Positions 1-48,777 of a stretch of 48,777 nt of DNA are shown piece after piece (position 1 is the first letter of the stretch; every line of letters starts with the position of its first letter). The DNA is from Methanoregulaceae archaeon (GTDB lineage Archaea; Halobacteriota; Methanomicrobia; Methanomicrobiales; Methanospirillaceae). The notes beneath the pieces are model-generated. The model ran no database searches and was not told where the DNA came from. It saw only the letters and a list, made by a program, of their open reading frames with translations. The DNA lies in NCBI GenBank assembly GCA_028679325.1, contig JAJRBS010000171.1:1-48777 (forward strand), given 5' to 3'. The translations under genes and the position numbers were made by a program.

Positions 1-445
1 TGGCCACAATGTGTTCCCTCTGTGCGGGAGAGGTCTCTTTCACCGCTTTCCCCGGGACACCCACTACCACTGAGCCGGGCGGGATGCTGGCCTCTTCGGT
101 CACCACCGTCCCGGCACCGAGGATCGTGTCTGATCCTACGACGGCCCCGTTCAGGACGATGGCCCCCATACCCACCAGGACCCGGTCCTCGATCCTGCAC
201 CCGTGCAGAATTGCCCCATGACCGACAGAGACATCGTTTCCGACCAGCACCGGGTGCCCGGCGCTGGTATGTACTACGGCATTGTCCTGGACGTTTGACC
301 GGTCTCCTATCCGTACCTTGTCCTTATCGGCCCTGATCACCGCTCCGAACCAGACGCTCACTTCCCTGCCCAGGCTCACGTCCCCGAGAACGGTGGCGTT
401 CTCTGCGATAAAACCAGAGAACTCTCGCCCGCCACCCGTAGTCAT
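1..445 (-). CDS. gamma-class carbonic anhydrase-like / hexapeptide-repeat (LbH) protein; the C-terminus runs off the window start
   Basis: My own minus-strand translation from the ATG at 445-443 gives MTTGGGREFSGFIAENATVLGDVSLGREVSVWFGAVIRADKDKVRIGDRSNVQDNAVVHTSAGHPVLVGNDVSVGHGAILHGCRIEDRVLVGMGAIVLNGAVVG... It shows imperfect hexapeptide periodicity and a His pattern typical of Cam/YrdA/PaaY-like proteins. It is missing from the ORF track because there is no stop codon in the window. Confidence 0.8.
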   Translation of the reverse strand, partial: MTTGGGREFSGFIAENATVLGDVSLGREVSVWFGAVIRADKDKVRIGDRSNVQDNAVVHTSAGHPVLVGNDVSVGHGAILHGCRIEDRVLVGMGAIVLNGAVVGSDTILGAGTVVTEEASIPPGSVVVGVPGKAVKETSPAQREHIVA

Positions 446-475
446 AATAGCAAGGAAGGTTACATATGAAGCACG

Positions 476-946
476 ATGAAGGTTATGGTAGGGGGAACAT
501 TCGATCCCCTTCACGACGGGCATAAGAGACTGATCTCCCGATCGTTCGAGCTCGCTGGCAGGGACGGGACGGTTATCGTCGGCCTTACCACCGACACCTT
601 CGCAAGCCGGAAGGTTCACCCGGTGAGGGCATACGAGCAGAGGAAAGCCGCCCTCGCCAGCTACATCAGGGAACAGGGTTTTCCTGCCTCGTACAGCATC
701 GAGCCCCTGAAGGACCGGTACGGCACTGCACTTGAGGACGACTTCGATGCCCTGGTGGTGAGCGAAGAGACCCTCCCCATCGCCCACGAGATCAACCAGC
801 TTCGGAAGGAGAAGGGGAAGCAGAAGGTGGACATCCACCAGATCACCTGCGTACTTGCCGACGATGGCCACTGGATCTCGAGCACCCGGATCTACCGCGG
901 GGAGATCGATGTCCACGGGAGGCTTCTCTCATCCGAAGAACAGTGA
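476..946 (+). CDS. coaD: phosphopantetheine adenylyltransferase, archaeal type (cytidylyltransferase fold)
   Basis: 156-aa ORF. It has the N-terminal GGTFDPLHDGH nucleotidyltransferase (H/T)xGH motif and a C-terminal ISSTRI motif. Size is typical of archaeal PPAT. Confidence 0.8.
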   Translation: MKVMVGGTFDPLHDGHKRLISRSFELAGRDGTVIVGLTTDTFASRKVHPVRAYEQRKAALASYIREQGFPASYSIEPLKDRYGTALEDDFDALVVSEETLPIAHEINQLRKEKGKQKVDIHQITCVLADDGHWISSTRIYRGEIDVHGRLLSSEEQ

Positions 947-1057
947 GGCTTCAACCCCGCGGTTGAATATTGAACCGCAACCATCAAGGGAATATATATA
1001 GGAGTCTCTCGTCCCTTCTCTTGATACTCAAAGCATCCTCTTTTTGAGAACGTTCCC

Positions 1058-1678
1058 TCACCGTTTCGGAAAGCCAAGAGCCATGGCGAGAACAACCCCC
1101 CCAATGGCACAAAAGACCGCCAGAGGAGCCTTTGTTGTCGGGACCGGCAGATGCCTTTTTGCATCGTCGCGGTTCTTCCTCGCCTCGACCGAACCGGGAT
1201 CGAGCCTGAGTGCCTCCTCAGAAGCGGCCAGTGCCTCTTCGTACCTTCCCAGTTGAATCAGGGCCGTCCCCTCGTTCACCCGTGCCTCGGTCAGGCCCGG
1301 GTCAAGCGCTGCCGCCTTCTCGGCTGCTGCCAGCCCCCCGCTCGCGTCCCCGATATGGATGAGGGCATAGGCCTTGTTGTTCCAGGCCGAAGCCTCCCCG
1401 GGGTCGAGGGCAATGGCCCTGTCAGAGGCATTTATCGCCTCCGGGAACCTTCCTAAAGCGTTCAGAATTCCCCCCCGGGTGGAATGGGCCAGGGTGAAGT
1501 TCGGGTTTTCTACAATGGCGAGGTCGACCTCGGAAAGGGCTTCGGTATAGTTTCCGGCCATGGCCAGGTCCACGGCCTGGTTGTAGTGGTTGATAGCCAC
1601 AAGATTATCGGCCGCTGCCGCCGGTATGGCCAGCAGGCCGAGGAGAAACAGGAGACCCAGTCTCTTATCGGTGGTCAT
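1058..1678 (-). CDS. TPR-repeat protein with N-terminal signal peptide and C-terminal membrane anchor
   Basis: I chose the internal ATG at 1678 (MTTDKRLGLLFLLGLLAIPAAAA...), because the longer track ORF (to 1813) would overlap pyrI. It contains repeated 34-aa A/L/G/P-rich TPR units (ALDPGEASAWNNKAYALIHIGD..., ALDPGLTEARVNEGTALIQLGRYEEAL...). The C-terminus is hydrophobic (LAVFCAIGGVVLAMALG). Confidence 0.75.
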   Translation of the reverse strand: MTTDKRLGLLFLLGLLAIPAAAADNLVAINHYNQAVDLAMAGNYTEALSEVDLAIVENPNFTLAHSTRGGILNALGRFPEAINASDRAIALDPGEASAWNNKAYALIHIGDASGGLAAAEKAAALDPGLTEARVNEGTALIQLGRYEEALAASEEALRLDPGSVEARKNRDDAKRHLPVPTTKAPLAVFCAIGGVVLAMALGFPKR

Positions 1679-1680
1679 GG

Positions 1681-2145
1681 TCAGATCAGGTGGCTCGCGA
1701 TGTCGCGGGTGATCTTCTGGTCGCAGTAGAGACAGTGGAGACCTTCGGGCAGCACCTCGAAACGGGACAAGATGGGCTCGTTCGTGTTCGAGATACAGCC
1801 GGGGTTCGGGCATCGTACCACGCCGGTCAGGAGCCGTGGGATCTCGACTCCTTTTTTCTCGAAGACCTCGTAGTTCCGGATGATGTTGATCGATGCCTTG
1901 GGGGCGATGAGGGCTATCCGGTCCACCTCCTCCTTCCGGAGTTCACGGTTCACGATCTTCACGATATCCTTCTTCCCCACCTTTCCCGACTTCACATTGG
2001 TTGCCACGGAGATCGACTCGGTTGTGGCCCCGGTTATGCCGATGATCTTCAGCACGTTCAGGGCCTCGCCACCGGTTATATGGTCGATCACTGTCCCGTT
2101 CTCGATGGGGCTGATGAGAAGCCCATCCCGTGCATCGCGTTTCAT
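1681..2145 (-). CDS. pyrI: aspartate carbamoyltransferase regulatory subunit
   Basis: 154 aa. N-terminal I.NGTVIDHI motif and a C-terminal Zn-binding Cys quartet (CPNPGC...CLYC). Its start overlaps the pyrB stop. Confidence 0.95.
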   Translation of the reverse strand: MKRDARDGLLISPIENGTVIDHITGGEALNVLKIIGITGATTESISVATNVKSGKVGKKDIVKIVNRELRKEEVDRIALIAPKASINIIRNYEVFEKKGVEIPRLLTGVVRCPNPGCISNTNEPILSRFEVLPEGLHCLYCDQKITRDIASHLI

Positions 2146-3041
2146 CAGGGCATCACCTTCAGCAGCATAGCCATCCGGACCGGGATCCCGTTCCGGGACT
2201 GGTCGAAGTACCGGGCCTGCGGGAGCCGATCAACCCGGGGGTCTATCTCGTCCAGCCGGGGAAGGGGGTGGAGCACTACCAGACGCTCCTTTCCCCGGGC
2301 CAGGAGTTCGGGAGTGACACGGTAACTCGAGGCCACCTGGAAGTAGGAGGACGAGTCCGGGAAGCGCTCCCTCTGGATACGGGTCACGTACAGCACGTCA
2401 AGGTCGGGGATGGCTCTTGAGACGTCTGCATGCTCCCTGACGTCTGTTCCTCCCCGCCGGAGCTCGTCCACGATTGAACCCGGGAGCTCGAGGCCCTTCG
2501 GCGAGATGATGTGGAGGGTCGCCCCATAGAGGGAGAGGGCATACGCCAGTGAATGGGCCGTCCTCCCGTAGCGGAGATCGCCGAGCAGGCCGACAGAGAT
2601 ACCTGAAAGAGGCATCGACTGCCGTATGGTGTAGAGGTCAAGAAGGGTCTGGGAAGGGTGCTGCCCGGCCCCGTCCCCGGCATTGATCACCGGGACGGCC
2701 GAGAACTCGCTTGCCAGCCGGGCCGCTCCTTCCTTCGGATGGCGCAGCACAATGGCGTCTGCATAGCCGCTGACTACACGGATGGTATCGGCCAGCGTCT
2801 CGCCCTTGGACATGGAACTCGCTTCCACGCTGTCGAGCCCGATCGAACATCCACCCAGGCGGGCCATGGCCGCCTCGAAAGACATCCGGGTGCGGGTGCT
2901 CGGTTCGAAGAAGAGGAGGGCCAGGATCTTCCCGGAGAGAGCTTTTCCGGGGTGCGGCCCGGCATCGAGTTTCGCTGCCTGGTCAAGGAGTTTGTCGATG
3001 GACGGCCGGTCCAGATCGCGTATGGAGATGATATGGTTCAT
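2145..3041 (-). CDS. pyrB: aspartate carbamoyltransferase catalytic subunit
   Basis: I chose the internal ATG at 3041 (MNHIISIRDLDR...). Motifs: EPSTRTR, GQHPSQ, HPLPR. It is coupled to pyrI by a 1-nt overlap: the last base of the pyrB stop codon is the first base of the pyrI ATG (position 2145). Confidence 0.95.
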   Translation of the reverse strand: MNHIISIRDLDRPSIDKLLDQAAKLDAGPHPGKALSGKILALLFFEPSTRTRMSFEAAMARLGGCSIGLDSVEASSMSKGETLADTIRVVSGYADAIVLRHPKEGAARLASEFSAVPVINAGDGAGQHPSQTLLDLYTIRQSMPLSGISVGLLGDLRYGRTAHSLAYALSLYGATLHIISPKGLELPGSIVDELRRGGTDVREHADVSRAIPDLDVLYVTRIQRERFPDSSSYFQVASSYRVTPELLARGKERLVVLHPLPRLDEIDPRVDRLPQARYFDQSRNGIPVRMAMLLKVMP

Positions 3042-3170
3042 GGATGCCCCGGACTGGCAGGTGAACGGGCCGGCCGGGTCGCCCCGGTACCCGGGCCCTT
3101 GCCTGTGTACAGGTAGGAGCTGCACCTTTTTGAGGCTATTGGATGGACGGAGGAAGGGATACGGAACATG

Positions 3171-4667
3171 TCAGCAGCCGACCAGCCGGACCGCAGAACT
3201 CCCCGTGAGGAGAAGGTTCCAGGCCTTGCGCCGGGGATTGTACCGGACGAGGACACCGCGAAGTTCGACCACGGCGGCGTAGGGCACGGACAGGAGCGTC
3301 TTGTTCGACCCGGTCACGTGGTAGCGGGGGAGGATAGCGTAGGCCGTCCCGGAAGCATCGCAGAGGAGGAAGACATGGTTCTCCCGGTCGCCGAGGTCTC
3401 CGGATATGACGGCTGCGGTAAGGTTGATCCTCTTCCCCGCGTGCTTCCGGAGAGACGAGAGAGGAGGGGAGGGTGAGTGCACCGTGACCGGGGCCGCACC
3501 CGCATCTTCCTGCTCCCGGACCAACACCGCGTAACTGAATTTAATATCCGTATTCTCGAACCTGAAGGCCTCCTTCTCTCCGGACAGTGCTCGCATGAGC
3601 CGTGTCGGCCGGATGGAGGGCTTTTCAAGGAAACTCCAGCAGGGCCCGGCCCGGCAGCTTCCGGCCCTGAGGAACCGGCAGGGGTCCCGGACGGTAAGAC
3701 TTTTTCCAGCGGCGGCCCGGACCGTTTCCCTGAGCGAGATCGAGTTGTCCTTGTCGGCGGGCTCGATGAGCGCCATGCATCCGCCGGGGACGAGAAGCCG
3801 GGAGAGCGAGGAGATTATCCTGACCTTCTCGGGATTCCCGCCCGGGAGCTCGTTGAGCACGTTCTGCAGCACCACAAGGTCCACAGATGTTGGGAGGAGG
3901 ATCTCCTCCAACTCGCGGAGGTCCCCCCTGACCGGAGGGTGGATCGCGACTCTTCCGCCGGTGCAGCCGGGCACAAGCCGGTTATAAGCATCGATGAACT
4001 CCTCTGATCGTTCGAGAGCAAAGACCTCGGCGGATAGCCCGGGTAGGTCCTGCAGGAGCCCGGAGAGTGCCAGGGGGACGATCCCAGGACCGGCCCCGAC
4101 ATCGAGGACCCTGATGGTATTCTGGACCAGTCCCTGCCGGATGAGCCGCAAGAAGAGGTGGGAGAACTGGAAGTAGGTGACCGGGGACTGGTAGGCGAGA
4201 TAGGCCAGGACCGCGTACCCCTTCCGGTAACCGATCCTCCGCTCGTCCCCTCCCCGCCAGTACTGGCTCTTCTGCTGCATCACCGAGGCCCGTATCCTCT
4301 GGAGGGTGACCGGGTCGTCCCACGTTTTTCCGGTCTTCATGCCGATGTACTCCTCGATGAGCCGCTGGATGCCTTCGGGGAACTCCCCGGCTGTCAGCCG
4401 GTTTTCGAGCTTTGAGAGGTCCCGTTCGTCGGTCGTAAAAAGACCTGCCCGGGGTATCCGGTAGATGGTGATCCGATCCCTCTCCCCCCGCCAGCCGAGG
4501 CTGAGAAGAGAGAGGGAGGGCAGGAGGGACCGGAGAAGGGCGGGAAGATCTGCGTCCTGATGCAGGGCGTCACGAAAATCACGGAGCGGGAACGACTCCT
4601 TTCCTTCCGAAAAATCCGAAAGTTCCTGCAGGAACGGATCCCGGGTCATGGATATGTGGTGGAACAC
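3171..4667 (-). CDS. class I SAM-dependent methyltransferase, Rsm22-like, with a C-terminal ~110-aa extension
   Basis: 498-aa ORF. It has SAM motif I (VLDVGAGPG), the preceding AYLAYQSPVTYFQF segment, and a downstream Cys cluster (CRFLRAGSCRAGPCW), as in Rsm22/COG5459 proteins. An alternative start is the ATG at 4649. Confidence 0.6.
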   Translation of the reverse strand: MFHHISMTRDPFLQELSDFSEGKESFPLRDFRDALHQDADLPALLRSLLPSLSLLSLGWRGERDRITIYRIPRAGLFTTDERDLSKLENRLTAGEFPEGIQRLIEEYIGMKTGKTWDDPVTLQRIRASVMQQKSQYWRGGDERRIGYRKGYAVLAYLAYQSPVTYFQFSHLFLRLIRQGLVQNTIRVLDVGAGPGIVPLALSGLLQDLPGLSAEVFALERSEEFIDAYNRLVPGCTGGRVAIHPPVRGDLRELEEILLPTSVDLVVLQNVLNELPGGNPEKVRIISSLSRLLVPGGCMALIEPADKDNSISLRETVRAAAGKSLTVRDPCRFLRAGSCRAGPCWSFLEKPSIRPTRLMRALSGEKEAFRFENTDIKFSYAVLVREQEDAGAAPVTVHSPSPPLSSLRKHAGKRINLTAAVISGDLGDRENHVFLLCDASGTAYAILPRYHVTGSNKTLLSVPYAAVVELRGVLVRYNPRRKAWNLLLTGSSAVRLVGC

Positions 4668-4751
4668 GGGAGGAAAAATATCCTTTGTGCTTTATTAGCG
4701 ACTGGCGGGAAGAGGAACGATTAAGCCCGGTCCCGTTCACCTCTTCTCCTG

Positions 4752-6809
4752 ATGCCGGAGGACAGGCCGGAAGGCCGGGAACTGATGACCGAAGACCAGG
4801 GGTATGCCCTTCTCGAACGGTTCGGGATCCCTGTCCCGCGGTTCATGGTCGCCACCGGGATCGAGGAGGCCTTCAGAGGTGCGGACCGAATCGGGTACCC
4901 GGTCGTCCTGAAGGTGGTGTCACCGGATGTCATCCACAAGAGCGATATCGGCGGTGTGGCTGTCCATATCGCCGGGCAGGAAGCGTTGAAGGAGGCGATG
5001 ACCCGGATGAAGGCCGACCTTGCCCGGAACATGCCGTCGGCGACGATAAAAGGCTTTCTTGTCGAGCAGGAGATGCCTCCCGGTCTTGAGCTCTTTATCG
5101 GCGGGAAGACCGATCAGGCCTTTGGAAAGGTCCTCTCATTCGGGCTTGGCGGAACAGCCATCGAAGTGTTCAGGGATATAGCTCTCCGGGTTCTTCCCTT
5201 CGGAAGCGAGGGTATAAGGTCCATGATCCGGCAGATCCGCGGATACCCGCTCATCGCCGGCCACCGCGGAAGCCCACCGCTCGACGAGGAAGCGCTGGAA
5301 AGAACCATCGAATCGGTGATCAGGCTTTTTTTATCCGATGAACGGGTCGCTGAGTTCGACATCAATCCGGTCGTCCTCTATCCCCGGGGAGCGTGTGCGG
5401 TCGACGCCCGGATCTATCGATCGCATGATGTCCCTCCCAGGAACGCGGCCCGTGAAGAGGTTGGCCCGGGGCTCTTTCATCCCCGGTCCATTGCGGTGAT
5501 CGGTGCCTCCTCTGACCCGAAGAAGATCGGGTATTCGGTCTTTTCCAACCTCCTCCCCTTCCCCGGGCCCCTTTACCCGGTCAATCCCGGCCGGGCCGAG
5601 ATCCTGGGAAGGCCGGCTTATGCCCGGGTATCAGATATCCCGGGCCCGGTGGATACGGCGGTTATCGCTATCCCGGCCCCGGCGGTTGAGGGAGTGATGG
5701 AGGAGCTCGCCGCTCACAAGACACGTCTGGCGATCATCATCTCGTCAGGGTTCAGCGAGACCGGGCGCGAAGGAAGGGAACGGGAGGAGAGGATCCTCGC
5801 CATCGCCAGGGCAGCAGGCATCAGGGTCATCGGGCCGAACTGTCTCGGCATCGTCCTCCCGCACGAGGATATCAACACCACCTTCGACCCGGTCACCCCC
5901 CTGAAAGGAAACATCGCGTTCATCTCCCAGAGCGGAGCCGTGATTACCACCATTGTTGACTGGAGCGTTCCCGAAGAGATCGGGTTTTCAGCGGTCATCT
6001 CTGTCGGGAACCAGATCGACCTCGACTTTATCGACTTCCTGGAGTTTGCCGGAAGCCAGCCTGAGACCCGGGCGATCATCCTGTACATCGAGGAGATAAA
6101 GGACGGTCGGGCTTTCCTTGACGCGGTACGGGAGATCACAAAGACAAAGCCAGTCATCGTCCTCAAGTCAGGTTCCTCGGCAATCGGGAAGAGGGCCGCC
6201 GCCTCCCACACCGGGTCACTAGCCGGCGACTTCGAGGTTTATCTGTCCGCTTTCCGACAGGCGGGCGCTACCCCGGTCTTCTCGATCCTTGAGACCTTCG
6301 ACCTTGCCAAGCTGGTGGTGTGGCAGGGGTATCCGGAAGGGAAAAGGGCGGTGGTGATCTCTGCCGCCGGGGGCTTTGCAGTCCTGGCCTCGGACTATGC
6401 CGAACGGTACCATGTCGGACTCCCAGCCCTCAGTCCGCGGCTCATGGAGGAGCTTGACCGGTTCCTCCCGCCTATCTGGAACAGGGCAAACCCCATGGAC
6501 ATCATCGGTGACGGGGATGCCGAACGCTACGCCAGGGTCTTTGACACTCTTCTCCGGTTCCAAGACGAGTGGGATATAGCGGTGGTCATCGCTGTACCGT
6601 CGGCAGTCATCAATGCCGTCGACCTCGCACGGGAGATGGTGCGTTTTTCACGGAGTACCGAGAAGGTCACCATCGGCTGTTTCATCGGAGGAGACTCCAT
6701 GAAGGAGGGGATCGGGATCCTCCGCTCCCACCACATCCCCAATTACGATGATATTGACAGCGCCTTCCGGGCACTGGGAAGGAGCATCGCCGGTCATGAT
6801 AACCGGTGA
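4752..6809 (+). CDS. acd: acetyl-CoA synthetase (ADP-forming) / acetate--CoA ligase family, with beta(ATP-grasp)-alpha(CoA-binding) fused in one chain
   Basis: 685 aa. The N-terminal ATP-grasp part reads LLERFGIPVP...GYPVVLKVVSPDVIHKSDIGGV. It is followed by a CoA-binding Rossmann part (PRSIAVIGASSDPKKIGYSVF) and the phosphohistidine loop ASHTGSLAG. An alternative start is at 4785. Confidence 0.85.
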   Translation: MPEDRPEGRELMTEDQGYALLERFGIPVPRFMVATGIEEAFRGADRIGYPVVLKVVSPDVIHKSDIGGVAVHIAGQEALKEAMTRMKADLARNMPSATIKGFLVEQEMPPGLELFIGGKTDQAFGKVLSFGLGGTAIEVFRDIALRVLPFGSEGIRSMIRQIRGYPLIAGHRGSPPLDEEALERTIESVIRLFLSDERVAEFDINPVVLYPRGACAVDARIYRSHDVPPRNAAREEVGPGLFHPRSIAVIGASSDPKKIGYSVFSNLLPFPGPLYPVNPGRAEILGRPAYARVSDIPGPVDTAVIAIPAPAVEGVMEELAAHKTRLAIIISSGFSETGREGREREERILAIARAAGIRVIGPNCLGIVLPHEDINTTFDPVTPLKGNIAFISQSGAVITTIVDWSVPEEIGFSAVISVGNQIDLDFIDFLEFAGSQPETRAIILYIEEIKDGRAFLDAVREITKTKPVIVLKSGSSAIGKRAAASHTGSLAGDFEVYLSAFRQAGATPVFSILETFDLAKLVVWQGYPEGKRAVVISAAGGFAVLASDYAERYHVGLPALSPRLMEELDRFLPPIWNRANPMDIIGDGDAERYARVFDTLLRFQDEWDIAVVIAVPSAVINAVDLAREMVRFSRSTEKVTIGCFIGGDSMKEGIGILRSHHIPNYDDIDSAFRALGRSIAGHDNR

Positions 6810-7178
6810 CCAGCGGGGATCTGGCCGAGCCATTGAACCTCCCGGTTCAGACTTCCAACCTTTTCATTCAGGGAAAAAACCACTGTGATAGGCCCAATTT
6901 ATATGCCAGGCCATGAATTCTTTTTTCGGTGGAGAAGGTCCGGGTACCAGGGTACTTCGCTTAAGAAGGGAACAGGCGGGGCGGGTATCCTGTTCACCCG
7001 GAACCGGGCTCCCCCGTAGTGGCAGAGACATTTTGGTCCTGCCGTCCATGCACCAAACATCCAATGCCCACATCCTATCACCGGGGACGGAACCCGGAAG
7101 AGACCAAAAGAAGCAAGGGGGTTTTGCACCGGTCTTTTCCGGCCCGTCCCGGCTCCATACATCCGGGCCGGTAACCGG

Positions 7179-9716
7179 TTAGTAATCCTCGAAGACTTCG
7201 TAGTGCCCTGATTCTATTCTCATGGAGTGATAGAGGTCAAGCGCAGCTATCACCTCTTCTATACTCGGGTACCGGTCATTCGGATTCTTCTCGAGACATT
7301 TCCTGGTGATATGATCGAGAGGAAAGGCAAAGGGGTTCAGGAGGGAGGGATCATGAGGTTCATCGGAGATGATCCTCGCGCTCACCTGGTTGATGTCCCC
7401 TCCGGAGAAAGGCAGTTCTCCGGTGAGAAGCTCGTAGAAGACAACACCGAGCTGGTATATATCGGTCCTCTGGTCTGTCTCTCCAAATTTCCCGGGCGAG
7501 ATCTGTTCAGGTGCCGCATAGGAGAGGGAGAACCCGGTAATGGTGGGGAGCAGGCATGCTCCCATCACCTTGCTCATTCCCCAGTCTGTGATCTTCGGGA
7601 CTCCTTCGGGGGTCATCAGGATGTTCTGGGGCTTGATGTCACGGTGGATGATTCCCTGGGAGTGGGCATAGGACAGCCCGGAAGCGATCCCCCTGATGAT
7701 CCTGGCTGCTTCATCGGGTTGCACCGGTTTCTTCAGGTCGGCGAGCGATCGCCCGATATACTCCATCTCGATGTAGGGGACGGGCAGGATATTTGCCTCC
7801 CTTATGGATACGATATTCTCGTGCCTCAGGTCTTCCCATGCTTTTATCTCCTTCATGAAACACTTGCCGGCCGTATCATTGAAATGGACCGGGATCTTGA
7901 GCGCCACCTCTTCACCGGTCGCTGCCTTCTCTGCCTTGAAGACCCGGGCGATACCTCCCATACCGATCAGTTGCGGGACGGTGTACCTGTCGCAGAGTTC
8001 TTGCGGAAAACTGTCCGGGACCGGGGCCGGCCTCCCTGGGACGATTGTCGCGTCAGGAGGTGGAGTCCCGGTCCCGGTATCACCGTGGGGACTTCCGGTG
8101 AATGGCAGCCCTGACAGGCCGAAGGCAAGGAATTCCCACCGGGCAGCAAGTCCGCCTGCCAGCGCTGAGGCGAAGGTGAGGGCGAGGGGGATCCTGACCT
8201 CGGGCGGACTCCCGATGAGGGCGAGAGCCGCGGAAAAAGCGCAGACCAGCGAGAAGAAGATGTGCCCGCCGAGTGTCCACCGCAGGGGGTGGGCGAGGAG
8301 CGCCCCGGCAAAGAGGACCAGGCTGGATACGATGAGGTAAACCGAGACCGGGAGGATGATGAAAGAGAACGGTGAGATTGGCTGTCCGTCAGCGGCGAGG
8401 CTGTTGAAGATGAAGAGCCCGGCAATCAGACCGCCGGCGATGAGGCCGTAGGCCGCGGTCAGGATCCCGCGTTCCCGGGCAGGGATGGTCAGGACCCCGG
8501 CCGGCCGGCGGAACAGGTCGATCACCACCAGCACGCTGCAGATACCTCCCATCACCGGGAGGAACGGGAAGCCCGGGAAGTTTCCAAATAGCGGCGGCAA
8601 CCCGGTTGTATTACCGGGAGGTGTCGTCGGAGCCGTTGTTACCGGGAGTGTCGTTGGCGGCGTGGTGCTGAATGGAGTTGTGGAGGTGGTTGGACGGGAT
8701 GTCCAGGGCCGGGTGGTAGCCGTGGTTGTGGGGATGGTGGTGCCGGTCGTGGTCTGGCCGGTCGTGATATTGGTGGTTGGTATGGTGGTGGTGACGGTTG
8801 TGGTCGGAATGGTGGTCGTAACCGTGGTCTGGCCGGTCGTGATATTGGTGGTTGGTATGGTGGTGGTAACGGTTGTGGTCGGAATGGTGGTCGTCACCGT
8901 CGTGGTCGGTTTGGTAGTCGTCGGTTTGGTAGTGGTGACGGTTGTGGTCGGAACGGTCGTCGGAATGGTGGTCGGGACAGTCGTATGAACGGTTGTTGGA
9001 ACAGTCGTCGGAATGGTAGTGGGGACAGTGGTGGGAACCGTGGTTGGTACGGTTGTCGGAACAGTCGTCGGAATGGTAGTGGGGACAGTGGTGGGAACTG
9101 TGGTTGGTACGGTCGTCGGAACAGTTGTCGGAATGGTGGTCGGGACGGTTGTTGGCACCGTTGTGGGAACGGTCGTTGTCGGAGTTACGACGGGGGGAAG
9201 GACCACCAGGGGGACAACAGTCTGGCCTCCCTCGTCCACCGTGACATCGATCTGCACCGTCTGGTACCCGGCCAGGACAAACCGCAGGGTATGGAGACCG
9301 ACACCGACATTCTCGATGGTCAGGCCGCCCTGGTCCGGGATGGTGCCCGAGAACTGATCGTCGAGGTATACCCTGGCGCCCGAGGGGTCCGAATCGACCT
9401 GCAGGGAGCCTGTCATCCTGGTGAACCGGGCATAGATCATATGGTCGTCGTGGACAGGGGGGAAGGTGTAGACGGGGATGGCACCGATCGAGGCTCCATC
9501 GACGACGACCGAACTTATCCGGAACCCGGTTGCCGGGGTGATGGAGAAGAGTGGGGTTTCGCCTGTCTGGACCGTCACCAGCCCCGAAGGATAGATGGAT
9601 CCCCCGTACCCTGCACCTGCATTGATGGTGAAGTCCTTGGCTTCGACAGACACCACAAGGAAGATCGAAGTAAAGAGCAGAACGATAAGAATGCCGGAAT
9701 ATCGTATCCCCGTCAT
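7179..9716 (-). CDS. receptor-like Hanks-type Ser/Thr protein kinase: signal peptide, beta-rich module, PEGA domain, ~200-aa Pro/Thr-rich linker, ~5 TM helices, cytoplasmic kinase domain
   Basis: 845 aa. The kinase subdomains are visible: GMGGIARVF (G-loop), VALKIP, HRDIKPQNIL, ITDWGMSK (a DWG variant of DFG), YAAPEQ. PEGA-like segment: GSLQVDSDPSGARVYLDDQF...LAGYQTVQIDVTV. N-terminal signal: ILIVLLFTSIFLVVSVEA. The TM count is by eye. Confidence 0.9.
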   Translation of the reverse strand: MTGIRYSGILIVLLFTSIFLVVSVEAKDFTINAGAGYGGSIYPSGLVTVQTGETPLFSITPATGFRISSVVVDGASIGAIPVYTFPPVHDDHMIYARFTRMTGSLQVDSDPSGARVYLDDQFSGTIPDQGGLTIENVGVGLHTLRFVLAGYQTVQIDVTVDEGGQTVVPLVVLPPVVTPTTTVPTTVPTTVPTTIPTTVPTTVPTTVPTTVPTTIPTTVPTTVPTTVPTTVPTTIPTTVPTTVHTTVPTTIPTTVPTTTVTTTKPTTTKPTTTVTTTIPTTTVTTTIPTTNITTGQTTVTTTIPTTTVTTTIPTTNITTGQTTTGTTIPTTTATTRPWTSRPTTSTTPFSTTPPTTLPVTTAPTTPPGNTTGLPPLFGNFPGFPFLPVMGGICSVLVVIDLFRRPAGVLTIPARERGILTAAYGLIAGGLIAGLFIFNSLAADGQPISPFSFIILPVSVYLIVSSLVLFAGALLAHPLRWTLGGHIFFSLVCAFSAALALIGSPPEVRIPLALTFASALAGGLAARWEFLAFGLSGLPFTGSPHGDTGTGTPPPDATIVPGRPAPVPDSFPQELCDRYTVPQLIGMGGIARVFKAEKAATGEEVALKIPVHFNDTAGKCFMKEIKAWEDLRHENIVSIREANILPVPYIEMEYIGRSLADLKKPVQPDEAARIIRGIASGLSYAHSQGIIHRDIKPQNILMTPEGVPKITDWGMSKVMGACLLPTITGFSLSYAAPEQISPGKFGETDQRTDIYQLGVVFYELLTGELPFSGGDINQVSARIISDEPHDPSLLNPFAFPLDHITRKCLEKNPNDRYPSIEEVIAALDLYHSMRIESGHYEVFEDY
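8751..8900. repeat. 75-bp tandem repeat x2 inside the kinase Pro/Thr linker
   Basis: 8751-8825 and 8826-8900 differ at 2 of 75 positions by my alignment. The unit encodes a 25-aa motif (TTVTTTIPTTTVTTTIPTTNITTGQ). Confidence 0.9.
9001..9120. repeat. 60-bp tandem repeat x2 (with degenerate flanking copies) inside the kinase Pro/Thr linker
   Basis: 9001-9060 and 9061-9120 differ at 2 of 60 positions. The unit encodes 20 aa of the TTVPTT[VI]P type. More diverged copies lie on both sides (about 8940-9190). Confidence 0.9.
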
Positions 9717-9738
9717 GTTTCCCGGTCCTGGTCGCTTT

Positions 9739-10527
9739 TCAGGAATTTTCAGGCAGGATCACCAGCAGGCGGGCACCCTTCGCCCCTTTTCCGAGCTCAA
9801 GGAGGTCTCCGTCATGCAGGACAGCCGGCTGCCGCTTGTAGAGCTCAGTGCTGTTCAGGTAGGATCCCCCGCTGCTCCCCCTGTCCTCGAAGTAGTAGTT
9901 TGGCCCCTCCTTCTTGAAGACACCGTGGGGTTTGGTGACGCGGGAGACTGATGAATATTCGGCTGAGAGCACGATGTCGGAGACCGGTTCCTGCCGGGAG
10001 GGAGCGAGGGTATCGATCCTTCCGATACGGGTCTCCAGGCTCTCGAGAATGAAGAGTTTCCCGTCATCAGAACCCCCGAGGATGATGACCATGGGATTAT
10101 TCCCGGCAATCTCGCTATCGACTGCCTCCCGCACCTCCTCGAGTTTCTTCTTCAGTTCTGCATCATTGATATTGATTCGCATATTGGAGAAAATGCCGAG
10201 GTTCCTGACCACTGCTTCCATGGCTCCCGGGACGAGCGAGTATTTCCAGACCGGGTGGACCCCCTTTGATGTCTGCTGGCCGAGTCCGACCTCTTTCCTG
10301 ATAAGGCCCATGGCGATCAGTTTGTCGAGATGTTTCTTGGTGTTCTCGTAGCTCGTGTTGATATCGGATGCTATCATCCGGACATCCTTGGGCTTTTTCT
10401 CAAGGATCTTCAGGATCTTCAGCCGCTGGCTGTTGGAGAGCACTTCGAGGTACTCCGAGAGCTCGTTGTAATAGTCGGGGACCTGATCGAGTACAATTGT
10501 GTGGGCTTCCTCGCGATGCTCTGCCAT
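9739..10527 (-). CDS. transcriptional regulator: ArsR-like winged-helix N-domain fused to a C-terminal FHA (phosphothreonine-binding) domain
   Basis: 262 aa. wHTH: LSNSQRLKILKILEKKPKDVRMIASDINTSYENTKKHLDKLIAMGLIRKE. FHA-like: FILESLETRIGRID...DIVLSAEYSSVSRVTKPHGVF...EDRGSSGGSYLNS...LHDGDLLELG. These correspond to the canonical GR / SR-H / GS-NG-N / GD-G positions. It ends 22 nt upstream of the kinase start. Confidence 0.75.
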   Translation of the reverse strand: MAEHREEAHTIVLDQVPDYYNELSEYLEVLSNSQRLKILKILEKKPKDVRMIASDINTSYENTKKHLDKLIAMGLIRKEVGLGQQTSKGVHPVWKYSLVPGAMEAVVRNLGIFSNMRININDAELKKKLEEVREAVDSEIAGNNPMVIILGGSDDGKLFILESLETRIGRIDTLAPSRQEPVSDIVLSAEYSSVSRVTKPHGVFKKEGPNYYFEDRGSSGGSYLNSTELYKRQPAVLHDGDLLELGKGAKGARLLVILPENS

Positions 10528-10604
10528 AACCGACTGCCTCCGGTTAAGGAAAGTTTGACCTTATGGAACAAAAACATTCTCCGAAAAGCGAGGTCATATA
10601 ATTG

Positions 10605-10616
10605 AACCTGCAGGTT
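10605..10616. promoter_or_regulatory. perfect 12-bp palindrome AACCTGCAGGTT next to a TATA-like element, upstream of the wHTH-FHA gene (candidate operator)
   Basis: Read directly from the sequence. It lies 78-89 nt upstream of the ATG at 10527. The minus-strand AATTATATGA (10593-10602) sits immediately downstream of it, toward the gene. Confidence 0.3.
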
Positions 10617-10774
10617 AAACACTTAAAATTGATTATTCCGGCTGCCTTTTCTTTCCCGGACCGCGCCGGCCGGGAATTCAGATACTCAAAAGCACGGATC
10701 GCCCGGCTGCGTCCTGCAATGGATAGCTCAGATCACATATCTACCGTTCGGAACAAGGTCAGGAAAAAAGGATT

Positions 10775-12394
10775 TCAGGAGAATGCCGATCCGATGCTGC
10801 CGAAATCCGGTGTCATCATCACCAGGACCACGGAAACATCCCCGTGGTGAACGGTTACCGTCCGGCTGCTGCTCCGGTACCCGGGCAGAGTGATGTTCAC
10901 GGCATGAGTCCCCGGAGGAACCGAAGTGATGAGTTTCGGTGTCATACCTCCGGAGATGTCATCGATGGACAGCGTACAACCGAACGGGACGGTATAGATG
11001 AAGAGCGCCCCGTTTGCCGGGTATCGCGTATCTGGTCCCGGGGTAGGAACTGCTGTCGGAGGTTGGGTCTCTGCTGCATCTTCTGACAGTTCGAGATTAA
11101 GCTTGGGGGTGACCGACACTCTACCCATCCCGATGTTCACCACCAGGGTCTGAGACAGGTAGCCTTGCCGCGACAGGGTTATTGTCTGCATCCCTGTGGG
11201 AACATTCTCAATGACCTCGTTCGACCTCCCCCATTCCTTTCCCTGAATCACGACTGTGGCCGTGGGGTCTGATACAACAAAAACTCCTCCGGTTCCTGCA
11301 GGTGAGGGAGAGGGTTCCGGGGTCGGTGTCGGACTGGTCGTGACAGGTGCAGTCGTTGGGACAGTAGTGGGAATCGTGGTCGCTGCAGTTGTCGGGACAG
11401 TCGTGGTTGCGGTTGTGGGGATTGTTGTCGGGACTGTTGTGGCAGCCGCTGTCGGGGTTGTCGTTGGGATAGTGGCAGGAATCGTTGTAGGTGCCGTGGT
11501 TGGAACGGTAGTGGCAGCGGTGGTCGGAGTTGTCGTGGGTATGGTGGTAGGGACAGTGGTGGCAGCGGTGGTCGGAGTTGTCGTGGGTATGGTGGTAGGG
11601 ACAGTGGTGGCGTCGGTAGTCGGAGTTGTCGTGGGTATGGTGGTAGGGACAGTGGTGGCAGCGGTGGTCGGAGTTGTTGTGGGTATGGTGGTAGGGACAA
11701 TGGTGGCAGCGGTGGTGGGGACGGTGGTCACCGGGGGATCCACGGGAGTGAGGACAACCGGGGGAACAACTGTCTGCCCCCCTTCATCTACGGTGACATC
11801 GAACTGCACCGTCTGGTACCCTGCCAGAATAAACCGCAGGGTATGGGGGCCGATAGGGATGTCCCCGATAGTCAGGCCGCCCTGGTCAGGGATGGTGTCC
11901 GCGAACTGGTCGTCAATGTAGATCCTGGCCCCGGCCGGATCAGATGCAACGTACAGCGATCCGGTCATCCGGACAAACCGGGCATAGATCATGTGGTCGT
12001 CACGGACCGGGGCAAAAGTATAGACCGGGACTGATCCCACCGGAGATCCATCGATGACCACCGAACTGATCCGGAATCCCTGGGAAGGGGTTATGGAAAA
12101 GAGGGGTGTATCCCCCGATTGCACGGTCACCAGACCCGAAGGCTGGATAGATCCGCCATATCCTGCCCCCGCATTGATCTGGTGGTCCTTCGCCCCGGAA
12201 ACCGCCGGAAGGAAGCTCGCCACCAGGATGACTGCAAGGAGCAGGGCCCGGAATTGTGTTCCCGGAAAAGGTCCGTTCCGGGGCTTCCCGGGGCTCTGGC
12301 GGCCGGACAGGACTCGTAAGTATGCTGTATGCTCGTGGAAAATGGAGAACCCGGCGGGTAGAATTCTCACCAATTTTTTTGGATGCGCTGCCAT
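10775..12394 (-). CDS. secreted or membrane-anchored surface protein: paralog of the kinase ectodomain, plus a Pro/Thr-rich linker and two further PEGA-like domains
   Basis: The hydrophobic signal/anchor FRALLLAVILVASFLPAVSGA is followed by KDHQINAGAGYGGSIQPSGLVTVQ...GSLYVASDPAGARIYIDDQF.... C-terminal PEGA-like segments: GGVFVVSDPTATVVIQGKEW... and NGALFIYTVPFGCTLSIDD...LPGYRSS. The start is uncertain: ATG at 12394, while the track ORF extends to 12463. Confidence 0.8.
   Translation of the reverse strand: MAAHPKKLVRILPAGFSIFHEHTAYLRVLSGRQSPGKPRNGPFPGTQFRALLLAVILVASFLPAVSGAKDHQINAGAGYGGSIQPSGLVTVQSGDTPLFSITPSQGFRISSVVIDGSPVGSVPVYTFAPVRDDHMIYARFVRMTGSLYVASDPAGARIYIDDQFADTIPDQGGLTIGDIPIGPHTLRFILAGYQTVQFDVTVDEGGQTVVPPVVLTPVDPPVTTVPTTAATIVPTTIPTTTPTTAATTVPTTIPTTTPTTDATTVPTTIPTTTPTTAATTVPTTIPTTTPTTAATTVPTTAPTTIPATIPTTTPTAAATTVPTTIPTTATTTVPTTAATTIPTTVPTTAPVTTSPTPTPEPSPSPAGTGGVFVVSDPTATVVIQGKEWGRSNEVIENVPTGMQTITLSRQGYLSQTLVVNIGMGRVSVTPKLNLELSEDAAETQPPTAVPTPGPDTRYPANGALFIYTVPFGCTLSIDDISGGMTPKLITSVPPGTHAVNITLPGYRSSSRTVTVHHGDVSVVLVMMTPDFGSIGSAFS
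11511..11702. repeat. 48-bp tandem repeat x4 inside the Pro/Thr linker of the surface protein
   Basis: Copies start at 11511, 11559, 11607 and 11655. Copies 1 and 2 are identical; copies 3 and 4 have 3 and 2 mismatches. The unit encodes 16 aa (TTPTTAATTVPTTIPT). Confidence 0.9.
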
Positions 12395-12529
12395 AGTGTC
12401 CAGACTCCCGTTAAGAAAAACAGAGCAATGGGATATAATTTCTGAAGGAGGGATGCAGATCATACAACGTCCAGGTTAGCTGAACGGCCCCCGTACCCTG
12501 GCTCCAAACCCTGCAGTTCGGACAACAGC

Positions 12530-13267
12530 TTGATAAACGAGGAACTCCCGTCTGAGGATGAACTGATGATTCCTTCCCGCCCCGATAGTGACCTGATCCG
12601 AAATGCACGGGCGATCCAGGACAGGTTAAGGGCACGATACAGCTGCGGGGTCAGGGGAAGAGAGATATCGGTCAAGATTATCGGCGGGGCGGATGCAGCC
12701 TATTCCGGAGACACCGGGATAGGGGTCATCGCTCTCCTCTCCTTCCGGGACCTTGAGCCGATCGGGCACGCCGTTGCGGTCCGGAAAGTCCTTTTCCCTT
12801 ACGTGCCCGGTCTCTTCGGTTTCCGGGAGGTTCCTCTCTACCTGGCTGCCTGCGAGAAGCTCGGTCTCCTGCCTGACCTCCTCTTCGTGAACGGGCACGG
12901 CTTCTCACACCCGCGGCGGTTCGGACTGGCGTGCCACACCGGGTCTCTCCTCGGTATCCCCACCATCGGCATGGCTTCCCGGCTTCTTTGCGGGAGGGCG
13001 GCCCTCCCCGGGCCTGAGCAGGGTTCCTCTACCGCCGTCACGGATAATGGTGAGACCATCGGGATGTCGGTCAGGACAAAGGCGGGATCAAAACCTGTCG
13101 TGATCTCGGCCGGATACCTGACCGATCTCCCATACGCGGTGGAGATGACCCTCGCCTGCCTGACCGGTAACCGCCTGCCGCAGCCGCTCCATGCCGCGGA
13201 TAAGCTCTCGCGATGGTACCTCGCTCTGTTGTCGAAGAATGCGTTCTACCCTTGTTATCGTTTTTAA
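12530..13267 (+). CDS. nfi: endonuclease V
   Basis: Motifs: GGADAAY, FPYVPGLFGFREVP, VNGHGFSHPRRFGLACHTG. The track start is a TTG at 12530. An alternative ATG is at 12566. Confidence 0.9.
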   Translation: MINEELPSEDELMIPSRPDSDLIRNARAIQDRLRARYSCGVRGREISVKIIGGADAAYSGDTGIGVIALLSFRDLEPIGHAVAVRKVLFPYVPGLFGFREVPLYLAACEKLGLLPDLLFVNGHGFSHPRRFGLACHTGSLLGIPTIGMASRLLCGRAALPGPEQGSSTAVTDNGETIGMSVRTKAGSKPVVISAGYLTDLPYAVEMTLACLTGNRLPQPLHAADKLSRWYLALLSKNAFYPCYRF

Positions 13268-13340
13268 AAACAACGATTTCGATAGATATATTCAGTTCTG
13301 TCTCCATTAATCGTGGTTATATCCCCCATTGGAAGCTTGC

Positions 13341-14456
13341 ATGGTGTCCGAACTCGTTGTTATCGCCGGCCTCCTGGTCGTCTTCGCCGCCATCCTCACC
13401 GGGCCTTTCCGGGTGCCCGCTGTCGAGCATAACCTCGAGGTCTTCCTGCTCATCGCCGGTATCGTCGCCCTCACCCTGTCCGGGCTGGTCGTTATCCCGG
13501 GCGTCGAGACCGGCTGGTCGCTTGAGATAATGGAAGAGGCGCTCACCGCCCCCCTCTATATCACTGATATCTTCGGCATACCCATCGGGATCGTGCAGGT
13601 GGTCCTCCTGGTAGGATTGATCCTCTATGTCTGGCATGCTCCGATCCAACGGGGTATCGCAATGATGGTCTCCCACCTGTCGCTGAACATCATGATCTTC
13701 TCCCTGATAGTGGTTCTCGGGCTCGTATCGAGCATCATCTCCGCTATCATCGCCTCCATCATCCTAGTAGAGGTTCTCTGTGCCCTCCCCCTCCAGCGGA
13801 AGGCGCAGGTGGCTGCCACAGTCGCAGCCTGTTTCTCGATTGGCCTTGGGGCGGTCCTCACCCCCCTCGGTGAACCTCTCTCGACCATCGTCGTCTCGAA
13901 GCTTGCCGGACCGCCCCATTTCGCAGACTTCTTCTACCTCTTCGATCTTCTTGCCGTCTATATAATTCCCGGGGTGGTAGCCTTCGGGATTATCGGGGTC
14001 GTGATCACCAGAAAGTTCAACGAGGGAGCTGATGCGACGACATGTGAGGTCAGGCGCGAATCGATCCGTGAGGTCCTGCTCCGTGCAGTCAGGGTCTATA
14101 TCTTCATTGTAGCCCTGGTGCTCCTCGGGGAAGGGTTCAAGCCTCTCATCCTGAACTATGTCATCTACATCCCATCGGAGGGCCTGTACTGGGTAAACAC
14201 CGTCTCGGCGGTGCTCGACAACGCCACCCTGGCCGCAGCCGAGGTAGGCCCCGCGCTTTCCGATCTCCAGATCAAAGCCGTGCTGATGTCCCTCCTTGTC
14301 GCTGGTGGGATGCTCATCCCGGGGAATATCCCAAATATCATCGCAGCAGGAAAACTGAAGATAACCAGCAGGGAATGGGCAGGATTGGGAATTATTCTCG
14401 GGATCCCGGCCCTTCTCATCTACTTCGCCGCGGTATTTCTTCCGGTGTACCTGTGA
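13341..14456 (+). CDS. polytopic membrane protein, putative ion transporter (ion-transporter-superfamily-like; from memory it resembles DUF1646 predicted cation transporters)
   Basis: About 10 hydrophobic segments, with motifs SAVLDNATLAAAE and GNIPNIIAAG. ATG at 13341; the track starts at a TTG at 13329. Confidence 0.6.
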   Translation: MVSELVVIAGLLVVFAAILTGPFRVPAVEHNLEVFLLIAGIVALTLSGLVVIPGVETGWSLEIMEEALTAPLYITDIFGIPIGIVQVVLLVGLILYVWHAPIQRGIAMMVSHLSLNIMIFSLIVVLGLVSSIISAIIASIILVEVLCALPLQRKAQVAATVAACFSIGLGAVLTPLGEPLSTIVVSKLAGPPHFADFFYLFDLLAVYIIPGVVAFGIIGVVITRKFNEGADATTCEVRRESIREVLLRAVRVYIFIVALVLLGEGFKPLILNYVIYIPSEGLYWVNTVSAVLDNATLAAAEVGPALSDLQIKAVLMSLLVAGGMLIPGNIPNIIAAGKLKITSREWAGLGIILGIPALLIYFAAVFLPVYL

Positions 14457-14527
14457 AGGTGCGAGACGTGGTCGTGAGTCATGCCCCGGGTGACTGGGCG
14501 AAAAGAACGATATCCCGTATCATCCTT

Positions 14528-15391
14528 TCAGGAGCTCTGGCCGGCAATGAGCACAGGTCTCTTCGCCCGTTTCGCCACCATGTATGCCGTGCTCCCGAGG
14601 ACCATCTCCCGGACGCGGCCATGCCCGTGCCTCCCCATGACGATCAACGAGACATCTTCATTCTCGGCTAGATGGATGATCTCATCTGTCGGGCTTCCCA
14701 GGTGCACCACAACCTCTGCCTCTTTCCCGGCCCTCTTCAAGCCTTCGGCGATTGCCTCCAGCCGGTGCTGTGCAGTCTCCATCGAGATGTCGATCTCCTC
14801 TTTTGTCTCCCCGCGGGTGACGACGTGCAGGAGGATCACCTTCCCCAGACCTTCGAGACCTTCAAGGATCGGCACGACCGCTGAGGCGTGATCTGAAAAA
14901 TCTGTCGGGAAGAGGATTTTTGAAAATATCCCTGGGCACAATTTCTCATATTTCGGCCCCTTGGGCAACTCCACCACCCGGTTCCGGATGATCAGGACAC
15001 CTCCCCTGGTCCCCTGCAATACCCCCTTTGAGACACTTCCGAGGAGTACCCTGCTGACGAGCCCTTTTCCCCTGGCGCCGGTGACAATGAGGGAAACCTC
15101 CTCCTCTTTTGCTACCCTTACAATGGTCTCTGCAACATCTCCTGTGGTGATGACCTCTACCCGGACCCGTGAGTCGATCCCGGACAGAAGGAGATGTTTC
15201 TTCTGATTTTCAAGTTCTTTCTCGGAGTCTTTGATGGCGTTATCAAAAACCCACCCTCTCTTGGAGGGGTGGGTGGCATCGACGACATTGAGAAGGATCA
15301 CCTCATGTACACCAGGCATTTCGGAGACACATTCCAGACTGGCAGAAGAATAGGGGGAGAGGTCCGTGGCAAACAACACCTTTGAGAACAT
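14528..15391 (-). CDS. tandem universal stress protein (two UspA domains)
   Basis: Two repeats of the pattern [KILFxTDxS...ILLxVV...SLIVxGxxGxGxxxxxxLGSxxxxV]. I chose the internal ATG at 15391 (MFSKVLFATDLS). Confidence 0.85.
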   Translation of the reverse strand: MFSKVLFATDLSPYSSASLECVSEMPGVHEVILLNVVDATHPSKRGWVFDNAIKDSEKELENQKKHLLLSGIDSRVRVEVITTGDVAETIVRVAKEEEVSLIVTGARGKGLVSRVLLGSVSKGVLQGTRGGVLIIRNRVVELPKGPKYEKLCPGIFSKILFPTDFSDHASAVVPILEGLEGLGKVILLHVVTRGETKEEIDISMETAQHRLEAIAEGLKRAGKEAEVVVHLGSPTDEIIHLAENEDVSLIVMGRHGHGRVREMVLGSTAYMVAKRAKRPVLIAGQSS

Positions 15392-15645
15392 GCGGCAACC
15401 TGATGACATATCTGCATCTCTTGAATTCAAATTTGTCCTCTTTTCCCGGAAAGGAAAAATACAGAGTGAAGATAAAAAATTTCATGATTAATCATTACAA
15501 AAATTAAAAGCAGTATTTTTTAAAACAGAGCAATTATTGAGTATATTTTGAGAAAAATCCGTCCTTTACGGGTTTCTGCCATCAATGTTTTTTTATAGGG
15601 GGAACGACAATTGTCCAATGCCTGTAAAGGCGGATGGAATTCGGC

Positions 15646-15969
15646 ATGCCAGAGGTCTCGAAGGCGGAAATCGGTCGGCGCTATTACAAGATGCAGAAGG
15701 ATAAAGGCGTGGAAAAGGCTATGGCCAAAGTGCGACGGAGTATGGGTGCTGACTGGCAGCTCTATACGCATGATGATATCGAGGCCCTCAAGTATATCCT
15801 GGGTCAGTCGTGGGTTTACATCGATCGCGATGCCTGGGAGAAGATCTCCTTCTCCCAGATGACCATGACCGACGTTGGTGCTCTTATCACCGCAGGAAAG
15901 GACGCTCTCAATAAGAAGGTCAGCGAAGAAACAGCAGTCGAGACAGGTAAAAAGATCCTCTTAGCGTAA
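15646..15969 (+). CDS. small conserved hypothetical protein (paralog of the atpD-coupled ORF at 16474..16803)
   Basis: MPEVSKAEIGRRYYKMQKDKGVEKAMAKVRRSMGADWQLY... aligns without gaps to the 16474..16803 product. I counted 46 identities in 107 positions. An alternative ATG is at 15634. Confidence 0.7.
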   Translation: MPEVSKAEIGRRYYKMQKDKGVEKAMAKVRRSMGADWQLYTHDDIEALKYILGQSWVYIDRDAWEKISFSQMTMTDVGALITAGKDALNKKVSEETAVETGKKILLA

Positions 15970-15980
15970 AATCAATGCAA

Positions 15981-15987
15981 TTTTTTT
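15981..15987 (+). terminator. oligo-T (T7) tract 12 nt after the stop of the 15646..15969 ORF
   Basis: TTTTTTT read directly. Archaeal RNA polymerase terminates at oligo-T tracts. Confidence 0.4.
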
Positions 15988-16131
15988 CCTGATAGTCGTC
16001 AGAAATTACATACATCTAGGTATATTTACTCTATGGTTCCCGCATTTGCCGGGCATATCCGGGCACATTAATTTTCCTGGTAGTCGTCAGAAATACATTC
16101 ATTCACTCTGTGGTTCCTGCATCTGCCGGGC
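15984..16131. repeat. imperfect direct repeat x2 (about 60-72 bp units) in the convergent spacer
   Basis: Copy 1 (15984-16055): TTTTCCTGATAGTCGTCAGAAATTACAT...CTCTATGGTTCCCGCATTTGCCGGGCA. Copy 2 (16072-16131): TTTTCCTGGTAGTCGTCAGAAATACAT...CTCTGTGGTTCCTGCATCTGCCGGGCA. Copy 1 has an 11-nt internal insertion containing TATATTTA. Confidence 0.8.
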
Positions 16132-16163
16132 AAATCTTTAAAATACTTTGATGGTTACGTCCC

Positions 16164-16337
16164 ATGGATGCCGATTCATTCAGGGTCGTGCATGTCAGGA
16201 TCGTGACCATGAGAACCTATGAGAATACAAAAAACCTCCTCGTCACAATGCGGAACGGAAAAGGACACAGGACAAGGGATATTGAACGACTGGTGGATAT
16301 CTTCGAGAGAATGAACAGGAGAGGGAAGAGGGACTGA
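16164..16337 (+). CDS. candidate 57-aa small ORF (hypothetical; below the track cutoff)
   Basis: My own translation: MDADSFRVVHVRIVTMRTYENTKNLLVTMRNGKGHRTRDIERLVDIFERMNRRGKRD*. The composition looks protein-like, but I see no recognisable motif. It may be antisense to read-through from the atp operon. Confidence 0.25.
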   Translation: MDADSFRVVHVRIVTMRTYENTKNLLVTMRNGKGHRTRDIERLVDIFERMNRRGKRD

Positions 16338-16473
16338 CGAAATCTTCTCCTGGTTTTTGCGTTTTCTCTTGAGACCTGGATCACTGGTCGTCCAGCCCTG
16401 TCAAGCCCGGGTTCTTCACATTCCGGATGCCCTCGGGTAACGCCCCGGAACCTCATCCCTTCCGCCGTATCTT

Positions 16474-16803
16474 TCAGGAGACTTTTTTCAATATTTCCTT
16501 CGCCCGGCCAACCCCCTCTCCCTCCAGCCGGTCATCTCTCTTGATATCCTTTCCTATCCGGATGAGACCATCGATGTCAGCCCTTGAGAGCCGGGTAAAA
16601 GAGCACTGTTCCCAGTCCTGCCGGACCATGAATACCCAGCACTCCCCAAGGATGAATTTGACCATCTCTATGTCGAGTGCCGAGTAAAGTTTCCAGTCCT
16701 GCCCAAGGTTCCTCCGGATCTTTTCCATTGCCGATTCCACGGCACGGTCCCTGTGGACCTGGAAGATCCTCCGTCCCCGTTCCTCATCGGTCACTTCAGG
16801 CAT
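16474..16803 (-). CDS. small conserved hypothetical protein, translationally coupled to atpD (the tenth gene of the A1AO operon)
   Basis: Its ATG (16803-16801) lies inside the sequence ATGCCTGA, which also contains the atpD stop (8-nt overlap). The 109-aa product, MPEVTDEERGRRIFQVHRDRAVESAMEKIRRNLGQDWKLY..., is paralogous to the 15646..15969 product. Confidence 0.8.
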   Translation of the reverse strand: MPEVTDEERGRRIFQVHRDRAVESAMEKIRRNLGQDWKLYSALDIEMVKFILGECWVFMVRQDWEQCSFTRLSRADIDGLIRIGKDIKRDDRLEGEGVGRAKEILKKVS

Positions 16804-17455
16804 AGGAACCTGCCGTTTCAGTTTTTTTCTTCTTTCGCTCGATGATCTTTTTCACCTTCTTCAGGCGGTAAAGATCTTCGCGGTCACGTTCATCGATGGT
16901 GATCTCGATGTACTTCGCCTGCCTCCGGAGCTCAGGGATGAGAATCTGTTCGAGGGCGTTCACTCTCCTCCGGGTCATCTGGATCTCGTTTCCCACCCTC
17001 CGGAGCGCGGTCTCGGTCTCGGCGAGGGAGATGATGAGGTCCAGTTCAGCCTCGAATTTTTCAGCCGTCTCGTCTATCCGGCCGCTGACCCCGAGGATGC
17101 TGTATCCGCGTTCAAAGAGACTCTTCACAAACCTCCTCTTCTCGATGATCGGAACCGGCACCCCCATGATATTCTTTCCCTTGATATCAAGGGTTATACC
17201 CTGTCTTGTCGCAAAGGAGGCAGATTTGAGGGTCACGGGATCATCGATGGCCATGGCGATCAGGAGGCTGTGCTGGGCGGCATTCGAGAGCTTCTCGAGC
17301 TGGTCCCGGGACATCGAGACGGTCTCCATGATATGAAAAAATTCCCGGATGAGGGCGTCCATTTTCTCCCGTAAGAGATCCCGCCCCTGCTCGGCCAGTT
17401 TTATCTGGGCATTCTTCTTGATAAGTTCCATCCGGGTGGGATTGATCTGCTCCAT
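16796..17455 (-). CDS. atpD: A-type ATP synthase subunit D
   Basis: 219 aa. MEQINPTRMELIKKNAQIKLAEQGRDLLREKMDAL... is the typical V/A-ATPase D coiled coil. Its operon position after atpB fits. Confidence 0.95.
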   Translation of the reverse strand: MEQINPTRMELIKKNAQIKLAEQGRDLLREKMDALIREFFHIMETVSMSRDQLEKLSNAAQHSLLIAMAIDDPVTLKSASFATRQGITLDIKGKNIMGVPVPIIEKRRFVKSLFERGYSILGVSGRIDETAEKFEAELDLIISLAETETALRRVGNEIQMTRRRVNALEQILIPELRRQAKYIEITIDERDREDLYRLKKVKKIIERKKKKTETAGSYA

Positions 17456-17459
17456 TCCT

Positions 17460-18857
17460 TTACTCCTTGCGGTGGGTGGGGTGATACTTCTGGATATAGT
17501 CCCGTTTGATCCTCTTCAATTCATCCTCGGGAAGGGTGGCAAACAGGTGCCATCCGATGTCAAGGGTCTGGCTGATGGTCCGGTTCTCGTCACCCTGGGT
17601 GATGAACTGCCTTTCGAAATCATCGGCAAATTTCAGGTACTTCTTATCGAGCTCGGTCAGTGCTTCCTCCCCGACTATGGCGACGAGCCTTCTTAAGTCT
17701 CTTCCATAAGCATACGAGGCGTAGAGCTGGTCGGCCACATTGCGGTGATCTTCCCGGGTCTTCCCGGGGCCGATACCCAGATTCATGAGACGTGAGAGGC
17801 AGGGGAGGGCGTCGACCGGAGGATCGGCACCGCGACGGAAGAGGTCCCGGGAAAGGACGATCTGTCCTTCCGTGATGTAGCCGGTGAGATCCGGTACCGG
17901 GTGGGTGATGTCATCATCAGGCATGGTCAGGATGGGGATCTGTGTGATGGATCCCTTACTTCCCTTGACCCTCCCTGCACGTTCGTAGATGGAGGCCAGG
18001 TCGGTGTACATGTATCCCGGATAGCCCCTCCTCCCCGGGACTTCTTCCCGGGCAGTGGAGATCTCACGAAGTGCCTCGCAATAGTTGATCATGTCGGTCA
18101 GGATGACCAGCACGTGGAGGTCGTGGGTATATGCCAGGAACTCCGCCGTGGTCAGTGCGACCCGGGGGGTAGCGATCCGCTCGATTGTCGGATCGTCGGC
18201 AAGGTTCATGAAGAAGACCACCCGTTCCAGAGCGCCGGTCCTCTCGAAATCCTTCATGAAGAACGAGGCTTCTTTATAGGTGATTCCCATGGCGACAAAG
18301 ACCACAGCAAACTTCTCCTCCTCACCGAGCACCCGGGCCTGGCGGGCGATCTGGGCCGCCAGCTTGTTGGCCGGGAGCCCGGCACCTGAGAAGATGGGGA
18401 GCTTCTGACCCCGTACCAGCGTGTTAAGGCCGTCTATGGTTGACATCCCGGTCTGGATGAAATCCGCCGGAGTGTCCCGGGCGGAAGGATTGATGGGCAT
18501 ACCATGGATGTCAAGGTTCGCCTCTTCCATGATCTCCGGGCCTTTGTCCCGTATCTTGCCCACGCCATCAAAGATACGGCCCAGCATGTCGACAGAGACA
18601 CGTATTCTCGGAGGCTCCCCCGTAAACCGGACCCGTGTCTTCAGGGTATCGATGCCGCTTGTGCCCTCGTATACCTGGACGACAGCCATATCCTTCGAGA
18701 TGTCGAGGACCTGCCCTGTCCTCTCATCGCCGTTCGGCGTAACGATCCGGACGACCTCACCGTAGGAGACCCCTTTCACGTTCTGGACAAATATCAGCGG
18801 GCCTGAGACATACCCGACGGTCCTGGACTCCTTGGAATACAGCGGTGTTCCGGTCAT
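17460..18857 (-). CDS. atpB: A-type ATP synthase subunit B
   Basis: 465 aa. Regulatory-subunit signature segments: [37 protein letters not shown]. It has a 4-nt overlap with atpA. Confidence 0.97.
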
Positions 18858-20590
18858 TCTCCCTCGAGCCCCCTGAGTTCATCGTTGATATGGGAGACCA
18901 GCCCCTTGATCTGCTCCACATCGGTAAGTTCTTTCATTCGCCCGATCTCTGCCTTGACGGGGATCTTCAGGATTTTCGTGAGGGGTACACCCCGTCCCAT
19001 GGCCTGGTTCACACGTTCGTAGAATGCGATGATGACCTTCAGCATCCAGTATTGCTTGTCGAGCGGGCAGAACGAATCGACCTCGTGATAGGCGCTCTGC
19101 TGGAGGAAATCCTCGCGTATCATCCGGGTTACCTCAAGGATTGCCTTCTCGCTCTCCGGCAGTGCATCAGGTCCGACAAGCTGCACGATCTCCTGGAGCT
19201 CGACCTCCTTCTGGAGGAGGTACATGGTCTGTGCCCGAAGATCCTTCCAATCCGCAAAACCGGTCTTTTCATACCACTCCCTCACCTGCTCAAGGTAGAG
19301 TGAATAGCTCTTGATCCAGTTCACGGACGGGAAATGGCGCCGGTAAGCGAGGCTCGTGTCAAGCGCCCAGAAGGTGCCGGTTATCCTGAGGGTATTCTGG
19401 GTGATTGGTTCTGAGAAGTCGCCGCCGGGAGGCGAGACAGCGCCGACAACGGTGATAGAACCCAGCCGTTCCCCGGAACCAAGGCAGACGACACGGCCTG
19501 CCCTCTCATAGAATGCAGCGAGCCTCGTTGCCAGGTAGGCGGGATAGCCCTCTTCGCCCGGCATCTCCTCGAGCCGCCCGGAAACCTCGCGGAGCGCCTC
19601 ACCCCAGCGCGAGGTGGAGTCTGCCATCAGGGCAACGTCATAGCCCATATCGCGGTAATATTCTGCCAGAGTGATGCCCGTGTAGATCGACGCCTCGCGG
19701 GCAGCGACAGGCATATTGGAGGTGTTTGCGATCAGGATGGTCCTCTGGATAAGGGGAAGGTTGGTCCGGGGATCCAGCAGTTCGGGGAATTCGGTCAGGA
19801 CATCGGTCATCTCGTTCCCGCGTTCACCGCACCCGATATAGACCACGATCTGGGTATCGGACCACTTGGCAAGGGTCTGTTCGGCAACGGTCTTTCCTGT
19901 TCCAAAACCTCCCGGTATCATCGCCGTCCCCCCCTTGGTTACCGGGAAGAGGGTATCAAAGACCCTCTGGCCGGTGGCAAGGAGAGTATCAGGGTCCATC
20001 TTCCGGGTATATGGCCTCCCTTTCCGAACAGGCCACGTCTGCATCAGGGAAATTTCTGTACCGTCTTCGAGCCGGGCGATGGTATCATCCACCTTGAACT
20101 TCCCTTCGAAGATCTCGCGGATAGTGCCGGAAACGAGCGGGGGGACCATGACCCGGTGCTCGATATGGTACTCGGTAACGGTTCCGATAACATCGCCCCC
20201 GGTTACCTGGTCACCTTTCCGGGCCCGGGGGAGAAACTCCCAGGAACGCTCTCTTGAGAGCCCGGGCAGCGAGATGCCCCGCGTGATGAAATTTCCGCTC
20301 TTCTCTGCCAGGAGGGGGAGGGGGCGCTGGATGCCATCGTAAATAGACGAGAGGAGACCCGGGCCCAGTTCCACCGACAGGGGAAGCCCGGTGTTTACCA
20401 CCTTCTCCCCCACCTTCAGGCCTGTGGTATCCTCATAGACCTGGATGACCGCCTGGTCGCCATCGAGCCGGATAATTTCGCCGTTCAGCTCCTGTTCACC
20501 AACCTTCACCACATCATACATCTGGGATCCCCGGAGCCTTTCAGAAAGGACCACGGGGCCAGAAATCCTTGAAACAACGCCGCTGATCAT
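18854..20590 (-). CDS. atpA: A-type ATP synthase catalytic subunit A
   Basis: 578 aa. Walker [33 protein letters not shown]. The size is consistent with the insertion that distinguishes A/V-type catalytic subunits from F-type beta. Confidence 0.97.
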
Positions 20591-20595
20591 GGTTA

Positions 20596-20916
20596 CTACT
20601 TCCGAAGCACGATGTTGTACCCGATTGCCCGCCGGAGAAGTTTTTCTATGTAACTGGTCCTGTCGAGCTTCCTTGACCCTGCGGGTATGGGGATGATGAT
20701 CGGCCGGTATGACTTCTCAATCTTCTCCAGTGTTTTCTCATCGAGGAGCGCCATGTAGTCCTCGTTCATCGCAATAATGCCGGTATCATCCCTGGCAAGC
20801 AGGGAGGGCAGCAGCGCTGCTGCCTCACCGGGGTCCGGTATCTCCATGACCTCCACCCCGGCCAGGCGGAATCCCGGCGCTGTGTCAGGGTCAGTGACGA
20901 TGATGAATTTATACAC
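20596..20916 (-). CDS. atpF: A-type ATP synthase subunit F
   Basis: 106 aa. [21 protein letters not shown]... is typical of V/A-type F subunits. Operon position fits. Confidence 0.9.
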
Positions 20917-21961
20917 TGATCAGCGCCTCCCTGAGATCTTTTTCAGGAACCTCGGAGACAAGGCACCGGGCTATGACCCTGATATTGGTCACTTCTGCGT
21001 ACTTTGCCCACGTGTATGCTATGGCATAGGCGATCGAGAGCGGGTCACCAATGAAGTAGCCAATCCCTTTCCTGACAAGATACCTGTCCAGTTCCTTTTC
21101 AAAGGCCGAGATCTTCTGCGCCGAGACATATTCGGGGGGAACCTGCGTCAGGAACTGGTAGCTCGTGTGTTCGAGGTGTTTCAGGGCCCCCTCGAGAGTT
21201 CCGCCCTTCATCATGGAGAGGAGGGTGGCCAGGCCAAGTTCACTGCTCCCTTCGAGGAGATACCGTTTTGCATCTTCGCGATCTATCTGGTCCCGGAGCA
21301 CCCGGAATACGGTCCGGAGATTGCTGATATCGATCTCTGTGATGACCATATCCCTGATGACCCGGTGGTCCTCTGTCTCTCCCCCCTTCAGGGTCGCCAG
21401 GGCATACTGGTAGTAATACGTATCGATGGCGTATTCGAGCACCAGCATATCCCGGGTATCGGAATACTCCTTGAAAGCCTTCGTCAGCGGGCGGGAATAG
21501 ACGATGCCCCAGGTGGCAAGCAGGTCGATGACTGACTTGACATCCGGCTGTTTGACAAGCTCGGTGAGCGCCGCTTCATCAAGCTCCCCGGCCGGGATCG
21601 TGCAGTCGAGTATCTCGCCGGGCGTGGCGTGAATTCTCTTCCCCCGGAGGATGGTCTTGATATTCTGGACATCATACCGGTTGAGGGTGATGGCAAGGAG
21701 ATTCTCCTCTTCTTCTCCGGATGTAAAACTGAGGAGGTTCCTGAATGCCCTGACAAGATCTTTCCGGAGAGCGTACTCAATGCGGGTGACGCCGGAGTAC
21801 TGGACTCCTGCCCTCTCCAGTTCTTCCCGGTACGGCGTTTTCTCGAGTTCGGTGATGAGAGCGTCAATATCATGCTTGTTGATCAACTGGTCCAGCTGGC
21901 GGCGATCGAGAAGGCGGCTCTTCATGGCCCGGATCCGGGAGTTCACGTATGCATATTCCAT
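20909..21961 (-). CDS. atpC: A-type ATP synthase subunit C (the d-like subunit)
   Basis: I chose the ATG at 21961 (MEYAYVNSRIRAMKSRLLD...), the typical C/d N-terminus. It begins 1 nt after the atpE stop. The track ORF starts at an upstream TTG (21988). Confidence 0.93.
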   Translation of the reverse strand: MEYAYVNSRIRAMKSRLLDRRQLDQLINKHDIDALITELEKTPYREELERAGVQYSGVTRIEYALRKDLVRAFRNLLSFTSGEEEENLLAITLNRYDVQNIKTILRGKRIHATPGEILDCTIPAGELDEAALTELVKQPDVKSVIDLLATWGIVYSRPLTKAFKEYSDTRDMLVLEYAIDTYYYQYALATLKGGETEDHRVIRDMVITEIDISNLRTVFRVLRDQIDREDAKRYLLEGSSELGLATLLSMMKGGTLEGALKHLEHTSYQFLTQVPPEYVSAQKISAFEKELDRYLVRKGIGYFIGDPLSIAYAIAYTWAKYAEVTNIRVIARCLVSEVPEKDLREALISV

Positions 21962-21962
21962 G

Positions 21963-22547
21963 TCAGTCACCGAACAGGATAGCAACAATGTCAGGCCTGT
22001 AGACTTCTCCGGCCTTCTTCAGGCGGGATTCGATGGTATTGACGATTGTGAAACGCTCGTCACGGGTGTTTGCGCTCAACCCGCCGGCAGAGACCAGGTC
22101 GGGTATCACATCATAGTTTAAGGACCTCTCGAGAAGGAGCTCCCTGCAGAGGAGTGAATCCCTCGGATCGATATGCAGAATGACATCTTTCTCTCCGAGT
22201 TCAGAGACGACTTCACCGAGCATTCTATTGAATCCTGTCCTGTACCCCGGTTGTTCCCGTATGGCGGCCAGTCTTCTCTCCGCTTCGTCAAGCGCGGCCT
22301 GGAAGATCTCGTTTTTCATCTTCAGGATCTCCCGCTGGTTCTCTTTCCGTATGGAAGAGAGGAGCCGGTTCCGCTGAAGCTCGACTTCTGCAACCGCCTT
22401 GTCATGGTGACGCTTCCGGATAGACCCGCCCCTGCTCTGGGCCTCCCGGATGATCTCATCTGCTTCGGCCTTTGAGCGTTCCTGGATCTCATGGAGACGT
22501 TCCTGGGCGCTCACCTCAACGGAACCGATCAAGTCTTCAAGTGCCAT
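21963..22547 (-). CDS. atpE: A-type ATP synthase subunit E (peripheral stalk)
   Basis: 194 aa. It has an N-terminal charged coiled coil and a C-terminal globular part. Operon position fits. Confidence 0.9.
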   Translation of the reverse strand: MALEDLIGSVEVSAQERLHEIQERSKAEADEIIREAQSRGGSIRKRHHDKAVAEVELQRNRLLSSIRKENQREILKMKNEIFQAALDEAERRLAAIREQPGYRTGFNRMLGEVVSELGEKDVILHIDPRDSLLCRELLLERSLNYDVIPDLVSAGGLSANTRDERFTIVNTIESRLKKAGEVYRPDIVAILFGD

Positions 22548-22577
22548 GTCTTCACCAGCACCTTCAGATGCCTCGTC

Positions 22578-22796
22578 TCAGACGAGCATGATCATGATCA
22601 TAGTAGCGACGACAAAACCCAGAATGACGAGAGTTTCAGGGATCGCCACCATGATGATCATCAGCCCAAAGAGATCCGGTTTTTCCGCGATCGTCCCTGC
22701 TCCCGCCGCACCAATCTTTGACTGTGCAATACCGGTACCAAGCGCTCCAAGCCCGAATGCGATGCCTGCCCCAACGGGGATTCCCCAATCAACCAT
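22578..22796 (-). CDS. atpK: A-type ATP synthase proteolipid subunit K (c), single-hairpin 8-kDa form
   Basis: 72 aa with two TM helices. Q in helix 1 (GIAQSKIGAAG) and the carboxylate motif PETLVI in helix 2. Confidence 0.93.
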   Translation of the reverse strand: MVDWGIPVGAGIAFGLGALGTGIAQSKIGAAGAGTIAEKPDLFGLMIIMVAIPETLVILGFVVATMIMIMLV

Positions 22797-22996
22797 TCAC
22801 ATCAGTCTCCTGTAAAATTTCGCGCCGCCGGTATGTGCACAGGCGGCACACTCCATTTTGTTCTCCTGCCTTACAGAGGATATCACCTGACGGTTGTAAC
22901 CGCGGATACCCGGAATGACCCGTTCCTCGCTCATGTCTCAGGATTACATGACTCATTCCCTACCTTTTATCTGGAACTTAATCTCTCTGTCAGTCA

Positions 22997-24946
22997 TCAG
23001 GAATTCCCACTGTCTTCTTTCTTGAAGGGGCTGTACAATTTTCCCCCTCCTGCATAGAACTTTGAATCGAATTCCACCAGGTGCAGACGGAGCGAGTGGA
23101 GGAACGGGCTGAAAATGGCAAGAACAATGTTCATGGCATGGAGGAGCGCCGCAATCACGAATCCGACGATTGCAACTTCCGCCATCCCTCCCAGGGTGTT
23201 CGCGACGAGTGCCAGGATGACTGAGGCCATCCCGATGGCCATGATACGTGCATAGGACAGGATGTTTCCCATCGTGCTGATGATCTCGAAGGTGCCGAAA
23301 AATCCTCCTCCGTAAATAAGGAGGGGGAGGGCAAGGACAATCATTATGATTCCGAGGACAATCAGCGATGCGGGGATGACCACTGCCGCAGCACAGATGG
23401 CAATGATCAGGCCAGTGATGGCGATCATCATCCCGACCTTCTCACAGATGTGTTTCTTGGCCTTGGCGACATGCCGGTGGCAGCTGATCTCCGAATAGGC
23501 ATTCAGGACACCGATTCCCAGCCCTAAAAAGACATGGAATATCCCGATTGTTATAGCCAGCAGGAGGAATGGCACAATCGCCTCGACACGATCCCAGGTT
23601 ATTCCCATGAACGTGACCGGCTCGAGCCACCCCATCTCCTGACCAAGGTTTCCGAAGAATTCACCAAAGATGAACCCGAAGAATATGGCCCAGAGTGCCC
23701 CCATAATGACAATGTTTCCCAGGTGCTGGGCCCAATCAACCCCGGCCATTTTCCACTTTATCAGGAGTGCAATACCTATAATGATGAGGCCGTAGGCTAT
23801 GTCGCCGACCATCAGCCCAAAGAATATCGGTAAGAATATGGCCATCAGCGGGCTCGGGTCAAATTCCGTAGATTTCGCCGGGCTGACGACCTTCATCAGG
23901 TATTCAAACGGTTTGACTATCCGGGGATTGTCGTAAAAAGTCGGTGCATTGGCCATCTCTTCCGGTGTGATGGGAATTTCGTTGACCAGCACACGCCCGC
24001 CAAAATTGTCCCGGAGCTCGTTCTGGGTATTCTTGAAAAATTTCTTGGGAATCCACCCTATCAGGACAAAGGTATAGTCGGTCTGTCCCAGACGTGAAAA
24101 GACGCCGAGTTCTTCATTCCTGTCCTCAAGTATCTGCTTGAGAGCAGTGAGTTCGACGGAGCGTTCGGTTGAGATCTTCACGAGCTCTGTGTTGATACGG
24201 GTCATCTCCTGCGTGGCGTCGCTCTTCTTCTGCTCTATCAGGGTGTAAACCTCGGAAAAAGGCTTTCCCAGGTACTCGGGGGGCAGCCGTATCTCGTTGA
24301 CATTCTGGGTGAAGAGGAAAGAATGAACCTGCTCGGAATACTTCTTATTGAAGATGGTCACCGCTGCAAGCGTCGACTCATCGACATCGGCGGAGATCAG
24401 TTCGAACTGTTTCCTGGTGATATCGGTGAGGTTACTCCGGATGACTTCGAGCAGGTCCTTGAATTCCTTCTGGATAAGGAGGACTGTAACCTCAAAGCCT
24501 TCCAGGATGGGGAGGGTGCTTTCAAGGGGGCGGATCTTGTCGATGATCTTTTCATACCGAGTCAGGTTCGCAAGCGCCAGCTCAATCTCGCTCTTTGATG
24601 ATGCAAGGTTCCTGGTGACCGGGTCAAGCTCGGAAATGACGCTGTTTGTCCGGGAGATGAGCTCGGCATGTTCCATAGCCCGGAACTTTTCAAATGCGGC
24701 GGCGACCTCCTTCTTTTCCAGGGAGATCTTCGGAAGGGTGAGGAGAATAACTCCGATCTTTCCCAGGGCCGCGGAGATGCTGTCGGCCTCGTCTACACTC
24801 ATTCTCCGGAGCATAACCCCGCCCACGGTTCCTTCCGCCGTTGCATCCTCTATCTGGACTGTTCCTTTCCGGTAGAGCAGGTCCATGACATTGTGAAGGT
24901 CCTCCTGGGGACCTATCACCTGGATCTTCATCATCTTCTGAAGCAT
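22997..24946 (-). CDS. atpI: A-type ATP synthase subunit I (the a-like stator subunit)
   Basis: 649 aa. Hydrophilic N-terminal half and polytopic C-terminal half, with the conserved stator Arg in HSLRLHLVEF. Confidence 0.95.
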   Translation of the reverse strand: MLQKMMKIQVIGPQEDLHNVMDLLYRKGTVQIEDATAEGTVGGVMLRRMSVDEADSISAALGKIGVILLTLPKISLEKKEVAAAFEKFRAMEHAELISRTNSVISELDPVTRNLASSKSEIELALANLTRYEKIIDKIRPLESTLPILEGFEVTVLLIQKEFKDLLEVIRSNLTDITRKQFELISADVDESTLAAVTIFNKKYSEQVHSFLFTQNVNEIRLPPEYLGKPFSEVYTLIEQKKSDATQEMTRINTELVKISTERSVELTALKQILEDRNEELGVFSRLGQTDYTFVLIGWIPKKFFKNTQNELRDNFGGRVLVNEIPITPEEMANAPTFYDNPRIVKPFEYLMKVVSPAKSTEFDPSPLMAIFLPIFFGLMVGDIAYGLIIIGIALLIKWKMAGVDWAQHLGNIVIMGALWAIFFGFIFGEFFGNLGQEMGWLEPVTFMGITWDRVEAIVPFLLLAITIGIFHVFLGLGIGVLNAYSEISCHRHVAKAKKHICEKVGMMIAITGLIIAICAAAVVIPASLIVLGIIMIVLALPLLIYGGGFFGTFEIISTMGNILSYARIMAIGMASVILALVANTLGGMAEVAIVGFVIAALLHAMNIVLAIFSPFLHSLRLHLVEFDSKFYAGGGKLYSPFKKEDSGNS

Positions 24947-24952
24947 AGGCCT

Positions 24953-25273
24953 CTAGTCCGGAAGCACAAGGCTTACTATCTTCTCAACTGCCCCTGGCAG
25001 ATTCTTCCCGCCCCGGTCACGAATTGCCGTGATCTCATGCACCCGTTCGGCCCGAAGGCGGTCGGCCTCTGCATTGAGCCTTTTCATTTCGCCCTGAAGA
25101 TATTCACCGGCTTCCCTTTCTGCCTCCGTCTCTTCTCTGTTCAGAAGGGCAGAAGCCTCCCGGGAAGCCTGGTCGAGCACCTGATCGGCCTTGTTCCTCT
25201 CCTGGTCGATCCTGACGCTCATCTCAAGCTCCTTCTCACGGATCTTCTGCAAAAGTGATTTTTCAGTCTCCAT
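24953..25273 (-). CDS. atpH: A-type ATP synthase subunit H (small coiled-coil stalk subunit)
   Basis: I chose the ATG at 25273 (METEKSLLQKIREKELE...). It is a charged coiled coil and the first gene of the operon. The track ORF begins at an upstream TTG (25294). Confidence 0.85.
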   Translation of the reverse strand: METEKSLLQKIREKELEMSVRIDQERNKADQVLDQASREASALLNREETEAEREAGEYLQGEMKRLNAEADRLRAERVHEITAIRDRGGKNLPGAVEKIVSLVLPD

Positions 25274-26019
25274 GCCAAAATCTCCTGGAACCAACGGAGC
25301 AGCTCAAAAAACGAGCCGGCCATATACCAATGATGCAGCTGCTCTCACTCATCGACGTCCTCCATGCACCCGCGAGGGTGTTCTACCTGCGGTTTTTCTG
25401 TCTTTTTACAGGTTTCTATTCTCGAAGTCTCTTCATATACACCGCGGATATCAAATTCGCGGGAATCCCTGTTACTGTACTATTCTCCCTCTTCACGGAT
25501 CTTAACGGGAGCTACAAGCCATGTCTGTTCTTCAGGAGTGAGGAGATCCCATGCGGGGGGGGCTGGGATTCTTTCCGGTCTCCGCACTCCTTTGATGCAT
25601 TTTCGATGCGCTCCTCGCACCTACGGATAGCCATGAGTTTCAGTCTTTGAATCATTTCGGAGTTTTTCACAGACATAGGGTTGACCACTCTGTCGTCAGG
25701 TTGGGATCGCGAGATCCTTCATTTACGAGACGATAAAACTATGCTCGAGGGAAAACGGAGGGAGAATGATGCTTCCCCCCCGGTTTATTTCAGATCGAAC
25801 CTTTCTCCTCTCAGACCAGACTTTTGAAAGGCCGGTCTGCTGCGTCGATCCGGCTCTGATTGCCGAGGGTAGGATGTCGGAAGAAACAGCTGAGGTATGA
25901 TATATCCAGGGCGCGGGTCGGACTGGAAAGATGACGAGGATGAGGATTCCAAAGAGACCGATCAAAACATGGAATTTTTTATCCCAGCCTGTTATACCCT
26001 ACAGTGAAAGGGTTTTTTC

Positions 26020-26631
26020 ATGGTGGAAGATATCAGGGACCTTATCGAAAAAATCAACCAGGACGGGATCAGGGCAGCAGAGGAGAAGGCCCGGGATATC
26101 GAGGATGCCGCCCGCCGGAGGGCCGATGACATCATCGCAGCAGCACAGCATGACGCGGAAAATCTGATCTCTGCAGCGAAGGAGAGGATTCGCCGCGAAG
26201 ACGAGAAGGAGAGAACCCTGCTTGTCCAGGCAGGGAGGGATATGCTCCTCTCTCTCCGCGAGGAGATCAATGCCATGCTGGGACGTATCCTGGTAACAGA
26301 TATCCGGAAATCCCTGACCCCCGAGGCACTCTCCATGATCCTGGCAGAAGCGGTCAGGAAATCTGGCAATGAGGCGTCCGGGGACATCATTATCTTCCTC
26401 TCTCCGGAAGACCGTGAAACTCTCGAGCAGAATTTTATGGCACGACTCAGGGAAGAAACAGGAAAAAAGATAGTCGTCAGGCCTTTGGGAGACATCTCCC
26501 GAGGCTTTTCCATCAGTTATGACCGCGGAAAATCCTGCTATGATTTTTCCGACAAGGCCCTGGCAGAGTATATCGGGACATACCTGAAGCCGAGGTTAAA
26601 CCGGATCCTCGAGGAATCTACTAAGGATTGA
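26020..26631 (+). CDS. atpE: V-type ATPase subunit E (second ATPase operon)
   Basis: 203 aa. N-terminal charged coiled coil (IRAAEEKARDIEDAARRRADDIIAAAQHDAENLISAAKERI) and a C-terminal globular part. It is the first gene of the plus-strand operon. Confidence 0.8.
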   Translation: MVEDIRDLIEKINQDGIRAAEEKARDIEDAARRRADDIIAAAQHDAENLISAAKERIRREDEKERTLLVQAGRDMLLSLREEINAMLGRILVTDIRKSLTPEALSMILAEAVRKSGNEASGDIIIFLSPEDRETLEQNFMARLREETGKKIVVRPLGDISRGFSISYDRGKSCYDFSDKALAEYIGTYLKPRLNRILEESTKD

Positions 26632-26638
26632 GAAGAGG

Positions 26639-27184
26639 ATGGCTGATTTTTACCCTTACCTGGTTGCAAGCTTCCCTATGCTTCACTTCGGCATGAAACC
26701 GCCATTTTCGTTTGAACGATTTTTAGGGGAATGCCAGCCTTTTATGCCGGAGAAGGACTTCAAGATCCTGAGCACCCTGCCGCTGCCGGAGGAGTACCAG
26801 GAAAGAGAAGAAGAACACCCGCTCGTCCGGCACTGGATCGAATTTGATACGGCCCTGAGAAACGAGCTGGTCCGGACTCGCGCCGCCAGAATCCGGCGGG
26901 ACCCTGCTGCATATAGCCTTGCCGGAATTTACGGCGATTCCTCCCTCGGCCCGGCAGTCATGGCTGCAGGCACAAACAGCTCTCTCTCCGGTGCAGAAAA
27001 GGCCCTCGATGAACTCCGCTGGAAAAAACTCGATGATCTGGCCACGGGCCATTATTTCGACCTGGACTTTCTGATAACTTTTGGTTATAAGCTCATGATC
27101 CTCGAGCGCTGGGAGCGGATCCGGACAGCGGATGGGCGGATCCTGCTTGAACAGGTTCTGGCAGGGGGAACTGCGATACAATGA
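26639..27184 (+). CDS. DUF2764-like protein (the short ORF that sits between E and A in minimal bacterial V-type ATPase operons; possible C/d-subunit substitute)
   Basis: 181 aa. The N-terminal YPYLVASFPMLHF motif resembles, from memory, the YYLVSSLPxL start of DUF2764 proteins. Its position between E and A, and the 4-nt overlap with atpA, support co-translation. Confidence 0.55.
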   Translation: MADFYPYLVASFPMLHFGMKPPFSFERFLGECQPFMPEKDFKILSTLPLPEEYQEREEEHPLVRHWIEFDTALRNELVRTRAARIRRDPAAYSLAGIYGDSSLGPAVMAAGTNSSLSGAEKALDELRWKKLDDLATGHYFDLDFLITFGYKLMILERWERIRTADGRILLEQVLAGGTAIQ

Positions 27185-28917
27185 CAGAACAACGAAAAGG
27201 ACGTGTCACGAAGATCAGCGGGAACATGGTTACAGTCGGTTTCGATTCCCCGGTCATGCAGAATGAAGTCGCTTATATCCTGCATGCAGGGGAGCGTCTC
27301 AAGGCAGAGATCATCCGGGTGCGCGGCAACCTTGCAGAGATGCAGGTCTACGAAGCGACAGGAGGGTTGAGAATCGGCGAAGAAGTTGAGTTTACCGGGG
27401 AGCTCCTTTCCGTTGAGCTTGGCCCGGGAATGCTTGGACAGATCTTTGACGGCCTCCAGAATCCTCTGCCGGAAATCGCCGAGCAATGCGGTTTTTTTCT
27501 CAAGCGCGGTGTCTATCTCAATCCACTCTCCGAGAAGGAGCGCTGGGACTTTACCCCTGTCGTTACCCCCGGGAAGAGTGTTTGTGCAGGGGATAAACTC
27601 GGGTATGTCAGCGAGAAGATATTCAGGCACTACTGCATGGTCCCCTTCTCCTTCCAGGGACATTTTGAGGTTCAATCGATTGAAGGTAGCGGCAGTTTTT
27701 CGGTCCGTGATGTTGTTGCACGGCTGAAGGATCCGGAGGGGAAGGGCCATCCCGTGTACCTGAGCCAGCAGTGGCCGGTTAAAATCCCCATCCAGGCCTA
27801 TGCCGAGCGGCTGAAACCCGGAGAACCGCTGGTCACACGGATGCGCCTTATCGATTCCCTCTTCCCTGTGGCACGGGGCGGGACATACTGCATTCCGGGT
27901 CCTTTCGGGGCGGGAAAAACAGTCCTGCAGCAACTGACCAGCAGGCATGCCGAAGTGGATATCGTGATCATTGCGGCGTGCGGTGAACGTGCCGGCGAAA
28001 TAGTCGAGACCATCAAGACTTTTCCGGCGATACAGGATCCCCGGACCGGACGCCCGTTAAGCGATCGCACGGTCATCATCTGTAATACCAGTTCCATGCC
28101 TGTCGCTGCCCGGGAATCGAGCGTGTACACGGCAGTTACCATTGCCGAATACTACCGCCAGATGGGCCTCAATGTCCTCCTGCTCGCCGACTCCACCTCG
28201 CGCTGGGCACAGGCCATGCGGGAGATGTCCGGGAGGCTCGAAGAGATTCCGGGGGAAGAGGCATTCCCGGCCTACCTCGAGTCACGGATTGCCTCCTTCT
28301 ACGAGAGGGCAGGGGCGGTTCGACTGTATGACGGCTCGACAGGCTCGGTGACTATCGGGGGTGCCGTAAGCCCTGCCGGCGGGAACTTCGAAGAGCCGGT
28401 GACCCAGGCGACGCTGAAGGTGGTGGGTGCCTTCCATGGCCTTTCGCGCAGCCGGTCGGATGCCCGGCGTTACCCGGCGATCGACCCGCTGATCAGCTGG
28501 AGCAAGTACGATAGTTTCATCGATGGAAAAAAGGTGGAGCGTGGGCACGCACTCCTCCGCAGGGGCTTCGATATTGCGCAGATGATGAAAGTTGTCGGAG
28601 AGGAGGGCACCTCGCTTCCCGACTATGTCGATTATCTCAAGGCAGAATTTTTTGATTTCGTGTACCTCCAGCAGAACGCCTTTGACCCGGTTGACGAGGC
28701 CACCCCGAAAGAACGGCAGATCTATGTCTATGATTTTATCTATGGTATCATGGAATCCGAATTCACCTTCGAGGACAAGGATACCTCCCTGCATTTCTTC
28801 CAGAAGATGCGCCAGCTCTTCAGGGGATGGAACTCCACCCCCTGGGAGAGTCCGGAGTTTTTGGAAAGCGAGAAGGAGATCAGGGAATTTCTGGCCGGGC
28901 GCCTGGTGAAAGGGTAA
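27181..28917 (+). CDS. atpA: V-type ATPase catalytic subunit A (second copy)
   Basis: 578 aa. Walker [33 protein letters not shown]. It is clearly diverged from the minus-strand atpA. Confidence 0.95.
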
Positions 28918-28918
28918 C

Positions 28919-30217
28919 ATGCAGAGATACTACATGAACATCAGCCAGATTATCGGGGACGTCATCACCGTGGAGGCCGATAATGTTGGCAACAATGAAC
29001 TCGCACAGGTGGTCACCGGACGGGGAACGTCCCTGGCGCAGGTCATCCGCCTGGACGGAAAGAAGGTATATTTACAGGTATTTGCCGGAAGCCGTGGCAT
29101 TTCTACCGGCGACAGGGTGCGGTTCCTCGGCCACCCTATGCAGATAGCGACCGGGGAGAAGCTCCTCGGCCGCATCTTTAATGGAAGCGGCAAGCCCCTG
29201 GACAACGGGCCGGAGTTTTCGGAAAATCTGGTTGATATCGGGGGACCTCCGGTAAACCCGGTCAGGCGCGTCATCCCGGATAAGATGATCCGGACCGGCA
29301 TTCCCCTGATCGATGTATTCAATTCCCTGGTCGAATCCCAGAAGCTCCCTATCTTTTCCATAGCCGGCGAGCCCTACAATGAACTGCTGGCAAGGATCGC
29401 CACTCAGGCCGAGGTCGATATCATCATTCTCGGCGGCATGGGTCTGAAGTACGATGACTACCTTTTCTTCAGGGACACCCTCGAGGAGCACGGCGCTTTA
29501 TCCCGTTCGATCGTTTTCATGCACACCGCTGCCGACCCTGTCGTGGAATGCCTGCTTGTCCCGGATATCAGCCTGGCGGTCGCCGAAAATTTTGCGCTTG
29601 AGGGAAAAAGAGTGCTCGTCCTGCTGACGGACATGAGCAATTTCTGCGACGCGCAAAAGGAGATTGCCATCACCATGCAGCAGATCCCTTCAAACAGGGG
29701 CTACCCCGGGGACCTTTACAGCATGCTGGCGGCCCGCTATGAAAAGGCCGTCGATTTCGAATCGGCGGGCTCGATCACCATCCTCGCGGTAACGACCATG
29801 CCGGGAGACGACGTGACCCACCCGATTCCCGACAACACCGGGTATATCACCGAGGGGCAGTTCTACCTCAAGAACGGAGTCATCGAACCGTTCGGTTCCC
29901 TGAGCCGCTTAAAGCAACTGGTCAACGGAAAAACCCGCGGTGATCACCGGATCATCATGGACACCATGATACAGCTCTTCGCCGACTACCGGGAGACACA
30001 GGAGAAACAGGCCATGGGATTTCAGATGAGTGCATGGGACGGAAAACTTCTCCGCTACGGGAGGCTTTTTGAAGAACGGATGATGTCCCTTTCCGTGAAC
30101 ATTCCCCTGGAAAAAGCACTGGATCGGGGCTGGGAGATCCTGAAGGAGTGTTTCTCTCCCGAAGAGACAGGGATCAGCAGATCCATGATCGATGAATACT
30201 GGCAAAAGCAGCTATGA
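28919..30217 (+). CDS. atpB: V-type ATPase subunit B (second copy)
   Basis: 432 aa. [57 protein letters not shown]. Confidence 0.95.
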
Positions 30218-30822
30218 AAATACGACTGACTCAGGGTGAACTCAAGAGACAGAGGGATTCCCTCCGGCAGTACGAGAGGTACCTGCCCACCCTCCAGCTG
30301 AAGAAGCAGCAGTTGCAACTCGAGATCCTCCACCAGCAGCGGTCCCGGACCGAGAGGGAGAATTCTCTTGCAGCGTGGGAGGAAACGGCAAAGGAATGGC
30401 TGGGCCTTCTCATCGAAGCTCCGGAGATCGGGCAATGGATTGTTCCTGAGAGTATCATCGCTACCAGGAAGAACATCGCCGGTGTCGACGTGCCGGTCTT
30501 TATCCGTGTGGATTTTGTACCGGCAGAGTATGACCTGTTCACAACCCCTCTCTGGGTGGATACAGCTCTTGAGAGGCTGAAAGAGCGGGTGTCGCTGGGG
30601 GAAGAGCTGAGTATCCTCGAACAGGGAATAAACATTCTCAGGCATGAGCTTCGCATAACGACCCAGCGCGTCAACCTGTTTGAGAAGATCAAGATCCCCG
30701 AGGCAAAGGAAGCAATACGGGTCATAAAGATAGCCATGGGTGACAGGATGACCAGTGCTGTCGGCCGGAGCAAGATCGCAAAAAACAAGGTCGAAGAAGA
30801 TCATCGGGAGGTGGCTGTGTAA
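30214..30822 (+). CDS. atpD: V-type ATPase subunit D (second copy)
   Basis: 202 aa. Its long helical coiled coil, [26 protein letters not shown]..., resembles the D rotor stalk. It has a 4-nt overlap with atpB. Confidence 0.85.
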
Positions 30823-32586
30823 ATGATCGTCCCCATGAAGAAAGCCACCATCCTGTGCGAGACAAAGGATGCGGAAGCTACCGTACGACATCTGCGTAGC
30901 ATGGGGGTCATCCACGTCCAACACGAGAACCCGCCCGAGGGCAAGGATATCTCTGACCTCCGGGCCAGTTCCGCTCTCATCGACTCGACTGTAGAGGTTC
31001 TGAACCAGGTGGATGCATCAAAGAGAGATCTTCAGCCGCAGGTGAAGATCAGTGGCGACTGGACGGCAGTTGCTGCCAGAATCATCGAGCTCGGCAGACG
31101 CAGGGAACAACTGGAGTCCTTGTCCGAAGACCTGACCGGTCAGATCAAGGAGTGGGAGCGCTGGGGTGATGTCGATCTTGGCCAGGTTCAGCACCTGGGG
31201 GAGAACGGGGTTTACCTGAAGCTGTGTCAGGTCCCGGTCAAGGAAACCGGGAAATTTCCCGATGACATGGTCGTAAAAAAACTTTTCACCGAGGGTAACA
31301 CCGATTCCTGCGTAGTGATATCGCTCCGGCAGTTTGAATGCCCTTTCACCGAGATACTTCCGCCGAAACAGACTGTCTCTTCGCTCAAGGAACAGCTCGC
31401 CAGCACTGCTGAGATGATCGAGGCCGCAGACCGCGAGATCGTAACATCTGCCCGGTTTCGTGATGACCTTCTGCGAATGAAGGGAGAACTTGAGAAAGAG
31501 ATCGAATTTCAGCAGGTCATGCACGGCATGGGGAAGCAGGGCCCTGTCGTTTACGTCACGGGATACTTCCCTTCCGATGGCGAAGAGCATCTGGTTTCCG
31601 AGGCCAGAAAACAGAAATGGGGGATCATGGTGACCGAACCCCCGCCCGAGGAAAATGTGCCGACGCTGCTCCGGAATCCCTCATGGGTCAACCTCATCAA
31701 GCCCGTGCTCGGGCTTCTCGGGCTCACTCCCGGCTACCATGAACTTGACATCAGCCTGCCGTTTCTGATCTTCTTCTGCATCTTTTTTGGCATCCTCATC
31801 GGTGATGCCGGTTATGGACTGGTCTATATCCTTCTCACGCTTCTGATAACGATCTGGTTGTACAGAACCATGAAACTGAATGCGGAGATGAAAACGATGG
31901 TTTCGCTTTTTTATCTCCTCGGTTCTTGTGCAGTTATATGGGGCCTCCTGACCGGGACGTTCTTCGGCCAGGGATTGCTGCAGCCCCTTGTCCCGCAGCT
32001 GACCGATCCCAGAACGGTGGAGACATTCTGCTTCTTTCTGGGAGCGCTACATTTGTCCATAGCCCATACCTGGCGGGCTGTCCTGAAGTATCCGTCCCTG
32101 ACAGCCCTTGCTGACGTCGGTTATATCTGCATTCTCTGGACCGCGTTCTTCCTGGCCCAGACCCTTGTCCTCGGAGAACCGTTTCCAGCATTTGGGATAT
32201 GGCTGGTTGTGACAGGGATCATGCTCGTGATATTATTTACCAACCCGCAGCGACGGGTGCTCAGGGGCATCGGTGAAGGTGTGGGGACGATGGCATTGAG
32301 TTTCATGAACAATATTACCGACGTGATCTCGTATGTTCGCCTCTTTGCCGTCGGTCTTGCAGGCCTTGCCATCGCAGAGACGACAAATACACTGGCATCC
32401 GGGATTGGTACGGGCATCATCGCGCTGGCGGCAGGTTTCGTAATTCTTATCATCGGCCATGGCTTAAACATCATTTTAGGAATAATATCCGTACTCGTGC
32501 ATGGCGTCAGGCTGAACGTCCTGGAATTTTCAGGGCATGCGAACGTCACCTGGAGTGGGTCTGCATTCGAACCGTTCAAAGAATAG
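30823..32586 (+). CDS. atpI: V-type ATPase subunit I (second copy)
   Basis: 587 aa. Hydrophilic N-terminal half and polytopic C-terminal half, with the stator Arg in HGVRLNVLEF. It starts immediately after the atpD stop. Confidence 0.9.
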   Translation: MIVPMKKATILCETKDAEATVRHLRSMGVIHVQHENPPEGKDISDLRASSALIDSTVEVLNQVDASKRDLQPQVKISGDWTAVAARIIELGRRREQLESLSEDLTGQIKEWERWGDVDLGQVQHLGENGVYLKLCQVPVKETGKFPDDMVVKKLFTEGNTDSCVVISLRQFECPFTEILPPKQTVSSLKEQLASTAEMIEAADREIVTSARFRDDLLRMKGELEKEIEFQQVMHGMGKQGPVVYVTGYFPSDGEEHLVSEARKQKWGIMVTEPPPEENVPTLLRNPSWVNLIKPVLGLLGLTPGYHELDISLPFLIFFCIFFGILIGDAGYGLVYILLTLLITIWLYRTMKLNAEMKTMVSLFYLLGSCAVIWGLLTGTFFGQGLLQPLVPQLTDPRTVETFCFFLGALHLSIAHTWRAVLKYPSLTALADVGYICILWTAFFLAQTLVLGEPFPAFGIWLVVTGIMLVILFTNPQRRVLRGIGEGVGTMALSFMNNITDVISYVRLFAVGLAGLAIAETTNTLASGIGTGIIALAAGFVILIIGHGLNIILGIISVLVHGVRLNVLEFSGHANVTWSGSAFEPFKE

Positions 32587-32624
32587 ACAGGAAAATTTCG
32601 TCGAGGAGATAAAAGGAGAATAGC

Positions 32625-33074
32625 ATGGATCCCGTCATGATGCAGTTTCAGGATCTGGGAATGGGTCTGGTGCTTGGCCTGTCGGCCGCCGGATCGGCTG
32701 CTGGAGCAGGAGTTGCCGGGATGGCAGCGATTGGGGCATGGAAGAAGAAGTTCAGCCAGAATAAACCGGCATCGTTCATGCTCCTTGCTTTTGTCGGTGC
32801 ACCTCTCACCCAAACGATCTATGGCATGATCGTCATGAACAGGATGTATGAGATTACCGTTCAGGGACCGGCTCTCTGGGGTATTGGTGCTTTTTGCGGC
32901 TTTGCCATCGGGCTCTCCGCATACTTCCAGGGTAAATGTGCTGCCTGTGCCTGCGATGCGATGGAAGAGACGGGGAAGGGATTTGGAAACTACATGATCA
33001 TCCTGGGTATGACCGAGACCGTTGCCCTGCTGGTGATGGCTTTTACCCTGGGAATCCTTGGCAGGTTCGGGTAG
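32625..33074 (+). CDS. atpK: V-type ATPase proteolipid subunit K, duplicated 16-kDa (4-TM) form with a single carboxylate
   Basis: 149 aa with four hydrophobic helices. Only helix 4 carries an acidic residue (GMTETVALL). Helix 2 has PLTQTIYG and helix 3 has YFQGK. Confidence 0.9.
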   Translation: MDPVMMQFQDLGMGLVLGLSAAGSAAGAGVAGMAAIGAWKKKFSQNKPASFMLLAFVGAPLTQTIYGMIVMNRMYEITVQGPALWGIGAFCGFAIGLSAYFQGKCAACACDAMEETGKGFGNYMIILGMTETVALLVMAFTLGILGRFG

Positions 33075-33153
33075 GGACAGATCCGCCTGGCCGGGGCAGG
33101 CTCTATCGGTTCCACCCCCGGTTTTGTCTGAAAATCTGAAGGGATCCCCTTAT

Positions 33154-34020
33154 TCATTCAGGTTTACGAATGATAATAACCGGGCGCATGGCGGTTGTCG
33201 CCACCATCTGTGCCGTGCTTCCGACCAGAAGTTCACGGAACCAGCCTTTGCCATGGGAACTCATCCAGATAACCGATACGTCCTCCTGATCGGCAATCCT
33301 CGCGATCTCGGAAGCCGGGTTCCCCGTGGAGACGAGGGTCCTCGCTTTAAAGCCCTTTGCTGAAAGGTTGTCCCGTATCTCTTCGATCCGGGCTCTGGCC
33401 TTTTCGACAGACTCGCGGATCTCATCATCAGACTCACCCCGGGAGACGACATGCATGAGGATGATATCGCCCATTCCCTTCGTCCTGACCAGGAGATCCA
33501 CTGCGCTGTCCGAGTAAGCGGAAAAGTCGACAGGGCAGAGAACCCGGTAAAGGATCATGGGGCAGAACTTCTCAAGGGTCCTTTCTCCCAACTCCTCGAT
33601 TATTTTGTGCCGCATGAAAAGGACGCTTGTTTTACTGCGGTGAAGAACTGCCGTGGATACACTGCCAAGAAGTACTCCCCCGACCAGGCTTTTTCCCCGT
33701 GCGCCGAGAACGATCAGGGAAACGCCACTCTCCTCCGCTGTTCTGATGATTGCCCCGGCTGTGTCCGAAGAGGTCGTAACGGCAGTCGTTACCCTGAAAT
33801 CCTGGCTGAGGCTTTCCAGGTACCTCCTCTCTTCCTTGAGCAGACCCTCCCCGTTTCCGAAGAATGCTTCTCCAATCTCCCCTCCGCCCCGGGGGGATCT
33901 CGCTGCTTCGATGACATGGAAGATGATGACCTCGCGGACGCCGGGGAAACCGGCAACGCAGTCGAGCGTCTTCCTGGCGTATTCTGAGAAATCGGTGGGG
34001 AACAGAATCTTCTCAAACAT
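33154..34020 (-). CDS. tandem universal stress protein (two UspA domains), paralog of 14528..15391
   Basis: I chose the internal ATG at 34020 (MFEKILFPTDFSEYARKTLDCV...). It has the same two-domain pattern as the other USP gene (SLIVLGARGKSLVGGVLLGSVS..., VIWMSSHGKGWFRELLVGSTA...). Confidence 0.85.
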   Translation of the reverse strand: MFEKILFPTDFSEYARKTLDCVAGFPGVREVIIFHVIEAARSPRGGGEIGEAFFGNGEGLLKEERRYLESLSQDFRVTTAVTTSSDTAGAIIRTAEESGVSLIVLGARGKSLVGGVLLGSVSTAVLHRSKTSVLFMRHKIIEELGERTLEKFCPMILYRVLCPVDFSAYSDSAVDLLVRTKGMGDIILMHVVSRGESDDEIRESVEKARARIEEIRDNLSAKGFKARTLVSTGNPASEIARIADQEDVSVIWMSSHGKGWFRELLVGSTAQMVATTAMRPVIIIRKPE

Positions 34021-34180
34021 GTGTAACTCCCTGGGAAATATCCCGGACCCGGCCGCATCAGGCGGTATCGGGGCAGCAGACAATAGATATTATCTGCGAT
34101 ATTTAATGATATCCTGTTTTCCTGTCGCCTGTGAAACTTTTATTTCGTTCCGTGCTAACATGTAGCATAATTTATGGGAG

Positions 34181-34918
34181 TTGTCCCTGGTGCTCGAACT
34201 GAATAATGTGACCAAGAAATTCGGTGGCCTTGTCGCGGTCAACGGCGTCAGCCTGAAGGTCAGGGAACAGGAGATCCTCGGGCTGGTCGGACCGAACGGG
34301 GCTGGAAAAACAACCCTTTTCAACCTCATATCGGGGATCTATCGCCCTGACAAAGGATCGATCGAGTACCAGGGCCAGGATATATCGAAGCTCCCGATGG
34401 ACAAGATCTGCAGGCTGGGTATCGCCAAGACCTTCCAGCACACCCACTCCTTCCCCGGGATGACCGCCCGGGAGAGCGTCATGCTCGGGTCCCTGTTTGG
34501 TAACGGCCACCACACCACGATGGCAGAGGCGGCCTCGGAGGCATCCGGAATCCTGGCGCGGGTAGGATTTCCGAGTGAGAAGACCGATAAGCCCCTCTCC
34601 AGCCTGAACGTGATTGAACTCCGGAGGACCCAGCTGGCCCGGGCTCTTGCCTCCCGGCCAAAGGTCCTCCTTCTTGACGAACTGATGACCGGGCTCAACC
34701 CGAGCGAGGGGGCAGAGGCCATGGACCTGATCCGCGGCCTTCGCGACGACGGGATAACCATTGTCATCATCGAGCATGTCATGCGGGTCATCCTCGGGGT
34801 CTCGGATCGTGTGGTGGTCCTCGACAGGGGCGAGAAGATAGCAGACGGGAAGCCTGAAGACGTGGTGAGGGACCAGAAGGTCATCGACTCCTACCTTGGC
34901 GAAAGGTACGCATGCTGA
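34181..34918 (+). CDS. livG: branched-chain amino acid (HAAT family) ABC transporter ATP-binding protein
   Basis: Walker A GPNGAGKTT, signature LSSLNVIELRRTQLARAL, Walker B LLLDE, and the LivG-type C-terminal tail. The start codon is uncertain (TTG at 34181 or GTG at 34190). Confidence 0.9.
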   Translation: MSLVLELNNVTKKFGGLVAVNGVSLKVREQEILGLVGPNGAGKTTLFNLISGIYRPDKGSIEYQGQDISKLPMDKICRLGIAKTFQHTHSFPGMTARESVMLGSLFGNGHHTTMAEAASEASGILARVGFPSEKTDKPLSSLNVIELRRTQLARALASRPKVLLLDELMTGLNPSEGAEAMDLIRGLRDDGITIVIIEHVMRVILGVSDRVVVLDRGEKIADGKPEDVVRDQKVIDSYLGERYAC

Positions 34919-35628
34919 CCGACAAGCCCCCCCTCCTTGATGTCAGCCGGCTGAACGTCTTTTATGCGAACCTCCAGGTGCTCTGGGACGTCTCTTTCTT
35001 TGTGAATGAGGGCGAGATAGTCACCCTGCTCGGAGCGAACGGGGCCGGGAAGACCACGCTTGTCCAAAGCATCTTCGGCCTTCTCCGGGAACGCCGGGGC
35101 ACGGTCCGGTTCCGCGGAGAGGAGATATCGCAGCTTCCTGCCTACGATGTGGTCAAGAAGGGACTCGCCCTCGTGCCTGAAAAAAGGGAACTCTTCCCGA
35201 AGATGACCGTACGGGAGAACCTGGAACTCGGCAGTTTTGCGAAGGTAGGGGGTGAGGCTGACTTCGAACGCGTCCTCTCCCTCTTCCCGGTCCTCGAAGA
35301 GCGGAAGGGCCAGCAGGCCGGCACCCTCTCCGGAGGTGAGCAGCAGATGCTGGCCATAGCCCGGGCTCTTATGGCGAATCCCTCCCTGATCGTGCTCGAT
35401 GAGCCCTCCCTCGGGCTTTCCCCGCTCTTTGTCACTACAGTACTCGACACCATGAAGAAGCTTAACAAGGATGGCCTCTCCATCCTCCTTGTCGAGCAGA
35501 ACGTCCAGCATGCCCTGGAGATCTCTGACCGGGGCTATATCCTCGAGAACGGCCGTGTCATACGGGAGGCCCCGGCAGCTGAACTGCTGTGCGACGACCA
35601 GGTCCGGGCCGCCTATCTCGGGCTATAA
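34912..35628 (+). CDS. livF: branched-chain amino acid (HAAT family) ABC transporter ATP-binding protein
   Basis: Walker A GANGAGKTT, signature LSGGEQQMLAIARAL, Walker B IVLDEPS. It overlaps the livG end. Confidence 0.9.
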   Translation: MLTDKPPLLDVSRLNVFYANLQVLWDVSFFVNEGEIVTLLGANGAGKTTLVQSIFGLLRERRGTVRFRGEEISQLPAYDVVKKGLALVPEKRELFPKMTVRENLELGSFAKVGGEADFERVLSLFPVLEERKGQQAGTLSGGEQQMLAIARALMANPSLIVLDEPSLGLSPLFVTTVLDTMKKLNKDGLSILLVEQNVQHALEISDRGYILENGRVIREAPAAELLCDDQVRAAYLGL

Positions 35629-35637
35629 AAAAAGTTT

Positions 35638-36609
35638 TTATTTCTTCCTCTTATCCCTGTATTCCCTGATCCTATCCGGAAGAGAGATCAGTCCCTTCGG
35701 CAGGAAGATGATGATCAGGATGAGCAGAAGCCCGATGATGATGAACCTGCCATAGGTCAGGCCGAAGGTCTGGAGCCCGTCCCATACGATGGTGATGGCA
35801 ATGGTCCCGACAACCGGGCCGGAGAGGGTCATCAGACCTCCCGATATCGAGTAGATGATCGGCCAGAACGAGATATCGACCCCGAAAATCTCGGGGGTAA
35901 TATACCCGAGGTGATGCACCTCAAGCGCACCGGCCACGCCCGAGAAATAAGCGCTCACCAGGAAGGCGAAGAGGCGGTACTTCACGGGGTTAATGCCTGC
36001 AGCTCTGGCCTCGAGCTCGTTCTCCCTGATGGCCGCGAAAGCAAGCCCGGTCTTTGAGCGGAGGATGAGCCAGAATATGACGATTACCATGACCCCGATA
36101 ACCAGGATGGCATAGTATTCGATCAGGAGGTTAGTCCCTCCTCCTCCCGGCATAAGGCGGGCAGCGGCGATCCCGTCCCACCCGCCGGTGATGCCCGAGA
36201 ACTGACGGCTTACGACCAGGGTCTGGATGATGATGGCAAAGCCGAAGGTGACCATGGCAAGGAACCACTCCTTCAGCCGGACACAGATGGCTCCTATGAA
36301 GAGGCCGGCAAGGGCTGCGGCACCGGCCCCGATGAACACCGCCGCAAATGGCGGCAGGCTCAGCCAGCTGGCGATAAGGGCCGAGCCATATCCCCCGAGG
36401 CCGAAGAAGGCGGCGTGACCGAGCGATCCCTGGCCGGTATAGGTGAGGAAGTTCCATGCCGAGGAGTAGATGATGAAGATCAGCATGAGGATGAGGACCG
36501 TCAACAGATAGGGGTTCAGCCCGACGATCAACGGGACAAGGCCGGCAACAATAAGCATCAACACGAGACCATAGTCCCGCACCTTTGGGGACATCAGGAA
36601 CTCCTTCAT
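35638..36609 (-). CDS. livM: branched-chain amino acid ABC transporter permease
   Basis: I chose the internal ATG at 36609 (MKEFLMSPKVRDYGLVLMLIV...), which forms an ATGA overlap with the livH stop. It is polytopic, with the YTGQGSLGHAAFFGLGGY motif. Confidence 0.88.
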   Translation of the reverse strand: MKEFLMSPKVRDYGLVLMLIVAGLVPLIVGLNPYLLTVLILMLIFIIYSSAWNFLTYTGQGSLGHAAFFGLGGYGSALIASWLSLPPFAAVFIGAGAAALAGLFIGAICVRLKEWFLAMVTFGFAIIIQTLVVSRQFSGITGGWDGIAAARLMPGGGGTNLLIEYYAILVIGVMVIVIFWLILRSKTGLAFAAIRENELEARAAGINPVKYRLFAFLVSAYFSGVAGALEVHHLGYITPEIFGVDISFWPIIYSISGGLMTLSGPVVGTIAITIVWDGLQTFGLTYGRFIIIGLLLILIIIFLPKGLISLPDRIREYRDKRKK

Positions 36610-37487
36610 TCTGCCGACTCCCCGAACAGCCCGGTAGGCTTGAAGATGAGCACAACGATCAGGATCAGGAAAGATATGGCGTCCTTCCATGCCCCGCCGA
36701 TAGTGAAGATGGCGAAGTTCTCTGCCAGCCCGAGGATGATCCCTCCGACGATCGCTCCCGGGATGCTCCCGAGGCCGCCGATGATGATGATGGCGAAGGC
36801 CTTGACCGCCGGGATCGAGCCCATATAGGGGGTGAAGACCTGTCCGCTCACCACCCAGAGGGTCCCCGCTGCCCCGGCCAGGCCGGCACCGATCCCGAAA
36901 CTGATCATGTCCATCTTCTCGACGTTAATCCCCATGAGCATGGCCCCTTTCCGGTTCTGGCTCGTGGCCCGCATGGCTTTTCCAAGGCGCGTCTTCCGGA
37001 GAAAGAGGTACAGGCCGATAAGGATGAGGATAGTGGTGATGATAATGATCAGGTAGTCCAGCGGGAGGTTGACACCGAAGACAGAGATGGTGATGGACTC
37101 GAAGGGGCTGTGGATGATCCGGTACTCGTCTGTCCATATCACTGCGGCAGCGTTCTGGATGAGGTAGATCAGGCCGATCGAGATGAATATCTCGTTCAAT
37201 TTACCTGTCCCGAGGATTGGCCTGAAACAGAGCCTCTCGATGGTCACGCCGATGAGAATAAGGATCGGTACGGAGGCGACGAGGAGGACATAGGGGTTGA
37301 ACCCCGATATGGCATAGAAGGTGAAGGTGACGTAGGCCCCGAGCATCAGGAACTCGCCGTGGGCGAAGTTCACCACCTTCATGACTCCGAAGATGAGGTT
37401 TAAGCCGATAGCCAGGAGGATGTAAATGCACCCGGCGTAGAGACCCCAGATTCCCACCTGGAGTACGATGTCGAGTCCTCCCGTCAT
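36606..37487 (-). CDS. livH: branched-chain amino acid ABC transporter permease
   Basis: 293 aa, polytopic. VVNFAHGEFLMLGAY motif, typical of LivH. Confidence 0.9.
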   Translation of the reverse strand: MTGGLDIVLQVGIWGLYAGCIYILLAIGLNLIFGVMKVVNFAHGEFLMLGAYVTFTFYAISGFNPYVLLVASVPILILIGVTIERLCFRPILGTGKLNEIFISIGLIYLIQNAAAVIWTDEYRIIHSPFESITISVFGVNLPLDYLIIIITTILILIGLYLFLRKTRLGKAMRATSQNRKGAMLMGINVEKMDMISFGIGAGLAGAAGTLWVVSGQVFTPYMGSIPAVKAFAIIIIGGLGSIPGAIVGGIILGLAENFAIFTIGGAWKDAISFLILIVVLIFKPTGLFGESAE

Positions 37488-37526
37488 GCTTAAGAATCTA
37501 CCTCAACCGATAAAAGAATGGATGTT

Positions 37527-38846
37527 CTATTCCTGACCGGGCTTAAACCAGTCGGGAATGACAAAATCTGTTTCCTTCAGTTTTGCCGGCCAGACAATGA
37601 CCGGCCGGGTTTCCTTGGCCGTCTCGTTCCAGATGAGCTGTTCCATGTACAGGTCGAACTTGCTCTCCCGGAAGTCGGGGGTGAAGGAGATGGTCTCGTT
37701 CTTCATGGCCTCGACCATCTGGGGCATGGTAGTGCCGCCGATGGCTTCGTTAACCCTGGTCTTATTGAGCGAGCCAGCATCCTCGACAGCATTGGCCCCG
37801 ATATAGACCGCTTCGTAGGTCGCGGCACCCATCATACCCGGGAAGCCTCCCCACTTCTTGTCGAAATCGCTCATGAACTTGTTTACCGACTGCTCGATCG
37901 GTCCGCTGGGGACGGCGTACGGGCTGAACCTGCTCTGGATGATGGAATATTCGCCGTACCTGCCTATTCCGCTGTAATAATCGGGGTCATCGTTGCACTC
38001 GACGGCGATGAAGATCTTGTCCAGGCCCACGTCGCGGCGTGCCTGGGTCACGAGCGCGGTCTGTTCATTCAGGAAGGCCGCAACGTAGACGACATCGGGA
38101 TCGGCATTCTTGACCGAGGTGAGAACGGTTCTGAAGTCGCTCTCTCCCATCTTGAAGGCGTCCTCGGAGATCACGTTAATGTTGAGGTTCGAGGCCGCAA
38201 TGGTCTTCTTGATGGCATCGAGTTGTCCCTTCCCGTAGGGGCTGTCCTGGTAGATGACCGAGAGCCTGAGAGGGCGGTCGGAAGGGAACCCGAATTTGGC
38301 GTTGATGGCCGGGCGGATGGTGTCATCGATGAAGAGGGTGGTCTGCCCGCCGGAATCGTCCGTGGTCGGGGCATGGTGGAAGACGGTATCTGTTTTAACA
38401 TCGGTCCTGTGTGTGATGATAGGGCTCGAGGCACCGGAGACGATATACGGCACGCTGTAATCCGCAACAGTGGACTCGTGGGCCGATACCACGGCGCTTG
38501 AGAACCCTCCCACCAGGAGATCGACATTGTCCTGGGTGATCAGCTTCGAGACAGCCTTCTGGCCTCCCTCGCGGGTGGATTCATCGTCACCCTGGACAAG
38601 TTCTATGGTAACGTTCTTCCCGAGTTCCTTGACATAGACTCCTCCGGCAGCGTTAATCTCATCGGCGGCGAGAACCGCTGACTGCCAGACATCCTTGCCG
38701 GTGGTGCTGGCTGGCCCTGTCATGGACGCTACCACCCCTATCTTCAGCTTCTGGGGTGAGCCCACAGCTGCCTGATTTTCTGTGCACCCGGCGAACAATA
38801 CGAGTCCGATAAAGAGGACCGCTAGGATAACAAATACCCGCTTCAT
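37527..38846 (-). CDS. livJ: ABC transporter substrate-binding protein (LivJ/K-like, type I periplasmic binding fold) with a lipobox-like signal
   Basis: 439 aa. The signal peptide ends LVLFAGC. It is followed by KIGVVASMTGPAS, typical of Leu/Ile/Val-binding proteins. It is the first gene of the livJHM unit. Confidence 0.85.
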   Translation of the reverse strand: MKRVFVILAVLFIGLVLFAGCTENQAAVGSPQKLKIGVVASMTGPASTTGKDVWQSAVLAADEINAAGGVYVKELGKNVTIELVQGDDESTREGGQKAVSKLITQDNVDLLVGGFSSAVVSAHESTVADYSVPYIVSGASSPIITHRTDVKTDTVFHHAPTTDDSGGQTTLFIDDTIRPAINAKFGFPSDRPLRLSVIYQDSPYGKGQLDAIKKTIAASNLNINVISEDAFKMGESDFRTVLTSVKNADPDVVYVAAFLNEQTALVTQARRDVGLDKIFIAVECNDDPDYYSGIGRYGEYSIIQSRFSPYAVPSGPIEQSVNKFMSDFDKKWGGFPGMMGAATYEAVYIGANAVEDAGSLNKTRVNEAIGGTTMPQMVEAMKNETISFTPDFRESKFDLYMEQLIWNETAKETRPVIVWPAKLKETDFVIPDWFKPGQE

Positions 38847-39086
38847 GCTACTCCTGCCAAGTATGCTATGTTATAGCATGACAAAATTGGAGAGCGAGAG
38901 ACATAAAGATTGTTATTTGACTGATGACAGGAGGAATTCATAATTTGAGGCCGTATAGCCATAATGGGAAAGCCGGTGACCGGGCGGTAGGGACAGTTGC
39001 CATCTGGCTGGATTCATGACCGATCCGCGCGTTTGGTGTCCAGCTGGCTAATGACAGGATATAATTACAAAGAAAATGGTTAATAA

Positions 39087-39094
39087 TTTATACA
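39087..39094 (+). promoter_or_regulatory. TATA-box-like TTTATACA preceded by an A-rich BRE-like stretch (candidate archaeal promoter firing into the repeat region)
   Basis: Read directly (GGTTAATAATTTATACATG). It is a near match to the archaeal TTTATATA consensus. The predicted transcription start is around 39117-39120, just before the tandem repeats. Confidence 0.3.
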
Positions 39095-39142
39095 TGTTCT
39101 CCTTATTGGAATAAGCCTCAGAAGGAACAGAGCTGGGCATAC

Positions 39143-39420
39143 CTGCGGCATGCTGGTGAACCCGGAGATCGAAACGGCAGAAGATCCCGGGTGACAAGGA
39201 CATCACCTGCCGGGCCGAACAAATGTTTGAGAGACGATGCCGGATTCGGAATGAACCTGCCGGTCAAAACGGCTGACAATCGACAGGTGACAGAGACATT
39301 CCCTGACCGGGGCCGGACAGACGCCAAGAAACATGATGCCGTGCTTCCGGCAACCTGTTGATCAAAACGGCGGAAGATCAACGGTGAAAAAGACGCGGAA
39401 GCGTGGGGCCGACCTGAGTT
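39143..39420. repeat. three degenerate tandem repeats (period about 95-98 bp) outside any supported CDS
   Basis: The core motif occurs at 39168 (ATCGAAACGGCAGAAGATCCCGGGTGACAAGGACA), at 39263 (GTCAAAACGGCTGACAATCGACAGGTGACAGAGACA) and at 39361 (ATCAAAACGGCGGAAGATCAACGGTGAAAAAGACG). The preceding segments are also related: GATGCCGGATTCGGAATGAACCTGCCG / GATGCCGTGCTTCCGGCAACCTGTTG. Confidence 0.7.
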
Positions 39421-39842
39421 CCTGGTGTGATCTCCTCTGGGGCAACTTCCTTCTCGCCGTTCTTACTTCTGTTTAATCCTCTCTTATCCCCGGTCACTCT
39501 CATCAGATCAGGGAAGGGGAGCTCTGACTCTCCTGCTTTTCTCTTTAGGATGGATGTCCTGCTCCGCTCCAGTCGGAGGATCATCAGTGCAGGGGGCGAT
39601 GATTCGCGTGAACCTGCAAGGATAAAGAATGAGCGGGAATACGGTTGGGAGATAGAACGAAAGGGAACGTCAGCAGGAGAATCAAGGTGGCATCATCAGG
39701 AGGTCTCGGCCCTGCCCGATTGCGGGCAGGACGTCAACCCTTGGACTGAACGTTCATTCGGTGACTTAGTTGGACACTAATACACCTGCTATAGAATAGA
39801 TACAAATGATTATTAAACCTTTTGGATTTTTCCGACTCAAAA

Positions 39843-39866
39843 GAGGGTACATACCCTTTTTTTTTG
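39843..39866 (+). terminator. short hairpin (AGGGTA-CA-TACCCT) followed by a T9 tract
   Basis: Read directly: AGGGTACATACCCTTTTTTTTT. There is no annotated plus-strand gene upstream, so it could terminate a non-coding transcript from the island. Confidence 0.35.
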
Positions 39867-40003
39867 ACCCGATGCTCATTTCATGGGCAATACAGGATTT
39901 TCCTTGAAAAAGAGCTGCATAGTGACCCAGATGATGTCGAAAAGATAGAGGAAAGATCGGGGGATCCTTGCGGCTCAATCTGCGACTGACTACCATTACC
40001 CGT

Positions 40004-40372
40004 TCACTGGTGGAGGATGAATCCTTCTGAGATCAGGTCTGCAAGCCAGCGGTCGAGCTGCTGCGCGAGATCATTCTTGGTCTTCAGGTCGACCTTCCCT
40101 GGTCCGGGATAGACCTCTCTTCTTCCCGACCGGTCCTGGAGGCAGAGCGGCTCTGCGATCCTCTTCTCATGGAACACCCTGATCTCTATGTCAGGGTCAG
40201 CCACAACATTTCCATCGATAACAGGGTTCTGGGAAAGGGCGTAAACCGAATCTTCCAGCTTATCGATACAGAGCGCTGTGTACGGTGGTTTCTCGATCAC
40301 TGCGTACTGCCTGACCGAAAAAATACCCATACGATCCATTTTCTCGTAGACAGCGTGGTAGATGTCCCCCAT
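40004..40372 (-). CDS. hypothetical 122-aa soluble protein
   Basis: The ORF has a balanced composition (MGDIYHAVYEKMDRMGIFSVRQYAVIEKPPYTALCIDKLEDSVYALSQNPVIDGNVVADPDIEIRVF...). I weakly recall similar YALSxN..DG....DPD.EIRV small proteins on mobile DNA, but cannot verify this. Confidence 0.6.
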   Translation of the reverse strand: MGDIYHAVYEKMDRMGIFSVRQYAVIEKPPYTALCIDKLEDSVYALSQNPVIDGNVVADPDIEIRVFHEKRIAEPLCLQDRSGRREVYPGPGKVDLKTKNDLAQQLDRWLADLISEGFILHQ

Positions 40373-40488
40373 GGATATCCTCTCTAGCGGGTACCGAGAA
40401 TACCCATAAATCTTGCCCTGCCGGCCGGCCGGATAAAAACCGAAGATATTTCACCGAAGGGAAAAAAAAATAGTGCTGCGTTATTTCC

Positions 40489-42408
40489 ATGGCTGGCAGA
40501 GGGAAGATCCGATCCATATATGAGTCAGTCTACCGGCAGTCACTGGAAGATCCCAGAGGTTTCTGGGGGGCCTGTGCCGGTAATGTCGCCTGGAACAGGG
40601 TATGGGACGAGGTGCTCGACGCTTCCGGTGACCCTTTCTTCCGCTGGTTCACAGGCGGGGTCCTGAATACCTGCCATAACTGCCTTGACATCCATGTCGA
40701 GGAGGGACGGGGGTCGGCCACTGCCCTGATCTATGACAGCCCCGTCACAGGGACAACGAGAGCCTACACCTACCGGGAACTCCGGGACCTGGTGGCCCGG
40801 TTCGCCGGAGGTCTTTCCCGGCTCGGCGTGAAGAAGGGCGACCGGGTGGTCATCTACATGCCGATGGTCCCCGAAACAGTCATCGGGATGCTGGCCTGTG
40901 CCAGGATCGGTGCCATTCATTCCGTGGTCTTCGGGGGTTTCGCTTCACGGGAGCTTGCGGCCCGGATCAGCGATGCCCGCCCGAAGGTCATCCTCGCCGC
41001 CTCCTGCGGGATCGAGGTGAACCGGGTCATCCCCTACAAGCCGCTGCTCGATGAGGCCATCCGGATCTCGTCCGTAAAACCTGACCACTGCGTCATCCTC
41101 CAGCGCCCCCAGGAGAAGGCCCTCCTGCAGGAGGGGAGGGATATCTCCTGGGAGGCCTGCAGCACGGGAGCAGAAACCCCCTGTGTTCCCGTTGCCGCAA
41201 CCGATCCCCTCTACATCCTCTATACATCCGGGACCACGGGAACTCCCAAAGGGGTGGTCCGGGACAACGGCGGACATCTCGTTGCCCTCATCTGGAGCAT
41301 GAAAAACATCTACGGCCTCTCGCCAGGGGAGGTCTTCTGGGCGGCATCGGACGTTGGGTGGGTGGTCGGCCATTCCTATATTGTGTACGGGCCCCTGGCC
41401 TACGGGTGCACCAGCATCCTCTACGAAGGTAAATCTGTAGGGACGCCGGACCCCGGCGCCTTCTGGCGGGTCATTTCCGAACACAATGTCCGGGTCCTCT
41501 TCACCGCCCCGACAGCTTTCCGGGCTATCAAGAGGGAGGATCCCAACGGGAGGTATATCCGGGACTATGACCTCTCCCGCTTCAGGATGCTCTTTCTTGC
41601 CGGAGAGCGGTGCGATCCCGATACCCTTCACTGGGCAGAGGAACGCCTGAAAGTACCGGTGATCGACCACTGGTGGCAGACCGAGACCGGGTGGTCGATC
41701 GGTGCCAATGCCGCCGGCCTCGGTCTCCTTCCGGTAAAACCCGGGTCATGCACGAAGGCCATGCCGGGATACGATATCCGGGTCCTCAATGACCATGGAG
41801 AAGAGGTCCCTCCAGGGGTAACCGGGAACATCGTCATCCGGCTCCCCCTCCCCCCGGGGTGCCTCACCACTCTCTGGCAGAATGACAGCGACTACCAGAA
41901 GACATACCTCTCCGAGTACCCGGGTTTCTACCTGACCGGCGACGCCGGGTTCATCGACGAAGACCGGTATCTCTGGATCATGGGACGGACGGACGACATC
42001 ATCAACACCGCCGGGCACCGCCTCTCGACCGGGGCCATGGAAGAGGTCCTCGCCGCCCACCCCGATGTCGCAGAGTGCGCGGTGACCGGCGTTGTCGACG
42101 AAATAAAGGGCGAGATCCCGCTTGGTTTCATCGTGCTGAAGGCGGGAGTGAAGCATGACCGGAAAGTCATCCTGCAGGAGCTGGTGCAGATGGTCCGGGC
42201 GAAGATCGGGCCCATCGCATCCTTCAAGGTGGCGGTCATAGTCAGGAGGCTGCCAAAGACCCGCTCAGGGAAGATCCTCCGGGGTACCTTGAAGAAGATC
42301 GCCGATGGGGAGGACTACCGCGTCCCAGCAACTATCGACGACCCCGGGACCCTCGATGAGATAAGGGAGGACCTTGCGGCTATTGGCTACCCGAGACGAC
42401 CTGGCTGA
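40489..42408 (+). CDS. AMP-forming acyl-CoA synthetase of the acetate/propionate family (PrpE-like propionate--CoA ligase)
   Basis: 639 aa. N-terminal YRQSLEDPRGFW, AMP-binding motif YTSGTTGTPKG, and the C-terminal PKTRSGKILR containing the acylatable Lys. Confidence 0.88.
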   Translation: MAGRGKIRSIYESVYRQSLEDPRGFWGACAGNVAWNRVWDEVLDASGDPFFRWFTGGVLNTCHNCLDIHVEEGRGSATALIYDSPVTGTTRAYTYRELRDLVARFAGGLSRLGVKKGDRVVIYMPMVPETVIGMLACARIGAIHSVVFGGFASRELAARISDARPKVILAASCGIEVNRVIPYKPLLDEAIRISSVKPDHCVILQRPQEKALLQEGRDISWEACSTGAETPCVPVAATDPLYILYTSGTTGTPKGVVRDNGGHLVALIWSMKNIYGLSPGEVFWAASDVGWVVGHSYIVYGPLAYGCTSILYEGKSVGTPDPGAFWRVISEHNVRVLFTAPTAFRAIKREDPNGRYIRDYDLSRFRMLFLAGERCDPDTLHWAEERLKVPVIDHWWQTETGWSIGANAAGLGLLPVKPGSCTKAMPGYDIRVLNDHGEEVPPGVTGNIVIRLPLPPGCLTTLWQNDSDYQKTYLSEYPGFYLTGDAGFIDEDRYLWIMGRTDDIINTAGHRLSTGAMEEVLAAHPDVAECAVTGVVDEIKGEIPLGFIVLKAGVKHDRKVILQELVQMVRAKIGPIASFKVAVIVRRLPKTRSGKILRGTLKKIADGEDYRVPATIDDPGTLDEIREDLAAIGYPRRPG

Positions 42409-42475
42409 GGGCCAGATTTTCGTTGCATCTCTCTTCCGAGCGGCGTATCATCTCTCCCGTAACCTTCGTCTCTTT

Positions 42476-43381
42476 TCAGAATCTCTCGAATGCCTCGTAG
42501 ATCGCCCGTACCGCGGCCCCGTGTGAAGGTCCGTACCCGCCTTCGAGGACGAGGGAGACGGGAATCCCTGTCTCCAGCAGGATACTGGTGAGCTCCCCGA
42601 TATCCCCGGGCCGGAGATCCATCATCCCCAGGGGGTCGTCACTTAGGCAGTCCTGGCCCGCAGAGACCAGCAGGAGGGAAGGGTCAAAGGACTGGATCGC
42701 CGGGATAAACTCACTATTGAATACACATCGATAGTCATGGATCCCGGAGCCGGGAGGAAGGGGGGCGTTGAGGGTGAGACCTTCCCCGGCACCTGTCCCC
42801 GTCTCGTCCCGAAGGCCCGTGCCCGGGAACCAGGGCGACTGGTGAACAGAGCAGTAGAGAACCTTCCCGGAAGCGTAGAAGATATCCTGGGTTCCGTTCC
42901 CGTGGTGGACGTCCCAGTCGACGATTGCCACCCGGGGAACACGATCAAGGGCCGCTGCCGCTCCAACCGCCACGTTGTTGATGAGGCAAAAACCCATGGC
43001 ATATGCCCGCCCCGCGTGATGCCCGGGAGGCCGGACAAGGGCGAAGCAGGGCTCGCCATCCAGGGCATGAAGTGAGGCCTGAACGGCCGCTCCGGCCGCC
43101 GACAGTGCAACATCAAAGGAATCGCAGGTCAGATAGGTGTCGCTGTCGATATTGCAGCACCTCCTTTCCGGGCAGGACCGGGAGAGTTCCCTGATTCTAC
43201 TAATATACCCGGGGTCGTGAATGGAGCCGATCTGCCCGACAGTGGCCGGTTCAGGATCGATCCAGCCGGTCTTTCCGGAAACTCCCTCCAGGGCCAGTCC
43301 GAGGCGGGCCTGGGACTCGGGGTGACCCGTACAATCGTGCCTGGCGAATAGGGGCCCATTGATGGTCAGCAGCCGGGTCAT
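42476..43381 (-). CDS. histone deacetylase-family Zn hydrolase (AcuC / acetylpolyamine amidohydrolase-like)
   Basis: 301 aa. Motifs: RPPGHHA, DWDVHHGNGTQ, SAGQD, EGGY. Confidence 0.88.
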   Translation of the reverse strand: MTRLLTINGPLFARHDCTGHPESQARLGLALEGVSGKTGWIDPEPATVGQIGSIHDPGYISRIRELSRSCPERRCCNIDSDTYLTCDSFDVALSAAGAAVQASLHALDGEPCFALVRPPGHHAGRAYAMGFCLINNVAVGAAAALDRVPRVAIVDWDVHHGNGTQDIFYASGKVLYCSVHQSPWFPGTGLRDETGTGAGEGLTLNAPLPPGSGIHDYRCVFNSEFIPAIQSFDPSLLLVSAGQDCLSDDPLGMMDLRPGDIGELTSILLETGIPVSLVLEGGYGPSHGAAVRAIYEAFERF

Positions 43382-43579
43382 GTACGGAAGAGAGTTGGGA
43401 GAGGGGAGAATTTAAGGGGATCTCCGGAACCGATGCCTTTGCCAGCTCCGGCAAGCCTGAAAAGCCGGCCGTCTGCAGGATCTTTCCCTTGCCACCATGT
43501 TCGGTAAATCCCCATGATCTCCAATCTGCCCGCGGGGATGATTACTTCAACAGGAAGGTCGAGATGGATCTGAAAACCC

Positions 43580-44446
43580 ATGGAGCACAGGACGGTCCGG
43601 ATTGGCCTTGTACAGAACGCGGTCTCCCCTGATGCCGATAAGAACCTGGAAAGAACCCTGGGGCTTGCCCGGAAAGCAGCCCGGCAGGGAGCCCGGATTA
43701 TCTGCCTGCAGGAGCTCTTCCGTACTCCCTACTTCCCGCAGGAGGAAGAGGCGGATGCCTCCGTGTATGCTGAGACCATTCCCGGAGAATCCACCAGGGT
43801 TTTTGAGGCTCTTTCCCATGAGTTCGGGATCGCAATCATCGTCCCCCTCTACGAGAAGGCCGGCGACGGCCGGATGTATAACACAGCCGTGGTGCTTGAG
43901 AACGGCTGTATTCTTCCCTCTCCCTACCGGAAGGTGCATATCCCTCATGACCCCCTCTTCTTTGAGAAGAGCTACTTTACACCGGGTGGCGATTACCGGG
44001 TCTTTTCCTGCTCAGCCGCCCGGATCGGGGTCCTGATCTGCTATGACCAGTGGTTCCCGGAACCGGCCCGGGCGGTCACCCTCAAGGGGGCAGAGATCAT
44101 ATTCTACCCCACTGCAATCGGGTGGATCCGCGGGATGCGGGAAGCTCCCGAGGGGGACTGGAGAGAGGCCTGGGAGACTGTCCAGAGGGGGCACGCCATC
44201 GCGAACGGGGTCCATGTCGCGGCCGCGAACCGGGTGGGTGTGGAGAAGGAGCTCGAATTCTGGGGGAGCTCCTTTGTTGCCGACGCCTTTGGGAATATCG
44301 TGGCCAGGGCAGGGGAGGAAGCGGACGAGTTGCTTCTGGCCGATATATCTCTCGAGATGAATGACCAGGTCCGGGAGGGCTGGGGATTTCTCCGGAACAG
44401 GAGGCCGGACACGTATGATATTCTTGCCCGGGAGGAGGAACAATGA
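43580..44446 (+). CDS. aguB: N-carbamoylputrescine amidase (nitrilase/CN-hydrolase superfamily)
   Basis: 288 aa. The Glu-Lys-Cys triad context is present: ICLQELF, YRKVHIP, LICYDQWFPE. It forms an ATGA overlap with aguA. Confidence 0.85.
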   Translation: MEHRTVRIGLVQNAVSPDADKNLERTLGLARKAARQGARIICLQELFRTPYFPQEEEADASVYAETIPGESTRVFEALSHEFGIAIIVPLYEKAGDGRMYNTAVVLENGCILPSPYRKVHIPHDPLFFEKSYFTPGGDYRVFSCSAARIGVLICYDQWFPEPARAVTLKGAEIIFYPTAIGWIRGMREAPEGDWREAWETVQRGHAIANGVHVAAANRVGVEKELEFWGSSFVADAFGNIVARAGEEADELLLADISLEMNDQVREGWGFLRNRRPDTYDILAREEEQ

Positions 44447-45501
44447 AAGGCACTGCGGCGGACAGGGAACAGACACCAGCGGGCTGCGGTTTTTTCATGC
44501 CAGCCGAGTGGGAGGCTCAGAGCGGGGTCTGGCTCTCGTGGCCTCATGATGAAGAGACATTCCCGGACCTCGAGGGCGTGAAGGAGACCTATGCTGATAT
44601 CATCTGCGCTGTCTGCGAGCATGAACATGTCCATCTCCTGGTCAGGGATACCGATGACCTGAAGGAAGCGAAGAACCTGATCGCCAGGAGAACATGCCCC
44701 TCTCCACACAACCTGGTGCCCCACGAGGTGGATTATGCCGATGTCTGGATCCGCGACTACGGACCGAGCTTTATCGTGAACCGGGAGAGGGCGGAGATTG
44801 CCATGGTCGACTGGACGTTCAATGCCTGGGGCAATAAGTACCCTGCACTCCTGGGGGACGATCTCGTCCCTTCGATCATCAACGAAGAGCTGCGGTTGAC
44901 CCGGTTCTGCCCCGGAATCGTTCTCGAAGGGGGATCGATCGATGTCAACGGCAGGGGGATGGTCATGACCACCGAGCAGTGCCTCTTCCATAAAAATAGG
45001 AACCCTGATCTCTCCCGAACGGATCTCGAGGAGATTCTCTGCCGGTACCTGGGCGTCCTCAAAGTTATCTGGCTGAAGGAGGGTATCGCAGGCGATGATA
45101 CAGACGGCCATATCGATGATGTCGCCCGGTTCGTGGGCGAACGGACGGTGATCTGTGCATTCGAAGAGGATCCAGAGGACGAGAACCACCTTCCCCTTAG
45201 GGAGAATTTCAGGATCTTGTCGCAGGAGACCGATCTTTCCGGGCGGCCTCTTAACGTGATTCCCCTTCCCCTGCCGGGCAGGGTCGGGGATGACCGGAGA
45301 CTCCCGGCCAGCTACGCGAACTTCCTCGTCACCAACAGGGCCGTCCTGTTCCCGGTCTTCAACCATCCAAACGACCGGAAGGCGAAGGCTGTCCTGGAAT
45401 CTGTCTTTCCGGGGAGGGAGCCTGTTGGGATTGACTGCAGGGCACTTGTGCAGGGGCTTGGTGCCATTCACTGTATCAGCCAGCAGCAGCCGCTTCCCTA
45501 A
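44443..45501 (+). CDS. aguA: agmatine deiminase
   Basis: 352 aa. Motifs: MPAEWE, WIRDYGP, DGHIDD, and the C-terminal catalytic Cys in GAIHCISQQQP. Confidence 0.9.
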   Translation: MKGTAADREQTPAGCGFFMPAEWEAQSGVWLSWPHDEETFPDLEGVKETYADIICAVCEHEHVHLLVRDTDDLKEAKNLIARRTCPSPHNLVPHEVDYADVWIRDYGPSFIVNRERAEIAMVDWTFNAWGNKYPALLGDDLVPSIINEELRLTRFCPGIVLEGGSIDVNGRGMVMTTEQCLFHKNRNPDLSRTDLEEILCRYLGVLKVIWLKEGIAGDDTDGHIDDVARFVGERTVICAFEEDPEDENHLPLRENFRILSQETDLSGRPLNVIPLPLPGRVGDDRRLPASYANFLVTNRAVLFPVFNHPNDRKAKAVLESVFPGREPVGIDCRALVQGLGAIHCISQQQPLP

Positions 45502-45679
45502 AGGGTAAAAAAAACGTTGTCTGGTTGCAGACTGGCGAAGATGCGGGGTTGATCAGGAGGTAATGATGATCTCATCTCCGCCAAGCCTGCGGGGGGTTTC
45601 TGATGACCTATGTTGCCGGAAATCCTTCCGGACAACCAGATCTCTTTAACATGATCATCTTAAAGATTTCGATTTTTCG

Positions 45680-46636
45680 GTGATCTCGGATACGATCCTC
45701 TATATCCCCCGAAAGGAGATATTGGAGAACGTGGAGAGCGATGAATCCCGGGAAAAGAGAGCGCGTGTCGTTCCCGGGAGGGTCTGGTTCAGGCACCCGG
45801 CAGCAGGGGAACTGGCAGAGCAGGGTCTCCGGGGGGTCGATATGCACTGCCACACCAACCACTCGGATGCTCCTGTCAGCATCGCCGACGCCCTGGCGAG
45901 GGCGAGGGGCCGGGGAATCGGCCTGGCGGTGACCGACCATAACGTGATATCGGGAAGCCTGGCCGCCGTGAAGGAAGCGCCGGACCTTCTGCTTATACCC
46001 GGCATCGAGGTGAGCGCATTCGACGGGCCGCACATCCTGGTGTACTTCTACTCTACGGCAGATCTCAGGCATTTTTACCTGCACTGCATCAGGGACCGGG
46101 TTCAGGAGAGCCCGTTTCTGGCCATCCGGGCCACGACATCAGAGATCCTCGACATGGCAGACAGTTATTCCTGCATCTGTGCTGCCGCCCACCCCTATGG
46201 GTACCTCATCTTCAACAAGGGAATCGGGAGGTGTGTTGAACGGGACTACCTGCCCGAAGATCTCATTCCCCGTTTTGATGCCCTCGAGGCGATCTGCGGG
46301 GGGATGAACCGGACAGGAAACGTCCGGGCAATGCACCTTGCCGAGAGGCACGATCTCGGGATCGTCGGGGGATCCGACGCCCACCTTCTCTCCGACTACG
46401 GCACAGTCCTGACGTTCTCCCCGGCGGACACGGTCGGTGATTTTCTCGATAACGTCAGGCAGCACAAAAACTTCGTCATCGGGAAAGAGAAGAATATCTT
46501 CGAGAAAGGGCTGATGGGAACTGCCCTCATCGCCCGGTACCTTCCCTACACCATCCCGTCCCTCTCGATCCACTATGAGCAGAACATACCGCGGGTCAGA
46601 AGGTTTCTCCGGAGGGCAGGGGGACTGCGGAAATGA
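45680..46636 (+). CDS. PHP-domain metal-dependent phosphoesterase
   Basis: 318 aa, with a GTG start in the track. PHP motifs: DMHCHTNHSD, AVTDHN, AAHP, GGSDAH. Confidence 0.8.
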   Translation: MISDTILYIPRKEILENVESDESREKRARVVPGRVWFRHPAAGELAEQGLRGVDMHCHTNHSDAPVSIADALARARGRGIGLAVTDHNVISGSLAAVKEAPDLLLIPGIEVSAFDGPHILVYFYSTADLRHFYLHCIRDRVQESPFLAIRATTSEILDMADSYSCICAAAHPYGYLIFNKGIGRCVERDYLPEDLIPRFDALEAICGGMNRTGNVRAMHLAERHDLGIVGGSDAHLLSDYGTVLTFSPADTVGDFLDNVRQHKNFVIGKEKNIFEKGLMGTALIARYLPYTIPSLSIHYEQNIPRVRRFLRRAGGLRK

Positions 46637-46690
46637 CCCTGCCGAAGAAGGAACCCCTCTCCGTCAACCCGTGAAAAGAGATCCCTTTCC

Positions 46691-47779
46691 ATGACCGGCA
46701 CACCCCGTATTATCCTTCATATCGATATGGACAGTTTTTTTGCGTCAGTAGAAGTGAGGGAGCACCCCGAGCTTGCCGGAAGACCGGTTATCGTCGGGGC
46801 AAACCCACAGGAGGGGAAAGGGAGAGGGGTGGTGAGCACCAGTTCCTATGAGGCCCGGAAGTACGGCGTACACTCTGCCATGCCGATATCCCGGGCCTAC
46901 CAGCTCTGCCCGGAGGGGGTCTACATCCCGCCCCACTTCCCCCTTTACCGGCAGGCTTCCCGGGCGGTCATGCAGATCCTCTCCCGTTACGCCGACCGTG
47001 TCGAGCAGGTGAGCATCGATGAGGCCTACCTGGACCTGAGCGCGCTCGGGTCTTTCGTGATTGCCCGCAGGGTTGCGGAGGGGATAAAGGCCGTGATACG
47101 GGGTGAGGAAGGACTCACCTGTTCAGTCGGCGTGGCGTCCGGGAGGGTGATCGCAAAGATTGCAGCGGGTTTTGCCAAGCCCGATGGCCTGACAGTCGTG
47201 CCACCGGAGTCAGCCGCGGCCTTCCTCTCCCCCCTGCCGGTAGAGAAGATACCGGGTATCGGTAAAAAGACGGCCCGGATCCTGCATGGCATGGGCATCT
47301 TCACCATCGGGGACCTGGCCGGGGCAGATGTCCAGAAGCTTATCGGCAGGTTCGGGCGTTCAGTGGTTGGGCTGCAGAGGCTTGCCCAGGGAGGCGACGA
47401 AAGCGGGCTCCGGGAATTCCAGGAGAGCCGATCGGTATCCCGGGAGGTCACCTTCGATGAGGACACGAACGACGAAGTTACCCTCATCTCAACCCTTGAA
47501 GATCTCTCCCGGGACCTCTTTACCGCCATCAGTGAGGAGAAGTTGTCCTACCGGACAGTCACGGTGAAGCTGCGGTACCATGACTTCTTCACCCGGACAA
47601 AGGCCCGGAGCACTGAGCTCTATCGCCGTGACCAGAGGACCATCCTCTCTCTCTCCCGGGAACTCTTTGCCGAACTCTACAGCGGCGAGAAAGTCCGGCT
47701 CCTCGGACTCCGGCTCTCCTCCCTGAAGGGGGACGTGTCCGGCCAGAAGAAGATCGACGATTTCCTGGATACTTCCTGA
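46691..47779 (+). CDS. dinB: Y-family DNA polymerase IV (Dpo4/DinB)
   Basis: 362 aa. Motifs: ILHIDMDSFFASVE, SIDEAYLD, IPGIGKKT. Confidence 0.95.
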   Translation: MTGTPRIILHIDMDSFFASVEVREHPELAGRPVIVGANPQEGKGRGVVSTSSYEARKYGVHSAMPISRAYQLCPEGVYIPPHFPLYRQASRAVMQILSRYADRVEQVSIDEAYLDLSALGSFVIARRVAEGIKAVIRGEEGLTCSVGVASGRVIAKIAAGFAKPDGLTVVPPESAAAFLSPLPVEKIPGIGKKTARILHGMGIFTIGDLAGADVQKLIGRFGRSVVGLQRLAQGGDESGLREFQESRSVSREVTFDEDTNDEVTLISTLEDLSRDLFTAISEEKLSYRTVTVKLRYHDFFTRTKARSTELYRRDQRTILSLSRELFAELYSGEKVRLLGLRLSSLKGDVSGQKKIDDFLDTS

Positions 47780-47903
47780 AAAGATCCCCGGGAGCCGTCA
47801 TCCTGGAGAAAGGGACGGGATCGCGAACGGGGATGTCCGGGACAAGAGGAGACCCGCTCAAGACCCGAGGGGATCCATGCCTGCCAGGTGTCTATGGATT
47901 GTC

Positions 47904-48221
47904 TCAACCGGCTCTTCTCTTCAGAGCATGGTCAATCATGTGGTCAATGACCTCGACTGGTATCTCGATATAGCCTGTCCGGCCGCTGACTGCCATCCAG
48001 TTGTTCAGGGAGAGAGCAATGGAAAGGAGAGAGACAGAGTTGACTGTCCGGGAGAGGATTTTGCGGACTATCTCCTCCTTGTTCACGATATGCGACCGGT
48101 ACTGGAGCTCAATCATACGGATATGCGCAAGGAACTCTGCCTCCGGGCCCCCCTGCCCGGATGCAGCTCCGCCACGATGATCTCCCATGCACAAACCTGT
48201 TGCAGGGAGGGGGATAATCAT
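47904..48221 (-). CDS. hypothetical protein (weak call; start uncertain)
   Basis: The C-terminal ~70 aa (MIELQYRSHIVNKEEIVRKILSRTVNSVSLLSIALSLNNWMAVSGRTGYIEIPVEVIDHMIDHALKRRAG) look protein-like and helical. The N-terminal 35 aa are Gly-rich and doubtful. An alternative ATG is at 48116. Confidence 0.35.
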   Translation of the reverse strand: MIIPLPATGLCMGDHRGGAASGQGGPEAEFLAHIRMIELQYRSHIVNKEEIVRKILSRTVNSVSLLSIALSLNNWMAVSGRTGYIEIPVEVIDHMIDHALKRRAG

Positions 48222-48295
48222 TCCGGGGTTTACCCGGTATCCTTTCGGGAAGGGCAGAGATATTATCTTTCGTGGTGAAATGATAAGTAGAAACC

Positions 48296-48777
48296 ATGGC
48301 CCCCGGAAGGTCCGAATACTACGTTCTCATCCTGTTCGAGTTCCTCTTCCTCCTCCTAGCAGTGCAGGCTGTCATCATCGAGGACACGACCCGTTTTTAC
48401 GGAGTCCTTGCCTCCATGGTGCTTGCCCTCTTCCCCGTCCTTGCAGAATGGGGACTGTCGGTCAGGCTTACACCCGGTGTGAAGACCGTGATCGCCCTGG
48501 CCCTCCTCCTCCATGTTGCCGGCGGCATCAACCGCTGGTACTGGAAGTTTGCTCCCTACTACGACAAACTGGCCCATGTGGTAGCGGCAATGGCGGTCGG
48601 GATGACCATCCTCTCTCTCTTCCTGGTCCTTGACACATGGAAGATCAGGGCCAGTCCGGGAAGGATCATTGCAGGGATGATCATCATCGTTGTTGTTCTC
48701 GGGGGGCTCTGGGAGATCGGTGAGTACTCCATCGACCTGCTCGTCCGTTCTTCGTACAATAACGGGGTGATGGATAC
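48296..48777 (+). CDS. integral membrane protein; the C-terminus runs off the window end
   Basis: My own translation from the ATG at 48296: MAPGRSEYYVLILFEFLFLLLAVQAVIIEDTTRFYGVLASMVLALFPVLAEWGLSVRLTPGVKTVIALALLLHVAGGINRWYWKFAPYYDKLAHVVAAMAVGMTILSLFLVL... It has at least 5 hydrophobic helices and no stop in the window, so it is absent from the track. Confidence 0.7.
   Translation, partial: MAPGRSEYYVLILFEFLFLLLAVQAVIIEDTTRFYGVLASMVLALFPVLAEWGLSVRLTPGVKTVIALALLLHVAGGINRWYWKFAPYYDKLAHVVAAMAVGMTILSLFLVLDTWKIRASPGRIIAGMIIIVVVLGGLWEIGEYSIDLLVRSSYNNGVMD

Follow-up and report, generated by a model that had tools for sequence, protein, structure and literature searches.

Gene organization of the locus

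The window analysed in this study is a 48,777-nt (48.8-kb) stretch of contig JAJRBS010000171.1 from a Methanoregulaceae archaeon, and three ORFs are present on its minus strand at the coordinates given in a preliminary description made from the sequence alone. The upstream gene (10775..12394) encodes a PEGA protein of 539 aa that is either secreted or signal-anchored, the middle gene (9739..10527) encodes a 262-aa regulator composed of a winged helix-turn-helix (wHTH) and an FHA domain, and the downstream gene (7179..9716) encodes a receptor Ser/Thr kinase of 845 aa. The three genes and their domains are real, with matches in Pfam (Pkinase, E=2.9e-43; FHA, 6.9e-10; HTH_5, 8.6e-7; PEGA, 1.7e-23), and the distance between the regulator stop codon and the kinase start codon is exactly 22 nt, as had been counted. 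All features located within or between these genes, apart from the palindromes, are given below on the minus strand unless stated otherwise.

Domain organization of the receptor kinase

The Pkinase match covers residues 578-822 of the kinase (7251..7985) and scores 148.6 bits, compared with a Pfam cutoff of 31.7. The complete Hanks motif set that had been read by eye is present, consisting of the G-loop GMGGIARV, VALK (K607), HRDIKPQN, DWG and APE, with T727 in the activation loop. Across 70 orthologues this set, including K607, HRD, N, DWG and APE, shows little or no variation, and DWG represents a variant of DFG that retains the Asp.

The signal peptide (residues 1-25; 9642-9716) precedes an ectodomain (residues 26-170; 9207..9641) that was modelled by AF2 with a pLDDT of 96.7. 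It consists of two beta-sandwich domains, an InlB-B-repeat-like domain of ~75 aa followed by a PEGA/CarboxypepD_reg-like domain, and Foldseek returned generic adhesin and CarboxypepD-type folds only. A module of ~150 aa plus a PEGA domain had been proposed to be common to the kinase and the PEGA protein; a common region does exist, but it is ~145 aa in total and comprises just these two domains. The N-terminal domain gave no direct Pfam match even at E up to 10 and is 39-42% identical (best E=2e-14) to the P0357 repeats, which match PF18998 (InlB B-repeat, Flg_new_2) at 1.3e-25. No PEGA match was obtained by Pfam in the window kinase itself, and the PEGA-like assignment is based on the 78%-identical paralog and on orthologous kinases that contain PF08308.

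The ectodomain is followed by a Pro/Thr-rich stalk of ~208 aa (8583..9206). The Pro/Thr linkers noticed earlier were confirmed; tandem repeats in the DNA encode them, with periods of 60 and 75 nt in the stalk, and stalk length varies between strains (proteins of 845, 840 and 838 aa). Next to the stalk lies a five-TM membrane module (residues ~379-528; 8133..8582), which was delineated from hydropathy and the family profile, is conserved in the clade with the motifs PLRW and ARW, and yielded zero family matches in a Pfam scan. The fifth TM helix is weak in the window protein, but it stands out clearly when hydropathy is averaged over 38 orthologues. Mean K+R is 2.9, 1.2 and 1.95 in the predicted inside loops and 0.34, 0.45 and 0.55 in the predicted outside loops, a distribution that, according to the positive-inside rule, places the kinase domain in the cytoplasm. 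The initial estimate of about five TM helices and a cytoplasmic kinase is in agreement with the family data.

The juxtamembrane linker between the membrane module and the kinase domain (residues 529-577; 7986..8132) differs in sequence among orthologues but is never without Thr: its median length is 46 aa with a median of 5 Thr residues, and at least one Thr is present in all of the 70 orthologues. This linker is a candidate for the autophosphorylated site on which an FHA domain would dock. A cognate phosphatase gene is not encoded in the window.

Domain organization of the wHTH-FHA regulator

Residues 1-16 of the regulator form a disordered tail at the N terminus. They are followed by an ArsR-like winged helix (residues 17-98; 10234..10479), two linker helices (residues 102-141) and an FHA domain (residues 146-257; 9757..10092). 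The HTH_5 match (residues 33-78, 29.2 bits) and the FHA match (residues 167-246, 39.6 bits) both exceed their Pfam cutoffs (22 and 20.7, respectively). The extent of the winged helix is further defined by alignment and by the AF2 model, which shows a helix-helix-helix-wing order, and its recognition-helix stretch, TSYENTKKHLDxL, does not vary within the wHTH-FHA regulator family. The Cys/His motif by which ArsR/SmtB proteins bind metals is not visible in the family alignment. We identified 626 homologues of the regulator, with relatives in 294 species genomes.

The view that the C-terminal half is FHA-like was confirmed by the AF2 model and its structural matches, and invariant columns and HMM alignments agree with it. 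The phosphothreonine-binding residues are invariant in the family, namely G169-R170, T198 (Ser or Thr in the family)-K-P-H201, which corresponds to S/T-x-x-H, and N225; the residue register was set by HMM alignment to 1uht, and Rad53 FHA1 and GarA were also aligned. The best Foldseek matches of the AF2 model are GarA/OdhI (E=2e-7; target TM-score, 0.73-0.87), and the FHA domains of Rad53 and EmbR are also among the matches. The full-length model has a pLDDT of 74, which is of moderate confidence, four other models range from 54 to 62, and communication between the domains is not informed by the model. In the otherwise variable tail (pLDDT <50), Thr10 (codon at 10498..10500) is invariant in an 18-sequence alignment within the context T-[ILVM]-[IV]-x and is a candidate phospho-acceptor. 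Judging from their conserved residues, the kinase, FHA and wHTH parts all look functional.

Conservation of the regulator-kinase pair

The regulator and kinase genes stay together across more than 80 related genomes. Among 85 related loci, all those that reach far enough downstream have a same-strand Pkinase ORF, orthologous to the window kinase gene, directly 3' of the regulator gene. Such counts overstate the number of independent observations because the loci derive from related genomes and lack phylogenetic independence. Because starts were placed as far upstream as possible, the apparent distances between the two genes range from overlap to ~100 nt. The kinase ORFs are split or frameshifted in a few loci. 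The pair is retained while its sensor is swapped by clade, being either a B-repeat plus PEGA ectodomain with five TM helices or a NosD-like beta-helix with ~1 TM helix, and the genomic surroundings of the pair also vary between loci. The association with a kinase gene extends to distant archaea, in the form of an adjacent same-strand kinase gene in Methanospirillaceae, a divergent FHA-kinase-phosphatase cluster in a Methanobrevibacter and a convergent kinase-WD40 gene in a Bathyarchaeota genome.

According to these comparisons, the conserved unit is the regulator-kinase pair and not the trio; the pairing far exceeds chance, whereas the trio arrangement does not. We consider it likely that the genes at 9739-10527 and 7179-9716 constitute a two-gene operon and that their products act as a phospho-signalling pair that spans the membrane in one step.

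Cis-elements and a possible neighbouring transcription unit

An inverted repeat, (T)AACC-TGCA-GGTTC, is located ~90 nt 5' of the regulator ATG (10604..10617) and represents a candidate operator. Sites of the form AACC-N4-GGTT occur within 200 nt 5' of the regulator gene in 32 of the 85 loci (background rate, 0.0057 per 200 nt), and both the arms and the distance from the gene are conserved while the spacer is free. The repeat accompanies the gene in three separate lineages. In the Methanospirillaceae locus L092, it is found 5' of both regulator paralogs, and these are the sole two sites in 12.8 kb. The position of the palindrome (TGAACC-N4-GGTTCA) 5' of the operon's own promoter implies autoregulation, suggesting that the regulator may control its own gene. 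In the intermediate clades L016-L051, the recognition helix is identical and the exact palindrome is absent 5' of the regulator gene, which indicates that autoregulation is not universal or that the palindrome belongs to another factor. A further conserved motif, AGAATGTTTTTG, lies 42 nt 5' of the regulator ATG (10569..10580). Each of 29 loci contains a single copy, in all cases 37-43 nt ahead of the start codon, and the whole 48.8-kb window contains just one. The motif is predicted to be a BRE/TATA-like promoter or else a second regulatory element.

A second exact copy of the palindrome, GAACC-TCCC-GGTTC (6835..6848), is present in the intergenic region between the kinase gene and ACS, and palindromes at matching positions, 325-730 nt beyond the kinase stop codon, were found in the window clade and the Methanolinea clade. 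The copy in the window is followed by a tentative, unannotated transcription unit on the plus strand (6893..7180), which heads toward the 3' end of the kinase gene and contains a TATA-like sequence, AATTTATAT (6896-6904, plus strand), and a conserved GGTGGAG (6928-6934, plus strand). The order of palindrome, TATA ~40 nt further on and conserved start ~25 nt beyond it is common to 15 loci. The equivalent region of ~300 nt in the Methanolinea clade exhibits frame-breaking indels and a supported fold. The convergent unit had zero matches in Rfam; nhmmer did not detect homology for the copy in the window, which has a folding z-score of just -1.9.

Comparison with known regulatory systems

The pair looks like an archaeal counterpart of the mycobacterial PknH-EmbR system, and embR-pknH of M. 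tuberculosis is its closest characterised analogue. EmbR (Rv1267c) is likewise a winged-helix regulator with a C-terminal FHA domain, encoded directly 5' of a membrane Hanks kinase (PknH, Rv1266c) in one operon, and the EmbR structures 2fez and 2ff4 are among the Foldseek matches of the window regulator, only the FHA part of which aligns with 2fez. In M. tuberculosis, embR is located upstream of pknH in one operon, and the FHA domain of EmbR, through which it docks on the phosphorylated kinase, is needed both for its interaction with PknH and for its phosphorylation by PknH (PMC9239209). The work on EmbR also indicates that phosphorylation of such regulators observed in vitro may go unseen in vivo (PMC9239209). 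EmbR, however, belongs to the SARPs and has a winged helix of the OmpR/PhoB type and a BTAD in its centre, whereas the window regulator combines an ArsR-like winged helix with two linker helices; only HTH_5 and FHA were detected in it by Pfam, with neither BTAD nor Trans_reg_C. Membership of the EmbR/SARP family was rejected on this basis, and the sensors of PknH and the window kinase are unrelated. The likeness is an architectural analogy across domains of life and not orthology. The preliminary description had known of no characterised equivalent in methanogenic euryarchaea, and its caution on novelty was justified; an archaeal description of such a module was not found in the literature, and embR-pknH provides a close bacterial precedent (PMC9239209).

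Other systems share parts of this organization. GarA/OdhI of Actinobacteria, the best structural and sequence matches to the window FHA domain, carry, like the window regulator, a conserved Thr in a disordered N-terminal tail. In GarA/OdhI, Hanks kinases phosphorylate this residue, to which the FHA domain of the same protein then binds. Unlike the window regulator, they lack a DNA-binding domain and act on metabolic enzymes, and the NCBIfam OdhI score of the window regulator is 20.5 against a cutoff of 200. In Sulfolobales, ArnA/ST0829 is an archaeal FHA regulator that is controlled by Hanks-type kinases and affects transcription of archaellum and DNA-damage genes (PMC5007285; PMC10470591). 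ArnA differs in its N-terminal zinc ribbon, its vWA partner ArnB, its phylum and its kinases, which are not encoded by an adjacent receptor-kinase gene. The window regulator has no Cys pairs or zinc-ribbon match and a vWA gene is absent from its neighbourhood, and ArnA family membership was rejected because both the zinc ribbon and the vWA partner are missing. The winged-helix fold of the HTH_5 model is shared with ArsR/SmtB metalloregulators, the operators of which use TGAAC-type half-sites in inverted repeats, but the window regulator has an FHA input instead of a metal site, and its NCBIfam HTH_metalloreg score (30.3 versus a cutoff of 55) is below the subfamily threshold. Finally, the best NCBIfam match to the window kinase domain is to the PknB/Stk1 PASTA kinases (207 bits versus a cutoff of 450). 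These are also receptor kinases with an extracellular sensor, whereas the window kinase lacks PASTA and possesses the five-TM module, the B-repeat/PEGA ectodomain and the Pro/Thr stalk.

The PEGA paralog and alternative interpretations

The upstream PEGA protein contains a copy of the ectodomain, a Pro/Thr linker and two more PEGA domains, in this order, with three Pfam PEGA matches (82.7 bits in total). Its start codon is uncertain, with a ~45-aa N-terminal extension ahead of the hydrophobic segment. As had been proposed, it shares the ectodomain of the kinase: the two are 70% identical across 164 aa (E=1e-73) and 78% identical across the 145 aa of the mature region. This similarity, the same-strand position directly upstream and the retention of the trio in strain-level relatives would fit a single module of all three genes, in which the secreted paralog serves the kinase as co-receptor, decoy or ligand trap, and the locus L095, where a second regulator paralog and the PEGA gene after it overlap by 4 nt, indicates that PEGA proteins can couple to such regulators. 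However, a second ectodomain-like ORF was found in none of the 80 species-representative loci, in which the upstream flank was searched up to 6 kb; the paralog is confined to L086-L089, L093/L094 and L095, that is, to strain-level relatives and one contig with a different arrangement. The high identity between the paralogs, compared with 39-48% to orthologous ectodomains, points to a young duplicate or gene conversion and not to an old partnership. In addition, a T6 run resembling an archaeal terminator lies 5 nt past the PEGA stop codon (10764..10769). Between the PEGA gene, which is probably a separate transcription unit, and the pair lie this run and a conserved promoter region that belongs to the regulator itself. 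A three-gene module is thus quite unlikely, and the conserved linkage expected for it is not borne out; a role of the secreted paralog as co-receptor or decoy is conceivable and finds no support in the comparative data. The PEGA protein is a recent lineage-specific duplicate of the sensor ectodomain, outside the conserved system.

Two alternatives concern the pair itself. The wHTH-FHA protein might not be a transcription factor but an adaptor or scaffold by which the kinase or envelope machinery is localised or regulated, similar to FhaA/FipA of mycobacteria or to protein-protein regulators of the ArnA type, with a winged helix that serves protein contacts. Adaptors are common among prokaryotic FHA proteins, the similarity to ArsR is of modest strength (29 bits for HTH_5, with an NCBIfam score below the cutoff), and some clades lack the exact palindrome 5' of the gene, but the family-wide invariance of the recognition helix, an HTH_5 score that exceeds the Pfam cutoff and the association of the inverted repeat with the gene in three lineages make this explanation unlikely. 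Assignment of the pair to anti-virus defence or abortive infection (PD-T4-6, MADS or BREX-PglW-like) is extremely improbable. The kinase domain matches the PADLOC PD-T4-6 and mad6 models at E of about 1e-56, and the wHTH matches Csa3/CasR models, but these matches span the generic kinase or wHTH domain only, and in NCBIfam the curated cutoffs are missed by a wide margin (MAD6, 138 versus 460; PglW, 66 versus 990). Moreover, core synteny around the pair is conserved (V-ATPase, endonuclease V, ACS and pyrBI), and the pair appears to be vertically inherited across a family and has no other defence or partner genes adjacent to it.

A proposed model for signalling by the regulator-kinase pair

The reading we favour remains that of a two-gene signalling pair, and its domain identities, conserved residues, topology, gene linkage and cis-element conservation allow a mechanism to be outlined, for which we infer the kinase-substrate direction, the phospho-sites, the DNA target and the signal. 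The receptor would display the B-repeat-like and PEGA-like beta-sandwich domains on its long Pro/Thr stalk, which is probably glycosylated, and would be anchored by the five-helix membrane module with its Hanks-type kinase domain in the cytoplasm. A signal at the envelope or surface would induce autophosphorylation of the kinase on Thr, at T727 and/or in the Thr-rich juxtamembrane linker, and the FHA domain of the regulator would dock on the resulting phosphothreonine. The regulator would then be phosphorylated, most likely at Thr10 of its disordered tail, and its oligomeric state or DNA binding would change, either by EmbR-like recruitment or by GarA/OdhI-like binding of its own phosphorylated tail to the FHA domain. 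The DNA target would be the palindrome TGAACC-N4-GGTTCA, one copy of which lies 5' of the operon's own promoter and a second 5' of the neighbouring convergent unit. Of the surface-to-DNA relay originally envisaged, the pairing of kinase and FHA regulator is thus retained on the evidence of linkage, residues, topology and palindrome, but the three-gene module is not.

A broader and more tentative possibility is that wHTH-FHA proteins represent a dedicated archaeal class of response regulators for Hanks receptor kinases, each with its own co-encoded kinase, swappable sensors, an FHA readout of the kinase's phosphothreonine and control through TGAACC-N4-GGTTCA of its own operon and of an adjacent, hitherto unannotated structured RNA of ~300 nt. 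If this is true, these proteins would provide a Ser/Thr equivalent of two-component systems in archaea.

The three genes and their domains

All three minus-strand ORFs noted in the preliminary description are present, and its calls of kinase, winged-helix (wHTH), FHA and PEGA domains were confirmed by profile searches. The kinase gene (7179-9716, minus strand) encodes a protein of 845 aa with a Pfam Pkinase domain at residues 578-822 (E=2.9e-43). The regulator gene (9739-10527, minus strand), whose stop codon is indeed separated from the kinase ATG by only 22 nt, encodes 262 aa containing HTH_5 (residues 33-78, 29.2 bits against a cutoff of 22) and FHA (residues 167-246, 39.6 bits against a cutoff of 20.7). 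The product of the third gene (10775-12394, minus strand; 539 aa), referred to here as the PEGA protein, has three Pfam PEGA matches (E=1.7e-23). NCBIfam gave only sub-threshold, domain-level matches.

In the AF2 model of the regulator (pLDDT 74), residues 1-16 form a disordered tail, 17-98 a winged helix, 102-141 two linker helices and 146-257 a beta-sandwich. In a Foldseek search with this model, the FHA domains of GarA and OdhI were the top matches (E=2e-7, target TM-score 0.73-0.87), and Rad53, FhaA and EmbR were matched as well; a profile search of PDB sequences matched 1uht, Rad53 FHA1 and GarA. HMM alignment sets the register of the canonical S-x-x-H motif at T198-K-P-H201. In the alignment of the regulator family, G169, R170, H201 and N225 show no variation, position 198 is occupied by either Ser or Thr throughout, and the recognition-helix stretch T58-SYENTKKHLD-x-L70 is invariant as well. 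The tail is otherwise variable, and T10 (context T-I/V-V/I-x) is its sole invariant Thr. No ArsR-type metal site was found in the regulator, and its homologues are named in databases only as 'FHA domain-containing protein' or 'ArsR family regulator'.

Topology, sensor region and catalytic part of the kinase

Hydropathy analysis of the kinase identified a signal peptide at residues 1-25 and hydrophobic segments at approximately 383-401, 417-438, 449-473, 483-503 and 507-528. The fifth is weaker in the window protein, and all five are clear in the profile averaged over 38 orthologues. Mean Lys+Arg counts are 0.34 before TM1, 0.45 in loop 2-3 and 0.55 in loop 4-5, which are predicted to be outside, and 2.9 in loop 1-2, 1.2 in loop 3-4 and 1.95 after TM5, which are predicted to be inside. 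These counts obey the positive-inside rule and thus indicate an N-out, C-in topology with a cytoplasmic kinase domain, as had been proposed from the odd number of TM helices. No Pfam family matched the 5-TM module.

The kinase and the PEGA protein share their ectodomain, as first described: the N-termini are 70% identical over 164 aa (E=1e-73), with 78% identity across the mature 145 aa. This region had been taken as a single module of about 150 aa plus a PEGA domain. The shared region is real, but it comprises one B-repeat-like and one PEGA-like domain, because the first domain (∼75 aa) shares 39-42% identity (E down to 2e-14) with repeats of another protein that match PF18998, the divergent InlB B-repeat. 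Pfam scans of the isolated N-terminal module of the window kinase matched no family, PF18998 included; a sub-threshold match to Spore_YtfJ, obtained when the isolated N-terminal and 5-TM modules were scanned, was judged spurious. The ectodomain model, built from 26 sequences (pLDDT 96.7), contains two beta-sandwich domains, and Foldseek matched it only to generic beta-sandwich folds (adhesin, CnaB and carboxypeptidase-regulatory), which gave no clue to a ligand.

A homologue search with the isolated 149-aa ectodomain returned nothing, the word index being too insensitive for such a fast-evolving domain, and the full-length kinase as query recovered relatives that this search had missed. Within the clade that includes the window, identity is 39-48% for the ectodomain, against 78-85% for the regulator and ∼70% for the kinase domain. 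For the nearest other species (L006-L008), the ectodomain (9207-9641) shares only 39-48% identity, and the regulator and kinase domain of these genomes share ∼84% and ∼70%. The sensor surface is evolving quickly, possibly under diversifying selection.

The ectodomain is followed by a Pro/Thr stalk of ∼208 aa (8583-9206, minus strand) whose coding sequence is built from 60- and 75-nt tandem repeats. Taken together, this stalk and the Pro/Thr linker of the PEGA protein (11439-11728) are encoded by tandem repeats whose periods are 24, 48, 60 and 75 nt. Near-identical strains differ in stalk length (kinases of 845, 840 and 838 aa), which indicates that repeats expand and contract. Long Gly/Val-rich ORFs lie antisense to the linkers (8485-9357 and 11256-11921 on the plus strand; 9167-9994 in the related locus L001) and are artefacts of the linker repeats. 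In public annotations, gene callers sometimes end the kinase prematurely at the Pro/Thr linker, where they also predict spurious ORFs on the opposite strand; in L001 and L002, the kinase is annotated as 456 aa, whereas the intact ORF encodes 877-879 aa.

Among 70 kinase orthologues, K607, HRDIKPxN, DWG, APE and T727 in the activation loop are invariant or nearly so, and this conservation of catalytic motifs argues for an active enzyme. The sequence of the juxtamembrane linker is not conserved, and Thr is always present in it (median 5).

Distribution of the regulator and linkage to the kinase

Clustering at 90% yielded 626 regulator homologues, which, where they carry a name at all, are labelled Methanoregulaceae, Methanolinea or Methanoregula, and relatives were found in 294 species-representative genomes. 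The cultured species Methanolinea mesophila is among the hits. For the analysis of linkage, ORFs were called in 85 loci and searched with the domains of the window. Wherever enough downstream DNA was available, a Pkinase ORF is located downstream of the regulator gene on the same strand, with split or frameshifted ORFs in a few loci. The pairing of regulator and kinase suggested in the preliminary description is therefore supported. The B-repeat+PEGA ectodomain and the 5-TM module are common to the clade of loci that includes the window (window clade) and the Methanolinea clade, and kinases of the Methanoregula clade have a NosD/beta-helix ectodomain and approximately one TM helix.

An exhaustive profile search for distant members of the regulator family yielded 52 clusters at E below 1e-30. 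In a Methanospirillaceae locus (L092; 1965-3621 and 6001-8550), two wHTH-FHA paralogs are present 4 kb apart, with a PP2C phosphatase gene downstream of one and the gene for a 581-aa Hanks kinase downstream of the other. In Methanobrevibacter sp. DSM 116169, a relative of the regulator is divergent from a cluster of FHA, kinase and Metallophos genes, and in a Bathyarchaeota genome, one is convergent with a gene for a 1353-aa kinase-WD40 protein. No PP2C or Metallophos phosphatase gene was found in the window.

The gene for the PEGA protein

The preliminary description had grouped the PEGA protein with the pair in a three-gene module. This grouping is not supported, because none of the 80 species-representative loci contains a second ectodomain-like ORF upstream of the pair, in flanks of up to 6 kb; endonuclease V is encoded directly upstream of the regulator gene in these loci. 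Contigs with the trio were limited to those in which the regulator shares 96-100% identity with that of the window. In one further contig, L095 (3-3538), a regulator paralog (75% identity to the window regulator) comes first, then a PEGA gene overlapping it by 4 nt, and last the regulator orthologue (85%). This order suggests that the PEGA gene derives from a tandem duplicate of a regulator and receptor unit, of which the membrane and kinase portions were lost. Downstream of its stop codon, the PEGA gene of the window has a T6 run.

The PEGA protein also has an N-terminal extension of ∼45 aa (residues 1-45; 12395-12463 was examined) ahead of the hydrophobic segment. This extension is ∼74% conserved in the related locus L093, versus 89% for the ectodomain. 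The start codon as called is tentative, and the protein may be either cleaved or signal-anchored.

Conserved elements upstream of the regulator gene

Two elements stood out as conserved when the regions 5' of the regulator gene were aligned. One of them, AGAAT[GA]TTTTTG (AGAATGTTTTTG in the window, at 10569-10580, where it occurs a single time), has one copy in each of 29 loci, 37-43 nt ahead of the ATG, a placement consistent with a BRE/TATA-type promoter and a short leader that contains GGAGG.

The other element is an inverted repeat, (T)GAACC-N4-GGTTC(A), at 10604-10617, which represents a candidate operator. In 32 of the 85 loci, its core, AACC-N4-GGTT, is present in the 200 nt that precede the regulator gene, against a background of 0.0057 sites per 200 nt (27 sites in 945 kb). 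The site keeps a conserved distance to the regulator gene, namely 85-89 nt for loci of the window clade and mostly 105-146 nt for those of the Methanoregula clade; the arms are conserved and the spacer varies. In the Methanospirillaceae locus L092, only two sites are present in 12.8 kb, one 5' of each regulator paralog. The clades of intermediate regulator identity (L016-L051) lack the exact palindrome upstream of the regulator gene, despite having an identical recognition helix. Over the window as a whole, the 13-nt palindrome was not significantly enriched (23 matches with one mismatch versus 13.2 ± 4.4 expected); the signal is positional, not global.

A second palindrome and a putative neighbouring convergent unit

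Most of the 'background' AACC-N4-GGTT sites represent a second conserved position, 325-730 nt past the kinase stop codon, which is shared by the window clade and by the Methanolinea clade; the latter lacks the upstream site. In the window, this copy is located at 6835-6848, between the kinase gene and the adjoining gene for ADP-forming acetyl-CoA synthetase (4752-6809). It is followed on the plus strand by a TATA-like box, AATTTATAT, ∼40 nt further on (6896-6904) and, ∼25 nt after that box, by a conserved start, GGTGGAG or GGTGAGGCATG (6928-6934). This order is common to 15 loci.

A putative unannotated conserved unit, convergent with the kinase gene, lies in this intergenic region (6893-7180, plus strand, in the window). 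Its Methanolinea-clade version was found in L020, L023, L025 (9612-9913, minus strand), L027, L029-L032, L034 and L035. The downstream 260-317 nt align well in these ten loci and contain frame-breaking indels. The consensus fold of this alignment has a terminal 5'/3' helix, with 93.5% of cells paired, and shows compensatory changes in 9 pairs, whereas shuffled alignments gave 3.7 ± 1.4 (none of 500 reached 9) and slid controls 2-5. The evidence for the fold is moderate, the structure having been derived on the same small alignment. The ∼300-nt region in the Methanolinea clade is noncoding and is a candidate for a new structured RNA, and the unit may be a target of the regulator.

Small proteins were considered as products of this region, for which an ORF of 89 aa (6913-7182) in the window and ORFs of 77-89 aa in L025 and L027 were available. 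Their sequences are unrelated and their frame is broken by 1-nt indels between close relatives, and this possibility was rejected. As for known RNAs, Rfam searches of the window and two loci, at gathering and permissive thresholds, identified no family in the intergenic region; a match to ceN53 (E=0.25) was judged to be due to chance. RNAalifold found no consensus structure in the mixed-clade alignment, and only the Methanolinea-clade alignment folds. The nhmmer profile of the ten Methanolinea-clade sequences did not detect the window copy, which folds with z=-1.9. For the window, our claim is therefore limited to a palindrome-TATA-start arrangement, conserved and convergent with the kinase gene.

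Other genes of the window

Two sets of A/V-type ATPase genes are present (16796-20590, minus strand, and 22997-32586). The former encodes the A, B and D subunits, and the latter contains a more divergent A-like and B-like pair (27181-30217, plus strand) and genes for two weak V_ATPase_I-like proteins (22997-24946 and 30823-32586). An AMP-forming acetyl-CoA synthetase gene (40489-42408) is convergent with a histone-deacetylase-family gene (42476-43381), and tandem universal stress protein genes are found at 14528-15430 and 33154-34083.

Proposed mechanism and comparison with known systems

The best-supported reading of the pair is a one-step relay, for which domain identities, conserved functional residues, topology, linkage and cis-element conservation are in place. 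We infer the signal and each phosphotransfer and binding step as follows. An envelope signal would be sensed by the kinase ectodomain and/or membrane module, and the kinase would autophosphorylate on Thr. The FHA domain of the regulator would then dock on the phosphorylated kinase, and the regulator would itself become phosphorylated, Thr10 being the candidate site. This would alter how the regulator binds the palindromic operator, resulting in autoregulation and control of the neighbouring unit. Phosphorylation might proceed by EmbR-like recruitment, or the phosphorylated tail might be bound by the regulator's own FHA domain, as in GarA and OdhI.

The closest characterised analogue is the embR-pknH operon of M. 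tuberculosis, where the gene for a winged-helix regulator carrying FHA at its C-terminus precedes that for a receptor Hanks kinase, and the FHA domain of EmbR is needed for interaction and phosphorylation (PMC9239209). However, the regulator described here lacks BTAD and has a winged helix of a different type, and is not a member of the EmbR family. The characterised archaeal FHA regulators, ArnA and ST0829 of Sulfolobales, combine a zinc ribbon with FHA (PMC5007285; PMC10470591), and the STK/FHA components of euryarchaeal ESCRT loci (PMC11188069) belong to a different system. A role in anti-phage defence, for which PADLOC and NCBIfam returned matches, was rejected, as these matches are domain-only and the pair sits in core synteny. 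Literature searches, in an incomplete library and so short of proof, turned up no account of this module in archaea or of such a wHTH-FHA/receptor-kinase operon in methanogens. The pair represents an archaeal counterpart of operons that couple an FHA regulator to a receptor kinase; it uses an ArsR-type winged helix, is conserved across a methanogen family and beyond, and is accompanied by candidates for its operator and its target. The logic of such a module will not surprise specialists; the module itself is uncharacterised.

Ser/Thr phosphorylation signalling in archaea is known mainly from the archaellum network of Sulfolobales, and for methanogens no characterised pathway was found that connects a transcription factor to a receptor Hanks kinase. 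The locus offers a compact and conserved candidate that can be tested directly, comprising a kinase, a pThr-reading regulator, a candidate phospho-acceptor (Thr10) and a candidate operator, and provides a clean example of an architecture convergent with mycobacterial EmbR-PknH. The family is widespread in Methanoregulaceae, and, judging by isolate names among the matching metagenome-assembled genomes (fen, SPRUCE and anaerobic reactors), these archaea are abundant methane producers of wetlands, peat and digesters. The swapped and fast-evolving sensor domains suggest that the kinases of this family may have adapted to different envelope or environmental cues.

What the first reader, a model, noticed from the sequence alone, without database searches (positions are those of the whole stretch)
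26020..33074. Second rotary ATPase: a minimal bacterial-style 7-gene V-type operon, head-to-head with the native A1AO ATP synthase operon
Seen: the minus strand carries the canonical archaeal atpHIKECFABD operon (16796-25273). About 750 bp away, and divergently oriented, the plus strand carries a second operon. Its genes are E (26020), a DUF2764-like ORF (26639), A (27181), B (28919), D (30214), I (30823) and K (32625). They are tightly packed, with 4-nt overlaps. There are no F, no full-length C/d and no H subunits. The A, B, D, I and E products clearly diverge from their minus-strand counterparts, so this is not a recent tandem duplication.

Established: from memory, the order E - short hypothetical - A - B - D - I - K is the layout of the V-type ATPases of Chlamydia, Porphyromonas/Bacteroidetes and some spirochaetes.

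Inference: the operon was probably acquired horizontally. It may run as an ATP-driven ion pump rather than as a synthase. That would give a methanogen-like cell separate machines for ATP synthesis and for ion (Na+) homeostasis, controlled from one shared divergent region.
Basis: partly seen in the sequence, partly recalled or inferred. Interest (0 to 1): 0.65.

Follow-up and report, generated by a model that had tools for sequence, protein, structure and literature searches.

The report
Bacterial sodium V-ATPase operon in methanogen
A wetland methanogen (family Methanoregulaceae) carries, next to its own ATP synthase genes, a complete second rotary ATPase operon that it acquired long ago from PVC-group bacteria (Omnitrophota-like) and has kept intact; it most likely moves sodium ions, and it shows that this minimal seven-gene ATPase type, described until now only in bacteria, also exists in archaea.

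Summary
The minus strand carries a native atpHIKECFABD operon. The plus strand carries seven tightly packed genes: E, DUF2764, A, B, D, I and K.

The horizontal-transfer interpretation is strongly supported.
- The two A and two B proteins in the window are only 42% and 38% identical.
- B2 is 74–83% identical to B subunits of Omnitrophota, Planctomycetia, Lentisphaeria, Verrucomicrobia and Spirochaetia, all in operons with the same gene order.
- In an A+B tree the archaeal copies form one clade (100% bootstrap) nested inside an Omnitrophota/Planctomycetia clade (96%).

The transfer is old. Codon usage matches the host, the operon's proteins have diverged in step with the native operon's, and the operon sits at the same locus in five Methanoregulaceae lineages.

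The operon looks functional. All seven genes are under purifying selection (dN/dS 0–0.23). Fragments appear in five metatranscriptome runs.

K2 keeps every Na+ ligand of the Enterococcus hirae Na+ pump. The native K resembles the Thermus synthase rotor.

The head-to-head layout is an inversion specific to this lineage, because four other lineages are tandem. The "shared" region also holds a conserved 58-aa ORF.

Whether the enzyme pumps or synthesises remains an inference. I call it a new archaeal member of a known bacterial type.

The parts
26020..26631 (+). E2: the peripheral-stalk subunit E of the acquired V-type ATPase (203 aa) and the only stator-stalk protein in the operon
   Evidence: Best NCBIfam match is PRK01558, V-type ATP synthase subunit E, at E=4.5e-39, but below its cut-off. 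An ortholog in L084 carries a weak PF01991 hit. dN/dS is 0.19 against L085.
26639..27184 (+). X2: DUF2764 protein (181 aa), the marker of this operon type; possibly a half-size counterpart of the rotor-socket subunit C/d
   Evidence: PF10962 at E=1e-10. All 41 diverse homologs hit only DUF2764. The AF2 model has pLDDT 79.9 and is all-helical. Foldseek gives no significant hit, but ranks 1 and 4 are Thermus subunit C/d. dN/dS is 0.23. Homologs support the 181-aa start over the 146-aa database call.
27181..28917 (+). A2: catalytic subunit A (578 aa)
   Evidence: NF003220 at 752 bits. Walker A GPFGAGKT at 240, GERAGE at 268, Walker [11 protein letters not shown] at 332. 42% identical to the native A1. 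dN/dS is 0.09.
28919..30217 (+). B2: non-catalytic subunit B (432 aa)
   Evidence: Equivalog PRK02118 at 732 bits, cut-off 431. 38% identical to the native B1. 74-83% identical to PVC-bacterial B subunits.
30214..30822 (+). D2: central-stalk subunit D (202 aa)
   Evidence: PF01813 at E=4e-36. Equivalog PRK02195 at 209 bits, cut-off 189.
30823..32586 (+). I2: membrane stator subunit I/a (587 aa)
   Evidence: PF01496. Best NCBIfam match is PRK05771.2-2 at E=1e-128. The conserved stator arginine R506 lies in SYVRLF.
32625..33074 (+). K2: duplicated (four-helix) rotor-ring subunit K (149 aa) with one carboxylate and a complete Na+ ligand set
   Evidence: Equivalog PRK06649 at 175 bits, cut-off 127. 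The family profile's best PDB hit is E. hirae NtpK 2BL2 over its full length. T62, Q63, Y66, Q102 and E131 correspond to NtpK T64, Q65, Y68, Q110 and E139. Q63, Y66, Q102 and E131 are invariant in 35 sequences. The ligand list comes from PMC2359735.
33154..34083 (-). Tandem-domain universal stress protein gene, convergent with K2 and co-inverted with operon 2
   Evidence: PF00582 twice, E=2e-42. It lies next to K2 in all archaeal loci and in none of the bacterial loci.
25689..26019 (.). True spacer upstream of E2. It holds the inversion breakpoint and presumably operon 2's own promoter, with a T-rich TATA-like element about 40 nt before the ATG
   Evidence: Sequence read. The spacer is 86% identical to L085 only and is not alignable to the tandem lineages. 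The promoter assignment is an inference.
25512..25688 (-). Conserved 58-aa ORF upstream of atpH. It belongs to the native operon's side of the 'divergent region'
   Evidence: tblastn matches of 37-83% identity in L004/L084, L006, L081/L082 and L085. L083's own 57-aa ORF hits this window region reciprocally at 39%. ORF listed.
16796..25294 (-). Native archaeal A1AO ATP synthase operon atpH-I-K-E-C-F-A-B-D, the neighbour and comparator
   Evidence: Pfam hits for all nine genes. K1 (72 aa, single hairpin) best matches Thermus V/A-ATPase subunit K at E=2e-15, with the same GTG(I/V)AQ...PETLVI motif.

Best explanation
The region 26020-33074 is a complete, intact and still-used seven-gene V-type rotary ATPase operon (E, DUF2764, A, B, D, I, K). 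It belongs to the minimal type known from Bacteroidota, Spirochaetota and PVC-group bacteria.

Origin. An ancestor of a Methanoregulaceae subgroup acquired the operon once, from an Omnitrophota/Planctomycetia-like bacterium. It was inserted next to the native A1AO ATP synthase operon and has been inherited vertically since. In the window's lineage the block [operon + Usp gene] was later inverted, and that inversion produced the head-to-head layout.

How it works (inferred).
- The A3B3 head hydrolyses or makes ATP, and its catalytic motifs are intact.
- D alone forms the shaft.
- E alone forms the stator stalks.
- The DUF2764 protein probably takes the place of the C/d rotor socket.
- I provides the ion half-channels, and its essential arginine is present.
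- A ring of four-helix K subunits carries one Na+ per subunit, using the same ligands as the Enterococcus hirae Na+ pump.

Most likely role. I think it most likely runs as an ATP-driven Na+ export pump for sodium homeostasis or stress, alongside the native enzyme that makes ATP.

Status of each step. Shown: identity, origin, age, integrity, selection and the Na+ ligand set. Weakly shown: transcription. Inferred: Na+ specificity, subunit roles and the direction of operation.
For: Identity:
- Pfam and NCBIfam assignments, with B, D and K above the cut-offs of the subfamily equivalogs PRK02118, PRK02195 and PRK06649.

Origin:
- A1/A2 are 42% identical and B1/B2 38%. B2 is 74-83% identical to bacterial homologs.
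- All 80 genome loci are colinear in the order E-DUF2764-A-B-D-I-K.
- In an NJ tree of A+B (72 taxa, 1008 columns) the 7-gene type has 100% support on a stem of 0.56. The archaeal clade has 100%. It is nested in a 32-leaf Omnitrophota/Planctomycetia clade at 96%.
- The nearest bacterial contig, L007, carries fpg and pyrK-D-F upstream of its operon. L008 (Omnitrophota) has ORFs of similar size and spacing there, though I did not annotate them.

Age:
- GC3 is 0.61-0.72 against 0.58-0.73 for the native operon, and RSCU correlates at r=0.93.
- Operon-2 proteins have diverged between lineages as much as native ones, for example I2 61-67% against I1 60-69%.
- The operon sits at the same locus in the window/L085, L004/L084, L006, L081/82 and L083.

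Function retained:
- All orthologs are full length. dN/dS is 0.00-0.23 for all seven genes, the same range as the native operon.
- Metatranscriptome contigs cover E2, X2/A2, B2, D2 and I2 in run X1. Fragments at 99% identity or better occur in X26, X28 and X29, and fragments at 95-99% in X27.

Mechanism:
- Walker A and B, the GER..E motif and the stator Arg are present.
- The K2 ligands map to NtpK, and the ligand list is given in PMC2359735.
- The native K1 resembles the Thermus synthase rotor.
- PMC2359735 Table 1 lists Chlamydia and Porphyromonas gingivalis as having a V-type and no F-type ATPase. The seven genes therefore probably suffice on their own.
- In Bacteroides fragilis the same operon type is dispensable normally but essential under deoxycholate stress.
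Against: - The direction of operation is not determined by sequence. A ring of 10 K subunits gives 3.3 ions per ATP, which is compatible with synthesis as well as pumping (authors' response in PMC2359735).
- The authors of the B. fragilis paper themselves favour a synthase role.
- The Na+ ligand set predicts Na+ binding but does not prove it.
- The metatranscriptome evidence comes from assembled contigs at low depth. Several runs are flagged 'RNA?', and DNA carry-over is possible.
- The tree is neighbour-joining only. The exact sister group is unresolved (64%), and many bacterial MAG labels are unreliable.
- The DUF2764 = C/d idea rests on non-significant Foldseek hits (E about 1, TMq 0.30-0.40). 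Sequence profiles gave nothing.
- All named archaeal carriers are MAGs, so none could be checked in a culture.
Confidence: 0.6

Rival explanations
1. Same acquired operon, but working in the other direction. It would be a second, Na+-driven ATP synthase that harvests the Na+ gradient made by the methyltransferase Mtr directly. It could have a different gear ratio or ion preference from the native enzyme.
For: K2 has the complete Na+ site. The native K1 shares its motif with the Thermus subunit K, and I recall that the Thermus enzyme is H+-coupled. It lacks the Gln65 and Tyr68 equivalents, so its Na+ use is not assured. Ten-subunit rings can run either way (PMC2359735). The B. fragilis authors propose a synthase role for their ortholog.
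Against: Where a cell has two rotary enzymes and the V-type has been studied (E. hirae, from my own knowledge; B. fragilis fitness data), the V-type is the conditional, stress-linked one. No cultured Methanomicrobiales species appeared among the 80 best B2 loci, so the native enzyme may suffice for growth. One carboxylate per four helices is the classic pump-side adaptation.
Confidence: 0.27
2. It is an ATP-driven proton pump used for cytoplasmic pH homeostasis in acidic wetland or peat habitats, not a sodium pump.
For: The organism recurs in wetland, freshwater and subsurface metagenomes. V-type ATPases are often H+ pumps.
Against: All five E. hirae Na+ ligand positions and the stabilising Tyr are conserved. 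Four of them are invariant across 35 family members. H+-specific rings typically lose these residues.
Confidence: 0.07
3. It is a lineage-specific duplication of the native A1AO operon that then diverged rapidly and lost genes.
For: The two operons are adjacent. M. hungatei is reported to have three 'AoA1' clusters (PMC4704411).
Against: A and B are only 42% and 38% identical to the native copies, but 74-83% identical (B) to bacterial homologs with the same seven-gene order, including DUF2764. The archaeal clade is nested within bacteria at 96-100% support. A2 and B2 fail the archaeal equivalog cut-offs TIGR01043 and TIGR01041.
Confidence: 0.01
4. It is an assembly or binning artefact, with a bacterial fragment joined to an archaeal contig.
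For: All carriers are metagenome assemblies. One 5-kb contig of the archaeal clade is labelled Deltaproteobacteria (L002).
Against: The same junctions to native archaeal genes (Usp, atpH..., liv genes) recur in at least six independent assemblies from different studies and lineages, including a 1.15-Mb contig. Codon usage matches the host. The operon's proteins have diverged in step with the native operon's.
Confidence: 0.01
5. It is a decaying, non-functional relic of an old transfer.
For: No experimental data exist, and expression evidence is thin.
Against: All seven genes are intact in every lineage examined, with catalytic and ion-site residues conserved. dN/dS is 0.00-0.23. Transcript fragments occur in five runs.
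Confidence: 0.03

Closest known systems
Minimal seven-gene bacterial V-type ATPase with DUF2764 (Bacteroides fragilis PTOS_002482-88; Porphyromonas; the divergent 'Chlamydia/Borrelia/Treponema/Bacteroides' clade)
   Same: The gene order is E-DUF2764-A-B-D-I-K. There are no F, C/d or G/H genes. K is duplicated and carries the E. hirae Na+ ligands. B, D and K pass the subfamily equivalog cut-offs. Phylogenetically it lies inside this type.
   Different: The host is an archaeon. The B. fragilis paper states that DUF2764 is exclusively bacterial. The partner enzyme is an A1AO synthase, not an F-type one, and the operon sits directly beside it. The DUF2764 protein is the short form of about 180 aa, which matches only the C-terminal part of the 271-position Pfam profile.
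Enterococcus hirae Na+-translocating V-ATPase (ntpFIKECGABD; K ring 2BL2)
   Same: K is a four-helix subunit with one Na+ site built from the same residues. It coexists with a second rotary enzyme that makes ATP. From my own knowledge, E. hirae uses it as an ATP-driven Na+ pump.
   Different: The E. hirae operon has F, C and G subunits. K2 scores only 31 bits on the PRK06558 K model (cut-off 127). A2 is no closer to E. hirae A than to the Pyrococcus or Thermus A subunits (425 against 447 and 411 bits).
Native archaeal A1AO ATP synthase (atpHIKECFABD), as on the minus strand of this window
   Same: It belongs to the same A/V superfamily, and A, B, D, I and K are homologous.
   Different: It has nine genes against seven, and a single-hairpin K. 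Identity to operon 2 is 27-42%. A2 and B2 score far below the archaeal equivalog cut-offs (543 against 972 and 336 against 845).
Bacterial-origin N-ATPase (F-type) operon of Methanosarcina acetivorans and M. barkeri (from my own knowledge)
   Same: It is a precedent for a methanogen holding a second rotary ATPase of bacterial origin, predicted to be Na+-coupled, beside its A1AO synthase.
   Different: That one is F-type with a different gene set. The alternate-F1FO models TIGR03305 and TIGR03324 score only 82-86 bits on A2 and B2.
Three 'AoA1' clusters of Methanospirillum hungatei JF1 (Aha1-3; PMC4704411)
   Same: It is another member of Methanomicrobiales with several rotary ATPase clusters. 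Two of them lie two genes apart (Mhun_1757-1765 and Mhun_1768-1775), and the latter has only eight genes.
   Different: The paper describes them as archaeal-type with conserved gene order. I could not test whether Aha3 is this seven-gene type. No M. hungatei locus appeared among the 80 best B2 matches.

Membership tests
Minimal bacterial V-type ATPase (DUF2764 type) | Gene order E - DUF2764 - A - B - D - I - K in one operon | tested here: met
   ORFs and domain hits. Colinear with 80 loci from bacteria and archaea.
Minimal bacterial V-type ATPase (DUF2764 type) | No F, C/d or G/H subunit genes | tested here: met
   No PF01990, PF01992 or PF16999 hit in the operon, and gaps are 38 nt or less. 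The native operon has all three.
Minimal bacterial V-type ATPase (DUF2764 type) | Subfamily-specific sequence models (NCBIfam equivalogs) | tested here: inconclusive
   B (PRK02118, 732 against 431), D (PRK02195, 209 against 189) and K (PRK06649, 175 against 127) pass. E (PRK01558, 134 against 241) and I (PRK05771.2-2, 431 against 799) are best hits but below cut-off. A passes only the general subfamily model NF003220.
Minimal bacterial V-type ATPase (DUF2764 type) | Phylogenetic placement of A+B inside the clade | tested here: met
   The clade has 100% bootstrap. The window is nested in the Omnitrophota/Planctomycetia subclade at 96%. The tree is NJ only.
Minimal bacterial V-type ATPase (DUF2764 type) | Four-helix K subunit with one carboxylate and Na+ ligands | tested here: met
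   K2 is 149 aa with two ATP-synt_C hairpins. T62, Q63, Y66, Q102 and E131 align to NtpK T64, Q65, Y68, Q110 and E139.
Archaeal A1AO ATP synthase | atpHIKECFABD gene set, and archaeal A and B equivalogs TIGR01043 and TIGR01041 | tested here: not met
   There are seven genes in a different order. A2 scores 543 against a cut-off of 972, and B2 scores 336 against 845.
Enterococcus-type Ntp Na+ V-ATPase | Operon with F, C and G subunits; K matching PRK06558 | tested here: not met
   F, C and G are absent. K2 scores 31 bits against a cut-off of 127.
Enterococcus-type Ntp Na+ V-ATPase | ATP-driven Na+ transport | not testable with these tools
   Only the ligand set could be checked.
V-ATPase subunit C/d (PF01992), for the DUF2764 protein | Sequence or fold similarity to subunit C/d | tested here: inconclusive
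   No Pfam hit, PDB-profile hit or hhalign signal. Foldseek on an AF2 model of pLDDT 80 gives no hit at E<=0.001. Ranks 1 and 4 of 350,542 chains are Thermus subunit C/d, with probability 0.30-0.35 and TMq 0.30-0.40.

The most novel reading that the evidence does not exclude
The two adjacent rotary machines may form a deliberate division of labour by ion. The native enzyme has a Thermus-like rotor without the full Na+ ligand set and would handle protons or be promiscuous. The bacterial-type enzyme would be the cell's dedicated Na+ machine. Coupled through the ATP pool, the pair would interconvert Na+ and H+ gradients, or would let the Mtr-generated Na+ gradient be harvested directly. The conserved Usp gene between them would act as the switch.

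A corollary concerns the complex itself. The seven-subunit complex, with the DUF2764 protein as a half-size rotor socket and E-only stators, would be a structurally distinct minimal class of rotary ATPase. No structure of this type has been solved.

The donor group, Omnitrophota, includes nanobacteria that attach to or prey on methanogens, which would provide the route of transfer.
Probability: 0.15. Interest if true: 0.75.

Novelty: new member of a known kind. Interest (0 to 1): 0.5.

Why it matters
Methanoregulaceae are among the main methane producers in wetlands and peat. Their energy budget is extremely tight, so a second conserved and selected rotary ATPase is not a trivial expense. It implies a real need, probably sodium or stress homeostasis, that current models of hydrogenotrophic methanogenesis do not include.

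In evolutionary terms it would be a round trip, if bacterial V-type ATPases did come from archaea as PMC2359735 argues. The type was reshaped in bacteria into a minimal seven-gene form and then returned to an archaeon, where it settled beside the original.

It also corrects the published statement that DUF2764 is exclusively bacterial. It adds a well-conserved set of archaeal sequences to a V-ATPase type that has no solved structure and no biochemistry. That type matters for Bacteroides bile tolerance, and it is the only rotary ATPase type listed for Chlamydia and Porphyromonas gingivalis in PMC2359735.

Tried and rejected
- My recollection that Anderson et al. 2009 (Methanomicrobiales genomes) described a second bacterial-like ATPase was wrong. 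The paper contains no mention of ATPases.
- Ten full-text searches found no paper that discusses this operon in Methanoregulaceae. Absence from this library does not prove that it is unpublished.
- The first AF2 model of X2, built from 41 close homologs, was unusable at pLDDT 51. A deeper alignment of 113 sequences gave pLDDT 80.
- The X2 profile against PDB sequences gave no hit even at E<=10. Pfam at E<=1 gave only DUF2764. hhalign against native C, F, H, E and D alignments gave probabilities below 1%, but those alignments had only 2-4 sequences.
- K2 alone against the PDB gave no hit. The family profile was needed.
- No inverted repeats mark the inversion breakpoints; only short chance-level pairs turned up.
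- E2 upstream regions do not align across lineages, so I found no conserved promoter motif beyond AT-rich patches.
- There are no Rfam families in 14000-35000.
- The genome scan lists only the 80 best of more than 592 matches, found through exact 8-residue patterns. It therefore cannot show that the operon is absent from cultured Methanomicrobiales such as M. boonei or M. hungatei.

Full report
OBSERVATION

The ORF map reproduces the finding exactly. On the plus strand lie E2 (26020-26631), a DUF2764 protein X2 (26639-27184), A2 (27181-28917), B2 (28919-30217), D2 (30214-30822), I2 (30823-32586) and K2 (32625-33074). The X2/A2 and B2/D2 junctions overlap by 4 nt, and the other gaps are 0-38 nt.

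Pfam and NCBIfam confirm each assignment. On the minus strand Pfam confirms a canonical atpH-I-K-E-C-F-A-B-D operon at 16796-25294. Operon 2 has no gene that matches subunit F, C/d or G/H, and there is no space for one.

The paired proteins are distant: A 42%, B 38%, D 28%, I 27%, and E and K not significantly similar.

One detail needs correcting. The 725-bp "divergent region" contains a conserved 58-aa ORF on the minus strand (25512-25688). This ORF accompanies atpH in other lineages too: it matches L004/L084, L006, L081/82 and L085 at 37-83% identity, and L083's own 57-aa ORF hits this window region at 39%. The real spacer before E2 is therefore about 331 bp.

WHOSE GENOME

The closest A2 homologs (80-99% identity) come from metagenome-assembled genomes named Methanoregula sp., Methanoregulaceae archaeon, Methanolinea sp. 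or Methanomicrobiales archaeon. The operon DNA is found almost complete in wetland, freshwater and subsurface metagenomes from many studies.

ORIGIN

A scan of one genome per prokaryotic species with B2 returned about six archaeal loci at 86-89% identity. After those came dozens of bacterial loci at 73-83%: Omnitrophota (including a single-cell genome), Planctomycetia, Lentisphaeria/Victivallales, Verrucomicrobia and Spirochaetia.

I mapped all window proteins onto the 80 loci. Every locus long enough shows the same order, E-DUF2764-A-B-D-I-K.

I then built a bootstrapped neighbour-joining tree of concatenated A+B (72 taxa, 1008 columns), rooted on the native A1/B1.
- The seven-gene type forms a clade with 100% support on a long stem (0.56).
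- The archaeal sequences form one clade (100%).
- That clade is nested in a 32-leaf Omnitrophota/Planctomycetia clade (96%).
- The exact sister group is unresolved (64%).

The nearest "bacterial" contig, L007, has fpg and pyrK-pyrD-pyrF upstream of its operon. L008 (Omnitrophota) has ORFs of similar size and spacing in that position, but I did not annotate them. L007 therefore looks bacterial, not mis-binned archaeal DNA.

That test fails decisively, so horizontal transfer from bacteria stands.

A reviewer comment in Mulkidjanian et al. 2008 (PMC2359735) already singles out a very divergent Chlamydia/Borrelia/Treponema/Bacteroides V-ATPase clade. A B. fragilis study describes the same seven-gene operon with DUF2764 and notes that it has never been characterised.

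AGE AND INHERITANCE

- GC3 of operon 2 is 0.61-0.72, against 0.58-0.73 for the native operon. Relative codon usage correlates at r=0.93.
- Between the window and four other archaeal lineages, operon-2 proteins have diverged as much as native ones. For example I2 is 61-67% identical and I1 is 60-69%.
- In every archaeal contig with enough flank, the operon lies beside the A1AO operon. This holds for the window and L085 (96% identical A2), L004/L084, L006, L081/82 (Methanolinea sp.) and L083 (Methanoregula sp., a 1.15-Mb contig).

Together these point to one old acquisition followed by vertical descent.

LAYOUT

The four more distant lineages are all tandem: operon 2, then a convergent tandem-domain universal stress protein gene, then the small ORF, then atpH... 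on the same strand.

Only the window and L085 are head-to-head. Comparison of the flanks shows that exactly the block [operon 2 + Usp] is inverted. L006 branches at the base of the archaeal clade and L004 is close to the window, so tandem is the ancestral state.

The Usp gene is found next to the operon in all the archaeal loci and in none of the bacterial ones. It therefore belongs to the recipient's locus. A shared bidirectional control region is not a property of the system.

IS IT FUNCTIONAL?

All orthologs are full length.

Nei-Gojobori dN/dS between the window and L085 is 0.00-0.23 for the seven genes, including X2 at 0.23. That is the same range as the native operon.

A2 keeps Walker A (GPFGAGKT), GERAGE and Walker B. 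I2 keeps the stator arginine.

Metatranscriptome contigs from a leaf-litter study cover E2, X2/A2, B2, D2 and I2 at 94-96% identity, with depths similar to the native C/E genes. Fragments at 99% identity or better occur in three further freshwater/wetland runs, and 95-99% fragments occur in a fourth run from leaf litter. This expression evidence is weak: it comes from assembled contigs at low depth, some runs are flagged as uncertain RNA, and DNA carry-over is possible.

ION AND DIRECTION

A profile of 35 K2-family sequences finds E. hirae NtpK (2BL2) as its best solved match, aligned end to end.

The Na+ ligands listed in PMC2359735 are Glu139, Gln110, Thr64, Gln65, the Leu61 carbonyl and the stabilising Tyr68. 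They correspond to K2 E131, Q102, T62, Q63, A59 and Y66. Of these, Q63, Y66, Q102 and E131 are invariant in the family. K2 has one carboxylate per four helices.

The native K1 is a single hairpin. Its closest solved relative is the Thermus thermophilus V/A-ATPase subunit K (E=2e-15), with an almost identical site motif: GTGIAQ...IPETLVILG against GTGVAQ...LLPETLVIFG. K1 lacks counterparts of Gln65 and Tyr68.

So the acquired rotor looks like that of a known Na+ pump, and the native rotor looks like that of an enzyme I recall, from my own knowledge, to be an ATP synthase. This fits the pump idea but does not prove it, because ten-subunit rings can run either way. I put the pump role at roughly one in two, a second Na+ synthase at about one in four, and a proton pump well below that.

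THE DUF2764 PROTEIN

The family is large. It has 2441 representatives at the 50%-identity cluster level with E<=0.001, and the closest 150 are mostly 170-190 aa.

Sequence methods find no relation to any stalk subunit.

With a deeper alignment AlphaFold gave an all-helical model (pLDDT 79.9, pTM 0.75). Foldseek against the PDB gave no significant hit. However, the two hits with the highest probability among 350,542 chains are both the Thermus rotor-socket subunit C/d: 8ywt_M at rank 1 and 1r5z_A at rank 4, with TMq 0.30-0.40.

I read this as a hint that DUF2764 is a roughly half-size counterpart of C/d. It is not a demonstration.

COMPARISON AND NOVELTY

The operon meets the architectural, phylogenetic and rotor criteria of the minimal bacterial V-type ATPase. 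It fails those of the archaeal A1AO and of the Enterococcus Ntp type (see the membership table).

No solved structure belongs to this type. A2 is about equally distant from the Pyrococcus, Enterococcus and Thermus A subunits.

The genes are annotated in public MAGs. I found no paper that discusses them in archaea, and the B. fragilis study states that DUF2764 is exclusively bacterial.

The M. hungatei genome paper reports three "AoA1" clusters, two of them nearly adjacent, and calls this highly unusual. Whether one of them is this type remains untested.

VERDICT

The horizontal-transfer interpretation is confirmed, and I have narrowed the donor group and the timing. The shared-promoter idea is rejected. 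The pump role is plausible but unproven.

It is a new, archaeal member of a known but uncharacterised bacterial ATPase type. Its interest is moderate.

Noticed in passing
window 25512-25688 (-): A conserved 58-aa ORF lies directly upstream of atpH. tblastn matches it in L004/L084, L006, L081/82 and L085, and L083's own 57-aa ORF hits this window region reciprocally. The shared motif is ...E(M/L)I..LK...RC(E/R)ER...HG...LL...G(L/M)-stop. Its function is unknown. It may be a regulator or an unrecognised small subunit of the native A1AO operon.
   Followed up: partly
window 33154-34083 (-) and 14528-15430 (-): Two tandem-domain universal stress protein paralogs (43% identical) bracket the whole two-operon ATPase cluster. 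The first lies next to operon 2 in all the archaeal loci and was inverted together with it.
   Followed up: partly
L068 1946-6700 and 7166-14125: An Omnitrophota MAG (UBA10183) has a second V/A-type cluster (F-A-B-D, 53-56% identical to the window's native A and B) immediately upstream of its seven-gene operon. Two adjacent rotary ATPase operons therefore also occur in the donor phylum.
   Followed up: no
L081 3942-5444 and L082 3869-5371: In the Methanolinea MAG a sodium:solute symporter gene (PF00474) lies just upstream of operon 2. This is consistent with, but does not prove, a sodium-related neighbourhood.
   Followed up: no
Methanospirillum hungatei JF1, Mhun_1757-1765 and Mhun_1768-1775 (PMC4704411): The genome paper reports three 'AoA1' ATP synthase clusters. 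Two lie two genes apart, and one of those has only eight genes. This spacing resembles the operon 2 - Usp - small ORF - A1AO layout seen here, and I could not check it.
   Followed up: no
window 26639-27184 (+): The public gene call for the DUF2764 protein of this contig is 146 aa (P0127) and starts at an internal Met. Homologs of 176-181 aa cover 96-100% of the 181-aa ORF, so the longer start at 26639 is the likely one.
   Followed up: yes
L002 (5158-bp contig labelled Deltaproteobacteria): This contig sits inside the archaeal clade (B2 89% identical, 100% bootstrap for the clade). It contains only operon genes, so it is either mis-binned archaeal DNA or a secondary archaeon-to-bacterium transfer.
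   Followed up: no
window 34181-38846: A branched-chain amino acid ABC transporter is split into convergent halves: livG-livF on the plus strand facing livK-livH-livM on the minus strand. The same arrangement is conserved in L004/L084 and L085.
   Followed up: no
window 16474-16803 (-): A 109-aa ORF overlaps the end of atpD by 8 nt and has no Pfam match. I did not check whether it is conserved or is a real tenth gene of the native operon.
   Followed up: no
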